64,000 nt of DNA from Kudoa neothunni (GCA_964304625.1 OZ199840.1:3361631-3425630), one strand, 5' to 3'; positions 1 through 64,000 are shown, numbered from the stretch's first letter. A program made the numbers and translations. The notes: a model not told the origin generated them from the sequence alone.

Positions 1-2378
1 CTTTTGATCATCTTCTTTGCGCAACTTTAGTAAGTAAATTTGTTAGGACAGAATTTGTTATTTGTTCAATGATGTTGACGTGTATAGTTTTTGTACCATT
101 TTTTGTATCATAATTTCACCAACTTTCTCGATATTTCTGTACTGTTCTTTGCTCCAAAAATGTTCAGCGCTATTTGTTTTTCTTCTATAGCAGGAAATAT
201 GATTTTAGCTGTCAATTTTTCAGTTATGGACGTTCTATCGCCACCAATATCGAGAAAAGCGCTTCCTTTTAGGCTGATACCAGTATTCTATCTCTCATGG
301 TAAATCTTGCAATTGCTGGTAAGATTCGTCCCTTTTGTTAAGAAGCGTTATCGCTGGTATAGATGGATATTTTGATTCACAAAGACTTGAATGATGCACT
401 CGAACGTTTTTGCTTTAATAACATGATTTGTTTCTTATGCAATTCCTAAATGAGTGACTGGCTCTTAAGCAGTCAAAGCACTAGTCATTAATTTCTTTTG
501 TTTGCTGTCGTACGTTTGGTACATTCGCCCGACCAGTGGTCTTCATTATAAAATGTATGTTTTCTTTCGTTATGGATAATCTGAAATTAAAAAAGGAACT
601 TGCTGATTATCAGAGACACTTGAAAATTTGCTACTACATAACTCAGCTGTTTCTTTAGCGTATAATACGATGTTAATCTCCGTCCGCAAGTTATTCAAAG
701 TTAAGTCCTTATTGTAATATTTTGAAATGATGGAAGAATATAATTCTATTGGCAATTTGCTTTAATCAAGGAAAAAAGTGTTGAGAATCTACAATCTCAC
801 CGAATGATTCCAATGATCTGATATTCGTGTCAATCTGATTTATGTTAGCTCTTAACGAATTAATATTGTTTATTCGCAAATAATGTGAGTGTTTGACGTC
901 CACAATGTTTTCATATCTTATCGTAAATAGCTCAATCGCCTTTCGTATTTATTAATTATAACTGGAAGTCCTTCCGTACATTTTGAAGCATCTTCATGTA
1001 AGAGTCCTTTCAAGTACCACAATTTGGATATTGTACTATTCCTTGTATTGAGAGGGAGGTTGGAGTGGAATAAATCTCAAAATTCCATCCATTTATGGAT
1101 GTCTCCATTAAATTTTATTAATCAGATTTTCGGTAATATAACGCCAGAGTAACAATTTTGACTTTCAAAACTACTGTAAATAATTGAATTACCTTGGGAT
1201 ATGAAGGAAGAGTTCATTATTTGTTGATTTTGTTGATTCTTTGTTAACTCGCGCAAGTCGATTTTAAATAATCTGTCATTACAAATTAGTTCCTCCCAAG
1301 TGTTGTTTGTCCAAGATTATATTATCGAATGTTTGAATTATTTGATTAGCATGTTTTCCACATCTTTATAATGATATCGATTTTTCTAGATGTGATGATG
1401 TTTCTTCGATCATGTACACTAGCAATGGGCGCCGAAGAGAATGTCATTTTTAAATTACCGAGCGACAGCGATAGATTGCGTCGCTAACACATTAGATGTT
1501 GTGTTTGTTATTAATACTAATCTGAGGATGGATTAGTAACAGATCATCTCGAGTTGAGCGATTATTATCATTCATTAGCTTTTCATCGTATTCCATCAAA
1601 TTTCTAAGATTTTCGGTTTTTACCGACAGTTTCGTGTTCAGGTAATTCCCCTCTACCACATTCTTCATTAGTTTCTCATCAATTTGACAAATTTGAGTGG
1701 TAGGTGCGATATAGCCATATTTTTCGCTTTGATATTCGCATGGTTCAATGCAGAGAGATGTAGTTATAATAATGATTCGATAATCCATGGGGATTATCTC
1801 GTCGGAAATGTAAATTGAGTTTTCTTTGTTTAGTTCCTCTATTAGTGCAATTTTGAGTTGATTACTAGATTGCTTATACCGTTCTTTACATTCCAACATC
1901 ATTTCATTTGAGGGATTTTGGCGCCACTTCGGTTGATCACCATCCTCATCAACTTCAAAGATGGCTTGACTTTTAGCTGTTCCATATCATCTACAGTCTC
2001 ATCACTCAAGAATAGCAAAGTAACACTGTTGGGTATGTTTCAAAGTACTCATCGATTACTTCCGTGGCTTCTAGAAGGAGATTTTCACGAGATAAAATCT
2101 CGGCAAAAATCTTCATAGAGCGCCTTGAAACAACGAGAGATACTTCCGTACAAAATCAGCAATAGTTTTATCAAAGTAACTCAGTTTAGCACCACATGAT
2201 TTCAATTCTAAATATTTAGAATAACGTACATAAATCATCGGCGAAAGTTCGTGGTCGAAATATCTCAACGTAGAGATGTCACACAAACTCCGCAGTTGAA
2301 GCGTTAGAATGCTCTCATCGTATATTAGACTAGTATAACAACATTTTTTCTTTTTCGCAGCGCAAAAAAGAAAAACGT
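1..2378 (-). mobile_element. Array element C: 5' part of a heavily decayed non-LTR retrotransposon, runs off the left window edge
   Basis: Follows a tRNA-Lys 3' half and the same T5-C-T5/6 leader as A and B. Hand translation gives STLRYFDHEL...YSKYLELKS...ADFVRKYLSLFQ, and ORF 1492-1902 (DYRIIITT, IEPCEYQSEKYGYIA) is homologous to the N-terminus of A/B. Many stops. RT is not within the window. Confidence 0.8.
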
Positions 2379-2413
2379 CGTCCTATATGGGGATCGAACC
2401 CATGACCTCGAGA
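2379..2413 (-). pseudogene. tRNA-Lys 3' half (diverged) at the B/C junction
   Basis: Minus strand TCTCG AGGTC ATGGG TTCGATC CCCAT ATAGGAC G matches the 3' half of the intact tRNA with 3 substitutions; T-arm perfect. Confidence 0.9.
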
Positions 2414-5400
2414 ATATAATATAAAGGGAAAATGGTGGTTAATATCTAATATTATGTTAATGGAATAGGTGGAAATTTGGCAGAAATTGGTTGGTCCTGT
2501 GTGACTTGGTTGATCTAAATATACAATTAACATTTATAAGGTAAAATTACTAGGAAATTGGACGATTCAGCTCCTTTTTCACATTCAACTTTGGGATTGG
2601 TTGGGAGGATGTTTTCTTGGAATTTTTCTCTTTAGACTTTAGTTGCGATGAAGGTGGAGGCACCAGAGTCATCGCTGAGATATCTTTGATAACAATGGGC
2701 TGCATCACGGTTTTCTTTTCAAGAGGTGGATTTCGGAAAATGTCATCAGACTGGGTTAAGAACACTTGAAACGATTGAGGATTTCTTAGGAGAATTGGAG
2801 GTGGGGGGATTTCTATAGTTGGAATGGATTGTTGGATGGTCTGAACTACACTGATGGACTTTGGTGTAGGTATGCGTTTATTAAAGGAGTTCCCCAGAAG
2901 CGTCTTTCTATTTTGGATATAGGCACCATGCTTGACTATTGGATTAGCACTGGTGCAGTACAGGTGGGCTTTCCAATGGTTGAAGAGTCCAGCAAAGCAG
3001 ATCTTGTGATTGCCTTTTTCAAGGTGGGATATCCTCTTTTTATTAAAAATAAAAAGAGCTTTGTAAGCGTCGTTATTTGACTCTAATGAGCCCCCAATGC
3101 GCCGTAAATGAGTGCATGAAGCTGGCAAGAGTAACCTCGATCCATTGTTGCTGTTCCCTTCTGTATTTGATAACCTTATGTCAGAATACCTCTTCGAAAC
3201 GAGAAAGAGAGGACTCAAAAGTTACGGAGACGTCGCAGATGATAACGTTCTTGGTCTGGTCATTGAAAAGGGTTATATCTGGCCGACGATTTGAGGGATC
3301 TGGGGGAATATAATGTCGAGGAATGTAACCCAATTTTTGTTAGGCTTCATCTGTTCAATAATGATCTCAACAATGTGGTTGTCTTGCGGACCTTGCATTT
3401 TCCTCAATCTATAACCACCCAGGATACGTCCCAGGTGTTCCGTTCCCTCATGACAACATCTGCAGTCAGTGCCCGAGCAAAGCTTACGTGTTTGTAACAC
3501 GCACTTTGTAGGGAGCGCGTTCACTCGCACCAGGAGACCAAAGCGATATACATAGGGGGGAAACCGCCTTTGTTGATCCAGGAGTTTGCAATTTTGTTCC
3601 TACAAAACACTCGACGGATCGTCCCTGCGTTCGCTGGGACTTCCACACATCAAGAAACATTGTTTGAACATGCCACGGAATACATCGGAGTCTGGTGGCA
3701 CCTCTGCTTATGGGGTTGGATATGTACTGGCGGATTCAGATAATCGGGGCCAGTGTCAATCTTACTGGGAGACTGATCATCAACCTGCTTGACTTGTAAT
3801 CCAAGAGACTTCGTATTCAAGCGAATGCTAGAGAATATGCTTCTCACGTCTCTGGATTTGATGTATTCATGATCCCGGTTGAAGTATTCTTGTGGGGTGA
3901 GAGACCGTTGTTTCGCTAATCAACGATGGCTGTGATTGCGTCCTCGGATAACTTTGCAACTCGTTCATCCACAGAATGGATGAGATTAAGCGCAGAAGAT
4001 AATCTTAGGGCACAAAATAAAACTTGAGGCACCGAAAACCTAGTCCTCCTATAGCACAGGTGTACAATAGGGACTTTGTAATAGATTCAGGCAGAGCCAG
4101 ACATGGCGTATTGATTCCCGAATCTCAGAATCGACTCATCAAGTCTTCGATGTGGATGATATTATTCTTCATTGAGTATTCGAGGGTAGGTAGCTATTAT
4201 GCTTTAGTGAGTTGATCTTCATAAAATGGAGGAGTCGTGAATTGGAGACTTTATGTAGGTTTTCACTAAACTTTGAGAAACAAGATGGCAAGTCTCTGAA
4301 AGACAGAAGATTCTTATTTGTACCGAGGTACTTATAAAGTCCTCCATCTGCGGAATGGGCACACCTTGGAAAATGTATGATTGGATGGTATCTGTATTGA
4401 CAATGCGTTTTTTCTTCGAAAATGTTACGTTGAGCCCAGCGCTTTTCGAATGATTAACGCGTAAACCAAGATTGTTAACAAACTGCTCGGATTAAAAAAG
4501 GAGGGCACTCATTTGGATATGGTTATGGGACAACAACACAATGTCGTTAGCATAAAGCTAACGCATCAAAAACCTGCCATGGAGTTTATATCCCTGGTTG
4601 GTGGTATCAATTCGACGGAGAAACGGATCAATGACGAGGGTTAAATAACAAAGGAGACAACGGGCAACCCTGTCGCACACCTTTACCATAAGGATAAAGG
4701 CCAGGCCGCCATTCTTGTCGGTAACTTCGTTTAACAACAGTTCGCATACATGTGTTACATGAGATTGGTTATTTGTTTAGGGACATGATTTTTGTTAAGT
4801 TGGTTAACAAGTTCTTGGCGGGGGAACGTATCGAACGCCTTTCTAGGTCTATCCAGACAGCCGATAGAGGGTTCATATTTCGGCGTACATCGTCCCAAAT
4901 TTCTTGGAGAACGGATGCGTGTTCAACGCATCCGTTTCCACCAACAAAACCTGTCTGAGAGGGGCTCAATTCAACAAGACGTGCAAGCTTTTGGTTGTTC
5001 ACACTCATGAACATTCGGGAGATTCTTTGCATGTAGAAATGGGTCTATATGCGGAGGGATCAGACAAGATAGTGTTGGTATCGCGCGAGAATAGAAACCC
5101 AATATATTAAATAAAAGTATAATTAGGATAGAAGAGGTAGTAGTGACCGTATTCGTAAAATAGTAATTATTCCGGTCGTACTAAAGTGAATAACGAGAAC
5201 TACTAATTAATGTTAATGGGAATCAATACGCCCAGCTGATTGGGTATGATAATGTATGTCCTTCCTAATAGTGTCCTTTGGGATCATAACAGATAGGGTC
5301 GTCGGACTTTGGAAGGAGTATAAGACGGCTAACAAGCCAGTCATCAGGGACTACCTCAGAATTGAGGATCTTGTTAGAGAGCTTGGCCAAATATGAATTC

Positions 5401-7481
5401 ATAGAGGGCACTTTCTTCCAGAAGACCATATGAATTCCATCTTTACCGGGTGCTGTATCTTTCTTAGCATGAAATAAAGCAGCACTGACCTCTTCATCAG
5501 CGATATAAAAATCGCTGAATCGGTTTCCAGTCTGATAGAGGGCTTCGGCGGAAAACGGTACCGGTTCTTTCTCGCTTAAATCAACTTGGGAAGGATTCTT
5601 CTCAGGTGATTTTGGAGAATTATTTGGCTCAATGTTAGGATCAGGATCGGAAAAGGACAAAAGAAGGAATTTTGTAACGCGGGATAGATGGTGAAAGAGG
5701 CTCACGAAATATGCGATCCTCAGAAGCAGCCTTTTCAGATGCTTCCTCGTTGTATTCAACTTGTTCATGAGCAGGGCAGAGGGATGTGACGGATCACTAT
5801 GGTCCAACGCTGGAATTCTAATTGGTGATTTTTCATCGGCATTAGGGCCACAGAGAATAGTCTGTACATCTCTCGAGGTGATAAAGGAAAGAGAATCGAT
5901 TATCTCGTCCGCAGTTGCTTCGCACCACTTTGGCTTGGCCTTAGTGATTTCACGGAAGCAACGCCTCTGGTTACATCGATAACTGACAGGCAGGCGTTTT
6001 ACCTCATCTTTAGATTTGGAAGTCGGGTCTTTTTCTTTTTCACTATTGCCTTTAGAGTCTTCTTTAATGGATTCCGGAATGGCAGATTTTTCAGGCGGAT
6101 CTTGGGTTGGAGTTGGAGTCGGAGTACATGGTTGTGGAATATTCTTTGAGGCTTCGTCAACAACAGATTTAACGGGCTCCGGAACTTTCGGATGGTACAC
6201 AATCTTCAATTCCATCACACCGCTACATGCCGTTGTTATGAAGTACATGTATAAATCGTTGATTGGGGGGTTGATGTGAGTCGTTAAGATAGCATGCAAC
6301 TCATTAGAAACTTGTTCCAATGTTTCAGCATGATTCTTTCGAAACTCGGCTGCTCTCTTCTGGAATCTATCATGACGCTCACGGGTCTCTTCTTCCTGCA
6401 AAACTTCTTTGGAATCGAAGACGTTTCGTTGGCTTTGGCGGCCTCACGTTTTGGCTTTTAAATAAGGAGGGGCTGGAACAACGATAGGACGAAAATCGGA
6501 ATATTCAGTATCTTTTTCCAATGCATTGAGATCTAACGGCTCCTCTAGATATGATGGTTCAATGGGATCAGCAGTATCGTATGTTTTGGAGGATTTTTTA
6601 CGACAATCACGCAAATAATTATCGAAAGAAGCGAGAGAATGTTGTCTATTACTGGGTTTTAAAATAGATTGGGCAAAAATTGATTCATTTGGTGTGAACA
6701 GCAATGATGGCGATAGTTCATCAGATTGAATAGTGGATTGAGTTATCCCGCCAATATGGACAGAGGATAATGGTAATGTTGAATTTTTGTCTAATTTCTT
6801 ATCGTTTTCACAAATATGAGATGTAAGGGCGATATATCTGTATTTTCCGCTTTGATATTCAAAAGGTTCAATGTAGAAAGCTGTCGTTATCATAACTCTG
6901 TAATCTTTAGGGATTAACTCTTCTGGGACCAATTTCTCATCCAAATGTTCAATTATGGCATCTTTTAGCTCAGCAATTGACTTATTGTAACGTGCTTTAC
7001 GATCCAATACCATTTTCTTCAATTTTAGACCACTTCGGTTCATCACCATCCACATCAACTGCAAAGATGGTCTAATTTTTGTCTTGTTCAACTTCAATCG
7101 AATCGCCAACAGAGCATGGAGTAGTCAAAGTAGGTGGGTTTCTATCGTAGTACTCAGAAATAAATTCGTTGAGGTTTTTGTGGGAATCATCAGCTGATAT
7201 CATATCAGTAAAGAGTGGAAAAGTAATCTGAAACAACGATAGGTGCTTCCTCACGAAATCAGCGACACATTTAGCAATCCTAAGCAGCTTAATATTGTAG
7301 GATTTTAATTCCAAATATTCAGAATATAGATGCAAAATGAGTCGGCCAAGATCGTGGTCAAAATTTTCTAGCGTAGAGAGCTCGCAGTTCAATTTTAAAC
7401 ATACCGTTAAGATCAGTGGGTCATATGCTTTTAAAATATGTGTGAAATTTTTTCTCATCGCTGCGCGAAAAAGAAAAACGT
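2414..7481 (-). mobile_element. Array element B: decayed RLE non-LTR retrotransposon (possibly a composite of two elements)
   Basis: N-terminal domain as in A; -1 domain (RLPVSYRCNQRRCFREI); domain 0 (TAPGKDGI); RT motifs QTGF..GCVEH, AVWIDL, GVRQGCPLSPLLFN; degenerate CCHC (CRCCHEGTEHLGRILGGY); RLE RPDI..DVSVTFE..KVIKY..IYGALG. Bounded by tRNA halves. Confidence 0.9.
2550..3530 (-). pseudogene. Zinc knuckle + RLE endonuclease + Pro/Lys-rich tail of element B (frameshifted)
   Basis: ORFs 3273-3530 and 2550-3218 plus hand translation around 3090-3290 (NRRPDITLFNDQTKNVIICDVSVTFES; HALIYGALGA). Confidence 0.85.
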
Positions 7482-7520
7482 TGCCCGATATGGGGATCGA
7501 ACCCATGACCCCGAGATTAA
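6829..7520. repeat. ~692-bp direct repeat, copy 1 (other copy 13616-14308)
   Basis: By eye 3 substitutions and 2 small indels versus 13616-14308; near-identity stops abruptly at both ends. Confidence 0.95.
7482..7520 (-). pseudogene. tRNA-Lys 3' half (39 nt from anticodon-loop TTAA to discriminator) at the A/B junction
   Basis: TTAA TCTCG GGGTC ATGGG TTCGATC CCCAT ATCGGGC A is identical to 14270-14308 except the discriminator base; the 5' half is replaced by the element A 3' UTR. Confidence 0.95.
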
Positions 7521-10500
7521 TACAATATATAGGTCATAGACCGAAGAAAAACGAGTTTTTATCTATAATAATAACTAAATAATGTTTGTGGAAAGTTTAG
7601 GTGGATTTGGGTGGATATTGATAGAGGTGGGTAGAGATGGGTTGAAATCATCATTTGAGGGGGTTATCGTCAAATAGGGGCTTATCATCAAAAGAAAAGA
7701 TTAATGGGGAACCACCGCATGCTGTACATGGTTATTCCAGACTAATCTGGAATTGTCCAGCACAGAATGGGTGATATCCTTCATTAACCTTCTCTGTTCC
7801 TTCTTTGCAGTGAGGAATAGGAAGCGACTCATCGTTGACGGGGTGTTAGGATGGTGAGAGCCAAGCGCGCCAAAGACAAGGGCAGATCGTAGCATACCAA
7901 ATCCTCTTTCTTCCAAAAGTCGACATTCCTCAGCATATTTCTCCGATTTGTATCCCAAAACCTGATCCAAGCGAGCCATACCATTCTCATAACTGATGGC
8001 AACTTCTATTACTTTGGCCAGGTTTTGCTTTGTATTCAATAGGGACAATATCGGGTTTTTTGTTTCGGTTGATTGTGGGGAAGTGTTGATTGATTCGAAG
8101 CTCCCAGTACTCATTCTTTTTAAGTTTGAGCTTCTTTTCAATGGATGTAGCAATTAGTTTGACCACATCGTCATGGCGTTTTGTTCTTAATAGTTCACAC
8201 CCTTCCGACAACCACCTAAAACATGACCTAAAGTTTCCACTTCACAGGTGCAGTGTCGACATTTGGTATCAGCAGCCAATTTGGTGCGGAAGAGGACAGA
8301 CTTTGTGGAAAGGAGATTGAGACGTCCCATAATTCCGAAGCGATGAGTGTTTGTTCTCATGTTACAAGTCTTTATCCACTTGTTGCAAAGCGGACTCCAG
8401 CTGAAACAATCAACCAAACGACCTTGATCTACTTGATTCCTCCATTTTTGATAAAATGTTTCTTGGATGTGCCAACGCAAGAGCTTTGTACGGGTAGATG
8501 TTAGTCTTGCTCGGGTAGTCTCCAAGATGTGTGAGGGTTTGAGTAGAGAGGTGAGATCTAAATCAATGGATGGGAAAACATTTGAATTACTCGGGTTGAG
8601 GTCTTTAAGATGCGCACCAAGAATCTTCCTATGAAGACGCAAGGAGGACATCAGTGAACGGATGTCATGGTGTTTGAAATGTTCAAATTCAGAATTTAAG
8701 TAATCCAATGTTGAAAGTTGATTTTTGGTTCGAAGTTGGATTGTTTCACTTAATGATTCTCTAGCAACTTGGCGCATTGTATCATCAACAGAATGGAGGA
8801 GATTTAAACCAGCAACCAAACGCAGAGCAGCGTAATCCAACCGAAGGTTACGAATTCCAAGTCCACCAAGTGTAGAAACTGTGTGAAGGAAACTGGGTGG
8901 AAGCTGAGTTGGGTAGTTGTAACCACTTTCGTACAGTGTTTGCTATGTGACGATCGAGGTAAGTTAGTTGTTCAGCTCGTAAACAATGTGATTTGGTGAA
9001 AAATTCAAGGGTTGGCTGAAGATATTGTTTGTAAAGTTCAATTTTCATAAATGGCAGCAAGGGAGATTCACTCAAGCGGTTAAGTTTTATCTTAAATTCA
9101 TCAAAAGGAGGTGGTAAATCTTTGAATGTTTCAAGGTTGGAATTTGTTCCCAGGTATTTGTAAAATTTGTTGAGATTGGGAATAGTTTGATAATTCAGTT
9201 TGATAGGAAATTGGGATGAATGATTGATAAAACGCTTCTTATTCTTGTGAGTGACAACTAATCTAGCACATATGTCAATATTGAATTGGATGTTGAGTGG
9301 TTGGAATAAACTCTCACATTTTCTGAGAATGGAGGTCATTTTACATTGATTATTAGTTATTAAAACAATATCATCAGCAAAAGCTTGTACATTTACTTCA
9401 GAACCACGAAGACTATAGCCTGGACATTCGTCAATAATTTGATCTAATAGTCTATCGATTGACATGTTGAAAATTAAGGGTGAGATTGGACAACCTTGTC
9501 TCACACCTACACCATTCATTGGAGCTTTGAGAGAATTACCACAGCTATCAGAGACAACATTGTAGCTTTTCTCATAGAGATTGGAAATAAAATTTTGTAA
9601 ATTTTCAGGAAAACCAAACTCCGGCAACACTTTCTTTATATGGTCATGCGGAATACTGTCAAAAGCTTTCTGAATATCCAGCCAAACGATACAACAGTCT
9701 CGTCGCTTCCTTTTAACAGAATCCACAATTTCCTGGAGGGTAAAAGTGTGCTCGGTACATCCATCACATGCTGCGAATCCTTTTTGTGCTTTGGAGAGTT
9801 CAATAAGCGGTCTAATCTTGCCATGAATGGTAGACATAAACAAACGGTAAATTGTTTGTGTGATGCTTATTGGACGATATTCTTTTGGGTTATTTGTATT
9901 AGGATTGTTGGATTTTGGGATGAGGACGAAATAATTTTGTTGAAAATGACATTCAAAAAGTATACAGCATGAGGAAGTGATTTCCAGAATTTGATATTGA
10001 TACCATCGGTACCAGCAGATGTATCAGTCCTCGCTTTGTCCAATGCAACAAGAATTTCTTCTTGGTTGACCCCAAACACTTCACTATCATTGTCATCTCT
10101 TCCCTCATAGTATGGATAGCCTTTATTGTCTGTTTTAAAAATGGGACTAGATTGTCCATCAGAATTTTGATTGATTGATTGTTGAGAATTAGTATCATTT
10201 TGCGAAATTATGTTTGGATTTAATTTGGATTTTGGTTGAATTGTAGGTTGGTTATCATTGATTACAATAGTTTTTGTGTTGGATGAGGATGGAGCAGAAG
10301 ACTTGTGGAATAGGTCACTAATAATGTTGGTAGCCGTCGATGTACACCACTTCGGAGCAGGTTCAGCCACTTCTCTAAAACATCTCTTTGGATTTGTGCG
10401 GTAGAGTCCTCTCAAACGTTTTATTTGATCTGGAGAGAGTGAAGTTTGAGAATTCTCTACGTTTACGTTGGAATTTGATTTATCAGCAGCTTGTGAATTT

Positions 10501-13500
10501 TGTAAATTACAATCTGATGATTTTTGACTTGAATTTTGATTTTTCATATGTTTAGATGATTTAGGTGGCTCTTTTGGCTTGAATAATGGTACATAGTAAT
10601 AGCCCAACTGTTTTGGCATGCTTTTTAGATATATCAATGAATTTTTTGTATAATGTTTTAATGTCCAACTGATTATTTTGGTTAACAAGTTGTGTGAGTT
10701 CGTCCGATGCAAGCTTAAGCTTGTCTGCTCGTTCTTCTTTACGTTTACGTTGTTTTTCAGCATACGTAAGGTTTCCTTCATTATTATCAGCAGAATGCTT
10801 CTGTGAATTAACATAATTTTGATTTAGGTTCGTTGGAATAGTTGGAATATTAGACTGGGATTTAATTGGAGGTTTATTGATTAATTTGGTTGGAACTGTT
10901 GTTTTTGGATTATTTTAGGTTTCAACATGGGAATATTGCTTGTTTAATATTTGATACAACCGAAGTGCCTATTGATTTGATATTTATATTGATATGTTTA
11001 GGATTTTTGTTAATTTTGTCAGCTAGGGTTTGCAATTCAAGGTCAGGACTTACCACCTTTGGAAAGTGCTTTTTAGATGGCGCTGGTTGTTGCGATGATT
11101 GCGATGTTGGATTTGAGATTGAAATTGGTTTTGATTGGATATGCGCCTCACCACTACTTTTAATTATGATTGGATTAATTGGAATATTTGTAGATTTTTT
11201 AGGTTGATTAGAATTAATAGTTGGCGGCTTATTTGTGTTTTTATTGCGTGGTTTGTTAGTATTAGATTGATTCTTCGAGATAGAAATAAGTCGATTAACT
11301 TCCTGAGAAATTGTAGTAGTTTTATTTGATTTGGAATTATTCGGTGTTTGGAAATCTTCAATAATCAGCGAGTTATCCTCCATAGCCGAGTAGTAGAGGG
11401 TGTCCTCTTGATTATTGTGAGCATTGTATGTTGGAGTTTTTTCAGGAGGTTCATAATATATTATTCCAAATGATGAGTTTGATATATTTTCTTGCGAATC
11501 AGGTTCTTGCTCAATTAGTTCTTGTTTGATGTATAAGCAATCACCTCCAGATTGTGGCGGTGGTTTAACATCCGTAATTATCACATCATCGTCAATCTCT
11601 TGATTGGTATTAGAATTGTTAATAGGATCTTCCAAAATAGCCATATTCAAATTGTCCGATTGGTCCATAAGTGCTTTAAGATCATTCCGGTAAATTTGGT
11701 GCTCCATATCCAGTGCAAGCATTTTTTGCGATTTCCACAATACAGCGTCATTCGACGCAAATGTTACTTCTTGAATATTGATTTCTTCCGGATCAGGGGG
11801 TGCAATTTCATTGTTGTTATTTGAATTATTTTCCCTCACTATTTGTTCCAACTCTAGGCGATCTCTTTCGAAATCCGCCCACCATCTAGCCTCCTTTGCG
11901 TTTTGTAAGCGGAAATTCGTATTGTTGATATTTACGTTGTTAAATTTAATCAACTCATTTTGATTATTAATGTTAATATTGATATTGATATTGTTAACAT
12001 TATTAATATTGTTGACATTGTTGGATTGCAAATTATATTGAATAGTTGTCGGAGAGTTAGAATTTATGGATGCGCATGGTGTAGAGTTGAAATGTGAAAA
12101 TTGGATATTGTTAGAATTAGAATTGGTGCATGTCGGTGTTACGTCTTTTTTATATTTTTCTAATGCACCAATAGGTCTCAGATTAGTTCTATTAGTACCA
12201 ACATCAGCAGCAGAATTATGGTTGTTATTATCACTAATATTTCCAACTAATGTCGGTTTATTATTATCAATTAATCGTTGATGTCGTTGTTGATTTTGTG
12301 GATTAACAACCTTTGGAATGTTCAATTGGTTATGATCAACGATGGCGTTCGAATTAGTCGTACGACTACTTAAAATATTCGTCGCATATCGTCGTAGGTT
12401 GTTGAAAAAAGAAATATCATTATTTTGTTGGTTTTCAGAGTTGTTATTAACATTATTATTATTATTATTAATGTTAGGTTGAATTGTTGATAATGTTTCA
12501 ACGACTGAATTATCCATAAGCAAATTGTCGTTGGGAACAAATTGCAAAGTAAACTCATTAGCATCAATAAAAGTGGATTTTCCAGTATTTAAATTCGTTG
12601 TTACATCAACATTTGGGTCGTTGTAGTAAAAGATTGCAATATTCTTATCAGCTGCGACGGAAGTGTTACATCACTGTCAGTTGAATTTTCATATTTAACA
12701 ATAATATTATCATTTGCGGCGTTAGATTGGACATTTGAATTATTTGAATCATTTTCATCATCAATTTGAATAGTTTCATCAACATTTGGCGCATTATTTG
12801 AAGAATCATAACAATATTGAGAATTAATCTTATCAGTTGCAACAATGGTAACATCATTCGGAATTTCATTTGAAATTTCATTTAAAGTAGAATCATCATC
12901 ATTTATAACTGTAACATTGCCAAAATTACCATCAAAAGTATCAACCTGATTAGTATTAATGACATTAGTATCATCAATATTGATGTCATTATTTGATAAA
13001 GTAACATTGCCATTATAAACTAGCGATTTTTCCATACAAAAAGTCAGCTCATTTACATCATTAAACGCACTATTTAGCAATCCGCTGCTAGATGAATTAC
13101 CTGAATAGTAGCGGTAATCTGGCGATTGTTGTTCGGGGATTTCACTATCAATATCAAGTAGTAAATTTTGTTCAGTCAAATTCAAGTGTTCATAAAGAAT
13201 ATCTTCAATAGAGGTTGAATCCATGGGTTCGATGTTAACATTTTCATCTTCAATTGGTAAAGATAAGTCGTTATCTCTAATCACCTCTGTATTGTTCAAA
13301 ATATATTGGGAATTTTCGCATGTACGAGCATTCAAAGAATATGAAAAGTTTGGTTGGTCATCATGTTCATCCATAACATTTTCCGGTGATTCTATTACAT
13401 TGTTTGTTGCTTGATCATCATTATTACACACTTTAGAGATAGAAGGAGGATCAGCGGTAACATCATAAAGCGGCGGTGACGGAGATGGAATAGAATGAAC

Positions 13501-14269
13501 AGTGGATTTTATGGATTGAAAAGCCCCGCCAGAGTAGGCGGGAGATAACGGTAATGTTGAATTTTTCAAATTTTCATCAAATTTCTCACCAATTTGTTCA
13601 CTTTGAGCTGTAGATGCGATATATCTGTATTTTCCGCTTTGATATTCAAAAGGTTCAATGTAGAAAGCTGTCGTTATCATAACTCTGTAATCTTTAGGGA
13701 TTAACTCTTCTGGGACCAATTTCTCATCCAAATGTTCAATTATGGCATCTTTTAGCTCAGCAATTGACTTATTGTAACGTGCTTTACGATCCAATACCAT
13801 TTTCTTCAATTTTAGACCACTTCGGTTCATCACCATCCACATCAACTGCAAAGATGGTCTAATTTTTATGTCTTGTTCAACTTCAATCGAATCGCCAACA
13901 GAGCATGGAGTAGTCAAAGTAGGTGGGTTTCTATCGTAGTACTCAGAAATAAATTCTTTGAGGTTTTGTGGGAATCATCAGCTGATATCATATCAGTAAA
14001 GAGTGGAAAAGTAATCTGAAACAACGATAGGTGCTTCCTCACGAAATCAGCGACACATTTAGCAATCCTAAGCAGCTTAATATTGTAGGATTTCAATTCC
14101 AAATATTCAGAATATAGATGCAAAATGAGTCGGCCAAGATCGTGGTCAAAATTTTCTAGCGTAGAGAGCTCGCAGTTCAATTTTAAACATACCGTTAAGA
14201 TCAGTGGGTCATATGCTTTTAAAATATGTGTGAAATTTTTTCTCATCGCTGCGCGAAAAAGAAAAACGT
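7521..14269 (-). mobile_element. Array element A: ~6.75-kb full-length RLE non-LTR retrotransposon (NeSL/Utopia-like) associated with tRNA-Lys
   Basis: Domain order: unrecognised N-terminal domain, long Asn-rich linker, -1 domain (QIKRLRGLYRTNPKRCFREV), domain 0 (SAGTDGI), RT (QKGF..GCTEH, WLDIQKAFDSIPH, GVRQGCPISPLIFN, AFADDIVL, YKYLG), CCHC (CRHCTCEVETLGHVLGGC), RHDDV, KPDIV, IEVAISYE, KSEKY, VFGALG. 180-bp 3' UTR without poly(A). Confidence 0.95.
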
Positions 14270-14294
14270 CGCCCGATATGGGGATCGAACCCAT
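7701..14294 (-). pseudogene. Element A polyprotein (RT + CCHC + RLE), broken into about 8 ORF pieces by frameshifts
   Basis: Adjacent or overlapping minus-strand ORFs 13914-14294, 12601-13917, 10922-12547, 9867-10814, 8848-9843, 8187-8840, 7987-8211, 7701-8153 in the expected domain order. Confidence 0.9.
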
Positions 14295-14308
14295 GACCCC
14301 GAGATTAA
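13616..14308. repeat. ~693-bp direct repeat, copy 2 (other copy 6829-7520)
   Basis: Near-identical to 6829-7520. Confidence 0.95.
14256..14266 (-). terminator. RNA polymerase III terminator TTTTTCTTTTT
   Basis: Starts 4 nt after the tRNA discriminator; same motif after the half-tRNAs at ~7468-7478 and ~2364-2375. Confidence 0.8.
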
Positions 14309-14343
14309 GAGTCTCGTGCTCTACCTTTCTGAGCTAACCGGGC
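14270..14343 (-). tRNA. tRNA-Lys (anticodon CTT), 74 nt, intact
   Basis: GCCCGGT TA GCTC AGAAAGGTA GAGC A CGAGA CTCTTAA TCTCG GGGTC ATGGG TTCGATC CCCAT ATCGGGC G folds into a full cloverleaf and closely resembles eukaryotic tRNA-Lys(CTT). Confidence 0.97.
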
Positions 14344-17300
14344 ATTCACGTGTAATGTTGATTATACGTTTGTGTTATATACGTTTCCAATAATATTAAA
14401 CACCTCTAATTTGTACTATTAACTTTTTGCACTTTTCTTAAATGTTCATGTCTTCGTGTTACGTTTTAAATAACAATCAACTTGTTTCATGGTGTATGAT
14501 ATGATAGTTATTTCTCATTCTATTTTCGCACTCTGTTACAGGTCTGAGAAATATTTTATTTTAAGCCCTAACCTTCTACGTATTCTTCCCAGTTATCATA
14601 GGTACTCAATCATTTTTGAACTTTGAAAATAACGGCATTTTATGCGTGAAATGCATACGTTCTCTCCAATAATTCAAGTGGAACATAACTATGAAGTCTG
14701 AATTCTTTTATTACGTTTGTTTACAATTTTTCCAAACATTCTGACATGTAGTAAAATAGAGAGTTTTACTGGGTATTATTTGAAATATGTCTTTGAAGGT
14801 GAAACAAATGATTCATAATTTAGGTGTCAGCAAAGTAACTTTAATGACAAACAGACATCATCATTCTTATAGTTGCTCAAACAAAATACCATAATAAACT
14901 CGAGCATTCGCTATCTATATCCTTGATGATGAATTCAGCCATTTTTTGTTTAATGCAATGATAAAGATGTTACCAATTGTTTTCGTGATCAATATATTCT
15001 TAAAAGAGGATCGAAAAAGAAATAAGAAGATAGATTCAAAACTTTTAACGAAAGGATATAAATTCAAATTATCCCACCAACTCAGACTTTAAGTCATTAT
15101 TCACTTATTTCAAAAGTGATACAAATTTTTAACTCGATCAATTCTTTGTTAACGTTTGGAGTAATCGGAAACCATTTCAATAATTGATAGCACAAATTAG
15201 TGACTCAATACTTCTCATCAAATATTTCCTTTCGTTGACGTTAATGATGCTTTGGACGTATTCATTGAATTCGTATACCTAATACATAAAACATTAAATT
15301 ATATGATCATTGACAAGTTTCATTTTGGATTATTAAAAAATAAGAATGAATTAATTCATTTCAATAAATTGGCAAATTAAATTTTAAATAGTTGAAATTC
15401 CCACTAAATGGTTTTCGTGTGTTACATACATTGTATATATTAAACACACTTTCATCTCTCTCTCTTTGGATGTAAATAAACCCGCCGGGAATACAAACGA
15501 ACTATTGGCAATTGTTTAACGAATAATTAACTTTCACTACATTAGAATCTCATATTTCATAATATCGATATGTTATTGACCAAACTGTAATATTTTAATT
15601 ACCGCTTATTTTTAAATTTCTCTAGCGACCTATTATCAATAATCTCGATTGATAATTTCATTCCAAAACCAGCGACAGTCAACCATATTTATAAATAGAT
15701 TTTACTTATGACGTTAAAAACTATATGTTTGAACAGAGCTTTAAACCGTATTTATCTGGTGTTAAATAACATGTTTGACACTATTTATTACAGCCATTAC
15801 AACACAAAAATATAATAAAAATTAATTAATTTGTTTATTAAAAACCTCTTATTACAATCTTCAATAATTAACGAAGAATGAAATAATTTCTCACATTATT
15901 TGTAATATTATCCCTGAAAAAAACTGTGAATCATAATTTTTAATTAGTGACACAAATAAAATCAAGTTAATTATATCACCCATAATCTAATGAATTTTAC
16001 TTTCAAAATTCTGAACTCATTAATCCCGTAATTACATTTATTTTCCCGAACAAAAGAGTTCTTTTAAAGTCTTTATTCTAAGGACATTTTGACGACTCGT
16101 TTCATTGATAATCATAATCACTGAATTTATTTATAGCCTTAAATTTAAAATAATTATTATATATGAGCCAAAAACATCAAACAACCCATAGATTTAGATT
16201 ACATAATCTACAATGAAATAGCTATAATAATCTCAATAAAGTTTAAAAGCAATATGTAACAACTCAAATGTGATTTCATGCGCCCAATTATTCAGTGCAC
16301 CGCAGAAAATTTTAAATAACACAAAAATTATTCCAAATAATGTAATTAAAATAACAAATACCTCATATAATATTTGTCATTCAACCCCAGTTTAATAAAA
16401 AATGAAATATACAACATCATTCGAATAATCAATAAATCATCTCTCCAATTTGTTAAATTTAATTTACTAAATTTATTAAAATGGATAATAATTCAAATAG
16501 TAACTTTAAAATTGCATTGTAATGTTTATTCAACCACAGATTCTATAAATATTCAATAATAAAAATAGGGGAGGATTTTCAACAAGTGATAGATAAAAGT
16601 TTTTTGTATTCGAGCTAAATTCGCTCTAAAATTTTAATAATAAACGTGGTCAGAATAATCCATTAATTAATAAATAGATTTGTATGTCTACTTAAAAATT
16701 ATAAAATAATAATTATAACAGTCTAACATATATCTAGATAATGGCACGACCTTAAGTTATGTTCGTGTATTACAATGCGCGAATAACCAAACTCAGCATG
16801 TACATATAAGTTAGAAAGTAAATTTTGACAATTCTGCTTAACAAACTAAATTCTCCAAATGAATTACAATAGATTGGTTTTATTTATCAGTCATTCGAAA
16901 ATTTTAATATCAATAATATGCATACTAATGTAATTGTTTTTATTTAAATGATACATAATTTTTAAATGAATACGATTAAATGTGATTAAAATATATTGCA
17001 GAAATTCAAGTAACAAAAATAAGTGTACAGAAGCTACTTGATATTTAAAGTAAATCGGCTATTCTTTATTTAAATGAAATATAACGCATTTATTCCTCAT
17101 AAAATTTTTCAGCATAAAAAAAATACGATACTCAAACTTTTATCAACTTCTGATATATTTGATAATTATCTAACTTTTTATTAAATCTATAATCCTATAA
17201 CATTAATTAAGGTTTTAGCACTTATTAATCGATGTAATGAGCTATATAAAGAATTAAAATGCGCTAAAACCAAGTGGTAAATCAATATTCTTGAGTTAAA

Positions 17301-20300
17301 AAATTATCACCAACAAGCGTATAATATTTAACATCAAAACAAATATTTCTGACTGAAAAAAATTTTATAGCTACCAGTTAAAGCTCAGTCAAATTATGAT
17401 TTTTCGGTATTAAAGCTTTAATGCATTTATATTATGATAGCATATAAAGATACCTCTGAATTCCAGCAAAATGCAAACGATAATTTAACCTTCATATATT
17501 GTACGAGGAAACGTTTTTGGTGTCGAAAAAGAAAACGTGAAATATCAATGGAATACGACAGAGATTTTTGTAAGAACAAACGCACCTTTATCTTCAGTTC
17601 ATATCACACCTAGGTAACCATAAAAATAAATTTGACTGAACATAGGTTGATACAATAATACAATTGAATGCTAGGCGGTGGTATTATCAACCGTCATAAA
17701 TGAATAAGGACTCCGATGTAGCAAAGGGGTGAAAAGACAATCACCACCTGCATATTATAACTATGCACGTTGGTTCATTTGTCGTTTGTATTCGGCGTTT
17801 GTTGTAGGCTTTTAATCCCTTAATCAACTTGGGTGTACTAACCTCAAGGTCATTTTTAATTCCCTCAAATTCTTGAATGTCCGTTTAAATTCATGAAATT
17901 TTTGTTATTCCCTTAAATAAATGATTTCTGGGGTGTTAAATTTTGAAAAAATTAACAATAATGAAGTGAGTTTGCCGTGAACAAAAAGATTATTCATAAA
18001 TAAACATTGGGGTAAAAATCACGCTAAATTTTTCTCTGATCGTTGCTTTTAAAAGATTATTCGAAATGAATGTGAAATTGTATTCAATTGGTGAATTTTA
18101 GATTTTAGTGGAAAATGATAATTATTGTAATAATTAATCTTCAATATTCTAGCTTAATGTGCTTAGGAAATAATTCACAATGTCGTTAAAAGCTATCAAT
18201 CGTCACGATAGCTTTTGACCTTTAAAGGCGGCTTAACCATGCTTAATATTCTTTAATATTTTTACTAAGTATGATTTTTGATAATATACCGGTTTTCATC
18301 ATTTAATTAAGAATTTGGTAAAATTTTCGACTTATTGTGTTTTTATTTGGGTAGTACACAACAACGTAAATTTCAATTAATCTGGGAAATTTCGTTTTAT
18401 TAATAAACTCATGGAGTTGAATAAGTTGGAATTTAGTGAAAACAGCGGTGAGGGTTTTTATCAAATTTCATTGTATACAATTTTTAAATTAATTAAATAA
18501 CTTTATATAATTTTATTAGAATATTAATTGATAAAAAGTGGGGTTATTTTCTGCAGATAATTCGTTAGGTGAACTTTTTTCGACTAACTTAAAAGTTTAA
18601 TAAAGAAGATTATGTTGAGCAACATTTTTATGAAAGGAAACTTTAAAAAATTTCGTAGACATCTATGGCTTGATTGTATGTTTAATTTGTAAGTATTTGA
18701 ATGTTTGCAAAGATTTTGGTAAAAAGAGTATTATCCTTTTGGAAAAAAATATTCAAAAATGCTGAAAGTCAATAATAACTATGGCATTAATTGGTTTTAA
18801 AAATTAAGCTTGTTGAAATTGGCATGATGAAGATAATTTTTAATTCCATTCTTAGAGTATTCATTATATTTTTTTTATTCAGAAATGGAGGCGTAATAAT
18901 AATCACTGTGCTATGGTTTTCGGGAAGTGTAAAACTTTCTTTTTATGTGATTATTTTATGTATAAAATTTCTCAAGAAAAATACTAAGCGAAGTTTTCTA
19001 AAATCTAATAAATTATCGACAAACCCCATTTATTTCCATTGCCTATCATTAAAGTTTAATTTTACAGACTTGTGACAATTTTATTTTGTGCATTATGGAT
19101 GAATTTAAAAACATTAAAAAATTGAATTTAAAGTTTTTAAGCCTATTTTTTTAAGTGATCTAAAAAAATCATTCTTTTCGACGTTAGATTAATCATCAGA
19201 AATTGTGACAAGAAATTCATCGGAACACTTTTATCATTCAGATATAAGCAATATCGTAAAGGTTAAATAAATATAGAAGACGTGGATAATGTTTAAACTA
19301 GTCGATAATAATTACTAGAATTATTATCGTTTTCTACACAAATATGGTTGCGATAGGAAGATTTAACGAATGCTCATTAATTTTGGTTCCATAAACGAAT
19401 AATTGGTCCTGATCAAACATTTTTAAATGTTTATCTATTAATTTTAAATAAATTCAACCCATTTGTAACAAAATAAATGCATGGGTCAATTAAGAAATTT
19501 TGTTAATCTTCGAATTGTGTATTTAGTGTTGCCTGAAATAGGAAATATTCTTTAAAATATTCAAAAAAGCAAACTAATCAACCATTAACACTTATTTTTA
19601 TGTCACATTATTGAATTATTAACCATTAAATCCATAAAAGCATTAAGGCAAATTTTTTGGTTGGATGAAGACTTTTTGTATCAATAGAAGGTAGTTCTGG
19701 TAATCAAATCTTAGAGAAAGGTCTAAATTTAAAGTAAAATTTGTTTCTATATACATCTTTCGTATATTGCAGAGATGAGTTCCAAAATGGAGTTGTCATT
19801 TTAAATTATCTACGTGAATGTGAGCTCTATCGTTACAAACGATATTATAGTTAATTTACATGTAGATTTAAAAGAGAAAACAATTAGGTTGGTTAATTAT
19901 TATTAATTTTATAATATAAAAATTAGAAATTATAAACGAGGAAAAAAAGGAAATGGTAATTTAATCTGTATTTGACTTTTTTCTACTTGTTTTTAACAAT
20001 TCTTTTTTATATTTTTAAATAAATAAGATCTATTTATAAACTAAAAGAATTAACAAACTTGATTATGCTGAAAAAAAAATTTAAACTAACGAATGAGGAC
20101 AGAAACTTCAAAAATTAATATTAACAATTTGATTTTAATGAAACATTCGTTTTTGATTTATTTTGCTAATTCAATCTAGAAATACTATATTTTTTCTTTA
20201 CTGGTGAAATGAATTTTTTATTTATTAATATTAATAAGTAATATATTAATAATCATTTTTTTAATTCCCCTTATATCAACCAGATGGTTAAAAATATTTA

Positions 20301-21199
20301 TTTGAATAAAATGGTAAACGCTTTTAATGTATAAACATGAGCATTTAATAATTTATTGTTAAAAAATAAAAAAATAGGAAATTTTAATAATCTTAACGAA
20401 ATTTGATACAAAAATTTATTTAGATAATAAACGTGGAATTTAATTTTGGTATAATAAATAACTCTGTTATGGCATATACTTTTTCATGAATATCATTATC
20501 GATAACAGCAATAAGGCTAACGGCTAACTTCAAATTTATTGAAGAGTTCTCTTATCGAAATTCGAATATACATGATATAAAAAATAACAATTGAATTTAT
20601 TACACCCAAAAAATAAATGTTTCAACTTAAAAATAACACGTGCACGTTGAATGGCCAAAGCTTGCCAAAAAACGTGATCATTTATTTTCATTATTTATAC
20701 AAAATAATTAACATAAAATGCCTGTCAAATTCTAAAAATAAAAATTATTTTAAGAAGGTTTCTTTATTAAATTAAAACTTAATAGTTACTTCAAATGTCC
20801 TTATCATATTGTAGAATTAAATAGTAACACCTATTACTCAACTCTGTTAAAATATTTCCAGACATAATTTGAATTTATGAGTGAGTAGTCTAAATAATAC
20901 GATATAATAAAGTTTTTACTAAAAATTGGAATTAAGATTCCATTAATGATTGTAAACCTATTTCTTATTTTATATTCTACAAAATTTTTAGCTCAGTAGA
21001 TATTTAATCATATTGATATATAATGACATTTACTTATCTAGTTATATTCCAATCAATTTTTATAAAACAAGTTAAACATGCACATAATACTCTATCATTA
21101 TTCGTTTAAATTAACCCTCAAAGGATAACGGCTCCATGTTACCCACCTTTATATTATTTTGTTTATAAATTTTGTTGTTTAGCGTGTTATATTTTTTGC

Positions 21200-21746
21200 G
21201 GTTAAAATGTAGAATAGTGGCCGTAATCCAAATCAGCGACCACGACAAAAATCAAACCTGTTGATTATTTTAATTGCTTGTATTTATCATTGTTCCGTTA
21301 TAATTAGGTTATTTTCGGCACTGTATTTGTTGTCAATAATAGTTACTGTAATCTATCAAATAAATAACTGCTAACCCCTCGTAGTTATTTCCACAGGCCA
21401 TACCATTTAATCGACCGAGTAAAGCATGCGTTATATATCCTAAAATTTGAATGTGACAACTATGACTTATTTATCGATTGTCATATTTCATCATTATCGA
21501 TTTCCCATTATTAATTTCATATCTGTAAAAATAGGTTTTCCATATTTTGTACCAGCATTAGCTGACAAATTATAACGATCGTATAAATTTAATTTAAAAA
21601 AATAATTCCACAGATCAAATCCATTCATTCCTATCATTAAATGTTCAACAAATATCACATTAATTCAATTCAAAATATGTAGGATTAATGTACGAACTAA
21701 TAATAATACTTAATCGGTACATGCGGCCACTATTCTGCATTTAACC
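21200..21746. mobile_element. MITE with ~24-bp TIRs (GG-terminal, possibly Merlin-like)
   Basis: GGTTAAAATGTAGAATAGTGGCCG at 21200 and CGGCCACTATTCTGCATTTAACC ending 21746; T-rich imperfect flanking duplication; no ORF. Superfamily is a guess. Confidence 0.7.
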
Positions 21747-22597
21747 TTTTTTCATATTCACCAGAATTTCATCTACTTTTTTTAAAAGTATTATCTACTG
21801 ACACGATAAAATTAGTTAAAGGTTTGACGAAACTACACTAAATATATCAAGTCTTGCCACAAAATAATAGAAAGGTGGGCTCTCGAATCCAATGGTTAGC
21901 CGTTAATGGTTAACCAAATGAATAATGTCTTTAAATAATAAACTTTAAGAATTTCATTATTAAATATTGAAATAAACTGGATACAATATTTGAGAAGATG
22001 AGTGAGTGAAAATTAATAATCTTGATCCATGTTGCATAATCATCTGAGGGTCAAAAATGCAGAATTTATCCAACTCTTACTTCATCTAAAGAGCTCACTG
22101 GTCCATCGAAGTCAATGTATTTAATCAACACATGTTTTTAAAACAACCAGTAAAATCTTTCTGTGTCGAAGTTGATCTGTATTTCTATTTTAATCAATCA
22201 CATTATATATGGCGATGTAATTACATTGTGGGACTTTGATATTGCGTTTAATTTGGAACAACTTTAAAACGTTAGAGCAATACGTCAAATTTATTTATAC
22301 CTAGAATGTATGACTAATGATTCAAATGGCTTCTACGAATAATCGATAGTAAATCGACTAAACAAATGAAATTACTACAATTATTGTATTTAAATAATTT
22401 CTTCATAAAATAAAAAATTTTAGAATATTTTAAGGAAATAAATTCATTAAAAGAATTGGGAGACAAGTAACTAATAATTTTCACATTTATACCAAAAACC
22501 GACTTGGTCAAACGATTTGAATAATTCCAATAAAAAATAGATTTTTAATACAATAATATTCTGTATTTTGTTATAAGAAGTTCACCGAACTATTTAA

Positions 22598-23571
22598 CCC
22601 TTTGAATTCCAATGTTGCCAGATAGCAATCGTTTAATTTTGTGAGTGATTTAACCGTTAAAATACATTTCTTAAATATATCTTTATCACAATAATAAAAT
22701 TAATGTTTCTTTGATTTTATAAGAATGAATTTTAAAAATTTGTTAATTTCATATCAAGAGAAATACAGATAAATATAAAACTGTATGGCAAGTATAAAAA
22801 GACTAAAAGTATTCTACAATTGAACATAGATTTTTGAGGTTTCAATAAAATTAAAAAATATAAACATATACCATTAGATAATTTTATTTTAAATATAAAT
22901 CTAAGAAGAAAATATGTTTTGATATGCACACTATAGGGGAAAATTAACCCATGTTGTCACATGACAACGTTCGGCCCTCGATTTAAGTTTATTATCTTAT
23001 TTAGAATAGATTCTGATTAAATTTGGAAAAGGAATAACAGAAAAGACTTTCAAAAAAATAATATTATTAAAAGATGCGGACAAATCAAACGTTGGACTGG
23101 AATTGGATTCCATTTTGTATAGCCAATATGATGATACTGTATCCGAATACAGCTCCAGTGATGAGGAGGAAGATAACTCCCGTTTAATTTGGACAATTAT
23201 CGTAAAAAATTAAACAAATGATGGTATTGAAACAACTGATATTTTTTAACATATTTGCATTAAGTGCAATGTCCATTTGTGCCTCAATAAAAACAGAAAC
23301 TGTTTTCGGATTATTGAAATTGTAATCAATAATTTAATATTTCATTTCAGATGGCGGAAGAGTAATTTCTTGATTAAAAACAAAGTAACAAAAACTCACA
23401 CATGCATATTGAAATAAGCGGCGTCTCAACCAATGTTGACAATTGGCACCATGTGTGTATAAATTTTGTTCTTGAAATGGTCGCTCCAACTTTTGGATAT
23501 TTATTTAAAATTAAACATAAGGAGGAAGAAAATTTTTTCCAGTCACTGAATTAAATTGGGGGTTCAAAGGA
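22598..23571 (+). mobile_element. Internally deleted piggyBac relic
   Basis: TTAA-CCCTTTGAATTCCAAT left end and degenerate ATTGGGGGTTCAAAGGA-TCAA right end; internal CIKCNVHLCLNKNRNCF resembles the piggyBac C-terminal Cys-rich domain (~23255-23310). Confidence 0.65.
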
Positions 23572-24322
23572 TCAATATGAATATCCATCAGTCAAAGAAT
23601 TTATATTCCTTGGCGGGCATATCTTGAAACCTATCTATGTCTAAAAGAAATAATTTAGCTAATAATAAAATATTGAAAGGTGAACTTGTTATAACAAAAA
23701 AACTATATTCTAATTTTCCAAATGTGTTCGCTAGAAATTATTTTAAATGCGCGTGGTATTTCTATTAATCATTTCATAAGGCCTTTAAAAATATGTATTA
23801 TAGCTTTTTTGTGATATTTTTATTGATATTTTCTTTTAAGAACATAGATTTAAGTATAAAAGATATAATTAAGGTTAACACGTGGTTAGTAGGTGAGGTT
23901 CAGTTTTCCTCCATTTACTTCGACATTTGGAAGTAATTAAATTAATTAACGTATGGTGATATCTTTCTAATATACATTATATTATTAATATAGATATTTT
24001 TTGGAAAAAAATGATGAAATGAGCAGGGCTATTTCTTATTCATTAGAATCCATCATACTTTCAAATAAATAAAGGAAAAATTAAAGAATCAAGTACAATC
24101 TATGGAAAAGTTGAGTTATTAAATGGGAATAATATTGTGTTTGATTTTAACATTTTACACCAAATTAATAACCAATCATACCTTGTATGAAGAATTATTC
24201 TAGAATTATATTGATAACAAACATGAATGAATTATGAATTATACGTCGATTCATTATAAACAACCACTTAAACTCCTTCTGAATAAAACGTAAATTTTCG
24301 TTAGTATATAGTTTAAATCAAA

Positions 24323-27298
24323 ATGAAAAGTTTTGCCTATTCAATAGGAATAATATTTATTTTTATTTGTAAATTTGTTCAGTATTTTGACATTTTTTAA
24401 TAAAAAATTAGCTAAATCAATTCTGGACGATGGAGTAAGATCACCGCAACCACCTCAAGCTTTAGCTCAGGCAAAAAACTCTCTTAGCTACAAGATTGTT
24501 GAAGATGGTGGTGATATGAAGGTTCAGTTAGTATTAAGTGGAGGGGCTTTTACTACGTCGAAACATTGCTACATTAAAAAATCAAACACGGATGGTGAAG
24601 CTTACGAAGAAATTAATTCATGTCCTGAAACCCACCAAACGAATGGTGTTAGGAAATGTGTTAGGGTGTGTGCAGGGGATACAAATAAACTATCTTTTGA
24701 CATACTATCACCAAGGACGAAATATATCGAAGTTTTTGTAGCGCAAAATGCCGCAGATGCTGAAAGAAAAATTAAGGATGGGACCGTTTTTGGATTTGAA
24801 ATTCGTAATTTTCTTATATTAGAATATTCATATAAATTTCATAGGTTTATTGGTTAATCCAAAAGTGACTATAAGCACTACTAGTACACAAAAATTAAAA
24901 CTGTGCACGAAAACTTGGAAAAGTGTTTCATGCCCCATTCGTTACAAGGATGTTCAATATGTCGAAGGAACTGCTGGAGGGGATTGTGGTTCAAATCAAG
25001 CTAACGAAGTTGAATTTAATTTAATGATTCCACATTATGAAATGAAATGCGCGGGTTATCCGAGTTTCTTTTATAAGCTTCAAAATAAATATACTTTGAT
25101 GGTAACTGACGTTTACGTACCACAATATTATGTAAAATATAATAAAGAAAAAACCAAATACCTACTTAAGTTCACCAATAAATTTCCTTTCGAAATTTGT
25201 CGATTTGGTATAAAGGATGCATTAACTGCAATTGCAACTGGTGTTACAAAAGATTATACCTCAAATTGTGGGGGAAGTGACAAAGATTGCTATGCACCAT
25301 GTGATGATGTTGAGCTCACATTAACAGAATCAATAAGAGTGGTTGAAATCCTTATACAAACCAGACATTTTAACTTAAAAAAAACCGACACTACTTATGA
25401 AGGATATACTGAAAAAAAATTTGGTAATTATTCTTTATAAATATTTTAAAAATATCAATTATTAAGTTATCACTGAAACAAAAGCTAATGGAGATGCTGC
25501 TGAGTTAGTATCGACTTACACAGCTGATGGCGTTACATTAGATTTGAGTTTGTTTAATCCAAATGATAACCCTAAGTTTTCGACATGTGCCATAAAATAT
25601 TATGCTGCCGATAAACCTAGGCCTACTGCTGTCAGCACAGCGGCATCATGTAGTTCGGGAACTGGGAATTGTGACGGTACATGTAATGCAGCATCAACAA
25701 TATCTCGACTCGAAGAGGGAAGACCATATATTCTTGAAATAACCGCAGCGACACAGCCAGGAAGTGATAATAAAATTCCAGCTAATTTTAAAGAACATAT
25801 ATTCTTGAGAACAAGTAAATTAGCGAAATTTAAATTAACTTCAATTAATATTTAGATAATGCAGCTGCATCAACATTTCCTGGTATAAATTCTGCAATAC
25901 GAGACATAGGTCTGTCTATCAAAGCCATTTCCGGTGAGGAACCCATTACTAATAGTGATATTACATGTGCCTACTACCTTAGTCCTCGAGGAAAGGATAG
26001 ATATGTTTGTGCAATGTGCGTAGATAGCTATCCATGCAGAGGATATTGCAAAGAATTTCAAAATATTGTTGGTTTAATTCCAGGAACAGAATATGATCTC
26101 AAGATTGTAGCACATAAAAGTTACGGTTCCATAGTTCATCAAATAAGGACAGGTACCAAATATATTAATTAATAATAAAAAATTATATTTTAAGCAATGT
26201 CAACACTTGCACTTGAAAGAGAATTCTTGGACAAAGGCTTCAAAGTAGTAGGCACTTTATCTTCACCATATTCTGGAGCCGTTTGCGATTACAAAGTAAA
26301 AGTAAAGAAAGGCGAATCTTTTGACATGGTGTATGAATGCCCAGCGTCATCTCCATCAGATAGCACCAGAACTCTCGCTGTCAAATCAACAGCCTCCAAA
26401 AGCGGAGTAGCTAGATCAGCAGGTCAAAAATCAACGAATGTAACACCATCAACTAAAAATGCGATCCCTACTTGTCACTCCCCACCACCATGCAGCAGTA
26501 TCATATTTAGTGAAGGATACGAAGCAGACAAGGAATACCAAGTTTTAGTGACCGCTGTAGGAAGGTCTATTGAAACCCCAATAAATATACCTGAAAGTAA
26601 ATGTTTAAGGGGATATTTTGAATTCTAACATTTATTCATTTAAAAAAATTATTTAAAGGATTAATAAATAAAGGAAGCCATAATTAAAAATGAATTTATT
26701 GAAGTTATCATTTAAATGTTTTTCTAGACCCCTTATCTAAACCACCTGAGGACCCTAAAATGGTTATAACGATAGTAATTACACGTGATGGTAATAACCT
26801 GAAAATCCAAGCGACATTACCCCCGGGAATTGACCAAAATTCTCTATGCAAATGGAAATTAACCAATTCAGAAGATCCATCCAATCCAGTTGTAAAAAAA
26901 TGTATGGTAGTCGGTGAAGGTTGCAATGCGTTTCCTTCCTGCAAGGAATTCACCATTTCCGGTGTCGAAGATACAAACAATTATCACTTAGCCTTATACA
27001 GTAGTGAGGACGAACATATATCTGGAATTGGGGAAATTAACAAAGGTAAACAATGTCATTTCTTCCAGCATTTTGATTTGTTATAATAGGTGAAATTTCC
27101 AACAAATCCACGTAAATTTTAATTCATAAAAATCATTTATAAATTTATTTAGATCAAAAAGCACAATGTATTATGATATTACAAATGGTGGTTATGGTTT
27201 TAATTTTATGATTTAGAATTGTTTCTGTTGTCATTCCAGTTGCTATAATTTTTATTGGAGTAGGATTCTATTTTGGTTACTGGAAGAATAAAAATTAG
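24323..27298 (+). CDS. Multi-exon type-I membrane/surface protein with tandem Cys-rich FN3-like modules
   Basis: Signal-like MKSFAYSIGIIFIFI; module exons separated by short phase-1 GT-AG introns; FN3 tyrosine-corner motifs (GLIPGTEYDLKIVA, RLEEGRPYILEITA, GYEADKEYQVLVTA); C-terminal TM IVSVVIPVAIIFIGVGFYFGYW then KNKN-stop. Confidence 0.8.
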
Positions 27299-29538
27299 AT
27301 ACATTTTTATCAGAAAATTACATAAATTGACTGAAATTCCTTTTTTACAAATGAATCGTTACAAGAATACGATTATATTTTAATTATCATATATTTATTT
27401 ATTAAATGCGATTTTTATGATTTAAAAAATTTGCTTTGACTGTCTACATAAATAAGTTTAATTCGGATTATTTCAAAATATTTTGAGAGATATATAAAGA
27501 ATAGTTATTTAGAGTTATTAATATAATGTGACACAGATAAAACTGAGATTAATGTTATTAACCTATTAAGTGTAAGAATTGAACACCAAATATTCATTTA
27601 TTCAATTTAATTTATTTTATTTTACATCAGTATTCAATTAAAGAATTTATAAATTAGAGATATTATAAAAAAAGAATCAATATTTCATCCTTTACTATAA
27701 TTGAATGCTTCCATAAAGAGATCATCGTCAGAAAATAAATGTTGGACTCTGAGCGCTATATAGAATTTCGAGTTAATGGGGATCATTAAAATACTTTGTA
27801 TAAGTATAAAAAAGTTTACAATTATAAACGATATGATTTTATTAGTGCATTTATTTCATCACTAAATATATCCCGAGTTTTTTATACCATCAACTTCTTA
27901 TTGTATTATATATAGAGACAATAAATATTCTGACTAAAGAAGCAATACGAATAATTCAATTGAAGATTAAAAATTAACCAATATATAAAATAATGCATTT
28001 AAAGCGTTAAATTTTAAGAATAACAATGTTTTATTTTTCCTAAGAAAAGTCATTTAGCACAGGTTCCTAGTGACTAACTTCCTTCAGTTTTTGTATATTA
28101 ATATATACTCTATTATTGTAATTTTTTGAGGGGATCATAATTTAAAACTGATTACTTCAACATAAATTAAACGAATTTATAGTAGCTAATGGACACTGCC
28201 TAATAAATTATTATTTATTATTCATTCTGGAATCACGTGACTTTTACAATAATTCGTAAAAAGGTGGAATCCAAAATAATGTTATTAATAAATTTATGAT
28301 TTTACGATATTTTAATAATTAGACAATTGTTTTCGAGGTGAAATTTGTCAGAATTAAATAAGTGTAACTCCGAGGTTATTTGTAAACGCGTTTCAGAATT
28401 TATGTTGAAATTAAGGCATAAGTGAAATTATTTTTTATATTTATCGACTTTATCCATATTTAAGCATTATACAAATATTATGAGAATCTCATTTTGATCA
28501 GTTTAAGTCATATACTAACAAAAAGAACCATTAAATATATTTCTGTGTAAACAAAATTTTCTCGATTGATTTTTATCTATCATTATCGAATAAAAGTATT
28601 CGTAGGTCAAAGTAAATACAAGGGTAAATATTTGGTACACGTGATGCTCAACTATTTTTCATGAGTCGATATTTTGGTTGACTCCGCTGCCGAAAATTTT
28701 TCCAACAGGTTAAAAATTATGGTTGCTCTATACATACATACATACATACATTCATTCAACAAATTAATTTTAAATTTGTGGATGGTAATTATCCTCAATT
28801 TAATGTTTCAAAAAGTTATTGGAAGTAGGCAATTTCGCGTTATTTAACACTTTAGGTATGATTATTCTATAAATTTTAGGTTAAAATATCAGATTCAACA
28901 CTACAAAAAATAAGAACTCTGATAAAACTTTAACTTAACCCATACTGCGTGCCTAAAAATTACTTGTTTATCGTTTATCAGCTTGGACTATTAGTGTACC
29001 CGAGAAAAAATCTATCATAATAAGTTTTAAATTCCTAAATCTCATTATATATTAAATAATGTTAAAATTAGTAAGGTTTTTCAGATACCTCAACGTGTAG
29101 AATGGCGACATTGGTTATGCACTGAAGGAAATAAATTCGGAACATAATGATAAACCAGAAAATGAATGTAATTGTTCACATGCAATGAATTTCCTTAAAG
29201 TAAAACGTATAAGATATCAGTTTATATTTAAAATAGCTTATTTGAGAGTATTTCAATATTGTTGGAAGTTTTTTGTATCAAAATCTGTAGTACCATCGAA
29301 ACGGCCTGCAAGAATCTTTATTTATCTCAAGGTTGAGACTCAACCTGCTTCCAGAAATAGAAATTAATGGTCTGTAATATCTAATCGGGGTTAATGATAA
29401 AGTACAGGACATCAGAAAAACACTCTCTTTCGCATGTTCTCTCGTTTCGTTTTTACTGTTATGTGTAACAAAATAAAAAAATTGTGATTTCAATAAATAT
29501 TCAATTAATCTCTAATTTGATTCGATAATTACCATTAA

Positions 29539-31488
29539 CCTTCGAATACCTGGAAAAAAAGTTACGCGAATGCCTGAAGAGGACCGCTGTGGTCCTATGC
29601 AATTTAATCGTCGCATAATTATATTTGAAACTATATGACTATAAAGATAAATAAAACAACAGAACAGAACAGCTTGGTTTTAAGTTAAAAAGAGGAGAAA
29701 AAATTTAATTTAATATTTTTCAACATCAAACTGAATTACATGCCCGATCTATCTATACCATCTCATTATAATGACATTAATTCTAATCGTTTTGTCTAAA
29801 ATCTAAATAGGTAAATTACACAAATATGATATATTTTGTAGATATAATCAAATTTAATAAAAAAATTCAAGTGCGTATAAAAATATGGCGAAATAAAGTA
29901 GATAAATAACACAATATATTTTATTTTTTGTTACACAAATCGCATTCTATATTTTCAATTCGGTGATTTTCGCAGACAAATTTGTTGCAATTTGAGAAAA
30001 TATGGCATGTACCTCTTCCAGAAGGAGGTTTCTTCCTTTTTATTGGGATGATTTCAAAATCGATATCATCGTTTCCTAGCAATTCTTCCGTTAACATTTT
30101 TAAAAACTCTCTTCGGGATTGTTTTTATGAGCATTTTTGAATTTCGGGTTTCGATAAACATACAGGAGATATGCATTATAGGCGGATATATCGATGATGT
30201 TAAAGAAAATCGCCATCGGCCAACGACGAATGGCTCTTTTGGTGGAATAATTTATGATCTCTGTTTTTTTCGACTCAGGATCAATATTACAATCTCGATG
30301 TGTGGAGCTTAAAAGTACCACAGATCTATTTTTCTTGGAATTGTATTTTACCAATGTAAATTTATCCTGAAATAAAAATCTCACATCGTTTGGTATTCCA
30401 TTTGATAATTGAAATTCAGGGATGAGAAATTTTTTATTTTTACGGACAGTCCTTACAATTGTTGTTTTATGAGACATTAAGTATCTCGCAACTGACAATA
30501 TGGTAAAAAAATTGTCCGTGGTAACATTACGACCTTTTTTTTAATAAGGTGTAACTAAATCCTTTACCACATGTTCACCTTGGTTGGTTTCAACAACACC
30601 GTTCTCTTTTCCAATATATATCTTTGCATTGCATAGATATGCGTTTGTTGCATCACACAACGCCCATATTTTTATCCCATACTTTCCAGGCTTAGAAGGA
30701 ATGAACATTTTGAAGGGGCAACGACCTGTAAATGTGACAAGCTGTTCATCCACAGTCAATTGGGAAGATGGGTTGTAACTTTCTTTACACGTCTTTATAA
30801 ACTCATCAAATATATATCTGATGGAGGAAGTTTATCCTCTCTATCCCTGTTTCTTCTCTTGTCGAATCTGAGACAACTTGAAAAATCTTCAAAGCGATTT
30901 CTTGTAATTTTTGCCTTTCATTACTCCAATTAATAAGATAGCTCCCAACAAAACTTTCAACTCGGCCATATTTATCTTTTTGACATTGGGTTTTTCTTGT
31001 TTAGTAAATTCGTTGGAACAATATTGGATCTCTCCCAACATTTTATTGGTCGAAAAATTATTAAAAGCCCTCATGGAGTTTAGCCATTCTGGAATGCTTT
31101 TTTTGTAAATGTCACTTTTACATTATAAATATTTTCCGCTGTAGGCCTCCTTTCAACTTTAGTTAGGGGTTATACCATTCTTCTCTATCTTTGTAGACAA
31201 TAAAAGCGACATGGGTCATATCTTCAGTACTTTCGTAATCGTTTTAAAAATAATATTATCTTCGTCAGAATACATTTTTAAGCAAATTTCTTGTTGAGCG
31301 CGCAAGCTTGTTATAAAATAAAATAAATTCAATTAAAATTTTTGATTTAACATATAACAAGTCATAAATTTCTTATGAAATATAATAATAAATTTAGAAT
31401 GATGTAATTATAGTTAAAAATATTAAATTCGTTAACAATTACACGTGGACCGAAATGGTCCATCTCAGGCATTCGCGTAACTTTTTTT
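29539..31488 (-). mobile_element. piggyBac transposon, decayed
   Basis: Fragments TVDEQLVTFTGRCPFKMFIPSKPGKYGIKIW and RRWPMAIFFNIID; TTAA-CCTTCGAATACCTGG end; subterminal inverted repeat AAAAAAAGTTACGCGAATGCCTGA at ~29554 and ~31465-31488. Outermost right end not seen. Confidence 0.88.
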
Positions 31489-34400
31489 GTTTACTTATTT
31501 TTACAAAAATTCTCAAAACTTACAGTTCTATTATTTTAAAATGTAATGAAGCGTACTTACAACATAAAATAGGAATACATAACAAAGTTTTAAAAAATTA
31601 GCGGGAACTGCCCAACGCTAAATAATTTAAGGTCAGCAACAGCATCGTATTTTTTCATTCTCGAATTATTTAGATCCCGCTAGAGTGTTATCTAAAACGT
31701 TATTTTTTGGAAAGCATAAACATTAATGCACTTTTCCCAAACAAACGGCTAAAAATCGTCTCAATATCAACATAAATAATTTATATAATTAGATGAAATA
31801 AGAATACCATCATCTGCATTTAATTTAATTACGAAAAGTTCAACATAGCGGACGATTTCAATGAAATTTATGGACATAATGCATGTATTATAAAGCTTCA
31901 ATCTATTTGATTATAGAGTTCTTCACCAAATCGCTATTAATGATACAAACATAGACTTTTTCTCATATTTTAAACCATTAATAGAATTTTAAAATATACT
32001 TATCAAGTCAAATACGTTAAAACTCCACAAATATCCAAACAGAAACGCCAACCTTATACCTAAAGATAGATATGACATCGCTTAATCGACATTTAATAGA
32101 GCGCATAAGGAGAAAAGTTAACTTCAACCGACCATCAGCAGGTCATAAGCAGATGTTAATCCTATTGTTGAACTCAAGTAATCTGCTAAACAAACTTTGA
32201 ATCAACAAAATCACCATTTTCTAAACACTTATGGGAACATTCGATAATGTGAAAACGATTCAAAGATTTTTTGAAACATTATGATTTTTAAAAAATTTCA
32301 CAAATGATTCTTTATAAGGAACGAATTTTGTATGCACATGCGTACTTGCTGACACACACATGGACACTTCAGCTTTACATATAGAGTATATTAATTTTGA
32401 AAATTTCCTACAGACTTTTCAATAATTAATTATATTGTGTTGATTGTGAGACAAAATGTTTTAAAATGGATTGAATTTATCGCGCGTCACGTAAAGCAGA
32501 CATTCTAAGTTTCCTAGAGAATAATGAATTTTTTTCTATCCATTAACACTCATGATATTTTATTTTATACTTTGATTAGACAAGGATACCTCACGAATTA
32601 CTTATCAAGATGTTCAAATTGTCATAATTTTGACTCCTTTTATCTGACGAAAAGAAAATTAAATATTCAAACACGAATAACTCATTTGTCATCACACTAG
32701 CTTAATGAAGTTGATTATATATACTTTTCGTTTACGTCTGCAAAAAATAGTATTTTAATATTTTTAATTTTTAAATTTGAAGCTAAATTTTCTCTTCCCG
32801 ACAGGGCATCATTCCCAATAACATAGGCTCACAAGCATAAATCGCAAAAAACTCAAAAAAATTATCTATTATTGTATTCTGGATAATACAATCTTATATA
32901 TCGTAGATAAGTTGAAGGAGAATGAACCAACCTTTTCGCATTTGTTTGAGAAACTCAGAAATATTCGTACCGATAATTTTTAAAAAATTATTTGGCGGGA
33001 GAGTGTAATTGCGGAGAATGATAACAATCTTCCACACGGCAGAATAAAAAATAACAGATGCCGCTTTTTGGGATATGTTAGGTGGAGAAGCACCCTCAAA
33101 GAACTCCTCATTCCATCATAATCAGGAGTTATGGTAATCGTACTGAAAGACCGAGTGGTAGGGATATGCGAATGCCCTTCGAAAATGAACGCAAGAATTA
33201 CAGCTTGGTGTCCAAAATTTATAATGATTAATAGTAAGCCTTTTACATTCTTGAAAAGTTTAATATTACCCATAAAAATGTAAACCAATCAAATAAAACG
33301 TTACAAGAAAAAAATCATTAAAACAAATGAGCGTTATCCTGTAAATTTATCTTGGTTCATATCTTCATCAAAAATAGCTTTGATTAAAAACAGTAGAAAA
33401 TAGAGGTTTTTCAACTTTATTTTAAATTCGATAAATACTCTCTATTTTATCTCACCGAATTATAAGCATAACAATGCAACTTTTGGTTCGTTGAAAATAA
33501 TGTATCATTTTCTATTGATTCAACTAATTCCAGAAAATATAATATTTTCCGTCTAGATTTTTATCATCTCCTTTAAAAGTCATAATTATTTCTAAATGTA
33601 GGATACAACCCCAATTTGGCCGATTGTGCGTGCGCAGTCGAAATAAAAACTTATGTAATCAAGCTGTTGTTTATAAATCACAATATAGTTACAAAATAGA
33701 GAAAATAAAAAATATATTTTAGAAAAATCTATCATAGACTTTAAATTGAAATATACCGAATATTTGTTAGTTTATCCGTGAAGCACAAATAAATAATGAC
33801 TCATTTGCCGTTATTTGAGTGATAGAAAACAGATCTGGTGCTATATTGTTACAAACAACAAAGTTTCCGATGTTTAACACAGATAGATTAACGATAAAAA
33901 AATTAGTCAACAATTTTTTTGCAAGTTGTATATTTTTAAAATCAAATTTACTTCAAATCAAATCTCAAGAGGTAACAATGCGAAACGTTAAGCATTTAAG
34001 GAGATGTAACTTAGAGTTAGTCGAAAGAAACAACACAAAGAGAGAGGCTTTTAATCCGATCAATATAACCAATAAAATGCTTAATATATTTTTTTGAATG
34101 TGGCACAATGATGTAGCAGGTGGTTACAAACAATCTCATAATCCCATCTGAAGCATTGCGAACTCGGGGTTATGCGCGTGAAAATTAAAAGCAAAAAAAC
34201 CACACTAATTTTAAAACAAAACAAGCGATTATCTCCCAGCCCGTAATTAAACCAAGCTGATATTCGCTTTCGGGCGAAGAAAACAGCCTAACTATGCGCA
34301 CTTCAAACATAAACCACTGGGAGACGATACATGAAATTGTTGGGAGTATTACGGAAGTATTTAAAGGATTAGGAACGAACTTGCTGTCAACATAGAGCGT

Positions 34401-35681
34401 GGGTAGTGTAGGATGGGTGTGTTCAAATGTTTAATTAGTCCCATTGGTAGAAACAAAAATTACCGGAATCTATCGTATAGGAGAATTTTTAATTGTGGAC
34501 TGTTTAACGCACCAAATAATATGCATATGTGTCAACGTGAAGTTAACAGATAATCAACAACTAATTGCTGAGCATACCGAACATTAATAATTTTTTCAAT
34601 TCATCACCAAGTAACGAGTCACCACCAGTCACCCATCAAGGGGATTGAATCGTTTGAACACATTAGAACCTGCCCAACATTAGTACAATTTTTAAATATC
34701 TCAACACCTACCAACCAATTTCAATAGGTTAGAGTAGTTAGGTAACATAATAACTAGTGGATTACATGGCCAATCTCACACATCACACCATTACCCAACA
34801 TTGTATGTGATCACAATAGGATTGTTTGATTCTAGATTTTTTGTTGATAAAATATTCGATTAGTTAAACAAATCCCAAATAAATTTGATATGCAAATCAA
34901 ATACACTTCAATAGTACAATAAACAAGGCTGGGTGTGTGCGCCCAACAACACAACCGTTGTTAAACACGTTGGAATGGGTTCATTCAAATTCCAATTGTT
35001 ATTGGGTTGTGTATGTGTGGGAAATTTTTGGATTAAATTAGGATGAAAGCTCCGTCGATACACATATCTTTATTAGATGCTTTCACCAGATTAAACAATA
35101 TTAAGATATAGTTATCAAAAGTGATTAATTGTGGTATTTTATTAATTAGGTAATTGGTCAATTGTTTAAAAACAGAAATTATTATTGATTCAAAATTAAT
35201 TTATTTGTACCAGCAAAATTAACTCTACAAAAAATATCTCGGTTTGAGAATGTAATTAAGATCAATTGTGTAGATCATTAGGTGGATTTAAATGTAATCA
35301 CACATATCAATGTATTTGTTTAATCCCTTTAGTTGTTGACCTCAAATCTCTTGGCTTAGATACTTGTCAGCTTAGTTCGTAATATTACACTTGCATCTGT
35401 GTCGCTATATTTTGATATATATCGAGCTGTAAGTGGGCTTTCTATGTTTTTTACACTCTAACACATATTCGGTTGATGTTTTGTATTCGACTGTGTTTTA
35501 TTCATCTTATTTAACAGGTTCCAGCCTATGTGGTTGGAACCTGATGAGTTTAGTTGTTAGGGTCTATTCTCCCACCGAATCTGTATCTATTAACTTTATT
35601 CTATACATTTAGAGTGTATATCAACCCAACGTGGCAATTTTTTGAAATTTATATTGAAAATTTTGATCATAGTCCAGAATA

Positions 35682-35888
35682 ATGATGGTATCCAACCAAT
35701 ATATATTGTGCCCCTATTGCAATGAGACTCCAATCCCATTGAACAGTTTCAACGATAACAACCCTTGTAATAGATGCATGCATGAACATATGGAGTTGTA
35801 TGCGTTGAAAGATATTGAAAAACAGGCTATCCTTGGAATGTTGCTGTTGAGGGAACTTTGCTGGAATGAAACTACGGAAGATTTATAA
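35682..35888 (+). CDS. Putative 68-aa protein with CxxC...CxxC motif
   Basis: ATG-started ORF with CPYC and CNRC in otherwise ORF-poor DNA; no homology recognised. Confidence 0.3.
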   Translation: MMVSNQYILCPYCNETPIPLNSFNDNNPCNRCMHEHMELYALKDIEKQAILGMLLLRELCWNETTEDL

Positions 35889-36930
35889 TTTGAGCGTCAA
35901 AATTTATTATCACGACTTGAATTTTTTATTTGAGTCGATTTTCATTCATATTTAGTAAATTTTTATTCGATTTCTATTTCTTTTTTTCTTCGGCGTCCTT
36001 TTAAAGATTATTTAATTATATTTTCTATTTTTCTCAAACAATAGGAAGATATTTTTGATTTTTTGTAATTCGCATTGAGGTTGTAGAAATATAATTATGC
36101 AGCAATCTCTGCGGGCTTCGCCATTTCTTTCGTCTAGAGTATTTTCTTATCAAACTAAAATAGATTATATAGTTATTCACTTAAATATTTAATTTAAAAT
36201 GGTCTTTTGATAATTATTGCATATTTTTTAGGTACGTGGAAGTTTTTACTAGTGTAAAATCGTTCGGATGCGGTAACATATGTCGAACGAGTTGGTCAAT
36301 GTGTGACTTATGACTCGTTAATCCCCCTGCGCGCGACTGGCAATTGCTATTGAATTAATAAAGTGCCAATTTATTAATTCTGTAAACTTTGAACCAGATG
36401 TAAATGTTGCATTATTTAGATTAATAATGTGAAAGCATCTATAGAGAAATAGTAATTATGGGGAAATTTAATTTATTTTTATATTTTAATATTATATTTG
36501 ATATTGAACTAAAATCATGACGCTTATTACTAACCAGCTTGGGATAATTTCATTATTTAATTTACTTCGCATTTTTAAAGCTTTTTAGATTTATCTAGAT
36601 AAACATCTTAACTTACAATTTGGGATCGCAGTTTTCGACGTTTATTCTTAAAGAATTTTCCTACTAACAACGAAACTAATTTTTGGTGGTTCAGCGTCAC
36701 GCTTGTGAGCAATCGAACTCTTTAAATTAAAAAAAATTGGAATAAAATCCCATACAAAATTTTTCTCATCGAATAGCGATGGCAGAAGAATGCTGAGAAC
36801 AATAACAGAAACCAAATTGTTCTCAATTTCCCCATTTTTTCTATCTTTAGAAAAATAACTGGAAAAGAAATGTCTTGAAACTTTTTTAAAAATTCGACGA
36901 CTAAAATCGGCTATACACTTGGTGAGTTTA

Positions 36931-37414
36931 GGGGCAATTTGACCCCAGACTGTTATTGCATCAATAAATGCAATAAATACAATAAATAATTATGTAATCA
37001 TCGTATGTTAAATTAAATAGAACAATTTTTACTAAAAATATTAAATTTATTTATATCGCCGTTCGGATATAATTTAGGCCTTAAACAATATCCTTCTGAC
37101 AAAACACATACAAATCATCATCATTATCATCAGAACTCGACGTTCGATAAATAAAATAAGTGAAGAAATATTTCGTTGGAATATCTCTCATAGTCTTGCT
37201 CATACTTTTGCTAGCATGATTCGGTTAAATTCGAATGTACGACGCGGTAAAACGGATGCATCCGTGTCATCGCGTATGATCTTGTGTACATGTATACCTT
37301 ATTTTGTCAGAATTCTACCAAACTTGATTATTCGTTTCTTTAAACATTTTATTATCATTTTATGTTGTAAAAACTGTGGGATCAAATTGACCCCAAAAAC
37401 GCTCCGAAAGTTAA
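36931..37414. mobile_element. Possible piggyBac-derived MITE relic
   Basis: Related quasi-palindromes GGGGCAATTTGACCCC (36931) and GGGATCAAATTGACCCC (37378), followed by ...GAAAG-TTAA; outer left end unclear. Confidence 0.35.
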
Positions 37415-38344
37415 GGATGTAAGAATAGATATTATCTTGAAATTTCTAAAATTTTAAAAGATTCACCAGAATCTCTTAAAACGTTCGTTTGGTCAACTAA
37501 ATGTCAATTTTACTAATTAAACTATCATTACATAATTGAACATTTAAATTCTAATAATACGAAAGACTCATCTTAATATTAGTTTAGTTAATTAGTTAAT
37601 ATTCGGTAACCACGTGATTAAGTGGTATCTGATATACATAACAAACCACCTAATTTTTAATTATTTGTGATATGCAGACAATGATTACATTTTTAAATAT
37701 TTTTAAACAATTACATAAATTCACACATATATAACAAATGTGCGTAGGTCATACTTTAGGAAATTTAGGATTTTAGTTCAATTCTTAGGAGAACATTAAA
37801 AGCACTTTATAACGTATACAGATGAGTTTTCTCAACATAAGGATTTTTTTCTTTATCTAAAGAACAAAACTAAATACCATTAGATGATATATTTTAACAT
37901 TTAAAAAAAGCCTTCTAAAAGTTTTTAGTATTTCTATAGTTATTAGCATTAAACGTCAAAATTAATATTTAAAAAAAATATATAAACTAAAACGAAACGT
38001 AATAAATCATTGATTTATTTTAGTTATACTCATGACAACTTTCCTCCACAAAACGTTTTAATGTTCCTAATTAATATTAAGTAAAAGCTCGCGCAACATA
38101 TTTTGATTTTAATGAAGCTTATTTTCGGCGTATTTTAAACATAATATTTTTCTTATAATGTTTCAATCAAAATTTTGTTAAAATTATTTAGTTAAGTCAA
38201 TATTTAATGCCAAAAAATTGCCAATGTATCGCATTTTTAAATATTTAATATCTCAACTTCAAATGGCATTCTGGGGATGAAAAATAAAATTATCAAAACC
38301 TATAAATGTTTGTAGAATCTAAAAATAGAAATTATTTGCATGCA

Positions 38345-38575
38345 GGACAATTTATTCTGTTGATGAAGATGTATATGAGTGGATTGGATGGACACGAAAC
38401 AAAAAGATTGTAGTAAGCGTCGCCACGATAATCATCAAGAGAAATCAATTAGCTAAAGAAAAAGGTTTACCTTCATGTGCAATTCGTTAAGGGGTTCGTT
38501 GTTTTAAAAAAAGGTACAACATTAAAAAATCAAATTTTATTTACAATGTGGACGAAACTGCCTTATTCTACTGAT
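38345..38575 (+). pseudogene. pogo/Tigger transposase fragment
   Basis: Translates to DEDVYEWIGWTRNKKIVVS...CFKKRYNIK...IYNVDETALFY (CENP-B HTH fused by deletion to the first catalytic D). Confidence 0.65.
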
Positions 38576-39443
38576 AACAACAAGAAGAATATTTTATGGA
38601 TCGTTTAAAAATTAATATATAGTTAACTAGTCTTTATAAACGCAATTTAATCATTATTAAGTGCAAATTTTTTCTGAAATAATTGTGTACGCAAGTAGAT
38701 AGAATTGGTTCCTTACTTTATTTATTTTTAGTTCAAAAGTTAAAAATCTATCTATATATTATATTTAAATCTAATTAGATATTAAAAATTTCAATATAAC
38801 AATTTTTTCAAAATTGTGCAAGATCGGTCGCCTACTATCAACTATTTAAGAAATAAATATAAATTATAATAAATTACGTCTACTTGGCTGGATACAATAG
38901 GAAATGATACTTTATGAGTACATCTTACAATTATACTTTTAAATATTGGAATTCGTACGTTAAAAACTAAACTTCTCCAAATTAATTGTTCTCGAATATA
39001 ATTGCAAATAATCTATTGAGAAAATAGTGCAGAGTCAAAGCTTCATTGTTTATTTTTCCGCAATGGCAAATATCAAATATTGTCTAGGGTTTATCCCTCA
39101 ATCTTAGTTTTTAAATGATTTTTATAAAAAGATTACGACAATTATTTAACTATTACTTAAACAATTAAATCTCGAATTTGATAATTACCGAAAGGACGGT
39201 TAAATTTTCATATATTTTGGTGATTTATTTTAACACCCCAACCTCCAAAGAGTATCCTCAAAAATTATCACCGTAACATATGTATAAAATGTATCAAATG
39301 CATTAATCATTCAATTATTATATTTTATTTGTTCACTAATAGATTGTTCAAATTACAACACCATACTACATTATAAGATAATTATACTCTTGATTAGAAT
39401 TTAAAAAAATTCACTCCTATAAGAAGAAAAAAGGTTAATTGTG

Positions 39444-39455
39444 CGCGCATGCGCA
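39444..39455. promoter_or_regulatory. NRF1-type palindrome GCGCATGCGC just upstream of BUD23 ATG
   Basis: CGCGCATGCGCA in very AT-rich DNA, about 28 bp before the start codon; matches the NRF-1 consensus. Confidence 0.55.
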
Positions 39456-39482
39456 GATAAGAAGGAAAACCACGTTTTTGCA

Positions 39483-40892
39483 ATGCCTAACGTTCGACCA
39501 GAACTAATTGCTCCACCGGAAATTGTAATTTGGTGTTATTAATTGTTTCAGTGATTTTTGTCAAGTATTATGGAATAGATGAAGCGAAAAAGTACACGAA
39601 AGAGTACAATAAATAATTACATTTTATTGTTGCTAAGATGGTTTTTTGTTTATTTAAAACATGGTATAGTTCAAGAATAAATTCTGAAGTCAAATTAACT
39701 GAAAGAGCAATCGAATTGCTAAACCTTCCAAATGATGCGACATCATCAAAACTCATATTAGATGTGGGGTAAATTGATCAACCAACAAAATAACAAATAA
39801 ATAAATGAATGAATAAATAAATAAATAAATTGTTTCTGGTTTTATTTTTGTTAAATCTATACCCACATATACAATAGATGCGGATCATGTATAAGCGGTG
39901 AAGTATTGACCGAATCAGGATATGCCTGGCTTGGTGTGGATATCAGTTCAGCTATGTTAGGTGGGTAGGGGTTGGTTTTGTGTTAGGTATTCACATCTAC
40001 TACTTTAGATGTGGCTAATGAAAAGGATGTAACAGGCGGCTTGGTGGAAACCGACATTGGAGATGGTTTGCCATTTAGGGAATCTGTTTTTGATGGGTGT
40101 ATAAGGTAACCTCACAATCATCAATTGTATGTGGCTGTATTTTTTAATTGTAAAATTTTTCAAATTATAGTATATCAACACTCCAGTGGTTATGCTATGT
40201 TTCAGAAAGTGATCACAATCCTATTGGTAGAATTTATAAGTTCTTTTCTTCGCTGTTTAAAGTGCTGGTAATTATCGTCTTTTTTTGGATTTGTATATGA
40301 GATTATTTTTAGAAAATGGGCTCAAGAGCTGTGTTTCAATTCAATCCAAACAATCCCGATCAAGTTGAAACTTTAATTTTGAGATATGGTTGAAATTTTA
40401 AATTCAGGTTGAACTACTAACCAAATATGCACTAAAGGCAGGATTTACTGGTGGTGTTGTAGTTGATTATCCGAACAGTACTAAAGCCAAAAAGTACCGA
40501 ATTCTTGCCGGAGTGGAGTGGATTTTTTGGTTTAAATTCATCTTTAGAATATTTTTGTGCCTCAGCGCTGGATATCAAATAGCATCTCTACCCAGCGCAC
40601 TAGACGGACATATTGAGGATGATACTGCCGAGAATATTTCATCCAAGTGATTCATGTGCATGCTATTGTTGTAATGTATTCGTTGAAGTGTGCAGAAAAA
40701 TGTTGGAAAAGCCAGTTTGAGAAAACCCCCTAAAAAATCTCGTCAATGGATTATCGAAAAGAAAAGTAGACTCACCAACAAAGGAGTAGAGTATGTTTGT
40801 TGTGGTTCTTTATAAATGTTGATGATTTATGTCTCCACAGAACTAGACACCACAGTAAATACACTGGAAGAAAAAGGAAACCCAAATTCTAG
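39483..40892 (+). CDS. BUD23: 18S rRNA (guanine-N7)-methyltransferase BUD23/WBSCR22, about 11 exons
   Basis: Spliced translation [25 protein letters not shown]/..[31 protein letters not shown]/..[23 protein letters not shown]/..[19 protein letters not shown]/..WIIEKK../[12 protein letters not shown]-stop. Confidence 0.96.
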
Positions 40893-43329
40893 AACCACCG
40901 ATTGAACCACCGATTGTCTCGTTCCATAGATTTTATCGATGTAATTGGAATTAAACACTATTTAATTTCATATTTTGTAAACTAATCATATATAAATATT
41001 ACTCTGAGTAAATATTGATAATTATTTCCATTTGCTGTCTCAATACGTTCATAAATATTAATTCATTTGGAGAGTTTCCATCAATTATGGGAGGTTTGTG
41101 ATAAAAACTTGTACTGCGAATTTGAATGGGTTAATTTAGACGATAATGGATAATTTGTTGATTTTTTTATTTTTCGTCCTCTTAAGTATAGAGTTTCATG
41201 TCCTGAAATTTTTTTTGATTGGGCGAGAATCAGACGTTTTTAATACTAAAGTGAATAACTTTTTGTAATAAACTTGAATGGTCTTTAAGTTTTAGTGCCA
41301 TGCTTTTAAACAATTTTTCAACTATTTATAAGATGTTCTGCATTGGCAATTAAATTGATTATGGAACATTAGTTGGCTTCAAAACGAGTCCCATAATGCA
41401 CTAATATCGGCTATTTAAAATTAAGAAAGGAATTTAATGGTACAAAATTAAAATAAACATGTTTTATCTGAATAAATATAATTTTCAAAATTAGAACCAT
41501 TTTAAAAGAAGAAATCATAAGTAAAATCGATCCGAAAGGACAGAAACAGCGGTTGCATGATTGTATAAAATCGGAATCAACAAATTAACAATAAACGGGT
41601 TAAAATAAATAAAGGTGTACTGGCTCTAGTTTGTAACTCACCATAATTTTTAAGGCATATATAAAAGGCATAGTTTAAATTAACCCTTAATATCTGATTT
41701 ATACGTTCTTTTTTCAGACCTAATGTGTTATTTGAAAACTAGATTTGTTGCGTTATTTCTGTTATGTAATTTTAATTTTTACTGTATTTCTCTGTTTTAA
41801 AAAATGTTTTCCTTTAAATTTAATAACATGCGAAGTAGGTTTTCATACTTAGAAAGTTAAGTAAAACAAACAAATTCCACTATATTTAAACTGCTTCAAT
41901 GATACTCTTTATAAATCATTAAAATTAAAAGTTTATAGAGGTACCACTTACATCCTTCTAGCAACAAGCTTATAGTAACGAAAAGTAAATATTAAAATCT
42001 ACAATTATAAGAGAAAAATAAATTTTCTCAGCACATGTGTGTTTTCCTTAAAACCGAAACATATTTTTGTCTCTATAGGCACAGAAATCATTAAAATTAG
42101 TCGATAATAATTTTTTGAAATGATAGATTTTTTTTTAAATACAGAAATTATGTGATTGACATACTATTATAAGTTACGATTAAAATAATCGAATTTACAT
42201 TTAATAAATTTTTATTTTATCTGAAATTATGGAAAGTTAATATTACTCATTAAGTAGATACGCAATATTTAAACAATAACTCTGATTGAATTATTTCATA
42301 ATTACTTTAAACATGACATTCAATATATTATATCATACTTTAACAAGAGGTCTAAGTTATAAATATGAATATAATCAAGTTAATCAAATTAATTACATTT
42401 ATGATATTTCAGACTACAACAAATTTTTTGTGACTTGAATATCACCAACGAATAGAAGTAATTGTCTTAAAATTTATTACGAAGTAGTTCAATTCCAAAA
42501 TATAATTTGGATAACATAAAATGATTTTTTAGAGTAAAGATCACCTCAAAAAACTTATCAAAAATATTTATCTTAAGGCTCCAACTCCTAATTGATTGGA
42601 GTTTTTTTATAACTTTCAAGGTATTTTAAGACCGATTAATCTATATTATTATCGTTGATTTTCTCACTGAATTCCCAGGCTTTGTTTCGTTTGGTGATGC
42701 CGTTTCAAATTATATTCCCGTAATACAGCAACTGATTCAAGACAGCGAAAAGACATCATATTTTTGAGTATAATTATCACTAAAATTAGGGTTTTCGCCA
42801 ATAACTCTACGCTAGTACGCTATTGGGAAGACACATATGTATAGTTGTGCAAAATTGTGCTGTCATAAAACGACAATTAATAAGACAAAATTAAGACGAT
42901 AAATAAAAATCCATTTCTACATTAAGCTGATGATGTTTATGCACCTCTGCTATAAACATTTATGTTTAAAAATTTAAGGATATCTAGAAAATGACACAAA
43001 TTACATCGACTATATATCTTTTTAAATACAGTAATAAATAATTTTTTCTTGAATATATCGTTTGTAATGAATGTTATGGGAATAATTCTTATCGTGTTAG
43101 ATTTCTAATTTAGATATGAGCATCGCAGGCTCACGGTTTTTAATATTTAGTTATTTCTAGAATCTTTTTGTTTTAAATTAAATCGCACGTACCAGATCTT
43201 ACCTGATCACTATTACATATAATCATAGATAGGGTTTATGTTTGCGCAATTTTTCAGCCTTATAAACCCATCCGCAGGTCGCACAAAAATTATTCGGGGC
43301 CGCACTTTTCCCACCAATGGGTTAAAAGA

Positions 43330-44124
43330 AAAACCCTTTTAGGTTTGTTGTGGTAGTCTTCATGACTAGACCTCTTTCTGTGACCCATTCTTTGACAATG
43401 GTGGCATTTAGACGAACGGTATGGGCAGTTTTGTCTTGTAGGAAAGTTGCAGTTGGTTTAATAACCAAATGCCTATCGCCAACATTAATTACATCTTGTA
43501 ATTGCGGGCTGCGTTGCTCTATGAAGGGTGGCTTGTACTCTCGGATGGGGAGTATTCAGTATAATCGTATCACGTATGAGCCGTGGTGGATAGGATTGTT
43601 CCGGCTTCATTTTACAACTGGGGAATTTAACCATAAGTGAGGCTTCATGATTTCGCGAAGCCAAATATTCTCCAACTTTTGAAACATTGTCATCAAAAGT
43701 ACAGTTTGTCTATCATTATTTGAGAAAAGCTTCTCGTACAGTTGGTAACATTCTGGGCCAATCCGTGAGAAGAATAAAGTTTTCCAGTTCTCCGTTTCAG
43801 CGTTAAAGGGTTGGAAACTGTGAGACCGTTTTGTATTGTTGACCCCCAACCAGACCACTAAGAAATTTGAAATATTTGTTGTTGTTGATGGGGTGTGTCG
43901 CTTATTTTTTTGTTATCCATTATCCTGTCAGCACGCCAATTGTTATATTTCTTAATTTACGCGAGATAAGACACATTAACATTTAAGGTGACAATCGTGT
44001 AACGCCTAGCGTGCACAAACAGAAATTCTTAGAGGGACCATTTTGAGGATTTAATAACCACTTAGTTTTTATTCGAGTAAGTGATGCGAAAATAATGTGA
44101 GAACATCGCAATAACAACATAACA
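43330..44124 (-). mobile_element. Ty3/gypsy LTR-retrotransposon remnant (5' LTR ~43941-44124, PBS, gag fragments)
   Basis: TGTTAT...ATAACA termini; PBS-like TGGCGTGCTGACAGGA after the LTR; gag-like FQPFNAETENW..IGPECYQL and zinc-knuckle remnant CPYRSSKCHHCQRMGH. Confidence 0.65.
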
Positions 44125-44441
44125 CTAAAATCGATAAGCGTGATAAAAATATATGTCCCCTGTTAAGATGAACAAGCTGTTGTTAATTCTTTATAGGGAT
44201 TTATTCTCATTGTATACAATATCGCTCCCAATCAAGTACAGTATTTGCAGAGCAAACATTTAGTTGCTCACTGATAGTTTTTCGTGACTGTCTATCACTG
44301 ACGAAATGCATGCAGATAAATATTTATCATATTAATAATAACAATAAATATTGTTGACTCTTAAAATATAACATTTCGGCACTCCTAACCTAGAAAAGTG
44401 TGGATCCTGCATAATCCATATAAAATTTGTTAAGTCAAATT

Positions 44442-45493
44442 ATGAAAAAATGCATGAATTATTGCGATAATATATTTTTCATCATTGTCATTCTATTAGA
44501 AACAGGTGGTTTTCCCTGGATAAACTTTTCTAGAGGAAAAACAAGGGACGAAAATTGAACTTCGCGAATTCCCATAGCTGTTCAAAAAACATTTTTCCAA
44601 TAGCACTCTACATGGCTAGCATAAGCTCCGATTGTGAGTTCTTTAAAATAACCGAAATTTTTACAAGTTAATAATAATAGGTTTTTTATCATTAATGTAT
44701 TTTTTATTTTCAAATACCTAATATTCGCCTCGTCTGAGTGAGGAATTGAAGAGATATTTTAGGGACTCATTTTGGCGGATTAAAAGCTGTGTAATGTTTT
44801 AATCCGATTAATCCGAACCAGACACTGCCATGAGTGCTGTAACGACCTTAATATTTGTAATAAATTAACATTTGTTTAATAAAATTTTAGAAGGAAAAAA
44901 AATCTCTAGAACCATACTGTCGTTACCATTTGATATTAACTGCACATTTGAAACCGGGAAGCGGTTGTTCCCGATGTTCCTCGATGAAAATACCTAAGCC
45001 GAGTTTTAGACCTATTATATTAAGTCGGGTAAACTTTTTTATTTTTTTTCCTTAGATTCTAAATTAATTTAGATCTATCCAACAACATATTTTCGAGGCA
45101 CTGGCGTAGGGAGTAATTTGGGAAATGTCCCTAGGTGGTGTTGGGTTTCAGTTTCTATACTTGTGGTTGTCCTTGTGATTTGTGTTGCACTATGTAACAT
45201 TTATTGCTGTAAAAAAAATAGATCATACCCCGAATATTCACAACAAAGTGGTATCAATAATTTATTTATTTAATTAATTAAATATATTATATTAATAATT
45301 ATTATTTTTTAAGACTCAAATCCTAATGATCTGCAAATATCACCACAACAATTAAATGAATTTGAATTGAGGCCGTATTTATGGTGATATATTAGACAAA
45401 CCACAACCTCCACCCTATTCTGATCAAGACGAAGAACTTCAGTATCCGATTGAACTAAATGATATAAATAAATTCAATCAGAACGATAACTAA
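44442..45493 (+). CDS. Putative single-pass membrane protein with juxtamembrane CC and cytoplasmic PPPY motif (frameshifted; pseudogene or assembly errors)
   Basis: Open exons 44891-45028 and 45073-45250 (TM WVSVSILVVVLVICVALCNIYCCKK); last exon reads ..DKPQPPPYSDQDEE.. after a 1-nt shift; 5' exons uncertain. Confidence 0.5.
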
Positions 45494-45528
45494 CCTCCAA
45501 TATATAACTTTTATTATTTTTTATTTGA

Positions 45529-47050
45529 CCCTCTAACGATTTTGGGGTGTATTACACCCCAGATTTTTTTCATTATTTATTATAACCGTTATAGGATGTG
45601 CTCTGGTTTAAAAAAGTTTAGGAGAATTCTATCGAGTAGATTTTTATTAATTTAATGTCTTTCAAAAATTTAGTTTGCGCATGTCCTGTTTTAATAATGT
45701 CGAACAGCTCTGAAGACTACTGTAATGAAAAACAATCATCTGGCAGTGAATTAGATGATTATGTTGTTGGATCTTCTGAAAATTCGGATGATTCTATTGA
45801 ACCCTATGTCTTTGACGGATCATTGAAAAGTAAGAGTGGCATTGAGTGGAATTTGAATAAGCCTTCTAAATCTAGAACTTCGATTGAGAATATTATAAAT
45901 GGTCTCCCAGGACCAACGGCTTACTGTCATCAAAGGATTAAGTGTATTTTGGCTTGTTTTTTTTTTATTTTCTTTGGCCAAAATATTTGCCATGAAATAA
46001 TACAGTATTCCAATTTCTTTGGAAAAACATATTATAATGAACATTTGTCGGATATTGACGGTGTCGAATTCAGCGACTTCCTGGGGATTCTGATCTCAAT
46101 GGCTATCCATAAAGATAGACAGGAGTCCCTTTGTGAACATTTTAGTGTAGCTGAAGGAAGAAATATATCGTCAGCTTTTTTCGTAACAAAGATTTAAGTA
46201 GGTGCCAAGGGCGTTGCATTTCGTCTTATCCTAGAAAAAATGGATTGGAAATCTCATGAAACTGTAATGTAGACGAAAATATTGTATTTTCTCTTTCGTC
46301 TCCATTATATGATTCTGGACGAAATGTTGTTGCCGACAACTTTTTTTCCTACCTCCAATTGGCGTCTAAGTTACTGGGAAAATGGCTTACCTACCTAGGG
46401 GCCATTCACCATAATAAAAGAGAACTGCCTCCATGTGTTCTTCCGGCAAGAAACTGACCATTACATACAACCACGTTTGTTTTTTTGAAAAAACATGTCG
46501 ACATCTTATGTGAATAAAAAAAGGACGGCCTGCAATTGTTTTATCAACCGGCACAACGAACACCAACACGATGGTTGAAACAAATCATACGAGACCAGAG
46601 GTGATTATGTTGTACAACAAAGCGAAAGAGGGTGTTGACACCGTTACCGCATGTCAGCTTAATAGAGGGTGGCCCATGGCTGGCTTCTACAATATGGTTG
46701 ACCTTTCATTGATTAACACCTTTGCTATCTATAAAAACATATACAATGACAGAACTAAGCTTCGGCGTAATTTTTTGAGAGAACTTTCGGTGGATCTGTA
46801 TAAACCATTATTAGAAAGAGGTATGAACTCAAAAAAAGGCCTAGAATTTCTCTTAAAAATAATGTGCTAACACAAAACCGAATCAAAAACGGCGTCAGTT
46901 GTGTCCTCGACAAAGTGACAAACAACAAACTCAGTTTGTTTGACTTGAAAACGTTTTTACTGTAGCGAACATTCGTAAAAAATGCTGTGATTGTTAGACA
47001 AGTCATTGCAATTATAAACATTAACCTTATTGAGTAAATAGCATTTATTG
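45529..47050 (+). mobile_element. piggyBac remnant (3' region interrupted by the IS630/Tc1 element)
   Basis: TTGA-CCCTCTAAC end with GGGGTGTATTACACCCC palindrome; transposase pieces RPEVIMLYNKAKEGVDT, GWPMAGFYNMVD. Confidence 0.8.
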
Positions 47051-47329
47051 TACTGGGTTTCACATCCAAGTTGGAATGCTTGGACAATCAAATTGGAATT
47101 ATGCCATATTTCTGAAGTATTCATAAAACATTAATGATTTAAGCATAAAACAACAAAATCAAATAAATAAAGCATATTGTGATATAATATAATAGTAATT
47201 AGTCTTTACCGATATTTTCCAAGCGATGGCGTTTTCCAGTGAATGATCCAGAATGTTGGAAAATTTTAATAGTTTCCTCTTCTGTAATGGAATTACAAGC
47301 ATTCGTCATTCTTCCCAACAAGTCATTTC

Positions 47330-49319
47330 TGCAATGTTCTTCGCCACCCGTAAAGAAACACTTTTGACAATATATACAGTCGTGCCTCGGTATTGCGTAG
47401 AAACCCCATATCTCTTGTATTTGCTCTAGTTTAGTTAAATTGGGAAATATATTAGATATATTAATGCTAATATTATAAAATTATCGTAAAGAAAAATTGT
47501 TTTAAATAAACGACAACGTATATTATTCGATAGTGCGCAGTAAATTTGACAATGTCGAGAGTGCAGCGAGATATTGATGAGAAGAATAAAATTATTAGTT
47601 ACTATAATTCAATTAAATCAATTAAAAGTGCAAAAAATGACCGTAATGAAATTCGGACTAAGTATTCAAATGTTTTTACTTTATATTAATAATAACGATA
47701 ATTTTTGTTAAGAATATTCAACTCTCATTAGAATTCTCGCAACGGAACAAAAAATTACTGATTCCAATATTTCTAACAAGAGAAAGCGATTTTCTAGTGG
47801 TAAACATGAAGATGTCGATACCGAAGTTTATAATTGGATCGTAAATGCCCGAAATAATAAAAAACAAATTTCTGGCGAAATTATAATAGCAAAAGCATTG
47901 TCAATCGTCAAAGAAAAGAATATCGACAATTTTAATGCAAGTAGAGGATGGCTGGCTTGCTTTAAAAATAGATTTAGACTTCGTTCCGTAAGACTTCACA
48001 GGGAAGCATCTAGTGCTGATTCTTCTTCAATATATGCTTGGAAATTTGAGAATAAATATATTCTGCAGAGTTACGATCCGAAAAATATTAATGTTGATGA
48101 GACTGCGCTTTTTTACCAACAAATTAATAAGCGAATTTACGTATTAAAAGCAGAACAAGATGTCCGAGGATCTAAAGTGTCCAAGAAGCGTGTTACGGTT
48201 TTAGTATCTGCAGCCTTAGATGGTTCAAAATTACCATTATTTGCAATTGGTAAATATCAGAAGCCTCGTTGTTTTAAAAATATATCCCATCTACCAACTG
48301 AATATTTTTCACAGAAAAACTCATGGATGAACGCCTCTATCTTTTTTCAAATTATGAAAAAATTTAACAATATGTTTGAAAAAGAGAATAGAAAAGTTTT
48401 AATCTTATTAGACCAATGCCCCTCCCACCCTAAAGACATGAACGGACGGTCTAGAAAATATTAAATTTTTATTTTTGCCGAAGAATACTACATCAATATT
48501 ACAGCCTTGCGATTTAGGAATAATTAACTCATTAAAAAGCAACTATAAAAAAATTCTCCAGTCGATTAGTGTATTGGATGATAATGAATTAATATTAAAA
48601 AACTATACGTTATTCGATTGTTTAAAAACGTTAAAAAATGCTTGGAATAATGTTTCGAAGGAAACAATTATTAATTGTTTTAAAAAGTCAGGTGTTTTTG
48701 ATTAAAATTATAAATATATGTTTAATAGCATCAACAACTATTCATGAAATTCAAGAATATGATAGCATTAATGAAGGTATTTTATCAAAAATTATTTCTC
48801 TAAAATTGACTAGACTCATTTGATGATGTATAATCTTCTGAAATTAACGAAAAGGATGAAACAGACAAAGCCATAAAAAAGGTCCCTACAAAGAAAATTA
48901 GGGATGCAATACAAACTTTAAGGGAAACTTTTATCGCGGAAGAACCAGAAGGTTTATTCGACCTACACGCTGTAATGGACCGACTGATCTCAATACTAAA
49001 AAAAAGAGAACTCCAAACTACCATAACGGACTTTTTTCACAAAAAATAAAAAGAAACCTCATTTAACAATTAACTTATATTTTCATTTCTCGATTCTATG
49101 CCTAAAAAATAGGTTAAATCATAAAAATACAATTTCCCTCAATGTGCACGCGCCAGCATCGATATTGCGTACTAATTTTGTATTGCGTAGTAAAATTGAA
49201 TCCCCGATTTACTTCGCAATATCGAGGTTTGACTGTAATCATCAGGCGTCGTGCCCAAAATACACTGAATAATATTCAATGGTTTATTAATCTTTATATT
49301 ATAATTGCAATCTACAACA
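47330..49319. mobile_element. ~129-bp solo-LTR-like insert (TG...CA, 5-bp TSD ATTTC), split by the pogo element
   Basis: ATTTC at 47325-47329 and 49320-49324; removing the insert restores the IS630 frame ...YLNGRN|DLLGRMTNACNSI...; AATAAA on the minus strand. Confidence 0.75.
47377..49235 (+). mobile_element. pogo/Tigger-family transposon (CENP-B HTH + DDE_1), decayed
   Basis: TIRs CAGTCGTGCCTCGGTATTGCG / CGCAATATCGAGGTTTGACTG, TA TSD; FNASRGWLACFKNRF, NVDETALFY, LILLDQCPSH, PKNTTSILQPCDLGII. Confidence 0.93.
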
Positions 49320-51190
49320 ATTTCTTCCATTCAAGTACCCATGACGTCTAATGGGTGACCTTATCAATGAAAATACCTCCTCACATGGGTTCGAAAATAG
49401 TGAGAACGTGGGTAAATAATCAACTTCAGGAGCATAATTATCATGGAATTCTTGATTCGCGTGATGAAATCTCACGTTATCCATATCCATTGCGATAACA
49501 AATCATTGTGTCCAACAATTTCTTCAATTTTTTTCAAAAACGTTTGAAAATTTGCCTCACAATGAACGATTCCTTTGACACAAACGGCAAAGATCAGAGT
49601 TATATTCTTTCCTCGAATATTTCGAACAACAGAATTCGGAGTGACATCTCTTAACGCACGGCCATGAGTTCGCAGCATATGTAAGTTGAATGAACTTTCA
49701 TCCACAAAAATTAATTTTTCATGCCTGACGTGAATTGGAAGATTTCCATACCATTCTACGCATTCTTTTCTTTGAAGTATGGTTCTGTCAGAATTTCGGC
49801 TTAATGGAACACTTCTCGTCATCCTAAAAGTGAGATTCAATGACTTTAGCCATCTCCACACGGTTGTTTCAGACACTCTCAGATCTAATTTCTCTGTCAC
49901 CATAGAAATAGAAATTGTGCAGTCGTCATTCAAAACGACACGTCTCGCTCCTCCTCCTCTTTTCAGTTTGATTATGGTATTATCGGATTCATTATATTTT
50001 ATTACAATATTGCTAACAGTTGAAGTGCTCAGTTTAAAAAATTCTGCCATTTCAACTTGCGACTTGCCTTGTCGTTGACAAGACAACAAATTTTCTTTCT
50101 ATCATCGCCGGTAATTTTACTGTATTTGACCGTCTTTTAATGCAAAATTAACTTGATAATTTAAATCTAATCTCAATCTCGTCAAAATGTAAATTGCAGA
50201 ATCCCAATTTTATTGTTGACGCATCCCAACTTGGATGTAAAACCCTGTATCACTTGATTTTATTTTTTCTTGCGCGAAATACAGTAATCGATTGGTCGTA
50301 CATAACCCCCTTAAGGATTGAGGAATTGTATGTACTTTTTGCGCAAGCGCACCAAAATATTTAAATACAGAACCAGCTATAACATAAATATTAATAAAAA
50401 GACAATTATTTTTTTTATTTAAAATTACGATTTAAAAATGAATAAATATCTGGAATAGAATCAGACATTAACTCCCACTTTTTTGAGCCATGATGTTTAA
50501 AATATTTGCCAAGCCTTTCAAAATAAAGTAAGGCCACATCTGAAAGGCTCAATTTTTGATCGATAAAATCATCATCCGTTTCTGAGTTAACGGGGAAGGA
50601 CCATCATTGCGCCATTGTTATTTCTGTGGATTAGAGTGGACATCATTATAAACCACACTATTATGTATATACAACATGTTTCTATATTTATCCTTCATTT
50701 CTCAACAAGCTACCACATTGATGTAACTATAAAAACTTACTAAATGTTTAATCGTGGTAAAAAAAGAAAGGAACGTTGCTATAAGCTGGGATTATAATTG
50801 ATTGTGCGCGCGTTCCACGGACACTTGTATTGTTCTCACATGGTGTCTTTCTTGCGTGATCTTAGAATATAGCAAACGTTTAATTTAATCGCGCAGTCAA
50901 AGCAAGAAGCTACGTACGACCGATCCTCACGTGACTTATTTTTCGTACTAGGTATGTTTATAAATTATTCTAAGCGAGTAATAATAATATGAATCATTTT
51001 TGAAATCATTTGAATACGAGAAAACATTTTAATCTGTAAAATAACTAATGTACGTACGAACGGTCAATTATTGTAGCCCGAAGCAATCAAGATCTCATCC
51101 ATCGGATTAAAAGGAATTATCCTTTATATATATAAAAGAGGACTGTCGGTACGTTTGTTTGTTTGTTTGTGTGTGTCAGTGTGTGTATGC

Positions 51191-54100
51191 CAGGCACGTG
51201 CCATGGGTAATTGCTCGGGGTAGGCAGCCGCTGCCTTGGTACAAGAAAATTGCAACTATTTATATCTGTATATAGGAAACTAAAAAATATCGAAACTATA
51301 AATAATTTTTTAAGGAAATTAGTTTGGATTTAATATTTAAGAAATATTGTTCAATAAATTTTTTAATAACTTTTTACCGGGAATTGTAATTCTTAGGTTG
51401 AATTTGTAGACTAAAGATAAAACATTAAAAGTATATATAGAATTTTTCAGGATTTTGAAATGTTTACTTGAGTAAATTAATGCATATGCGTGAGAACGCA
51501 ATTAGTTTGAATTCTAACGATTTATTTGGAATATGGACGTCTCTTTATCAAATTAAATAGGCTACAATAACAATCGAACGATATATTTTTATATTTTAAC
51601 GATTGATATATCAAGAAATTAATAATACTTCATTCTTAATAATTATTATGGAGATCATATCTAGTTAACGCTATAAAACATTCTTTATTTAAATTTGCAA
51701 CCCTGTCCTATGATACGTAAACATCTAAATTAGCTAATAAAGAGATTCTTTTACAATATTTTAGAGTCCAAACCAACAATGTTTCGATAGGACAAAATAA
51801 AGCGGATAAATTATTGATATATGTTAAAATTATAAAAATATTTGAAAGTTGGGTCTTGTTCCATCCTGTTAAGTCTTTCTTTTTCAGTCGATATTAATGC
51901 AAGGGAAGAAAGCCGTTGGTTTGCCATCCTGTTTCTTGTGTAGCTTTTAATTCGTTTCGATGCAGAAAACGACCTTTCTACAGAAATGGTTGTTGCAGGA
52001 ATCGTTAAAATTAATTGTAACAATTTGACAACTTCAGGAAATGTTTGGTCCAGCTGATTTTGGAAGATAAAATCGAGCCATTTTGCAGGGGACTTTTCAA
52101 TGAATACATGTGTATTATAAATTCCTGCCAAATCAGCTTTCAGTCTTAAAATGTCAAAAAATTTTCCATAGTTCCTTTGCAGGCTTTCAAGGGCGCTCGT
52201 ATCAACTTGACATGATAAATTGTCAAAGTTATTTACATTAATCAATGAAATAAATTTGAGATTTTCGACATCATTAAATCTCGTTCTCAGATTCTTTACT
52301 ATATCACTGACTATTGTATCAAATAATCTCGCTCTTTCATTTTTTATGTCACATTGAGGGCGAAGGATGGATCTAATTAAGTTGTATTCTTGGCAATATT
52401 TTTCGAACTTATAATACAATAATTCAAATTTTGTGTGCATATCCTCAAGTTTTGTTATTGTAACATTGATCCTTTCAATACAATACGCAATGTCTATCAT
52501 TTTCGTCTGCAATATATTGAAGAGCGCGTCAGTTAACACGAAAATTTCATTGTATATCATCAGTAAAAAGTATGTTGAGTCGTTTTTTAGCCAATTGTAA
52601 AGTCCATTACTTCGAAGTAAAGTGTCTGAATCCCATAATGAGGGATTGCTGTTCATATTGTAGAAAAGTTTGCAAAGATCACCGTGATACTCTAATATCA
52701 TCTGCACCAACTTTGAATTTGAATTCCATCTCGTTGCCGCTGCTGTTGGAATGCGTCTCCGCACAATTTCATCAAGAAATTGGACCCGTTTAGTTGATTT
52801 TTTGAAAAAGGAGGAAAGTGCTTCATTGGTCTTGAAAAAACTCGTACAATCAGGGATAAATTTGGCCGATTGTGACAACACAAGATTTAACTTATGGGCG
52901 TAACAGTGAGTAAACAGCGCGGTCGATATCTTTTGTCTAACTTTCGACTGAACTCCATTTAAATGGGAGGTCACAACTATCGCTCCATCATACGTTTGTG
53001 CGATTAATTTCTCTTCAATGTTGTATTTATATATGTTTTTAAATACATATTCCATTACACCATCCGCTGTTCTGTAACGTAGAATATCAAATCCAATGAA
53101 AACATCCTTAATTTTTGATCCCAATACGTATCTCAATATTGTCGAACATTGAGATGTGCATGAGATATCGGTCGTCTCATCCACTTCTATCGCAACGAAC
53201 GGAGCCTGTGCTAATCCCTCTTTAATATTATTCTCCAAAACCATCTTTATAGCCTCAATCAGATCATTTTGAATCCTGTTGGAAATACCAGAAAAGACTG
53301 ATGAATTCTGTAAGTGACAAGATAATTTTTCGTCGAATTTTGCGGTAAAACTCAACAACTCCAAATAATTACCACGATTTAAAGACAGTTTGTGTTCATG
53401 ATCACCGCGAAAAGCAAGTTCTTGTTTAATCAAAAAGCAAACTGCACGGATCAATGTTTTCAATATCTCTCTGTTATCCTTAACATTTTTATTGTGAAGT
53501 TCAATCGAAATATTTTTCTGTTGATCAATGAGACAATCTACTCGTACAGATCCAAATGTTTTCCATGAAACTTGACTTTGATAGTGTGTTGCGGATCACT
53601 CATGTTTATTTAAAGCGATTGGCAAATTATTCAAGTCGAAATATCCTTTGACCCACACACTTTCACTAGTCACTGAAAAAAGCAAACATGGGAAGCAAAA
53701 AAGCCTTATTGTTGTAGCACACCCACATAACCACTCTTTTTTCTCATACCATGAAGTATTAAACGTCCTGATAATTGTCTTATCTTTCAGTTGTTTAAGT
53801 TCTTTAAGATCAGGTGTCGGTCTACCATTACTTATAATTTGTAATTTATCTTCATAAGGAAGTTTTGAAAACTCTTTAAGATATCCGATGTCCATATTTG
53901 AAGAGATTAAGTAAGATTAACAGAGGCGCGGGCTCTTCTTACAAGTAGGACAATAATTAGTATTAACTTTGGGCGATATATCCCAGTATAGTTGTCATAT
54001 AGATTATCGTATTTTAAAAATTACCTTTAATTAAAATTAAGAAAAAATTGAAGAAACAAAACAATTTATTTGAATTAATAATGCACGCGCAACTGGAATA

Positions 54101-54435
54101 TTTTAGAAAGATCACGTGACTCGCACGTAGGCAGAATTTATACTGCCTACGGTCGGCCATTAAAAACGCAGTGATGCGCAGAATGATGCGGCACATGCTA
54201 GTCACGAAATTTTACGTGGATTTTATACAACGATTAGAAGGCAGAGATGACGTGTGCCTATCTTGCTACTAATACCTCGAATTTTTTTCTAGCTTTATAA
54301 TAATATTTAAATAATTATTGTAGTTTTGAGATAAAAGGAATTTTATCTTTAAAAATTAGTTAGTTAATTTTTTCCCAAATTTTATCCATCAAGGTAGGCA
54401 GTGCCTACCTTGCCTACCCTGACGGCACGTGCCTG
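51191..54435 (-). mobile_element. hAT transposon (ZMYM1/DUF4371-type transposase)
   Basis: 12-bp TIRs CAGGCACGTGCC / GGCACGTGCCTG, subterminal GGTAGGCA repeats; no 8-bp TSD visible. Confidence 0.9.
51811..53895 (-). pseudogene. hAT transposase, one in-frame TGA at 53596-53598
   Basis: ORFs 53596-53895 and 51811-53463 share a frame; TTF-type Zn finger (WY..WL..LFCFPCLLF), DETTD, TYDGA, HCYAH, TRWNS, ERSFS. Confidence 0.9.
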
Positions 54436-54969
54436 TCCTAAATAGCGTACACGCACGCGCGATGGAAATTTTTAATCCCAATAACTTTTACTCACAAGAA
54501 ATACATGGATTTTATTCTTTAGAATGTGTTAAATTTAATTATTTATGAATAATACAAGCGAAGAGGTGGACCAGGAACAATTTAACATAGTCAAAACCAG
54601 TTCACTCGAATAATATTTACCATGCAAATAGCCACTTTTTTCAATTAAAGGTTATCCAAATATTATCATTAAAACATTAAAAATTATAAGAATATAATAT
54701 TAAAGTCCCTAAATGTTACAATTCGTAGAAAAAAACAAAGCGAGAAAGTTTTCGCGTATTAAATATATCGAAACATATAAGAGAGTAATTGCATAAATGT
54801 GCTTCAAAAAATCTCATTACATGAAATCATATTAGATATAATAAAACAAAAGTTTTTGAAAAGTCATGTATCCTCATGATAAAAATGGTAATGGAAGATT
54901 ACAATTGAAAGGGTGATAATGGTGAGATATTAACCCCAAACGAAAACAAAAATTAGGTCATCGAAAATA

Positions 54970-57900
54970 TTAAGTAAATCTTTGCTGATTAGATTGTTGA
55001 TTGAAGTTGGTTGGTAGGTTATTGGGATTGACATTTAAGTTTGGTGGTTGTTGCATACCACTTTTTCATTGATTGTATATTAGATTGATTGATATCCACA
55101 TTTTGTTGAGGTATGAATTGTTGATGATGGTATTGGCTGGTTGAAGCAACATCGGGCGCTACCATTAGGTTGGATTTGAAAGATTGGGACGGTATCATAT
55201 AGTCATTGTTTTGAGGGGCAAGTTGTTGTCGAGATGGTCGAATCAAACGCATTCCGGAATTCGAATTGTTATTCATATTACCGAAATGCATAGGTTGTTG
55301 GGATGGATTAGAGGATAAAGGTACCATAGGATTCATAGGGGAAAATGATACATTTGGCATTTGACCACCATGTGATGATTGTTGTACATTAGAATTAAGC
55401 ATTCCACTATTATCGGTACCGGTATTATTATTGCCCCCGATACCATCTCCAAGGTTGTTATTGTTGCATTGGTTCATGATCATGTTGAATTGTTGTTGTA
55501 GATAGAGTTGTTCTTTTAATGGGTCAGTGAGGGGGATAGAGCCTTGATTGGAAGGTGCTAAACCTTGTAGATTGAGCGATGGTTTCATTGCCGTTTGGTA
55601 ATAAAAGCCTCGCATCGATTGTGGAGCATTCGCAGAGGGTGAATTAAAATAAGCCGGATTCGATTGTTGTTGATGGATACTACCATCACGATTCATCATC
55701 TAAAATCAATTTTACATGCATAAATAGGTATCGAGCCAATCATACAGATGACATATCTGAATTGGGATCGAGTTGTGCAGGCACATTTGAAATATTTGGA
55801 TTCACAGGAACTACAAACATCAACATATTAGAGCCAATAAACAGTCACTATTTATACTTCTAATATTTTGTCTATTTACAAACTGCGAATTGATTTGGTT
55901 ATGTTGTTGTTGTTGTTGTTGTTGCATGTAAGAAGGGATAATAAACTGTTGGTTTTCATTAGAATTGTTTGGATTAAATTTGATTCCGGATGTATTCTGA
56001 GGTAGGATGGGATTACCGAGTTGGCTTGGACCAGAGCTTGGGGGTACACTCATTTGCCTTCCCATTTGGTCGTTGATTTGATTTCTGTCTAATACACCTG
56101 GAACATTTACATTTTGTGGATGAGTGAATTGTGGAATTTGCATTCCAGCTGACGATCCTGTGAAAGTATTTTGTTGCATGTAGTTAGTCTGGATTTGTTC
56201 ATTTGGAGTAGATTGGTAGACCATATTAGCCGTATTTTTAAGTTCATTGTTAACAACATTTTTGTTTAATGTAGGTGACGAGTCAATGACAGGATTATTA
56301 ACAAAAGTTTGGCAATTTTTAAGATCATAAGCCGGATGATTTGAGGTTGGCACATTTAGATTTGCACTTCCAGGAAGTGTCGTGCTAAAGTTTTCGACCG
56401 GAGTTCCACCAAGCCCGGAACTGGGTATAGTGGAGGCGGCACCTCCAATTACTTGGAATGTATTGTCGATCTCGGACTGAAAAGGTAGATGTTCGTTGGA
56501 TTTGGTATTTGAATTTGCCACCGAGCTTTTGAACAGAGCGACATCATAATTAAAAGATTTAACCTCAGACTGGAAGCGAATTCTCTCCTGAACCAACATA
56601 TGTTTAAGTATTTTTAGCCTATCTCTCTCAACAATAAAAGCCTGTTCTATCTCATTTAACACTCTAAGTTTCTCATCGATTTTTTCTTTTTGTTTTACAA
56701 CCACATCTTGTATCATTTCTTTCATTTGTTGAGTGTATTTTTCGCATCGTTCGTTTGCCACCACACACACAGCAGCAACTGCCGAACTAACTCCTTTAAC
56801 CACATTGGACACTTTGGAGATGTCGGTTTGTGTAGGCGGCGATTTAGATTTATTATTTTCTATGCTATCTGTGACAGAGTTAAGATTCTGGTCGGTGGAC
56901 GAATCACCAAGCAGTTGAGTGTGTGCTTCCATGGCTGCTTTGCATGCGGAATTTAAAATCTTTGGATGAACACAAGAAGCCAACGCACTGATCAACCTAG
57001 ACAGAGGATGGTTGGGGTCATCAAGAAAGCAAAAATCATCCATCGTCTTATTGATTTTGTCCACTAAACATTGGCACATTTGAAAATTGAATCTCACATC
57101 GAACCTACCTGGATCCAATGTGGCAACATCTGAAAAAATTTCATTATCAGCCAAGGTGAGATATTTCAAAACACAATCTTTATCCGATTTGTCAGTGTTC
57201 ACATGTTGAGCTATAAGGTCCCACTTTTCTCCATGCAATTGGACTCCCTAATAAAAAGTTTTTTCAATTGTATTCAAATCGATAACCAAATAATACCTCG
57301 AGCAACCTAGCAACATCTTCCACTGGCCATTCTGGAACAACCACACTCTCCTATCACATAACCAACAATTGTACAATTGATATCAACCACCGAAAAATCA
57401 CTTTGCTCTCATCCAACACAGTCTCCAAGAAACCAGAAACACTAGAATTATTCTTTTGTGGTGAGTGAGGTTTTGAGTCATTATCATTATTAAAATTATC
57501 ACCTAGCCACAAATTGGTACAAAAAACCTTATTAATGCATTACAAAATTCCTGTAGAATATTGACTTGAGAAGGAGAACCTTCACCCATCGAACAAGTGG
57601 TAGCAGTTATATTGTTATCGTCCTTGGTTGGTTTCTCCTCACATCTGTAATTTATAAGTTTCCATTGTTCCATAAAGGAAAACAATCGCATCAAAGTGCA
57701 TGTTTCCAATGGGATATAATGTCTACACGTGGTAAGAGACAAATATCTTGAAGGATCAGAATGATAGAGGTCATATATTGTGTTTCTAACACTTATGTAT
57801 CTAAAGCATTAGCGGTTGTAGTGGAAACACATCATCATTGGGCGCGGTAAAATTACTTAGAAGGAGTTTTAATGGTATGATCATGATTTAAAAAATCCTT

Positions 57901-58308
57901 GAATTCAACTTTTTCCACATCACTCATACTACAGATGGACAATGTTAGATATACAGTTGAGTTATTGTCGCTCTCATCATCATATACCTGTCGTACTCAA
58001 ACCAATCAATATGAGTAGGCTTAAACCTCTTCCGGGGACATTGAACACTGCTGTCTATTCCATGGGTCTCATCGGTATTAAAATTATCTTTTTGATCCTC
58101 TGTAATGCAGTGTTATAAAAATACACAATAACGAATGTCAATCGAAAAACCCACCTTTATTATTGTCAGATGTGAGATTCTATAACACCGCATTAATAGA
58201 TCAACAACACACACATATTACTGTAGAATCGGCGTCGATCTTCATTGGCGAAACGCTGAGCTTGTCTGCTTTTTCAGGTGAGACGCCAGACTCAATCTTC
58301 TGCGACAT
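54970..58308 (-). CDS. SMARCC: SWI/SNF subunit SMARCC1/2 (BAF155/170, SWI3/Moira) homolog, multi-exon
   Basis: SWIRM (YISVRNTIYDLY..YLSLTTCRH..LMRLFSFMEQWKLINY), SANT (WPVEDVARLLE/GVQLHGEKWDLIAQHV..CVLKYL), NHPLSRLISALASCVHPKI..AAM, coiled coil ..IDEKLRVLNEIE..ER..LVQER, Q/N/P-rich tail. End at 54970 assumes a 1-nt homopolymer error (otherwise 55019). Confidence 0.9.
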
Positions 58309-58615
58309 AAATTTTTATTAAGCGCTTGCGCGACCTATTTGCAAATGTAAGTATTGGGTTTTTGAAAATGTGGCCGAGTCTTATTAAATAGAATTCAAGA
58401 TAGGATACACTTAAAATATTAATAATTAAAAGTGGAAACAGAAAAAAGAACTGCGATGTATATATAATTTTTGAGTATTTGTCAAGATTGGAATAATTTG
58501 GAAAGAGTTTAATGATTATAAGTGTTTGGTTGTGGGTATTCAAATAATTTAAAATAAGTGCGATTAGTTTTATTACTAGCTCGGCAAAGAAACTTTTCAC
58601 CATAGACGAAAACTA

Positions 58616-58624
58616 GCGCATGCG
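58616..58624. promoter_or_regulatory. NRF1-like GCGCATGCG upstream of SMARCC
   Basis: Same core as the BUD23 upstream motif, ~310 bp 5' of the SMARCC ATG. Confidence 0.4.
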
Positions 58625-59746
58625 AATAATGTAAGAAACCGCTGTTTCAAATAGGTTCTCCACGAAGCTTTTATTTGATCGATTATAAACCGAAAACTTG
58701 TTTGAAAGGGATAATTTCAGTTTAGATTATAATTATCAGCTGTAAGTACCTCAACCGTTAATTATTCAACAATTGGCTTAATGGAGCTAACTCTAATCTT
58801 TTATTAGGGGTTAGATTCCTGGATTTTACGAGTTTTCTATCTGCAAATTTTTATACATATGCGCGTAAAATGAGTTATTGTCCAATATCTCATGGATATT
58901 GTGGATAGATGTGTTAATAAACAAACTAAGGATTGGTGTGCTCACAACTTTGTGTTGTAGGGATTAAAAATTACTGATCTCGTTTTAGCAGGTAGTGGCT
59001 ATTTGCATGGATGGGAATATCTCCTAGAATACGTGAGATATTAGGAATTCGCTTTCAATTATGTATTAGTTTAAAATTTCCTAAAAAATGTGGAAATTTT
59101 TTAAAATCATTTTTAATGGAGAATTTATCGATTAAAACCATACTTTGACCATCTCTCATGGGACAAAAACGTATATTTCTTGATTTAGTAACATTATTAA
59201 ATGCCTTACAACATATGTTAGTGAATTAAGTTCTATGGTCTGCAATAGAATTGATTATTGCCATATTAGACGTTGTGCACACAAACCATTGGCTGTATGC
59301 CTCACAATTTTAATAATTGTCATACATTGAGCGTTCATTCTCGTTTGATCTAAATTGTCTCATAAAATTCATAGATTTTATTATTCCGTGAAATAATTTT
59401 ATACGCTAAACCATTTGGTTACGTTGAATCTGTATGGTGAATTTAAAATGTGAATCTCCGTGAATACCCCTATTTTGAGAACTGTACTATTTAAGTCACG
59501 TTTCACTTAAATTAAAATATGCTAGATGTATCTATATTTATTTCTAGCGCATCTTTCTTCGTAACGACTATACTAGATTCGTCTAGCTTGACTCATTACA
59601 AGTGCATGTATCGTATGATGAATCTGAAGATTCGATCAAATGATTATTAAAATAATTAATTCATTAATGCTGCCCTTGGTCTTGGTCAAGGGTAAAAATA
59701 TGAACAATAAAATAAAATAAGACCAATGCTTCAGAAATTGCCTTAA

Positions 59747-61970
59747 CCCATTCAGGATTTTCGTTGCGTTTTCGCAACAAAATGTACTTGATTATATAAC
59801 AACATATAAAATTATTATTTTAAATGTATTCTGTTATTTTAAATACTCAAACATAATAATTTATGGAAACAAATATTATTGGAGTTAATTCATATTTTAG
59901 GTTGAACAAAATATGATTTTATGTGCTATTTTTGAAATTCCAACTAGGCGAACACCAACTAGAGTTTCGCCTAACACAGACCATGAAAATCTTAGTAAAA
60001 AAACATATCAACTGCCATTTTTCATTCAATACCTATATATGATAATGAATGCATCAAAGGAGTAATGAATAAATACTTATTTGTAAAAAACACGTGTTGT
60101 GAAAACGCAACGAAATCCTCGAATGGGGTAATTGTGCGCTGCTTTAAATATCACTGTACAATGGAGCCAAAATCGCACATGAGTCTTTTCGATGCAATCA
60201 AAGAATATGAAGATAACGAAAATCTAGAGTCGATTGATTTTGTGTTATTATCTCGTGAAAAAGTCGACGCTCTTACAGATACTGAGGATAATTTTGAATC
60301 CAATTTTAATGGCATATGTGACATCAATTTAATTCCTGAGACGTGTGGAGAAATTGAAGTATTTTCTGAGGCTCTTGAATCCTTCGTAAACGTTGATAAC
60401 TTGATATGGACTGATAAAACTAATGTCGATTCTACTCAAGAAAAATCAAAATTTTTATGTCAGAATGAGACCATATCAATCAATCAATCGGAATATAGAT
60501 AATTTTTCATCAATACTTGAAAGGAACTTAAATTCTTATGGAACTTTTTTGGAGTTATTTGATGAAAATTTATTTACACGCATCGTGAAACAATCTAATT
60601 TATATGAGAGCCAGAATAACAACAATGACTTTCATGTTACGATTAGTGAAATGAAATCATTTATCGGCATTTTGATTTTGTCTGGTCATCGTAGATTAGC
60701 ACGCCAATGTATGTATTGGGAATCTTCTCCAGACGCTGGTGTTGAACTCGTTAAAGTTCAATGACCTACAAACGCTTCAAATCTATAAAAAAATTCATCC
60801 ATTCTAATAATCATTCAAATATTGACACCACCGATAGATTTTTTAAGGTACGCCCTTTAATTCAAGAATTTAACAAAAATTTCAAAAAATTTTGAATATT
60901 TGAAAAATATATATCTGTGGATGAGCAGATGGTACCTTATACTGGTTGGCATTCCGCTAAAATGTTTATGAAAAATAAACCAATTAGATTCGGCTTCAAG
61001 CAATGGGTTATGTCATCATCCTCCGGTTACATGTATAGTTTTGACGTGTATAGTGGAAAGTCAGAAAATTATGATAAAAAATATGGTTTGGGTGGTAATG
61101 TCGTAATCTCTTTCGAGAATGAAGTAAAACATGAAAAAGATCTCAAAAGAAGAAATATCAAGGCTACTGGAACCTCAAGATCAAACAGAATATCAAATTG
61201 CCGTTACTCCCCAAAAAGTAATGGCAAAAAAAAACAGGGGAGAATTTGAGATGTTTTCTGATGATCAACAAGGTGTTAATTACATTCAATGGAATGATAC
61301 GAAACCTGTTATCGCATTGAGTAATTGCTACACCTCTCACCCTCCCCAAAGCATCAAAATATACTGTAGGTCAAAAAAAAGAAATTACTATTAGTCAACC
61401 ATTTATGATATGTGCATATAATAAGTTTATCGGTGGAGTAGATATTGCCGATAATTTAATTTCTTGTTATAGAATTAATATAAAAGGAAAAAAATGGTAT
61501 TGGCCCATTTTTACGAATATGATATCAATGGCAGTAGTAAATTCATGGAGGATTTATAATATTGTAAATAACACACAAATTGACTTGTTGAAACATGTCA
61601 GGAATATAATGACTGACTTGGTAACATCCACAAAAACCAGCATTGGCCGAAAGTCTCTGTTGGGTAAATTGCAGAACGCATATCTATGTAATAAACCAAC
61701 ATTGGTGTCTCATCCTCACAAAATAAGACGTAGGTGTGTGGTATGTAAAAACACTACCGTCCATATTTGCAAAAGTTATGGAAATCATATTCATATAAAG
61801 TGCTCTGGCTGTTCCACAAGTGAATGATTAAAATTATAATTTTCTTGTAGATAACTTTTTTTTCTCATGTATTTGACAAATATTATTTATGTGCGTTATA
61901 ATCTTATGTCCGCCCATACAAGAAAATTTTTTATTGTAATACAAAAATACAAAATTGGAACCTGAATGGG
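59747..61970 (+). mobile_element. piggyBac transposon with TTAA TSDs, decayed transposase
   Basis: TTAA-CCCATTCAGG ... CCTGAATGGG-TTAA; SVDEQMVPYTGWHSAKMFMKNKPIRFGFK, YNKFIGGVDIAD, KKWYWPIF, C-terminal RRCVVC..HIHIKC. Confidence 0.93.
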
Positions 61971-63423
61971 TTAAGATGACGTTTAAATCTGCTTCCTTTT
62001 TGATATGCAAGTTTCATCTCTGCCAAATATTCCAACGAGAAGTTAAAAAGGAAAATATGGAATAAATTCAGAGAAAAAATTGTAAGTATGAAAAGTTTCG
62101 ATGAAATAGTTTATAGTATTAGTAAGGACCAATTTGATCCCAGATGTGATGAATTATATGGGCGCGGATTTTACAACCTCAATATTTATTTTGATAAAAT
62201 ATGGAAATTAATCGTAAGTGAATGGGTCGTTGGTGTAAGTTATGCTGACAATTATTTTAAAATTGCACAAATGAAAGATCGAAAGCGTTGTTAAGAAATT
62301 TTCAACTCCGCAAGAATTCTTCATATCGTTCTTCTGTTATCTGAAATCCATCAGAATTGAGAGAAAACATATAATATAATGGTTACCAAATATTTCCAGT
62401 CATATGATATTATAAGTAATAACGGAACTTTCTATCAATACCATACTCGTCTGGCACTTTACGCATCTAACATTATTATGGAGTAACTTTCCAAAATAAA
62501 AATTATAAGGAAAATGAGTAAAGCATCTGTTATTGGGCTTGCCAAAAAAACCATCAAGAAGAAATGACTTAATTTTTTTTAAATAAAATTATTATCTATT
62601 ATTGATTCAAAAAATTTGTGACTCAATGAATTTAATAAAACTAGTATTTTAACAAATCGATAAAATTGTTGTATGAAAAATAGTAAAAATGTAGAAATTG
62701 CTAAGATGCCGACAAAAGATGGATACAAACATATTTGAATTAAAAAATAAGTGGTAGTTTGGCGGCTGCAGTTTTTTCTACTATTTATAGCCGCTGGAAT
62801 TAATTGTGAAAGTTAGCTGATACACATGCCACATTGGCGTTGGTGGATAATTTGAATTAATTGGCTTAGGATAACATAAATTAGTATTTAATGTTACTAA
62901 ATCGGGAAAAATATAATTTTGATATATGTAAAATTATTCAAATATGGTTTTAATAGACAAATTTTCCATTTAAAATTCTTAAAAAAATTTATAAAATTTC
63001 TTAGGATAAATATAGTCTATTGTTTTGTGAAATCGAATTTTTAATAATTTACGTATTCTAGGAGATACTCCCACCCATGCAGATAACCGCGCATTTTTAG
63101 CAAAGCACAGATTAGCTCTTTCTGTATTGACTAAGATACCTGTTGTACTCTATAATATCCATTTATTTTATAATAATAATAATAATCCTCGGTAAGTTTT
63201 TATTTCGCGAATCATGATTTCTTGAATTATCGTCAAAAGAAACCCGCTTTTAGTCACAACATATGAGATTTTAAATGAATATTTTACAATTTTAAATAAG
63301 GCGGTCTCGATACTTTGTGTATATAAATACTCGACTCTCATCGAAAGTTCAAGATTATCAAAAGCGGAACAGAATAAGTTTTATAATTTAAACTAAATCA
63401 CTTAAATGGCGAATTTTCTTTAA

Positions 63424-63438
63424 CCATCGAATACCTGG
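63424..63438 (+). mobile_element. piggyBac-type terminus related to the 29539 element
   Basis: TTAA-CCATCGAATACCTGG versus TTAA-CCTTCGAATACCTGG at 29535; partner end not seen in the window. Confidence 0.5.
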
Positions 63439-64000
63439 AGGTGGCCGGTGGCCACTGTGGTTAATCCACGCTTATTATATCAATAACTTTTACAAAATAT
63501 TTTATTTCCTTTTTTATCTACGTGTATTTTATAGTATAATGATACTTTCAAAAATATTAAAATAATGGAGTTTTAAGTTTAATTCCTTTTTTAAAAATGG
63601 AAAAAAAAATTATACACATACCTAACCTAAACAGGCCCACCGTGGCCAACATATAAACAATAACGTTTAGATAGTTTAAAAAATGTAAAAAACCTTTCTG
63701 AAGTAAAATAGAAATTATAAATGTACATTGAATCAAGGAATTTTTTTCAAATTAATTTTTTGTTTCTATAACAACTCGATTCCGTTAACTAATTTAATCT
63801 AGCATGTAAATCGCGCATTATATAATTTTGTTAAATTTCACATCAACAAAAAGTAGTAAGGTAAATATAAATGTTCAAGTGTAATTTAAACCATCTTACC
63901 ATAACTCAAACATTTGAAATCTAAAAATCCTTGGACTATATATATATATATATATTTCTTATTCATATAATAATTTATAATGCTAAATTTCAATTTATAA

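Follow-up and report, generated by a model that had tools for sequence, protein, structure and literature searches.

An array of R2-group retrotransposons in the anticodon loop of a Kudoa neothunni tRNA-Lys(CTT) gene, with the tRNA 3′ half repeated at each unit

The window analyzed here is a 64,000-nucleotide stretch of the Kudoa neothunni genome (GCA_964304625.1 OZ199840.1:3361631-3425630). On the minus strand of its first 14,343 positions, an intact tRNA-Lys(CTT) gene is followed by unit A, unit B and the start of unit C (Table 1). ARAGORN, Rfam and a pattern search confirmed the order that had been proposed in a sequence-only reading, namely tRNA, A, tRNA 3′ half, B, tRNA 3′ half and C. Every unit opens with the tRNA from about nt 38, followed by two T-runs, and no terminal repeats besides this half-tRNA were found in the units. 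The 5′ half of tRNA-Lys(CTT) occurs a single time; only the 3′ halves repeat, a recurrence that is unexpected by chance (0 in 100 shuffles). The element tails join the anticodon loop as that reading had stated: the A tail reads ..TATATTGTA, then TTAATCTCGG, and the B tail reads ..TATATTATA, then TTCTCGAGG, with 1-3 nt lost or changed. Since TTAA matches the element tail and the tRNA loop alike, the boundaries of unit A are ambiguous by up to 4 nt. The two T5 runs in the trailer of the head tRNA look like a Pol III terminator. A hairpin (fold -9.5 kcal/mol, z -2.0) can arise from their pairing with an A-run further downstream; stronger versions of it occur in unit C (z -3.5) and the lineage linked to tRNA-Asn (z -5.8). 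Units A and B have in common a tract of ~790 nt including the half-tRNA (6734-7519 versus 13512-14307), in which identity declines gradually (100, 98, 94 and 75%), a gradation that fits better with repeated conversion than with one event.

Table 1 Features of the array at tRNA-Lys(CTT) in the window
Feature	Position	Strand	Basis or remark
Intact tRNA-Lys(CTT), array head	14270..14343	-	ARAGORN; Rfam RF00005, 65 bits
tRNA-Lys(CTT) landmarks	anticodon 14307-14309, nt 37 at 14306, nt 38 at 14305	-	
Trailer directly 3′ of tRNA-Lys(CTT)	14226..14269	-	two T5 runs, 14256-14266 (sequence)
Unit A (tRNA 3′ half, trailer, element A)	7518..14305	-	6788 bp; repeat spacing 6788
N-terminal domain of element A, conserved	13914..14246	-	translation; homologous N-termini in 11 other lineages
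Reverse transcriptase (RT) of element A	8848..9843	-	Pfam RVT_1, E 8.6e-26
CCHC zinc knuckle, C-x2-C-x12-H-x4-C, between RT and endonuclease	8208..8261	-	translation of 8187-8840
Restriction-like endonuclease (RLE) region of element A	7701..8153	-	translation, by-eye comparison with intact copy RPD..IEVS..K
Element A 3′ terminus	7518..7542	-	4-bp stem-loop GGTC tat GACC and tail with TTGTAT
Unit B (tRNA 3′ half, trailer, element B)	2414..7517	-	5103 bp
tRNA 3′ half, second copy, opens unit B	7482..7517	-	nt 38 to end, last base G->A; pattern search, 1 mismatch
Unit C, truncated to its 5′ part (half-tRNA, trailer with hairpin, N-terminal domain remnant)	1..2413	-	
tRNA 3′ half, third copy, diverged, opens unit C	2379..2413	-	3585-nt short-read contig crosses junction

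Element A consists of one long reading frame with about six frameshifts in this assembly version, as traced from overlapping open frames and a tblastn map. Its start codon is likely the ATG at 14246, 24 nt past the tRNA end. An ATG in the T-stem was rejected as the start, being present in two Lys lineages only, with other lineages starting 53-170 nt past the tRNA. The RT is 54% identical to that of an intact copy linked to tRNA-Thr(TGT), and the RLE region shares 55% identity with Lys-TTT array copies; at the PD motif, this version of element A has Ile where a catalytic Asp would be expected. The same CCHC motif is found in an intact ORF of 1860 aa, which contains, in a single frame, RT, CCHC and RPD..IEVS..K in that order; the elements lack LTRs, and zf-RVT matches in relatives are weak. 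Pfam searches found RVT_1 as the sole domain, with no recombinase and no transposase. An intact relative matched R2 structures at E 1e-61 (R2Tg and R2Bm, E 1e-61 to 1e-45). The RVT_1 and CCHC matches, the PD..ExK-like region and the R2 structures bear out the earlier assignment of A and B to the RLE-type non-LTR retrotransposons, and on these sequence grounds their placement in the R2 group is supported. At the 3′ terminus, TTGTAT is invariant in an alignment of 8 lineages, and the stems vary among lineages yet remain complementary, as judged by eye. The RT of element B (3922-5029) is decayed, with several stops, and clusters in the RT tree with three identical copies from the Lys-TTT array (support 98/94); B is of a different, older lineage. 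The frames of both elements are broken in both assembly versions, so the array may be inactive now.

The N-terminal domain of the lineage linked to tRNA-Trp(CCA), folded with an alignment, was predicted with confidence as a helical hairpin with a small beta hairpin. No PDB entry matched this fold below E 0.37, with only generic long helical hairpins returned, and even at E 1 three full ORFs gave no zinc-finger or Myb match. The domain is nearly missing from 1.84 billion representative proteins. We regard it as a candidate for a new nucleic-acid recognition module.

An assembly gap of 200 N lies directly left of the window and cuts off unit C. Across the gap, the adjoining 13.4 kb on the left matches window positions 1-13421 at 99.73% identity, and the A-B-C block is thus present twice in the assembly. 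No RT follows unit C within 18 kb in the left copy. Since near-identical sequence flanks a gap, the doubling may be an assembly or haplotype artefact, and we give it about equal chances of being real or spurious. Short-read contigs contradict the window copy at 11 of 11 indel sites within 2200-8000, leaving its homopolymer indels unsupported. Independently assembled short-read contigs nevertheless support the tRNA/A, A/B and B/C junctions, and at 7520 they fork, with one branch continuing into the tRNA 5′ half and the other into the A tail, which indicates that both of these junctions are real. Two RNA runs labelled as the same species placed no reads on this stretch, a result that says nothing about expression either way.

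About 50 RT matches were found in the genome. An intact same-strand tRNA, different in each case, lies upstream at 15 of the 20 loci fetched; 4 more are situated inside those arrays, and at the remaining one, a degenerate copy (L031), a tRNA is absent within the 10 kb examined. Among the copies examined, this is the only one without a tRNA, and the others follow tRNA genes. Counting the window, at least 16 tRNA genes, all different, stand in front of an element or head-to-tail array of their own, in a survey that covered 15 of the 38 listed tRNA genes. The proposal of a tRNA-Lys-specific family therefore holds for the targeting of tRNA-Lys, but not in its scope, the elements belonging to a larger group that comprises, in this genome, at least 16 lineages with a tRNA target of their own. 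Lys-CTT, Lys-TTT, Thr-TGT and Gln-TTG are each the sole full genomic copy of their tRNA (4 of 4 tested), and the half-tRNAs of these four targets are confined to their own arrays. In at least 12 lineages, a half-tRNA comes directly after the element tail, and their 3′ junctions fall at tRNA nt 35-40, with 37/38 the commonest position. The layout was seen again at 15 further loci and in three further data sets, and it is shared by two other public samples. Among contigs from other sources, one (L033) has a tRNA-Gln half between two units and another (L038) has an intact tRNA-Ser(CGA) 58 nt ahead of the family N-terminus.

Neighbors within one array belong to RT lineages that are 33-55% identical, and those of unlike type share just ~19-25 nt past the tRNA end (Lys-TTT, Asn, Val-CAC, and A versus C in Lys-CTT). 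An intact head tRNA with diverged lineages stacked at one site, as the first reading had described, is thereby supported. From its head, the Lys-TTT array contains B, A, A, B and B, in which non-adjacent B copies have identical RT segments; this order supports repeated insertion at the head rather than block duplication. Both Lys arrays contain the same two lineages, and the Lys-CTT/Lys-TTT and Gln-CTG/Gln-TTG pairs are each occupied by sister lineages. Several other arrays have ORFs of 1600-1900 aa without interruption, and adjacent units are identical in the Gln-TTG, Trp and Cys arrays. The apparent last half-tRNA of the Asn array precedes another decayed unit. At the tails of the Ile and Val-CAC arrays, an element was not seen, and the T-rich trailers are too simple to fix the duplication length.

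Taken together, we consider it very probable that the array was formed by site-specific R2-group retrotransposons that are directed to one particular tRNA gene and insert repeatedly on the 3′ side of its anticodon loop. The endonuclease would nick the antisense strand in the anticodon loop (nt 35-40), where target-primed reverse transcription would start. The sense strand would stay continuous through the 3′ half and ~20 nt of trailer before priming second-strand synthesis. The outcome would be a target duplication of ~55-60 bp spanning the 3′ half and the terminator, a length that is read from T-rich, low-complexity trailers. Such a duplication would restore the tRNA and its terminator upstream of the new copy and leave a dead half downstream. 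Because the second half is duplicated at each insertion, the gene would stay whole and the same site could be hit again; new copies would gather at the head, with older, decaying copies nearer the tail. Homology of the cDNA to the 5′ end of the resident element would account for the identical first 40-790 nt of neighboring units. The junctions and the halves in each unit agree with the earlier suggestion that insertion into the anticodon loop regenerates the tRNA 3′ half at the element 5′ side.

A more elaborate version of this mechanism is offered tentatively. Single-copy essential tRNA genes may serve as a self-renewing landing pad, on which the first ~20 nt of the element mimic the terminator trailer, RNase Z sets the 5′ end of the element RNA, and the fidelity of each lineage to its tRNA is maintained by homology and by the lethality of imprecise events. 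In R2, an HDV-like ribozyme plays the role of defining the RNA 5′ end; here, the end may come from RNase Z processing of a tRNA-element co-transcript. The uncut sense strand of the target would anneal to the cDNA end and prime the second strand, and T-runs 3′ of tRNA genes may offer a route for switching to new tRNAs.

A different origin of the repeated half, which we regard as rather unlikely, is that it is carried on the element RNA: a co-transcript would start in or before the tRNA, the half would be copied from the donor, and the cDNA would anneal to the upstream half. An analogous route has been put forward for co-transcripts of R2 that carry 28S sequence. The ORFs start 24-170 nt past the tRNA end, with almost no space for a promoter of their own, and the trailer past ~20 nt tracks the type of element behind it. 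In addition, the trailer hairpin of unit C and the Asn lineage begins at the first base past the tRNA, which would fit tRNA 3′ processing or a co-transcript. However, the strong T-runs directly past the tRNA should halt Pol III, RNase Z would remove a full tRNA from the element RNA, and the closest relative shows a plain duplication of ~22 bp. It is improbable that each tRNA received one ancient insertion, later multiplied by unequal crossing-over between half-tRNAs or by segmental duplication. The repetition of A-B-C as a block at 99.7% identity and the identical neighbors in the Gln-TTG, Trp and Cys arrays would suit such a history, but neighbors in one array are of RT lineages too diverged (33-55% identity) to have arisen from each other by recent duplication in place. 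The interleaved Lys-TTT order, the presence of the same two lineages in both Lys arrays and the uninterrupted ORFs elsewhere also stand against it. That the array as a whole is an assembly artefact is very improbable; the gap at the window edge with near-identical flanks and the contradicted indels would be expected of one, but the contig-backed junctions and the recurrence of the layout in other loci and data sets confine the doubt to the block doubling. A site-specific recombinase with an attP-like half-tRNA, or removal of the unit by the splicing endonuclease as if it were a giant tRNA intron, is extremely improbable, for although rebuilding of the tRNA from an element-side half resembles attP/attB and the modal 37/38 junction is the canonical intron position, the absence of a recombinase from the Pfam results speaks against a tyrosine or serine recombinase element, and junctions that range from nt 35 to 40 across lineages with 1-3-nt losses, as is typical of target-primed reverse transcription, led us to reject an intron cut out at 37/38.

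Site-specific retrotransposons are thought to persist by hitting multicopy genes in which some loss is tolerated. The targets tested here are the sole genomic copies of their tRNAs, and at least 16 tRNA genes are occupied. Killing of the host would be avoided by duplicating the second half of the tRNA together with its terminator, which would make this a natural example of insertion into an essential gene that is repeatable and leaves no scar. The case bears on current work towards R2-type insertion tools, as it suggests how a target can be preserved by the geometry of the cut and by short homology. The sister lineages on Lys-CTT/Lys-TTT and Gln-CTG/Gln-TTG also provide a clean system for target switching.

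The closest named relative by sequence is Utopia, a Centruroides protein being 26-29% identical from RT to RLE. Utopia elements are RLE non-LTR retrotransposons specific for U2 snRNA genes (Kojima and Jurka 2015, PMC4640811), for which tandem insertion has been published, as has a 20-bp duplication in reptile Utopia (PMC4640811). Like the tRNA-linked elements, they combine RT, CCHC and RLE in a single ORF, are specific for a small-RNA gene and have units that open with the target past the nick. At a scorpion locus, the U2 5′ end is followed by five head-to-tail units, each beginning with ~22 nt of U2; these arrays follow the same logic as the tRNA arrays with a shorter (~22-bp) duplication. 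The two differ in target, the scorpion relatives sitting in U2, and in outcome, since the ~55-60-bp duplication proposed here would restore the gene in full, while no more than ~60 nt of U2 is left at the scorpion head. The tRNA targets tested are single-copy, unlike those of Utopia, and the tRNA-linked elements have an N-terminus that exceeds that of Utopia by 450-650 aa and gave no zinc-finger match. In an RT tree with the scorpion elements as the only outgroup, the tRNA-linked elements fall into a single group, which is set on a long branch.

The hallmarks of NeSL elements are a spliced-leader target and an N-terminal Ulp1-like protease. No Peptidase_C48 (Ulp1-like protease) was found in the tRNA-linked ORFs; it is present in a distant match (P0005). 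NeSL-related families specific for tRNA genes have been described, namely NeSL-1_TV (tRNA-Pro), LIN15_SM (tRNA-Arg) and LIN25_SM (tRNA-Glu) (PMC4640811, S6 Fig). The tail of LIN15_SM (..TTGTATAATAAT..) resembles the TTGTAT tail found here, and its single printed 5′ junction lies ~38 nt downstream of its 3′ junction (PMC4640811), a spacing that suggests a long duplication. By its published description, LIN15_SM is set apart by insertion on the 5′ side of the anticodon stem and by a 5′ junction that ends in the T arm, such that the tRNA is not restored; it also targets several multicopy isoacceptors, unlike the single-copy targets here (PMC4640811). Full-text searches of the published literature, with Repbase Reports and subscription journals outside their reach, found no RLE family that rebuilds its tRNA or uses single-copy targets.

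R2 has the same domain order and RT, and its target-primed reverse transcription likewise takes place at one fixed position within an RNA gene. Unlike the tRNA-linked elements, it interrupts its target, of which it duplicates little or nothing and needs hundreds of spare copies, and its N-terminal zinc fingers and Myb were not detected in the tRNA-linked ORFs. The conserved 28S rDNA site is not the target here, all examined copies but one following tRNA genes. CRE, SLACS and CZAR are RLE elements specific for spliced-leader genes, with a target duplication of 49 bp. Compared by description only, they share with the present elements a long duplication in a small RNA gene, but their targets are multicopy. 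Dada DNA transposons target tRNA and snRNA genes with a DDE transposase, terminal inverted repeats and a 6-7-bp duplication; a Dada element was ruled out, the present ones being RT-based with transposase absent. Prokaryotic integrases at attB likewise keep the tRNA functional by resupplying its 3′ part, with a different enzyme and mechanism. Finally, Dictyostelium TRE and yeast Ty elements resemble those described here in using tRNA genes as safe sites in compact genomes, but they land beside the tRNA gene via binding of Pol III factors, whereas the tRNA-linked elements land inside it.

Read on the minus strand, the array at the left end of the window begins with tRNA-Lys(CTT), which is followed directly on its 3′ side by two T5 runs and then by a long coding region. 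The second half of the tRNA (from nt 38 to its end) recurs at the start of units B and C, unlike the first half, which occurs once in the window. An AT-rich tail precedes each of the two internal halves. At one junction the tail ..TATATTGTA is followed by TTAATCTCGG, and at the other the tail ..TATATTATA is followed by TTCTCGAGG. Thus, the tRNA, tails and halves were found as described in the sequence-only reading, whose array layout and junctions are accurate. In the two Lys lineages, and only there, the T stem includes an in-frame ATG; since it is confined to these, it is probably a coincidence and not a start codon. Outside the array, DNA-transposon remnants are abundant in the window (piggyBac-like DDE_Tnp_1_7, pogo/Tc1-like DDE_1 and DDE_3, and hAT).

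Features of the array, its relatives and the remaining window (window positions unless another locus is named; boundaries of units A, B and C carry an ambiguity of up to 4 nt)
Feature	Coordinates	Strand	Remark
tRNA-Lys(CTT)	14270-14343	-	sole tRNA found by ARAGORN and Rfam
tRNA second half, repeat copy	7482-7517	-	nt 38 to end, one mismatch
tRNA second half, diverged repeat copy	~2379-2413	-	opens unit C
Unit A	7518-14305	-	6788 bp
Unit B	2414-7517	-	5103 bp
Unit C	1-2413	-	5′ part only
In-frame ATG in T stem	14246-14294	-	two Lys lineages only
Trailer hairpin	14226-14269	-	
Trailer hairpin	2336-2378	-	
Trailer hairpin	L023:3284-3330	+	elsewhere in the Kudoa genome
Trailer hairpin	L013:2700-2751	-	elsewhere in the Kudoa genome
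DNA-transposon remnants	30100-30498, 47898-50089, 51811-53463, 61405-61827		hAT transposase ORF of 550 aa
SMARCC-like exon	55820-57238	-	

We searched the 40.3-Mb Kudoa assembly, which consists of three chromosome-size contigs and one 18-kb contig. The reverse transcriptase (RT) of element A gave ~50 six-frame matches, many within open frames of 1600-2243 aa. At 15 of the 20 RT places examined, an intact tRNA gene on the same strand precedes the RT by 3-4.5 kb, and the tRNA is different each time (Lys-TTT, Thr-TGT, Ser-AGA, Gln-TTG, Trp-CCA, Phe-GAA, Cys-GCA, Asn-GTT, two Met-CAT, Ile-AAT, Thr-AGT, Gln-CTG, Val-CAC and Val-AAC). Including Lys-CTT of the window, at least 16 tRNA genes are occupied, 15 of these 16 being among the 38 tRNA genes listed from an Rfam scan. 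Where the sequence sufficed, the half of the matching tRNA comes after the element tail, then a T-run and, in most cases, a further unit that is often diverged. The sole exception found to the tRNA association is a degenerate RT copy, with no tRNA or half-tRNA detectable within 10 kb (L031, G000:C2:1812300-1822299). This supports the earlier interpretation of insertion into a tRNA anticodon loop, over a wider range of tRNA genes than had been assumed, and leaves one of the copies examined, not most of them, at a site without a tRNA.

When Lys-CTT, Lys-TTT, Thr-TGT and Gln-TTG were used as whole-genome DNA queries, each matched over its full length at exactly one place, which heads its own array, and the half-length matches (4, 5, 1 and 7, respectively) all lie inside the respective array. 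The four tested target tRNAs are therefore single-copy in the genome. Site-specific elements usually hit multicopy genes; single-copy tRNA targets are the reverse of this strategy.

Inspection of the junctions revealed where the tRNA resumes past the tail: most lineages keep it from nt 38, the Gln lineages from nt 35-36, and the Trp and B-type Lys elements from nt 39-40. A TTGTAT motif a few bases from the element 3′ end is invariant in eight lineages, and several lineages have a 4-5-bp stem-loop just upstream of it, whose arms, as judged by eye, differ yet stay complementary. On the other side, in four of the five lineages folded, the terminator T-runs of the trailer, the sequence directly after the tRNA, pair with an A-run further downstream in a hairpin (z = -2.0, -3.5, -5.8 and -1.9) whose start is the first base past the tRNA or close to it; the hairpin is absent in the fifth, the Thr-TGT lineage. 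Its arms also vary between lineages with complementarity kept. Such a hairpin would fit an RNA 5′ end generated by tRNA 3′ processing.

Neighboring units of different type have only ~19-25 nt in common past the tRNA end before the sequence becomes type-specific (Lys-TTT, Asn, Val-CAC, and Lys-CTT A versus C). Added to the 35-37-nt half, this shared stretch makes a repeat of ~55-60 bp. We favor a staggered-cut duplication as the origin of the repeated half, because the closest named relatives of the tRNA-linked elements, the Utopia elements of a Centruroides contig, show a duplication of U2. By analogy, the antisense strand would be nicked in the anticodon loop, and the sense strand would stay intact to ~20 nt past the tRNA, priming second-strand synthesis there. 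The alternative is that the half is carried on a co-transcript instead of being duplicated from the target. The identical 5′ tracts of related neighbors, which are much longer (~40 nt for Met, ~170 for Ser, 230 for Thr and 790 for Lys-CTT A/B), suggest that priming is possible wherever the cDNA and the 5′ end of the resident element are homologous. Alternatively, these tracts may stem from later gene conversion. Identity along the A/B tract is graded, from 100 to 75%, which fits more than one event.

The RT tree shows that a single array can contain distant lineages. From its head, the Lys-TTT array contains B-type, A-type, A-type, B-type and B-type elements, and in the RT segments the three B copies are identical, as are the two A copies. 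In the window, unit A clusters with the A-type of Lys-TTT and the elements at Thr-TGT and Ser-AGA (support 99/100), and unit B with the Lys-TTT B-type (support 98/94). Since the types interleave and both lineages occur on both Lys genes, the arrays fit repeated head insertion with occasional switching between similar tRNAs; the same two observations are inconsistent with growth by unequal crossing-over alone. Two contigs of another public sample belong to the Gln group of the tree, one placed next to the Gln-CTG lineage and one next to the Gln-TTG lineage, and the former has a Gln-CTG-like half between two units. The link between lineage and tRNA is therefore older than the split from that sample. 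A contig from another sample also has two Gln-group units in succession without a tRNA half, with ~45 nt from stop to next start (L035:3540-3600), which could be a deletion, a 5′-truncated copy or a misassembly. In a third sample, an intact tRNA-Ser(CGA) lies 58 nt upstream of an ORF with the N-terminal domain of the tRNA-linked elements.

In unit A, overlapping open frames chain into one long ORF interrupted by frameshifts. From 5′ to 3′, it contains a conserved N-terminal segment, an N/Q-rich low-complexity region (~1 kb), the RT (Pfam RVT_1, E 9e-26), a CCHC motif and the restriction-like endonuclease (RLE) region. The low-complexity coding stretch that separates the N-terminal domain from the RT (N/Q/S-rich; window 10922-13917(-)) is far shorter in unit B and highly variable in length among lineages (ORFs of 1600-2240 aa). 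Elsewhere in the genome, one relative (L015) encodes an unbroken 1860-aa ORF with the domain order of element A, the motifs C-x2-C-x12-H-x4-C and RPD..IEVS..K, and an RT that matches solved R2 proteins (E 1e-61 to 1e-45). Unit B, whose RT contains many stops, is a separate, older lineage. Across lineages, the ORF starts 24-170 nt downstream of the tRNA end. No zinc finger, Myb or protease was detected in the ~1000 N-terminal residues of three complete ORFs. The N-terminal domain, modeled from a 12-lineage alignment, gave a confident prediction (pLDDT >90 over ~90 residues) of a long antiparallel helical hairpin and a short beta hairpin, with no informative match in the PDB. Its profile found just two matches among 1.84 billion representative proteins: the other-sample protein already known and a 150-aa fragment, which is the third-sample ORF beside tRNA-Ser(CGA).

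A 200-N gap lies directly left of the window start (G000:C3:3361431-3361630), and the 13.4 kb to its left (C3:3348019-3361430) are 99.73% identical to window 1-13421, differing by 16 substitutions and 20 homopolymer indels of 1-2 bases. Short-read contigs from an independent assembly of one sample match the left copy at 11 of 11 indels in window 2200-8000; therefore, indel errors remain unpolished in the window copy. At four substitution sites, the short-read contigs show both versions. A tandem-placed second haplotype or a genuine duplication may account for the second A-B-C block; the 13.4-kb repeat could well be a haplotype or false duplication. Neither copy has clearly better reading frames, and the window-copy indels warn that a frameshift in this assembly need not be genuine. 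Despite this caveat, the array junctions themselves are sound: a 3585-nt short-read contig spans the B/C junction, and the read graph forks at 7520 into the tRNA 5′ half or the A tail. The smallest contig (G000:C4; 18,219 bp, 44% GC) has only membrane-protein-like frames that are fragmentary under mitochondrial codes, and its assembled sequence does not form a clean mitochondrial genome.

Three tRNA-specific RLE families are already known, NeSL-1_TV, LIN15_SM and LIN25_SM (PMC4640811). Recent R2 surveys and reviews make no mention of tRNA targets, and in open-access text we found no family described as restoring its tRNA or residing in single-copy tRNA genes. The printed junctions of LIN15_SM place its insertion on the 5′ side of the anticodon stem and its 5′ junction within the T arm; because of the latter, the tRNA is left unrestored, unlike with the Kudoa elements. 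Utopia is described as having a 20-bp duplication and tandem insertion (PMC4640811). In the 23.4 kb examined of the Centruroides sculpturatus contig (KZ495904.1, L034), the first ~36 nt of U2 snRNA are followed by five head-to-tail Utopia-like units at a spacing of ~4.4 kb, and every unit starts with ~22 nt of U2 that begin at the insertion site. The U2 array thus shares the target-renewing logic of the tRNA family.
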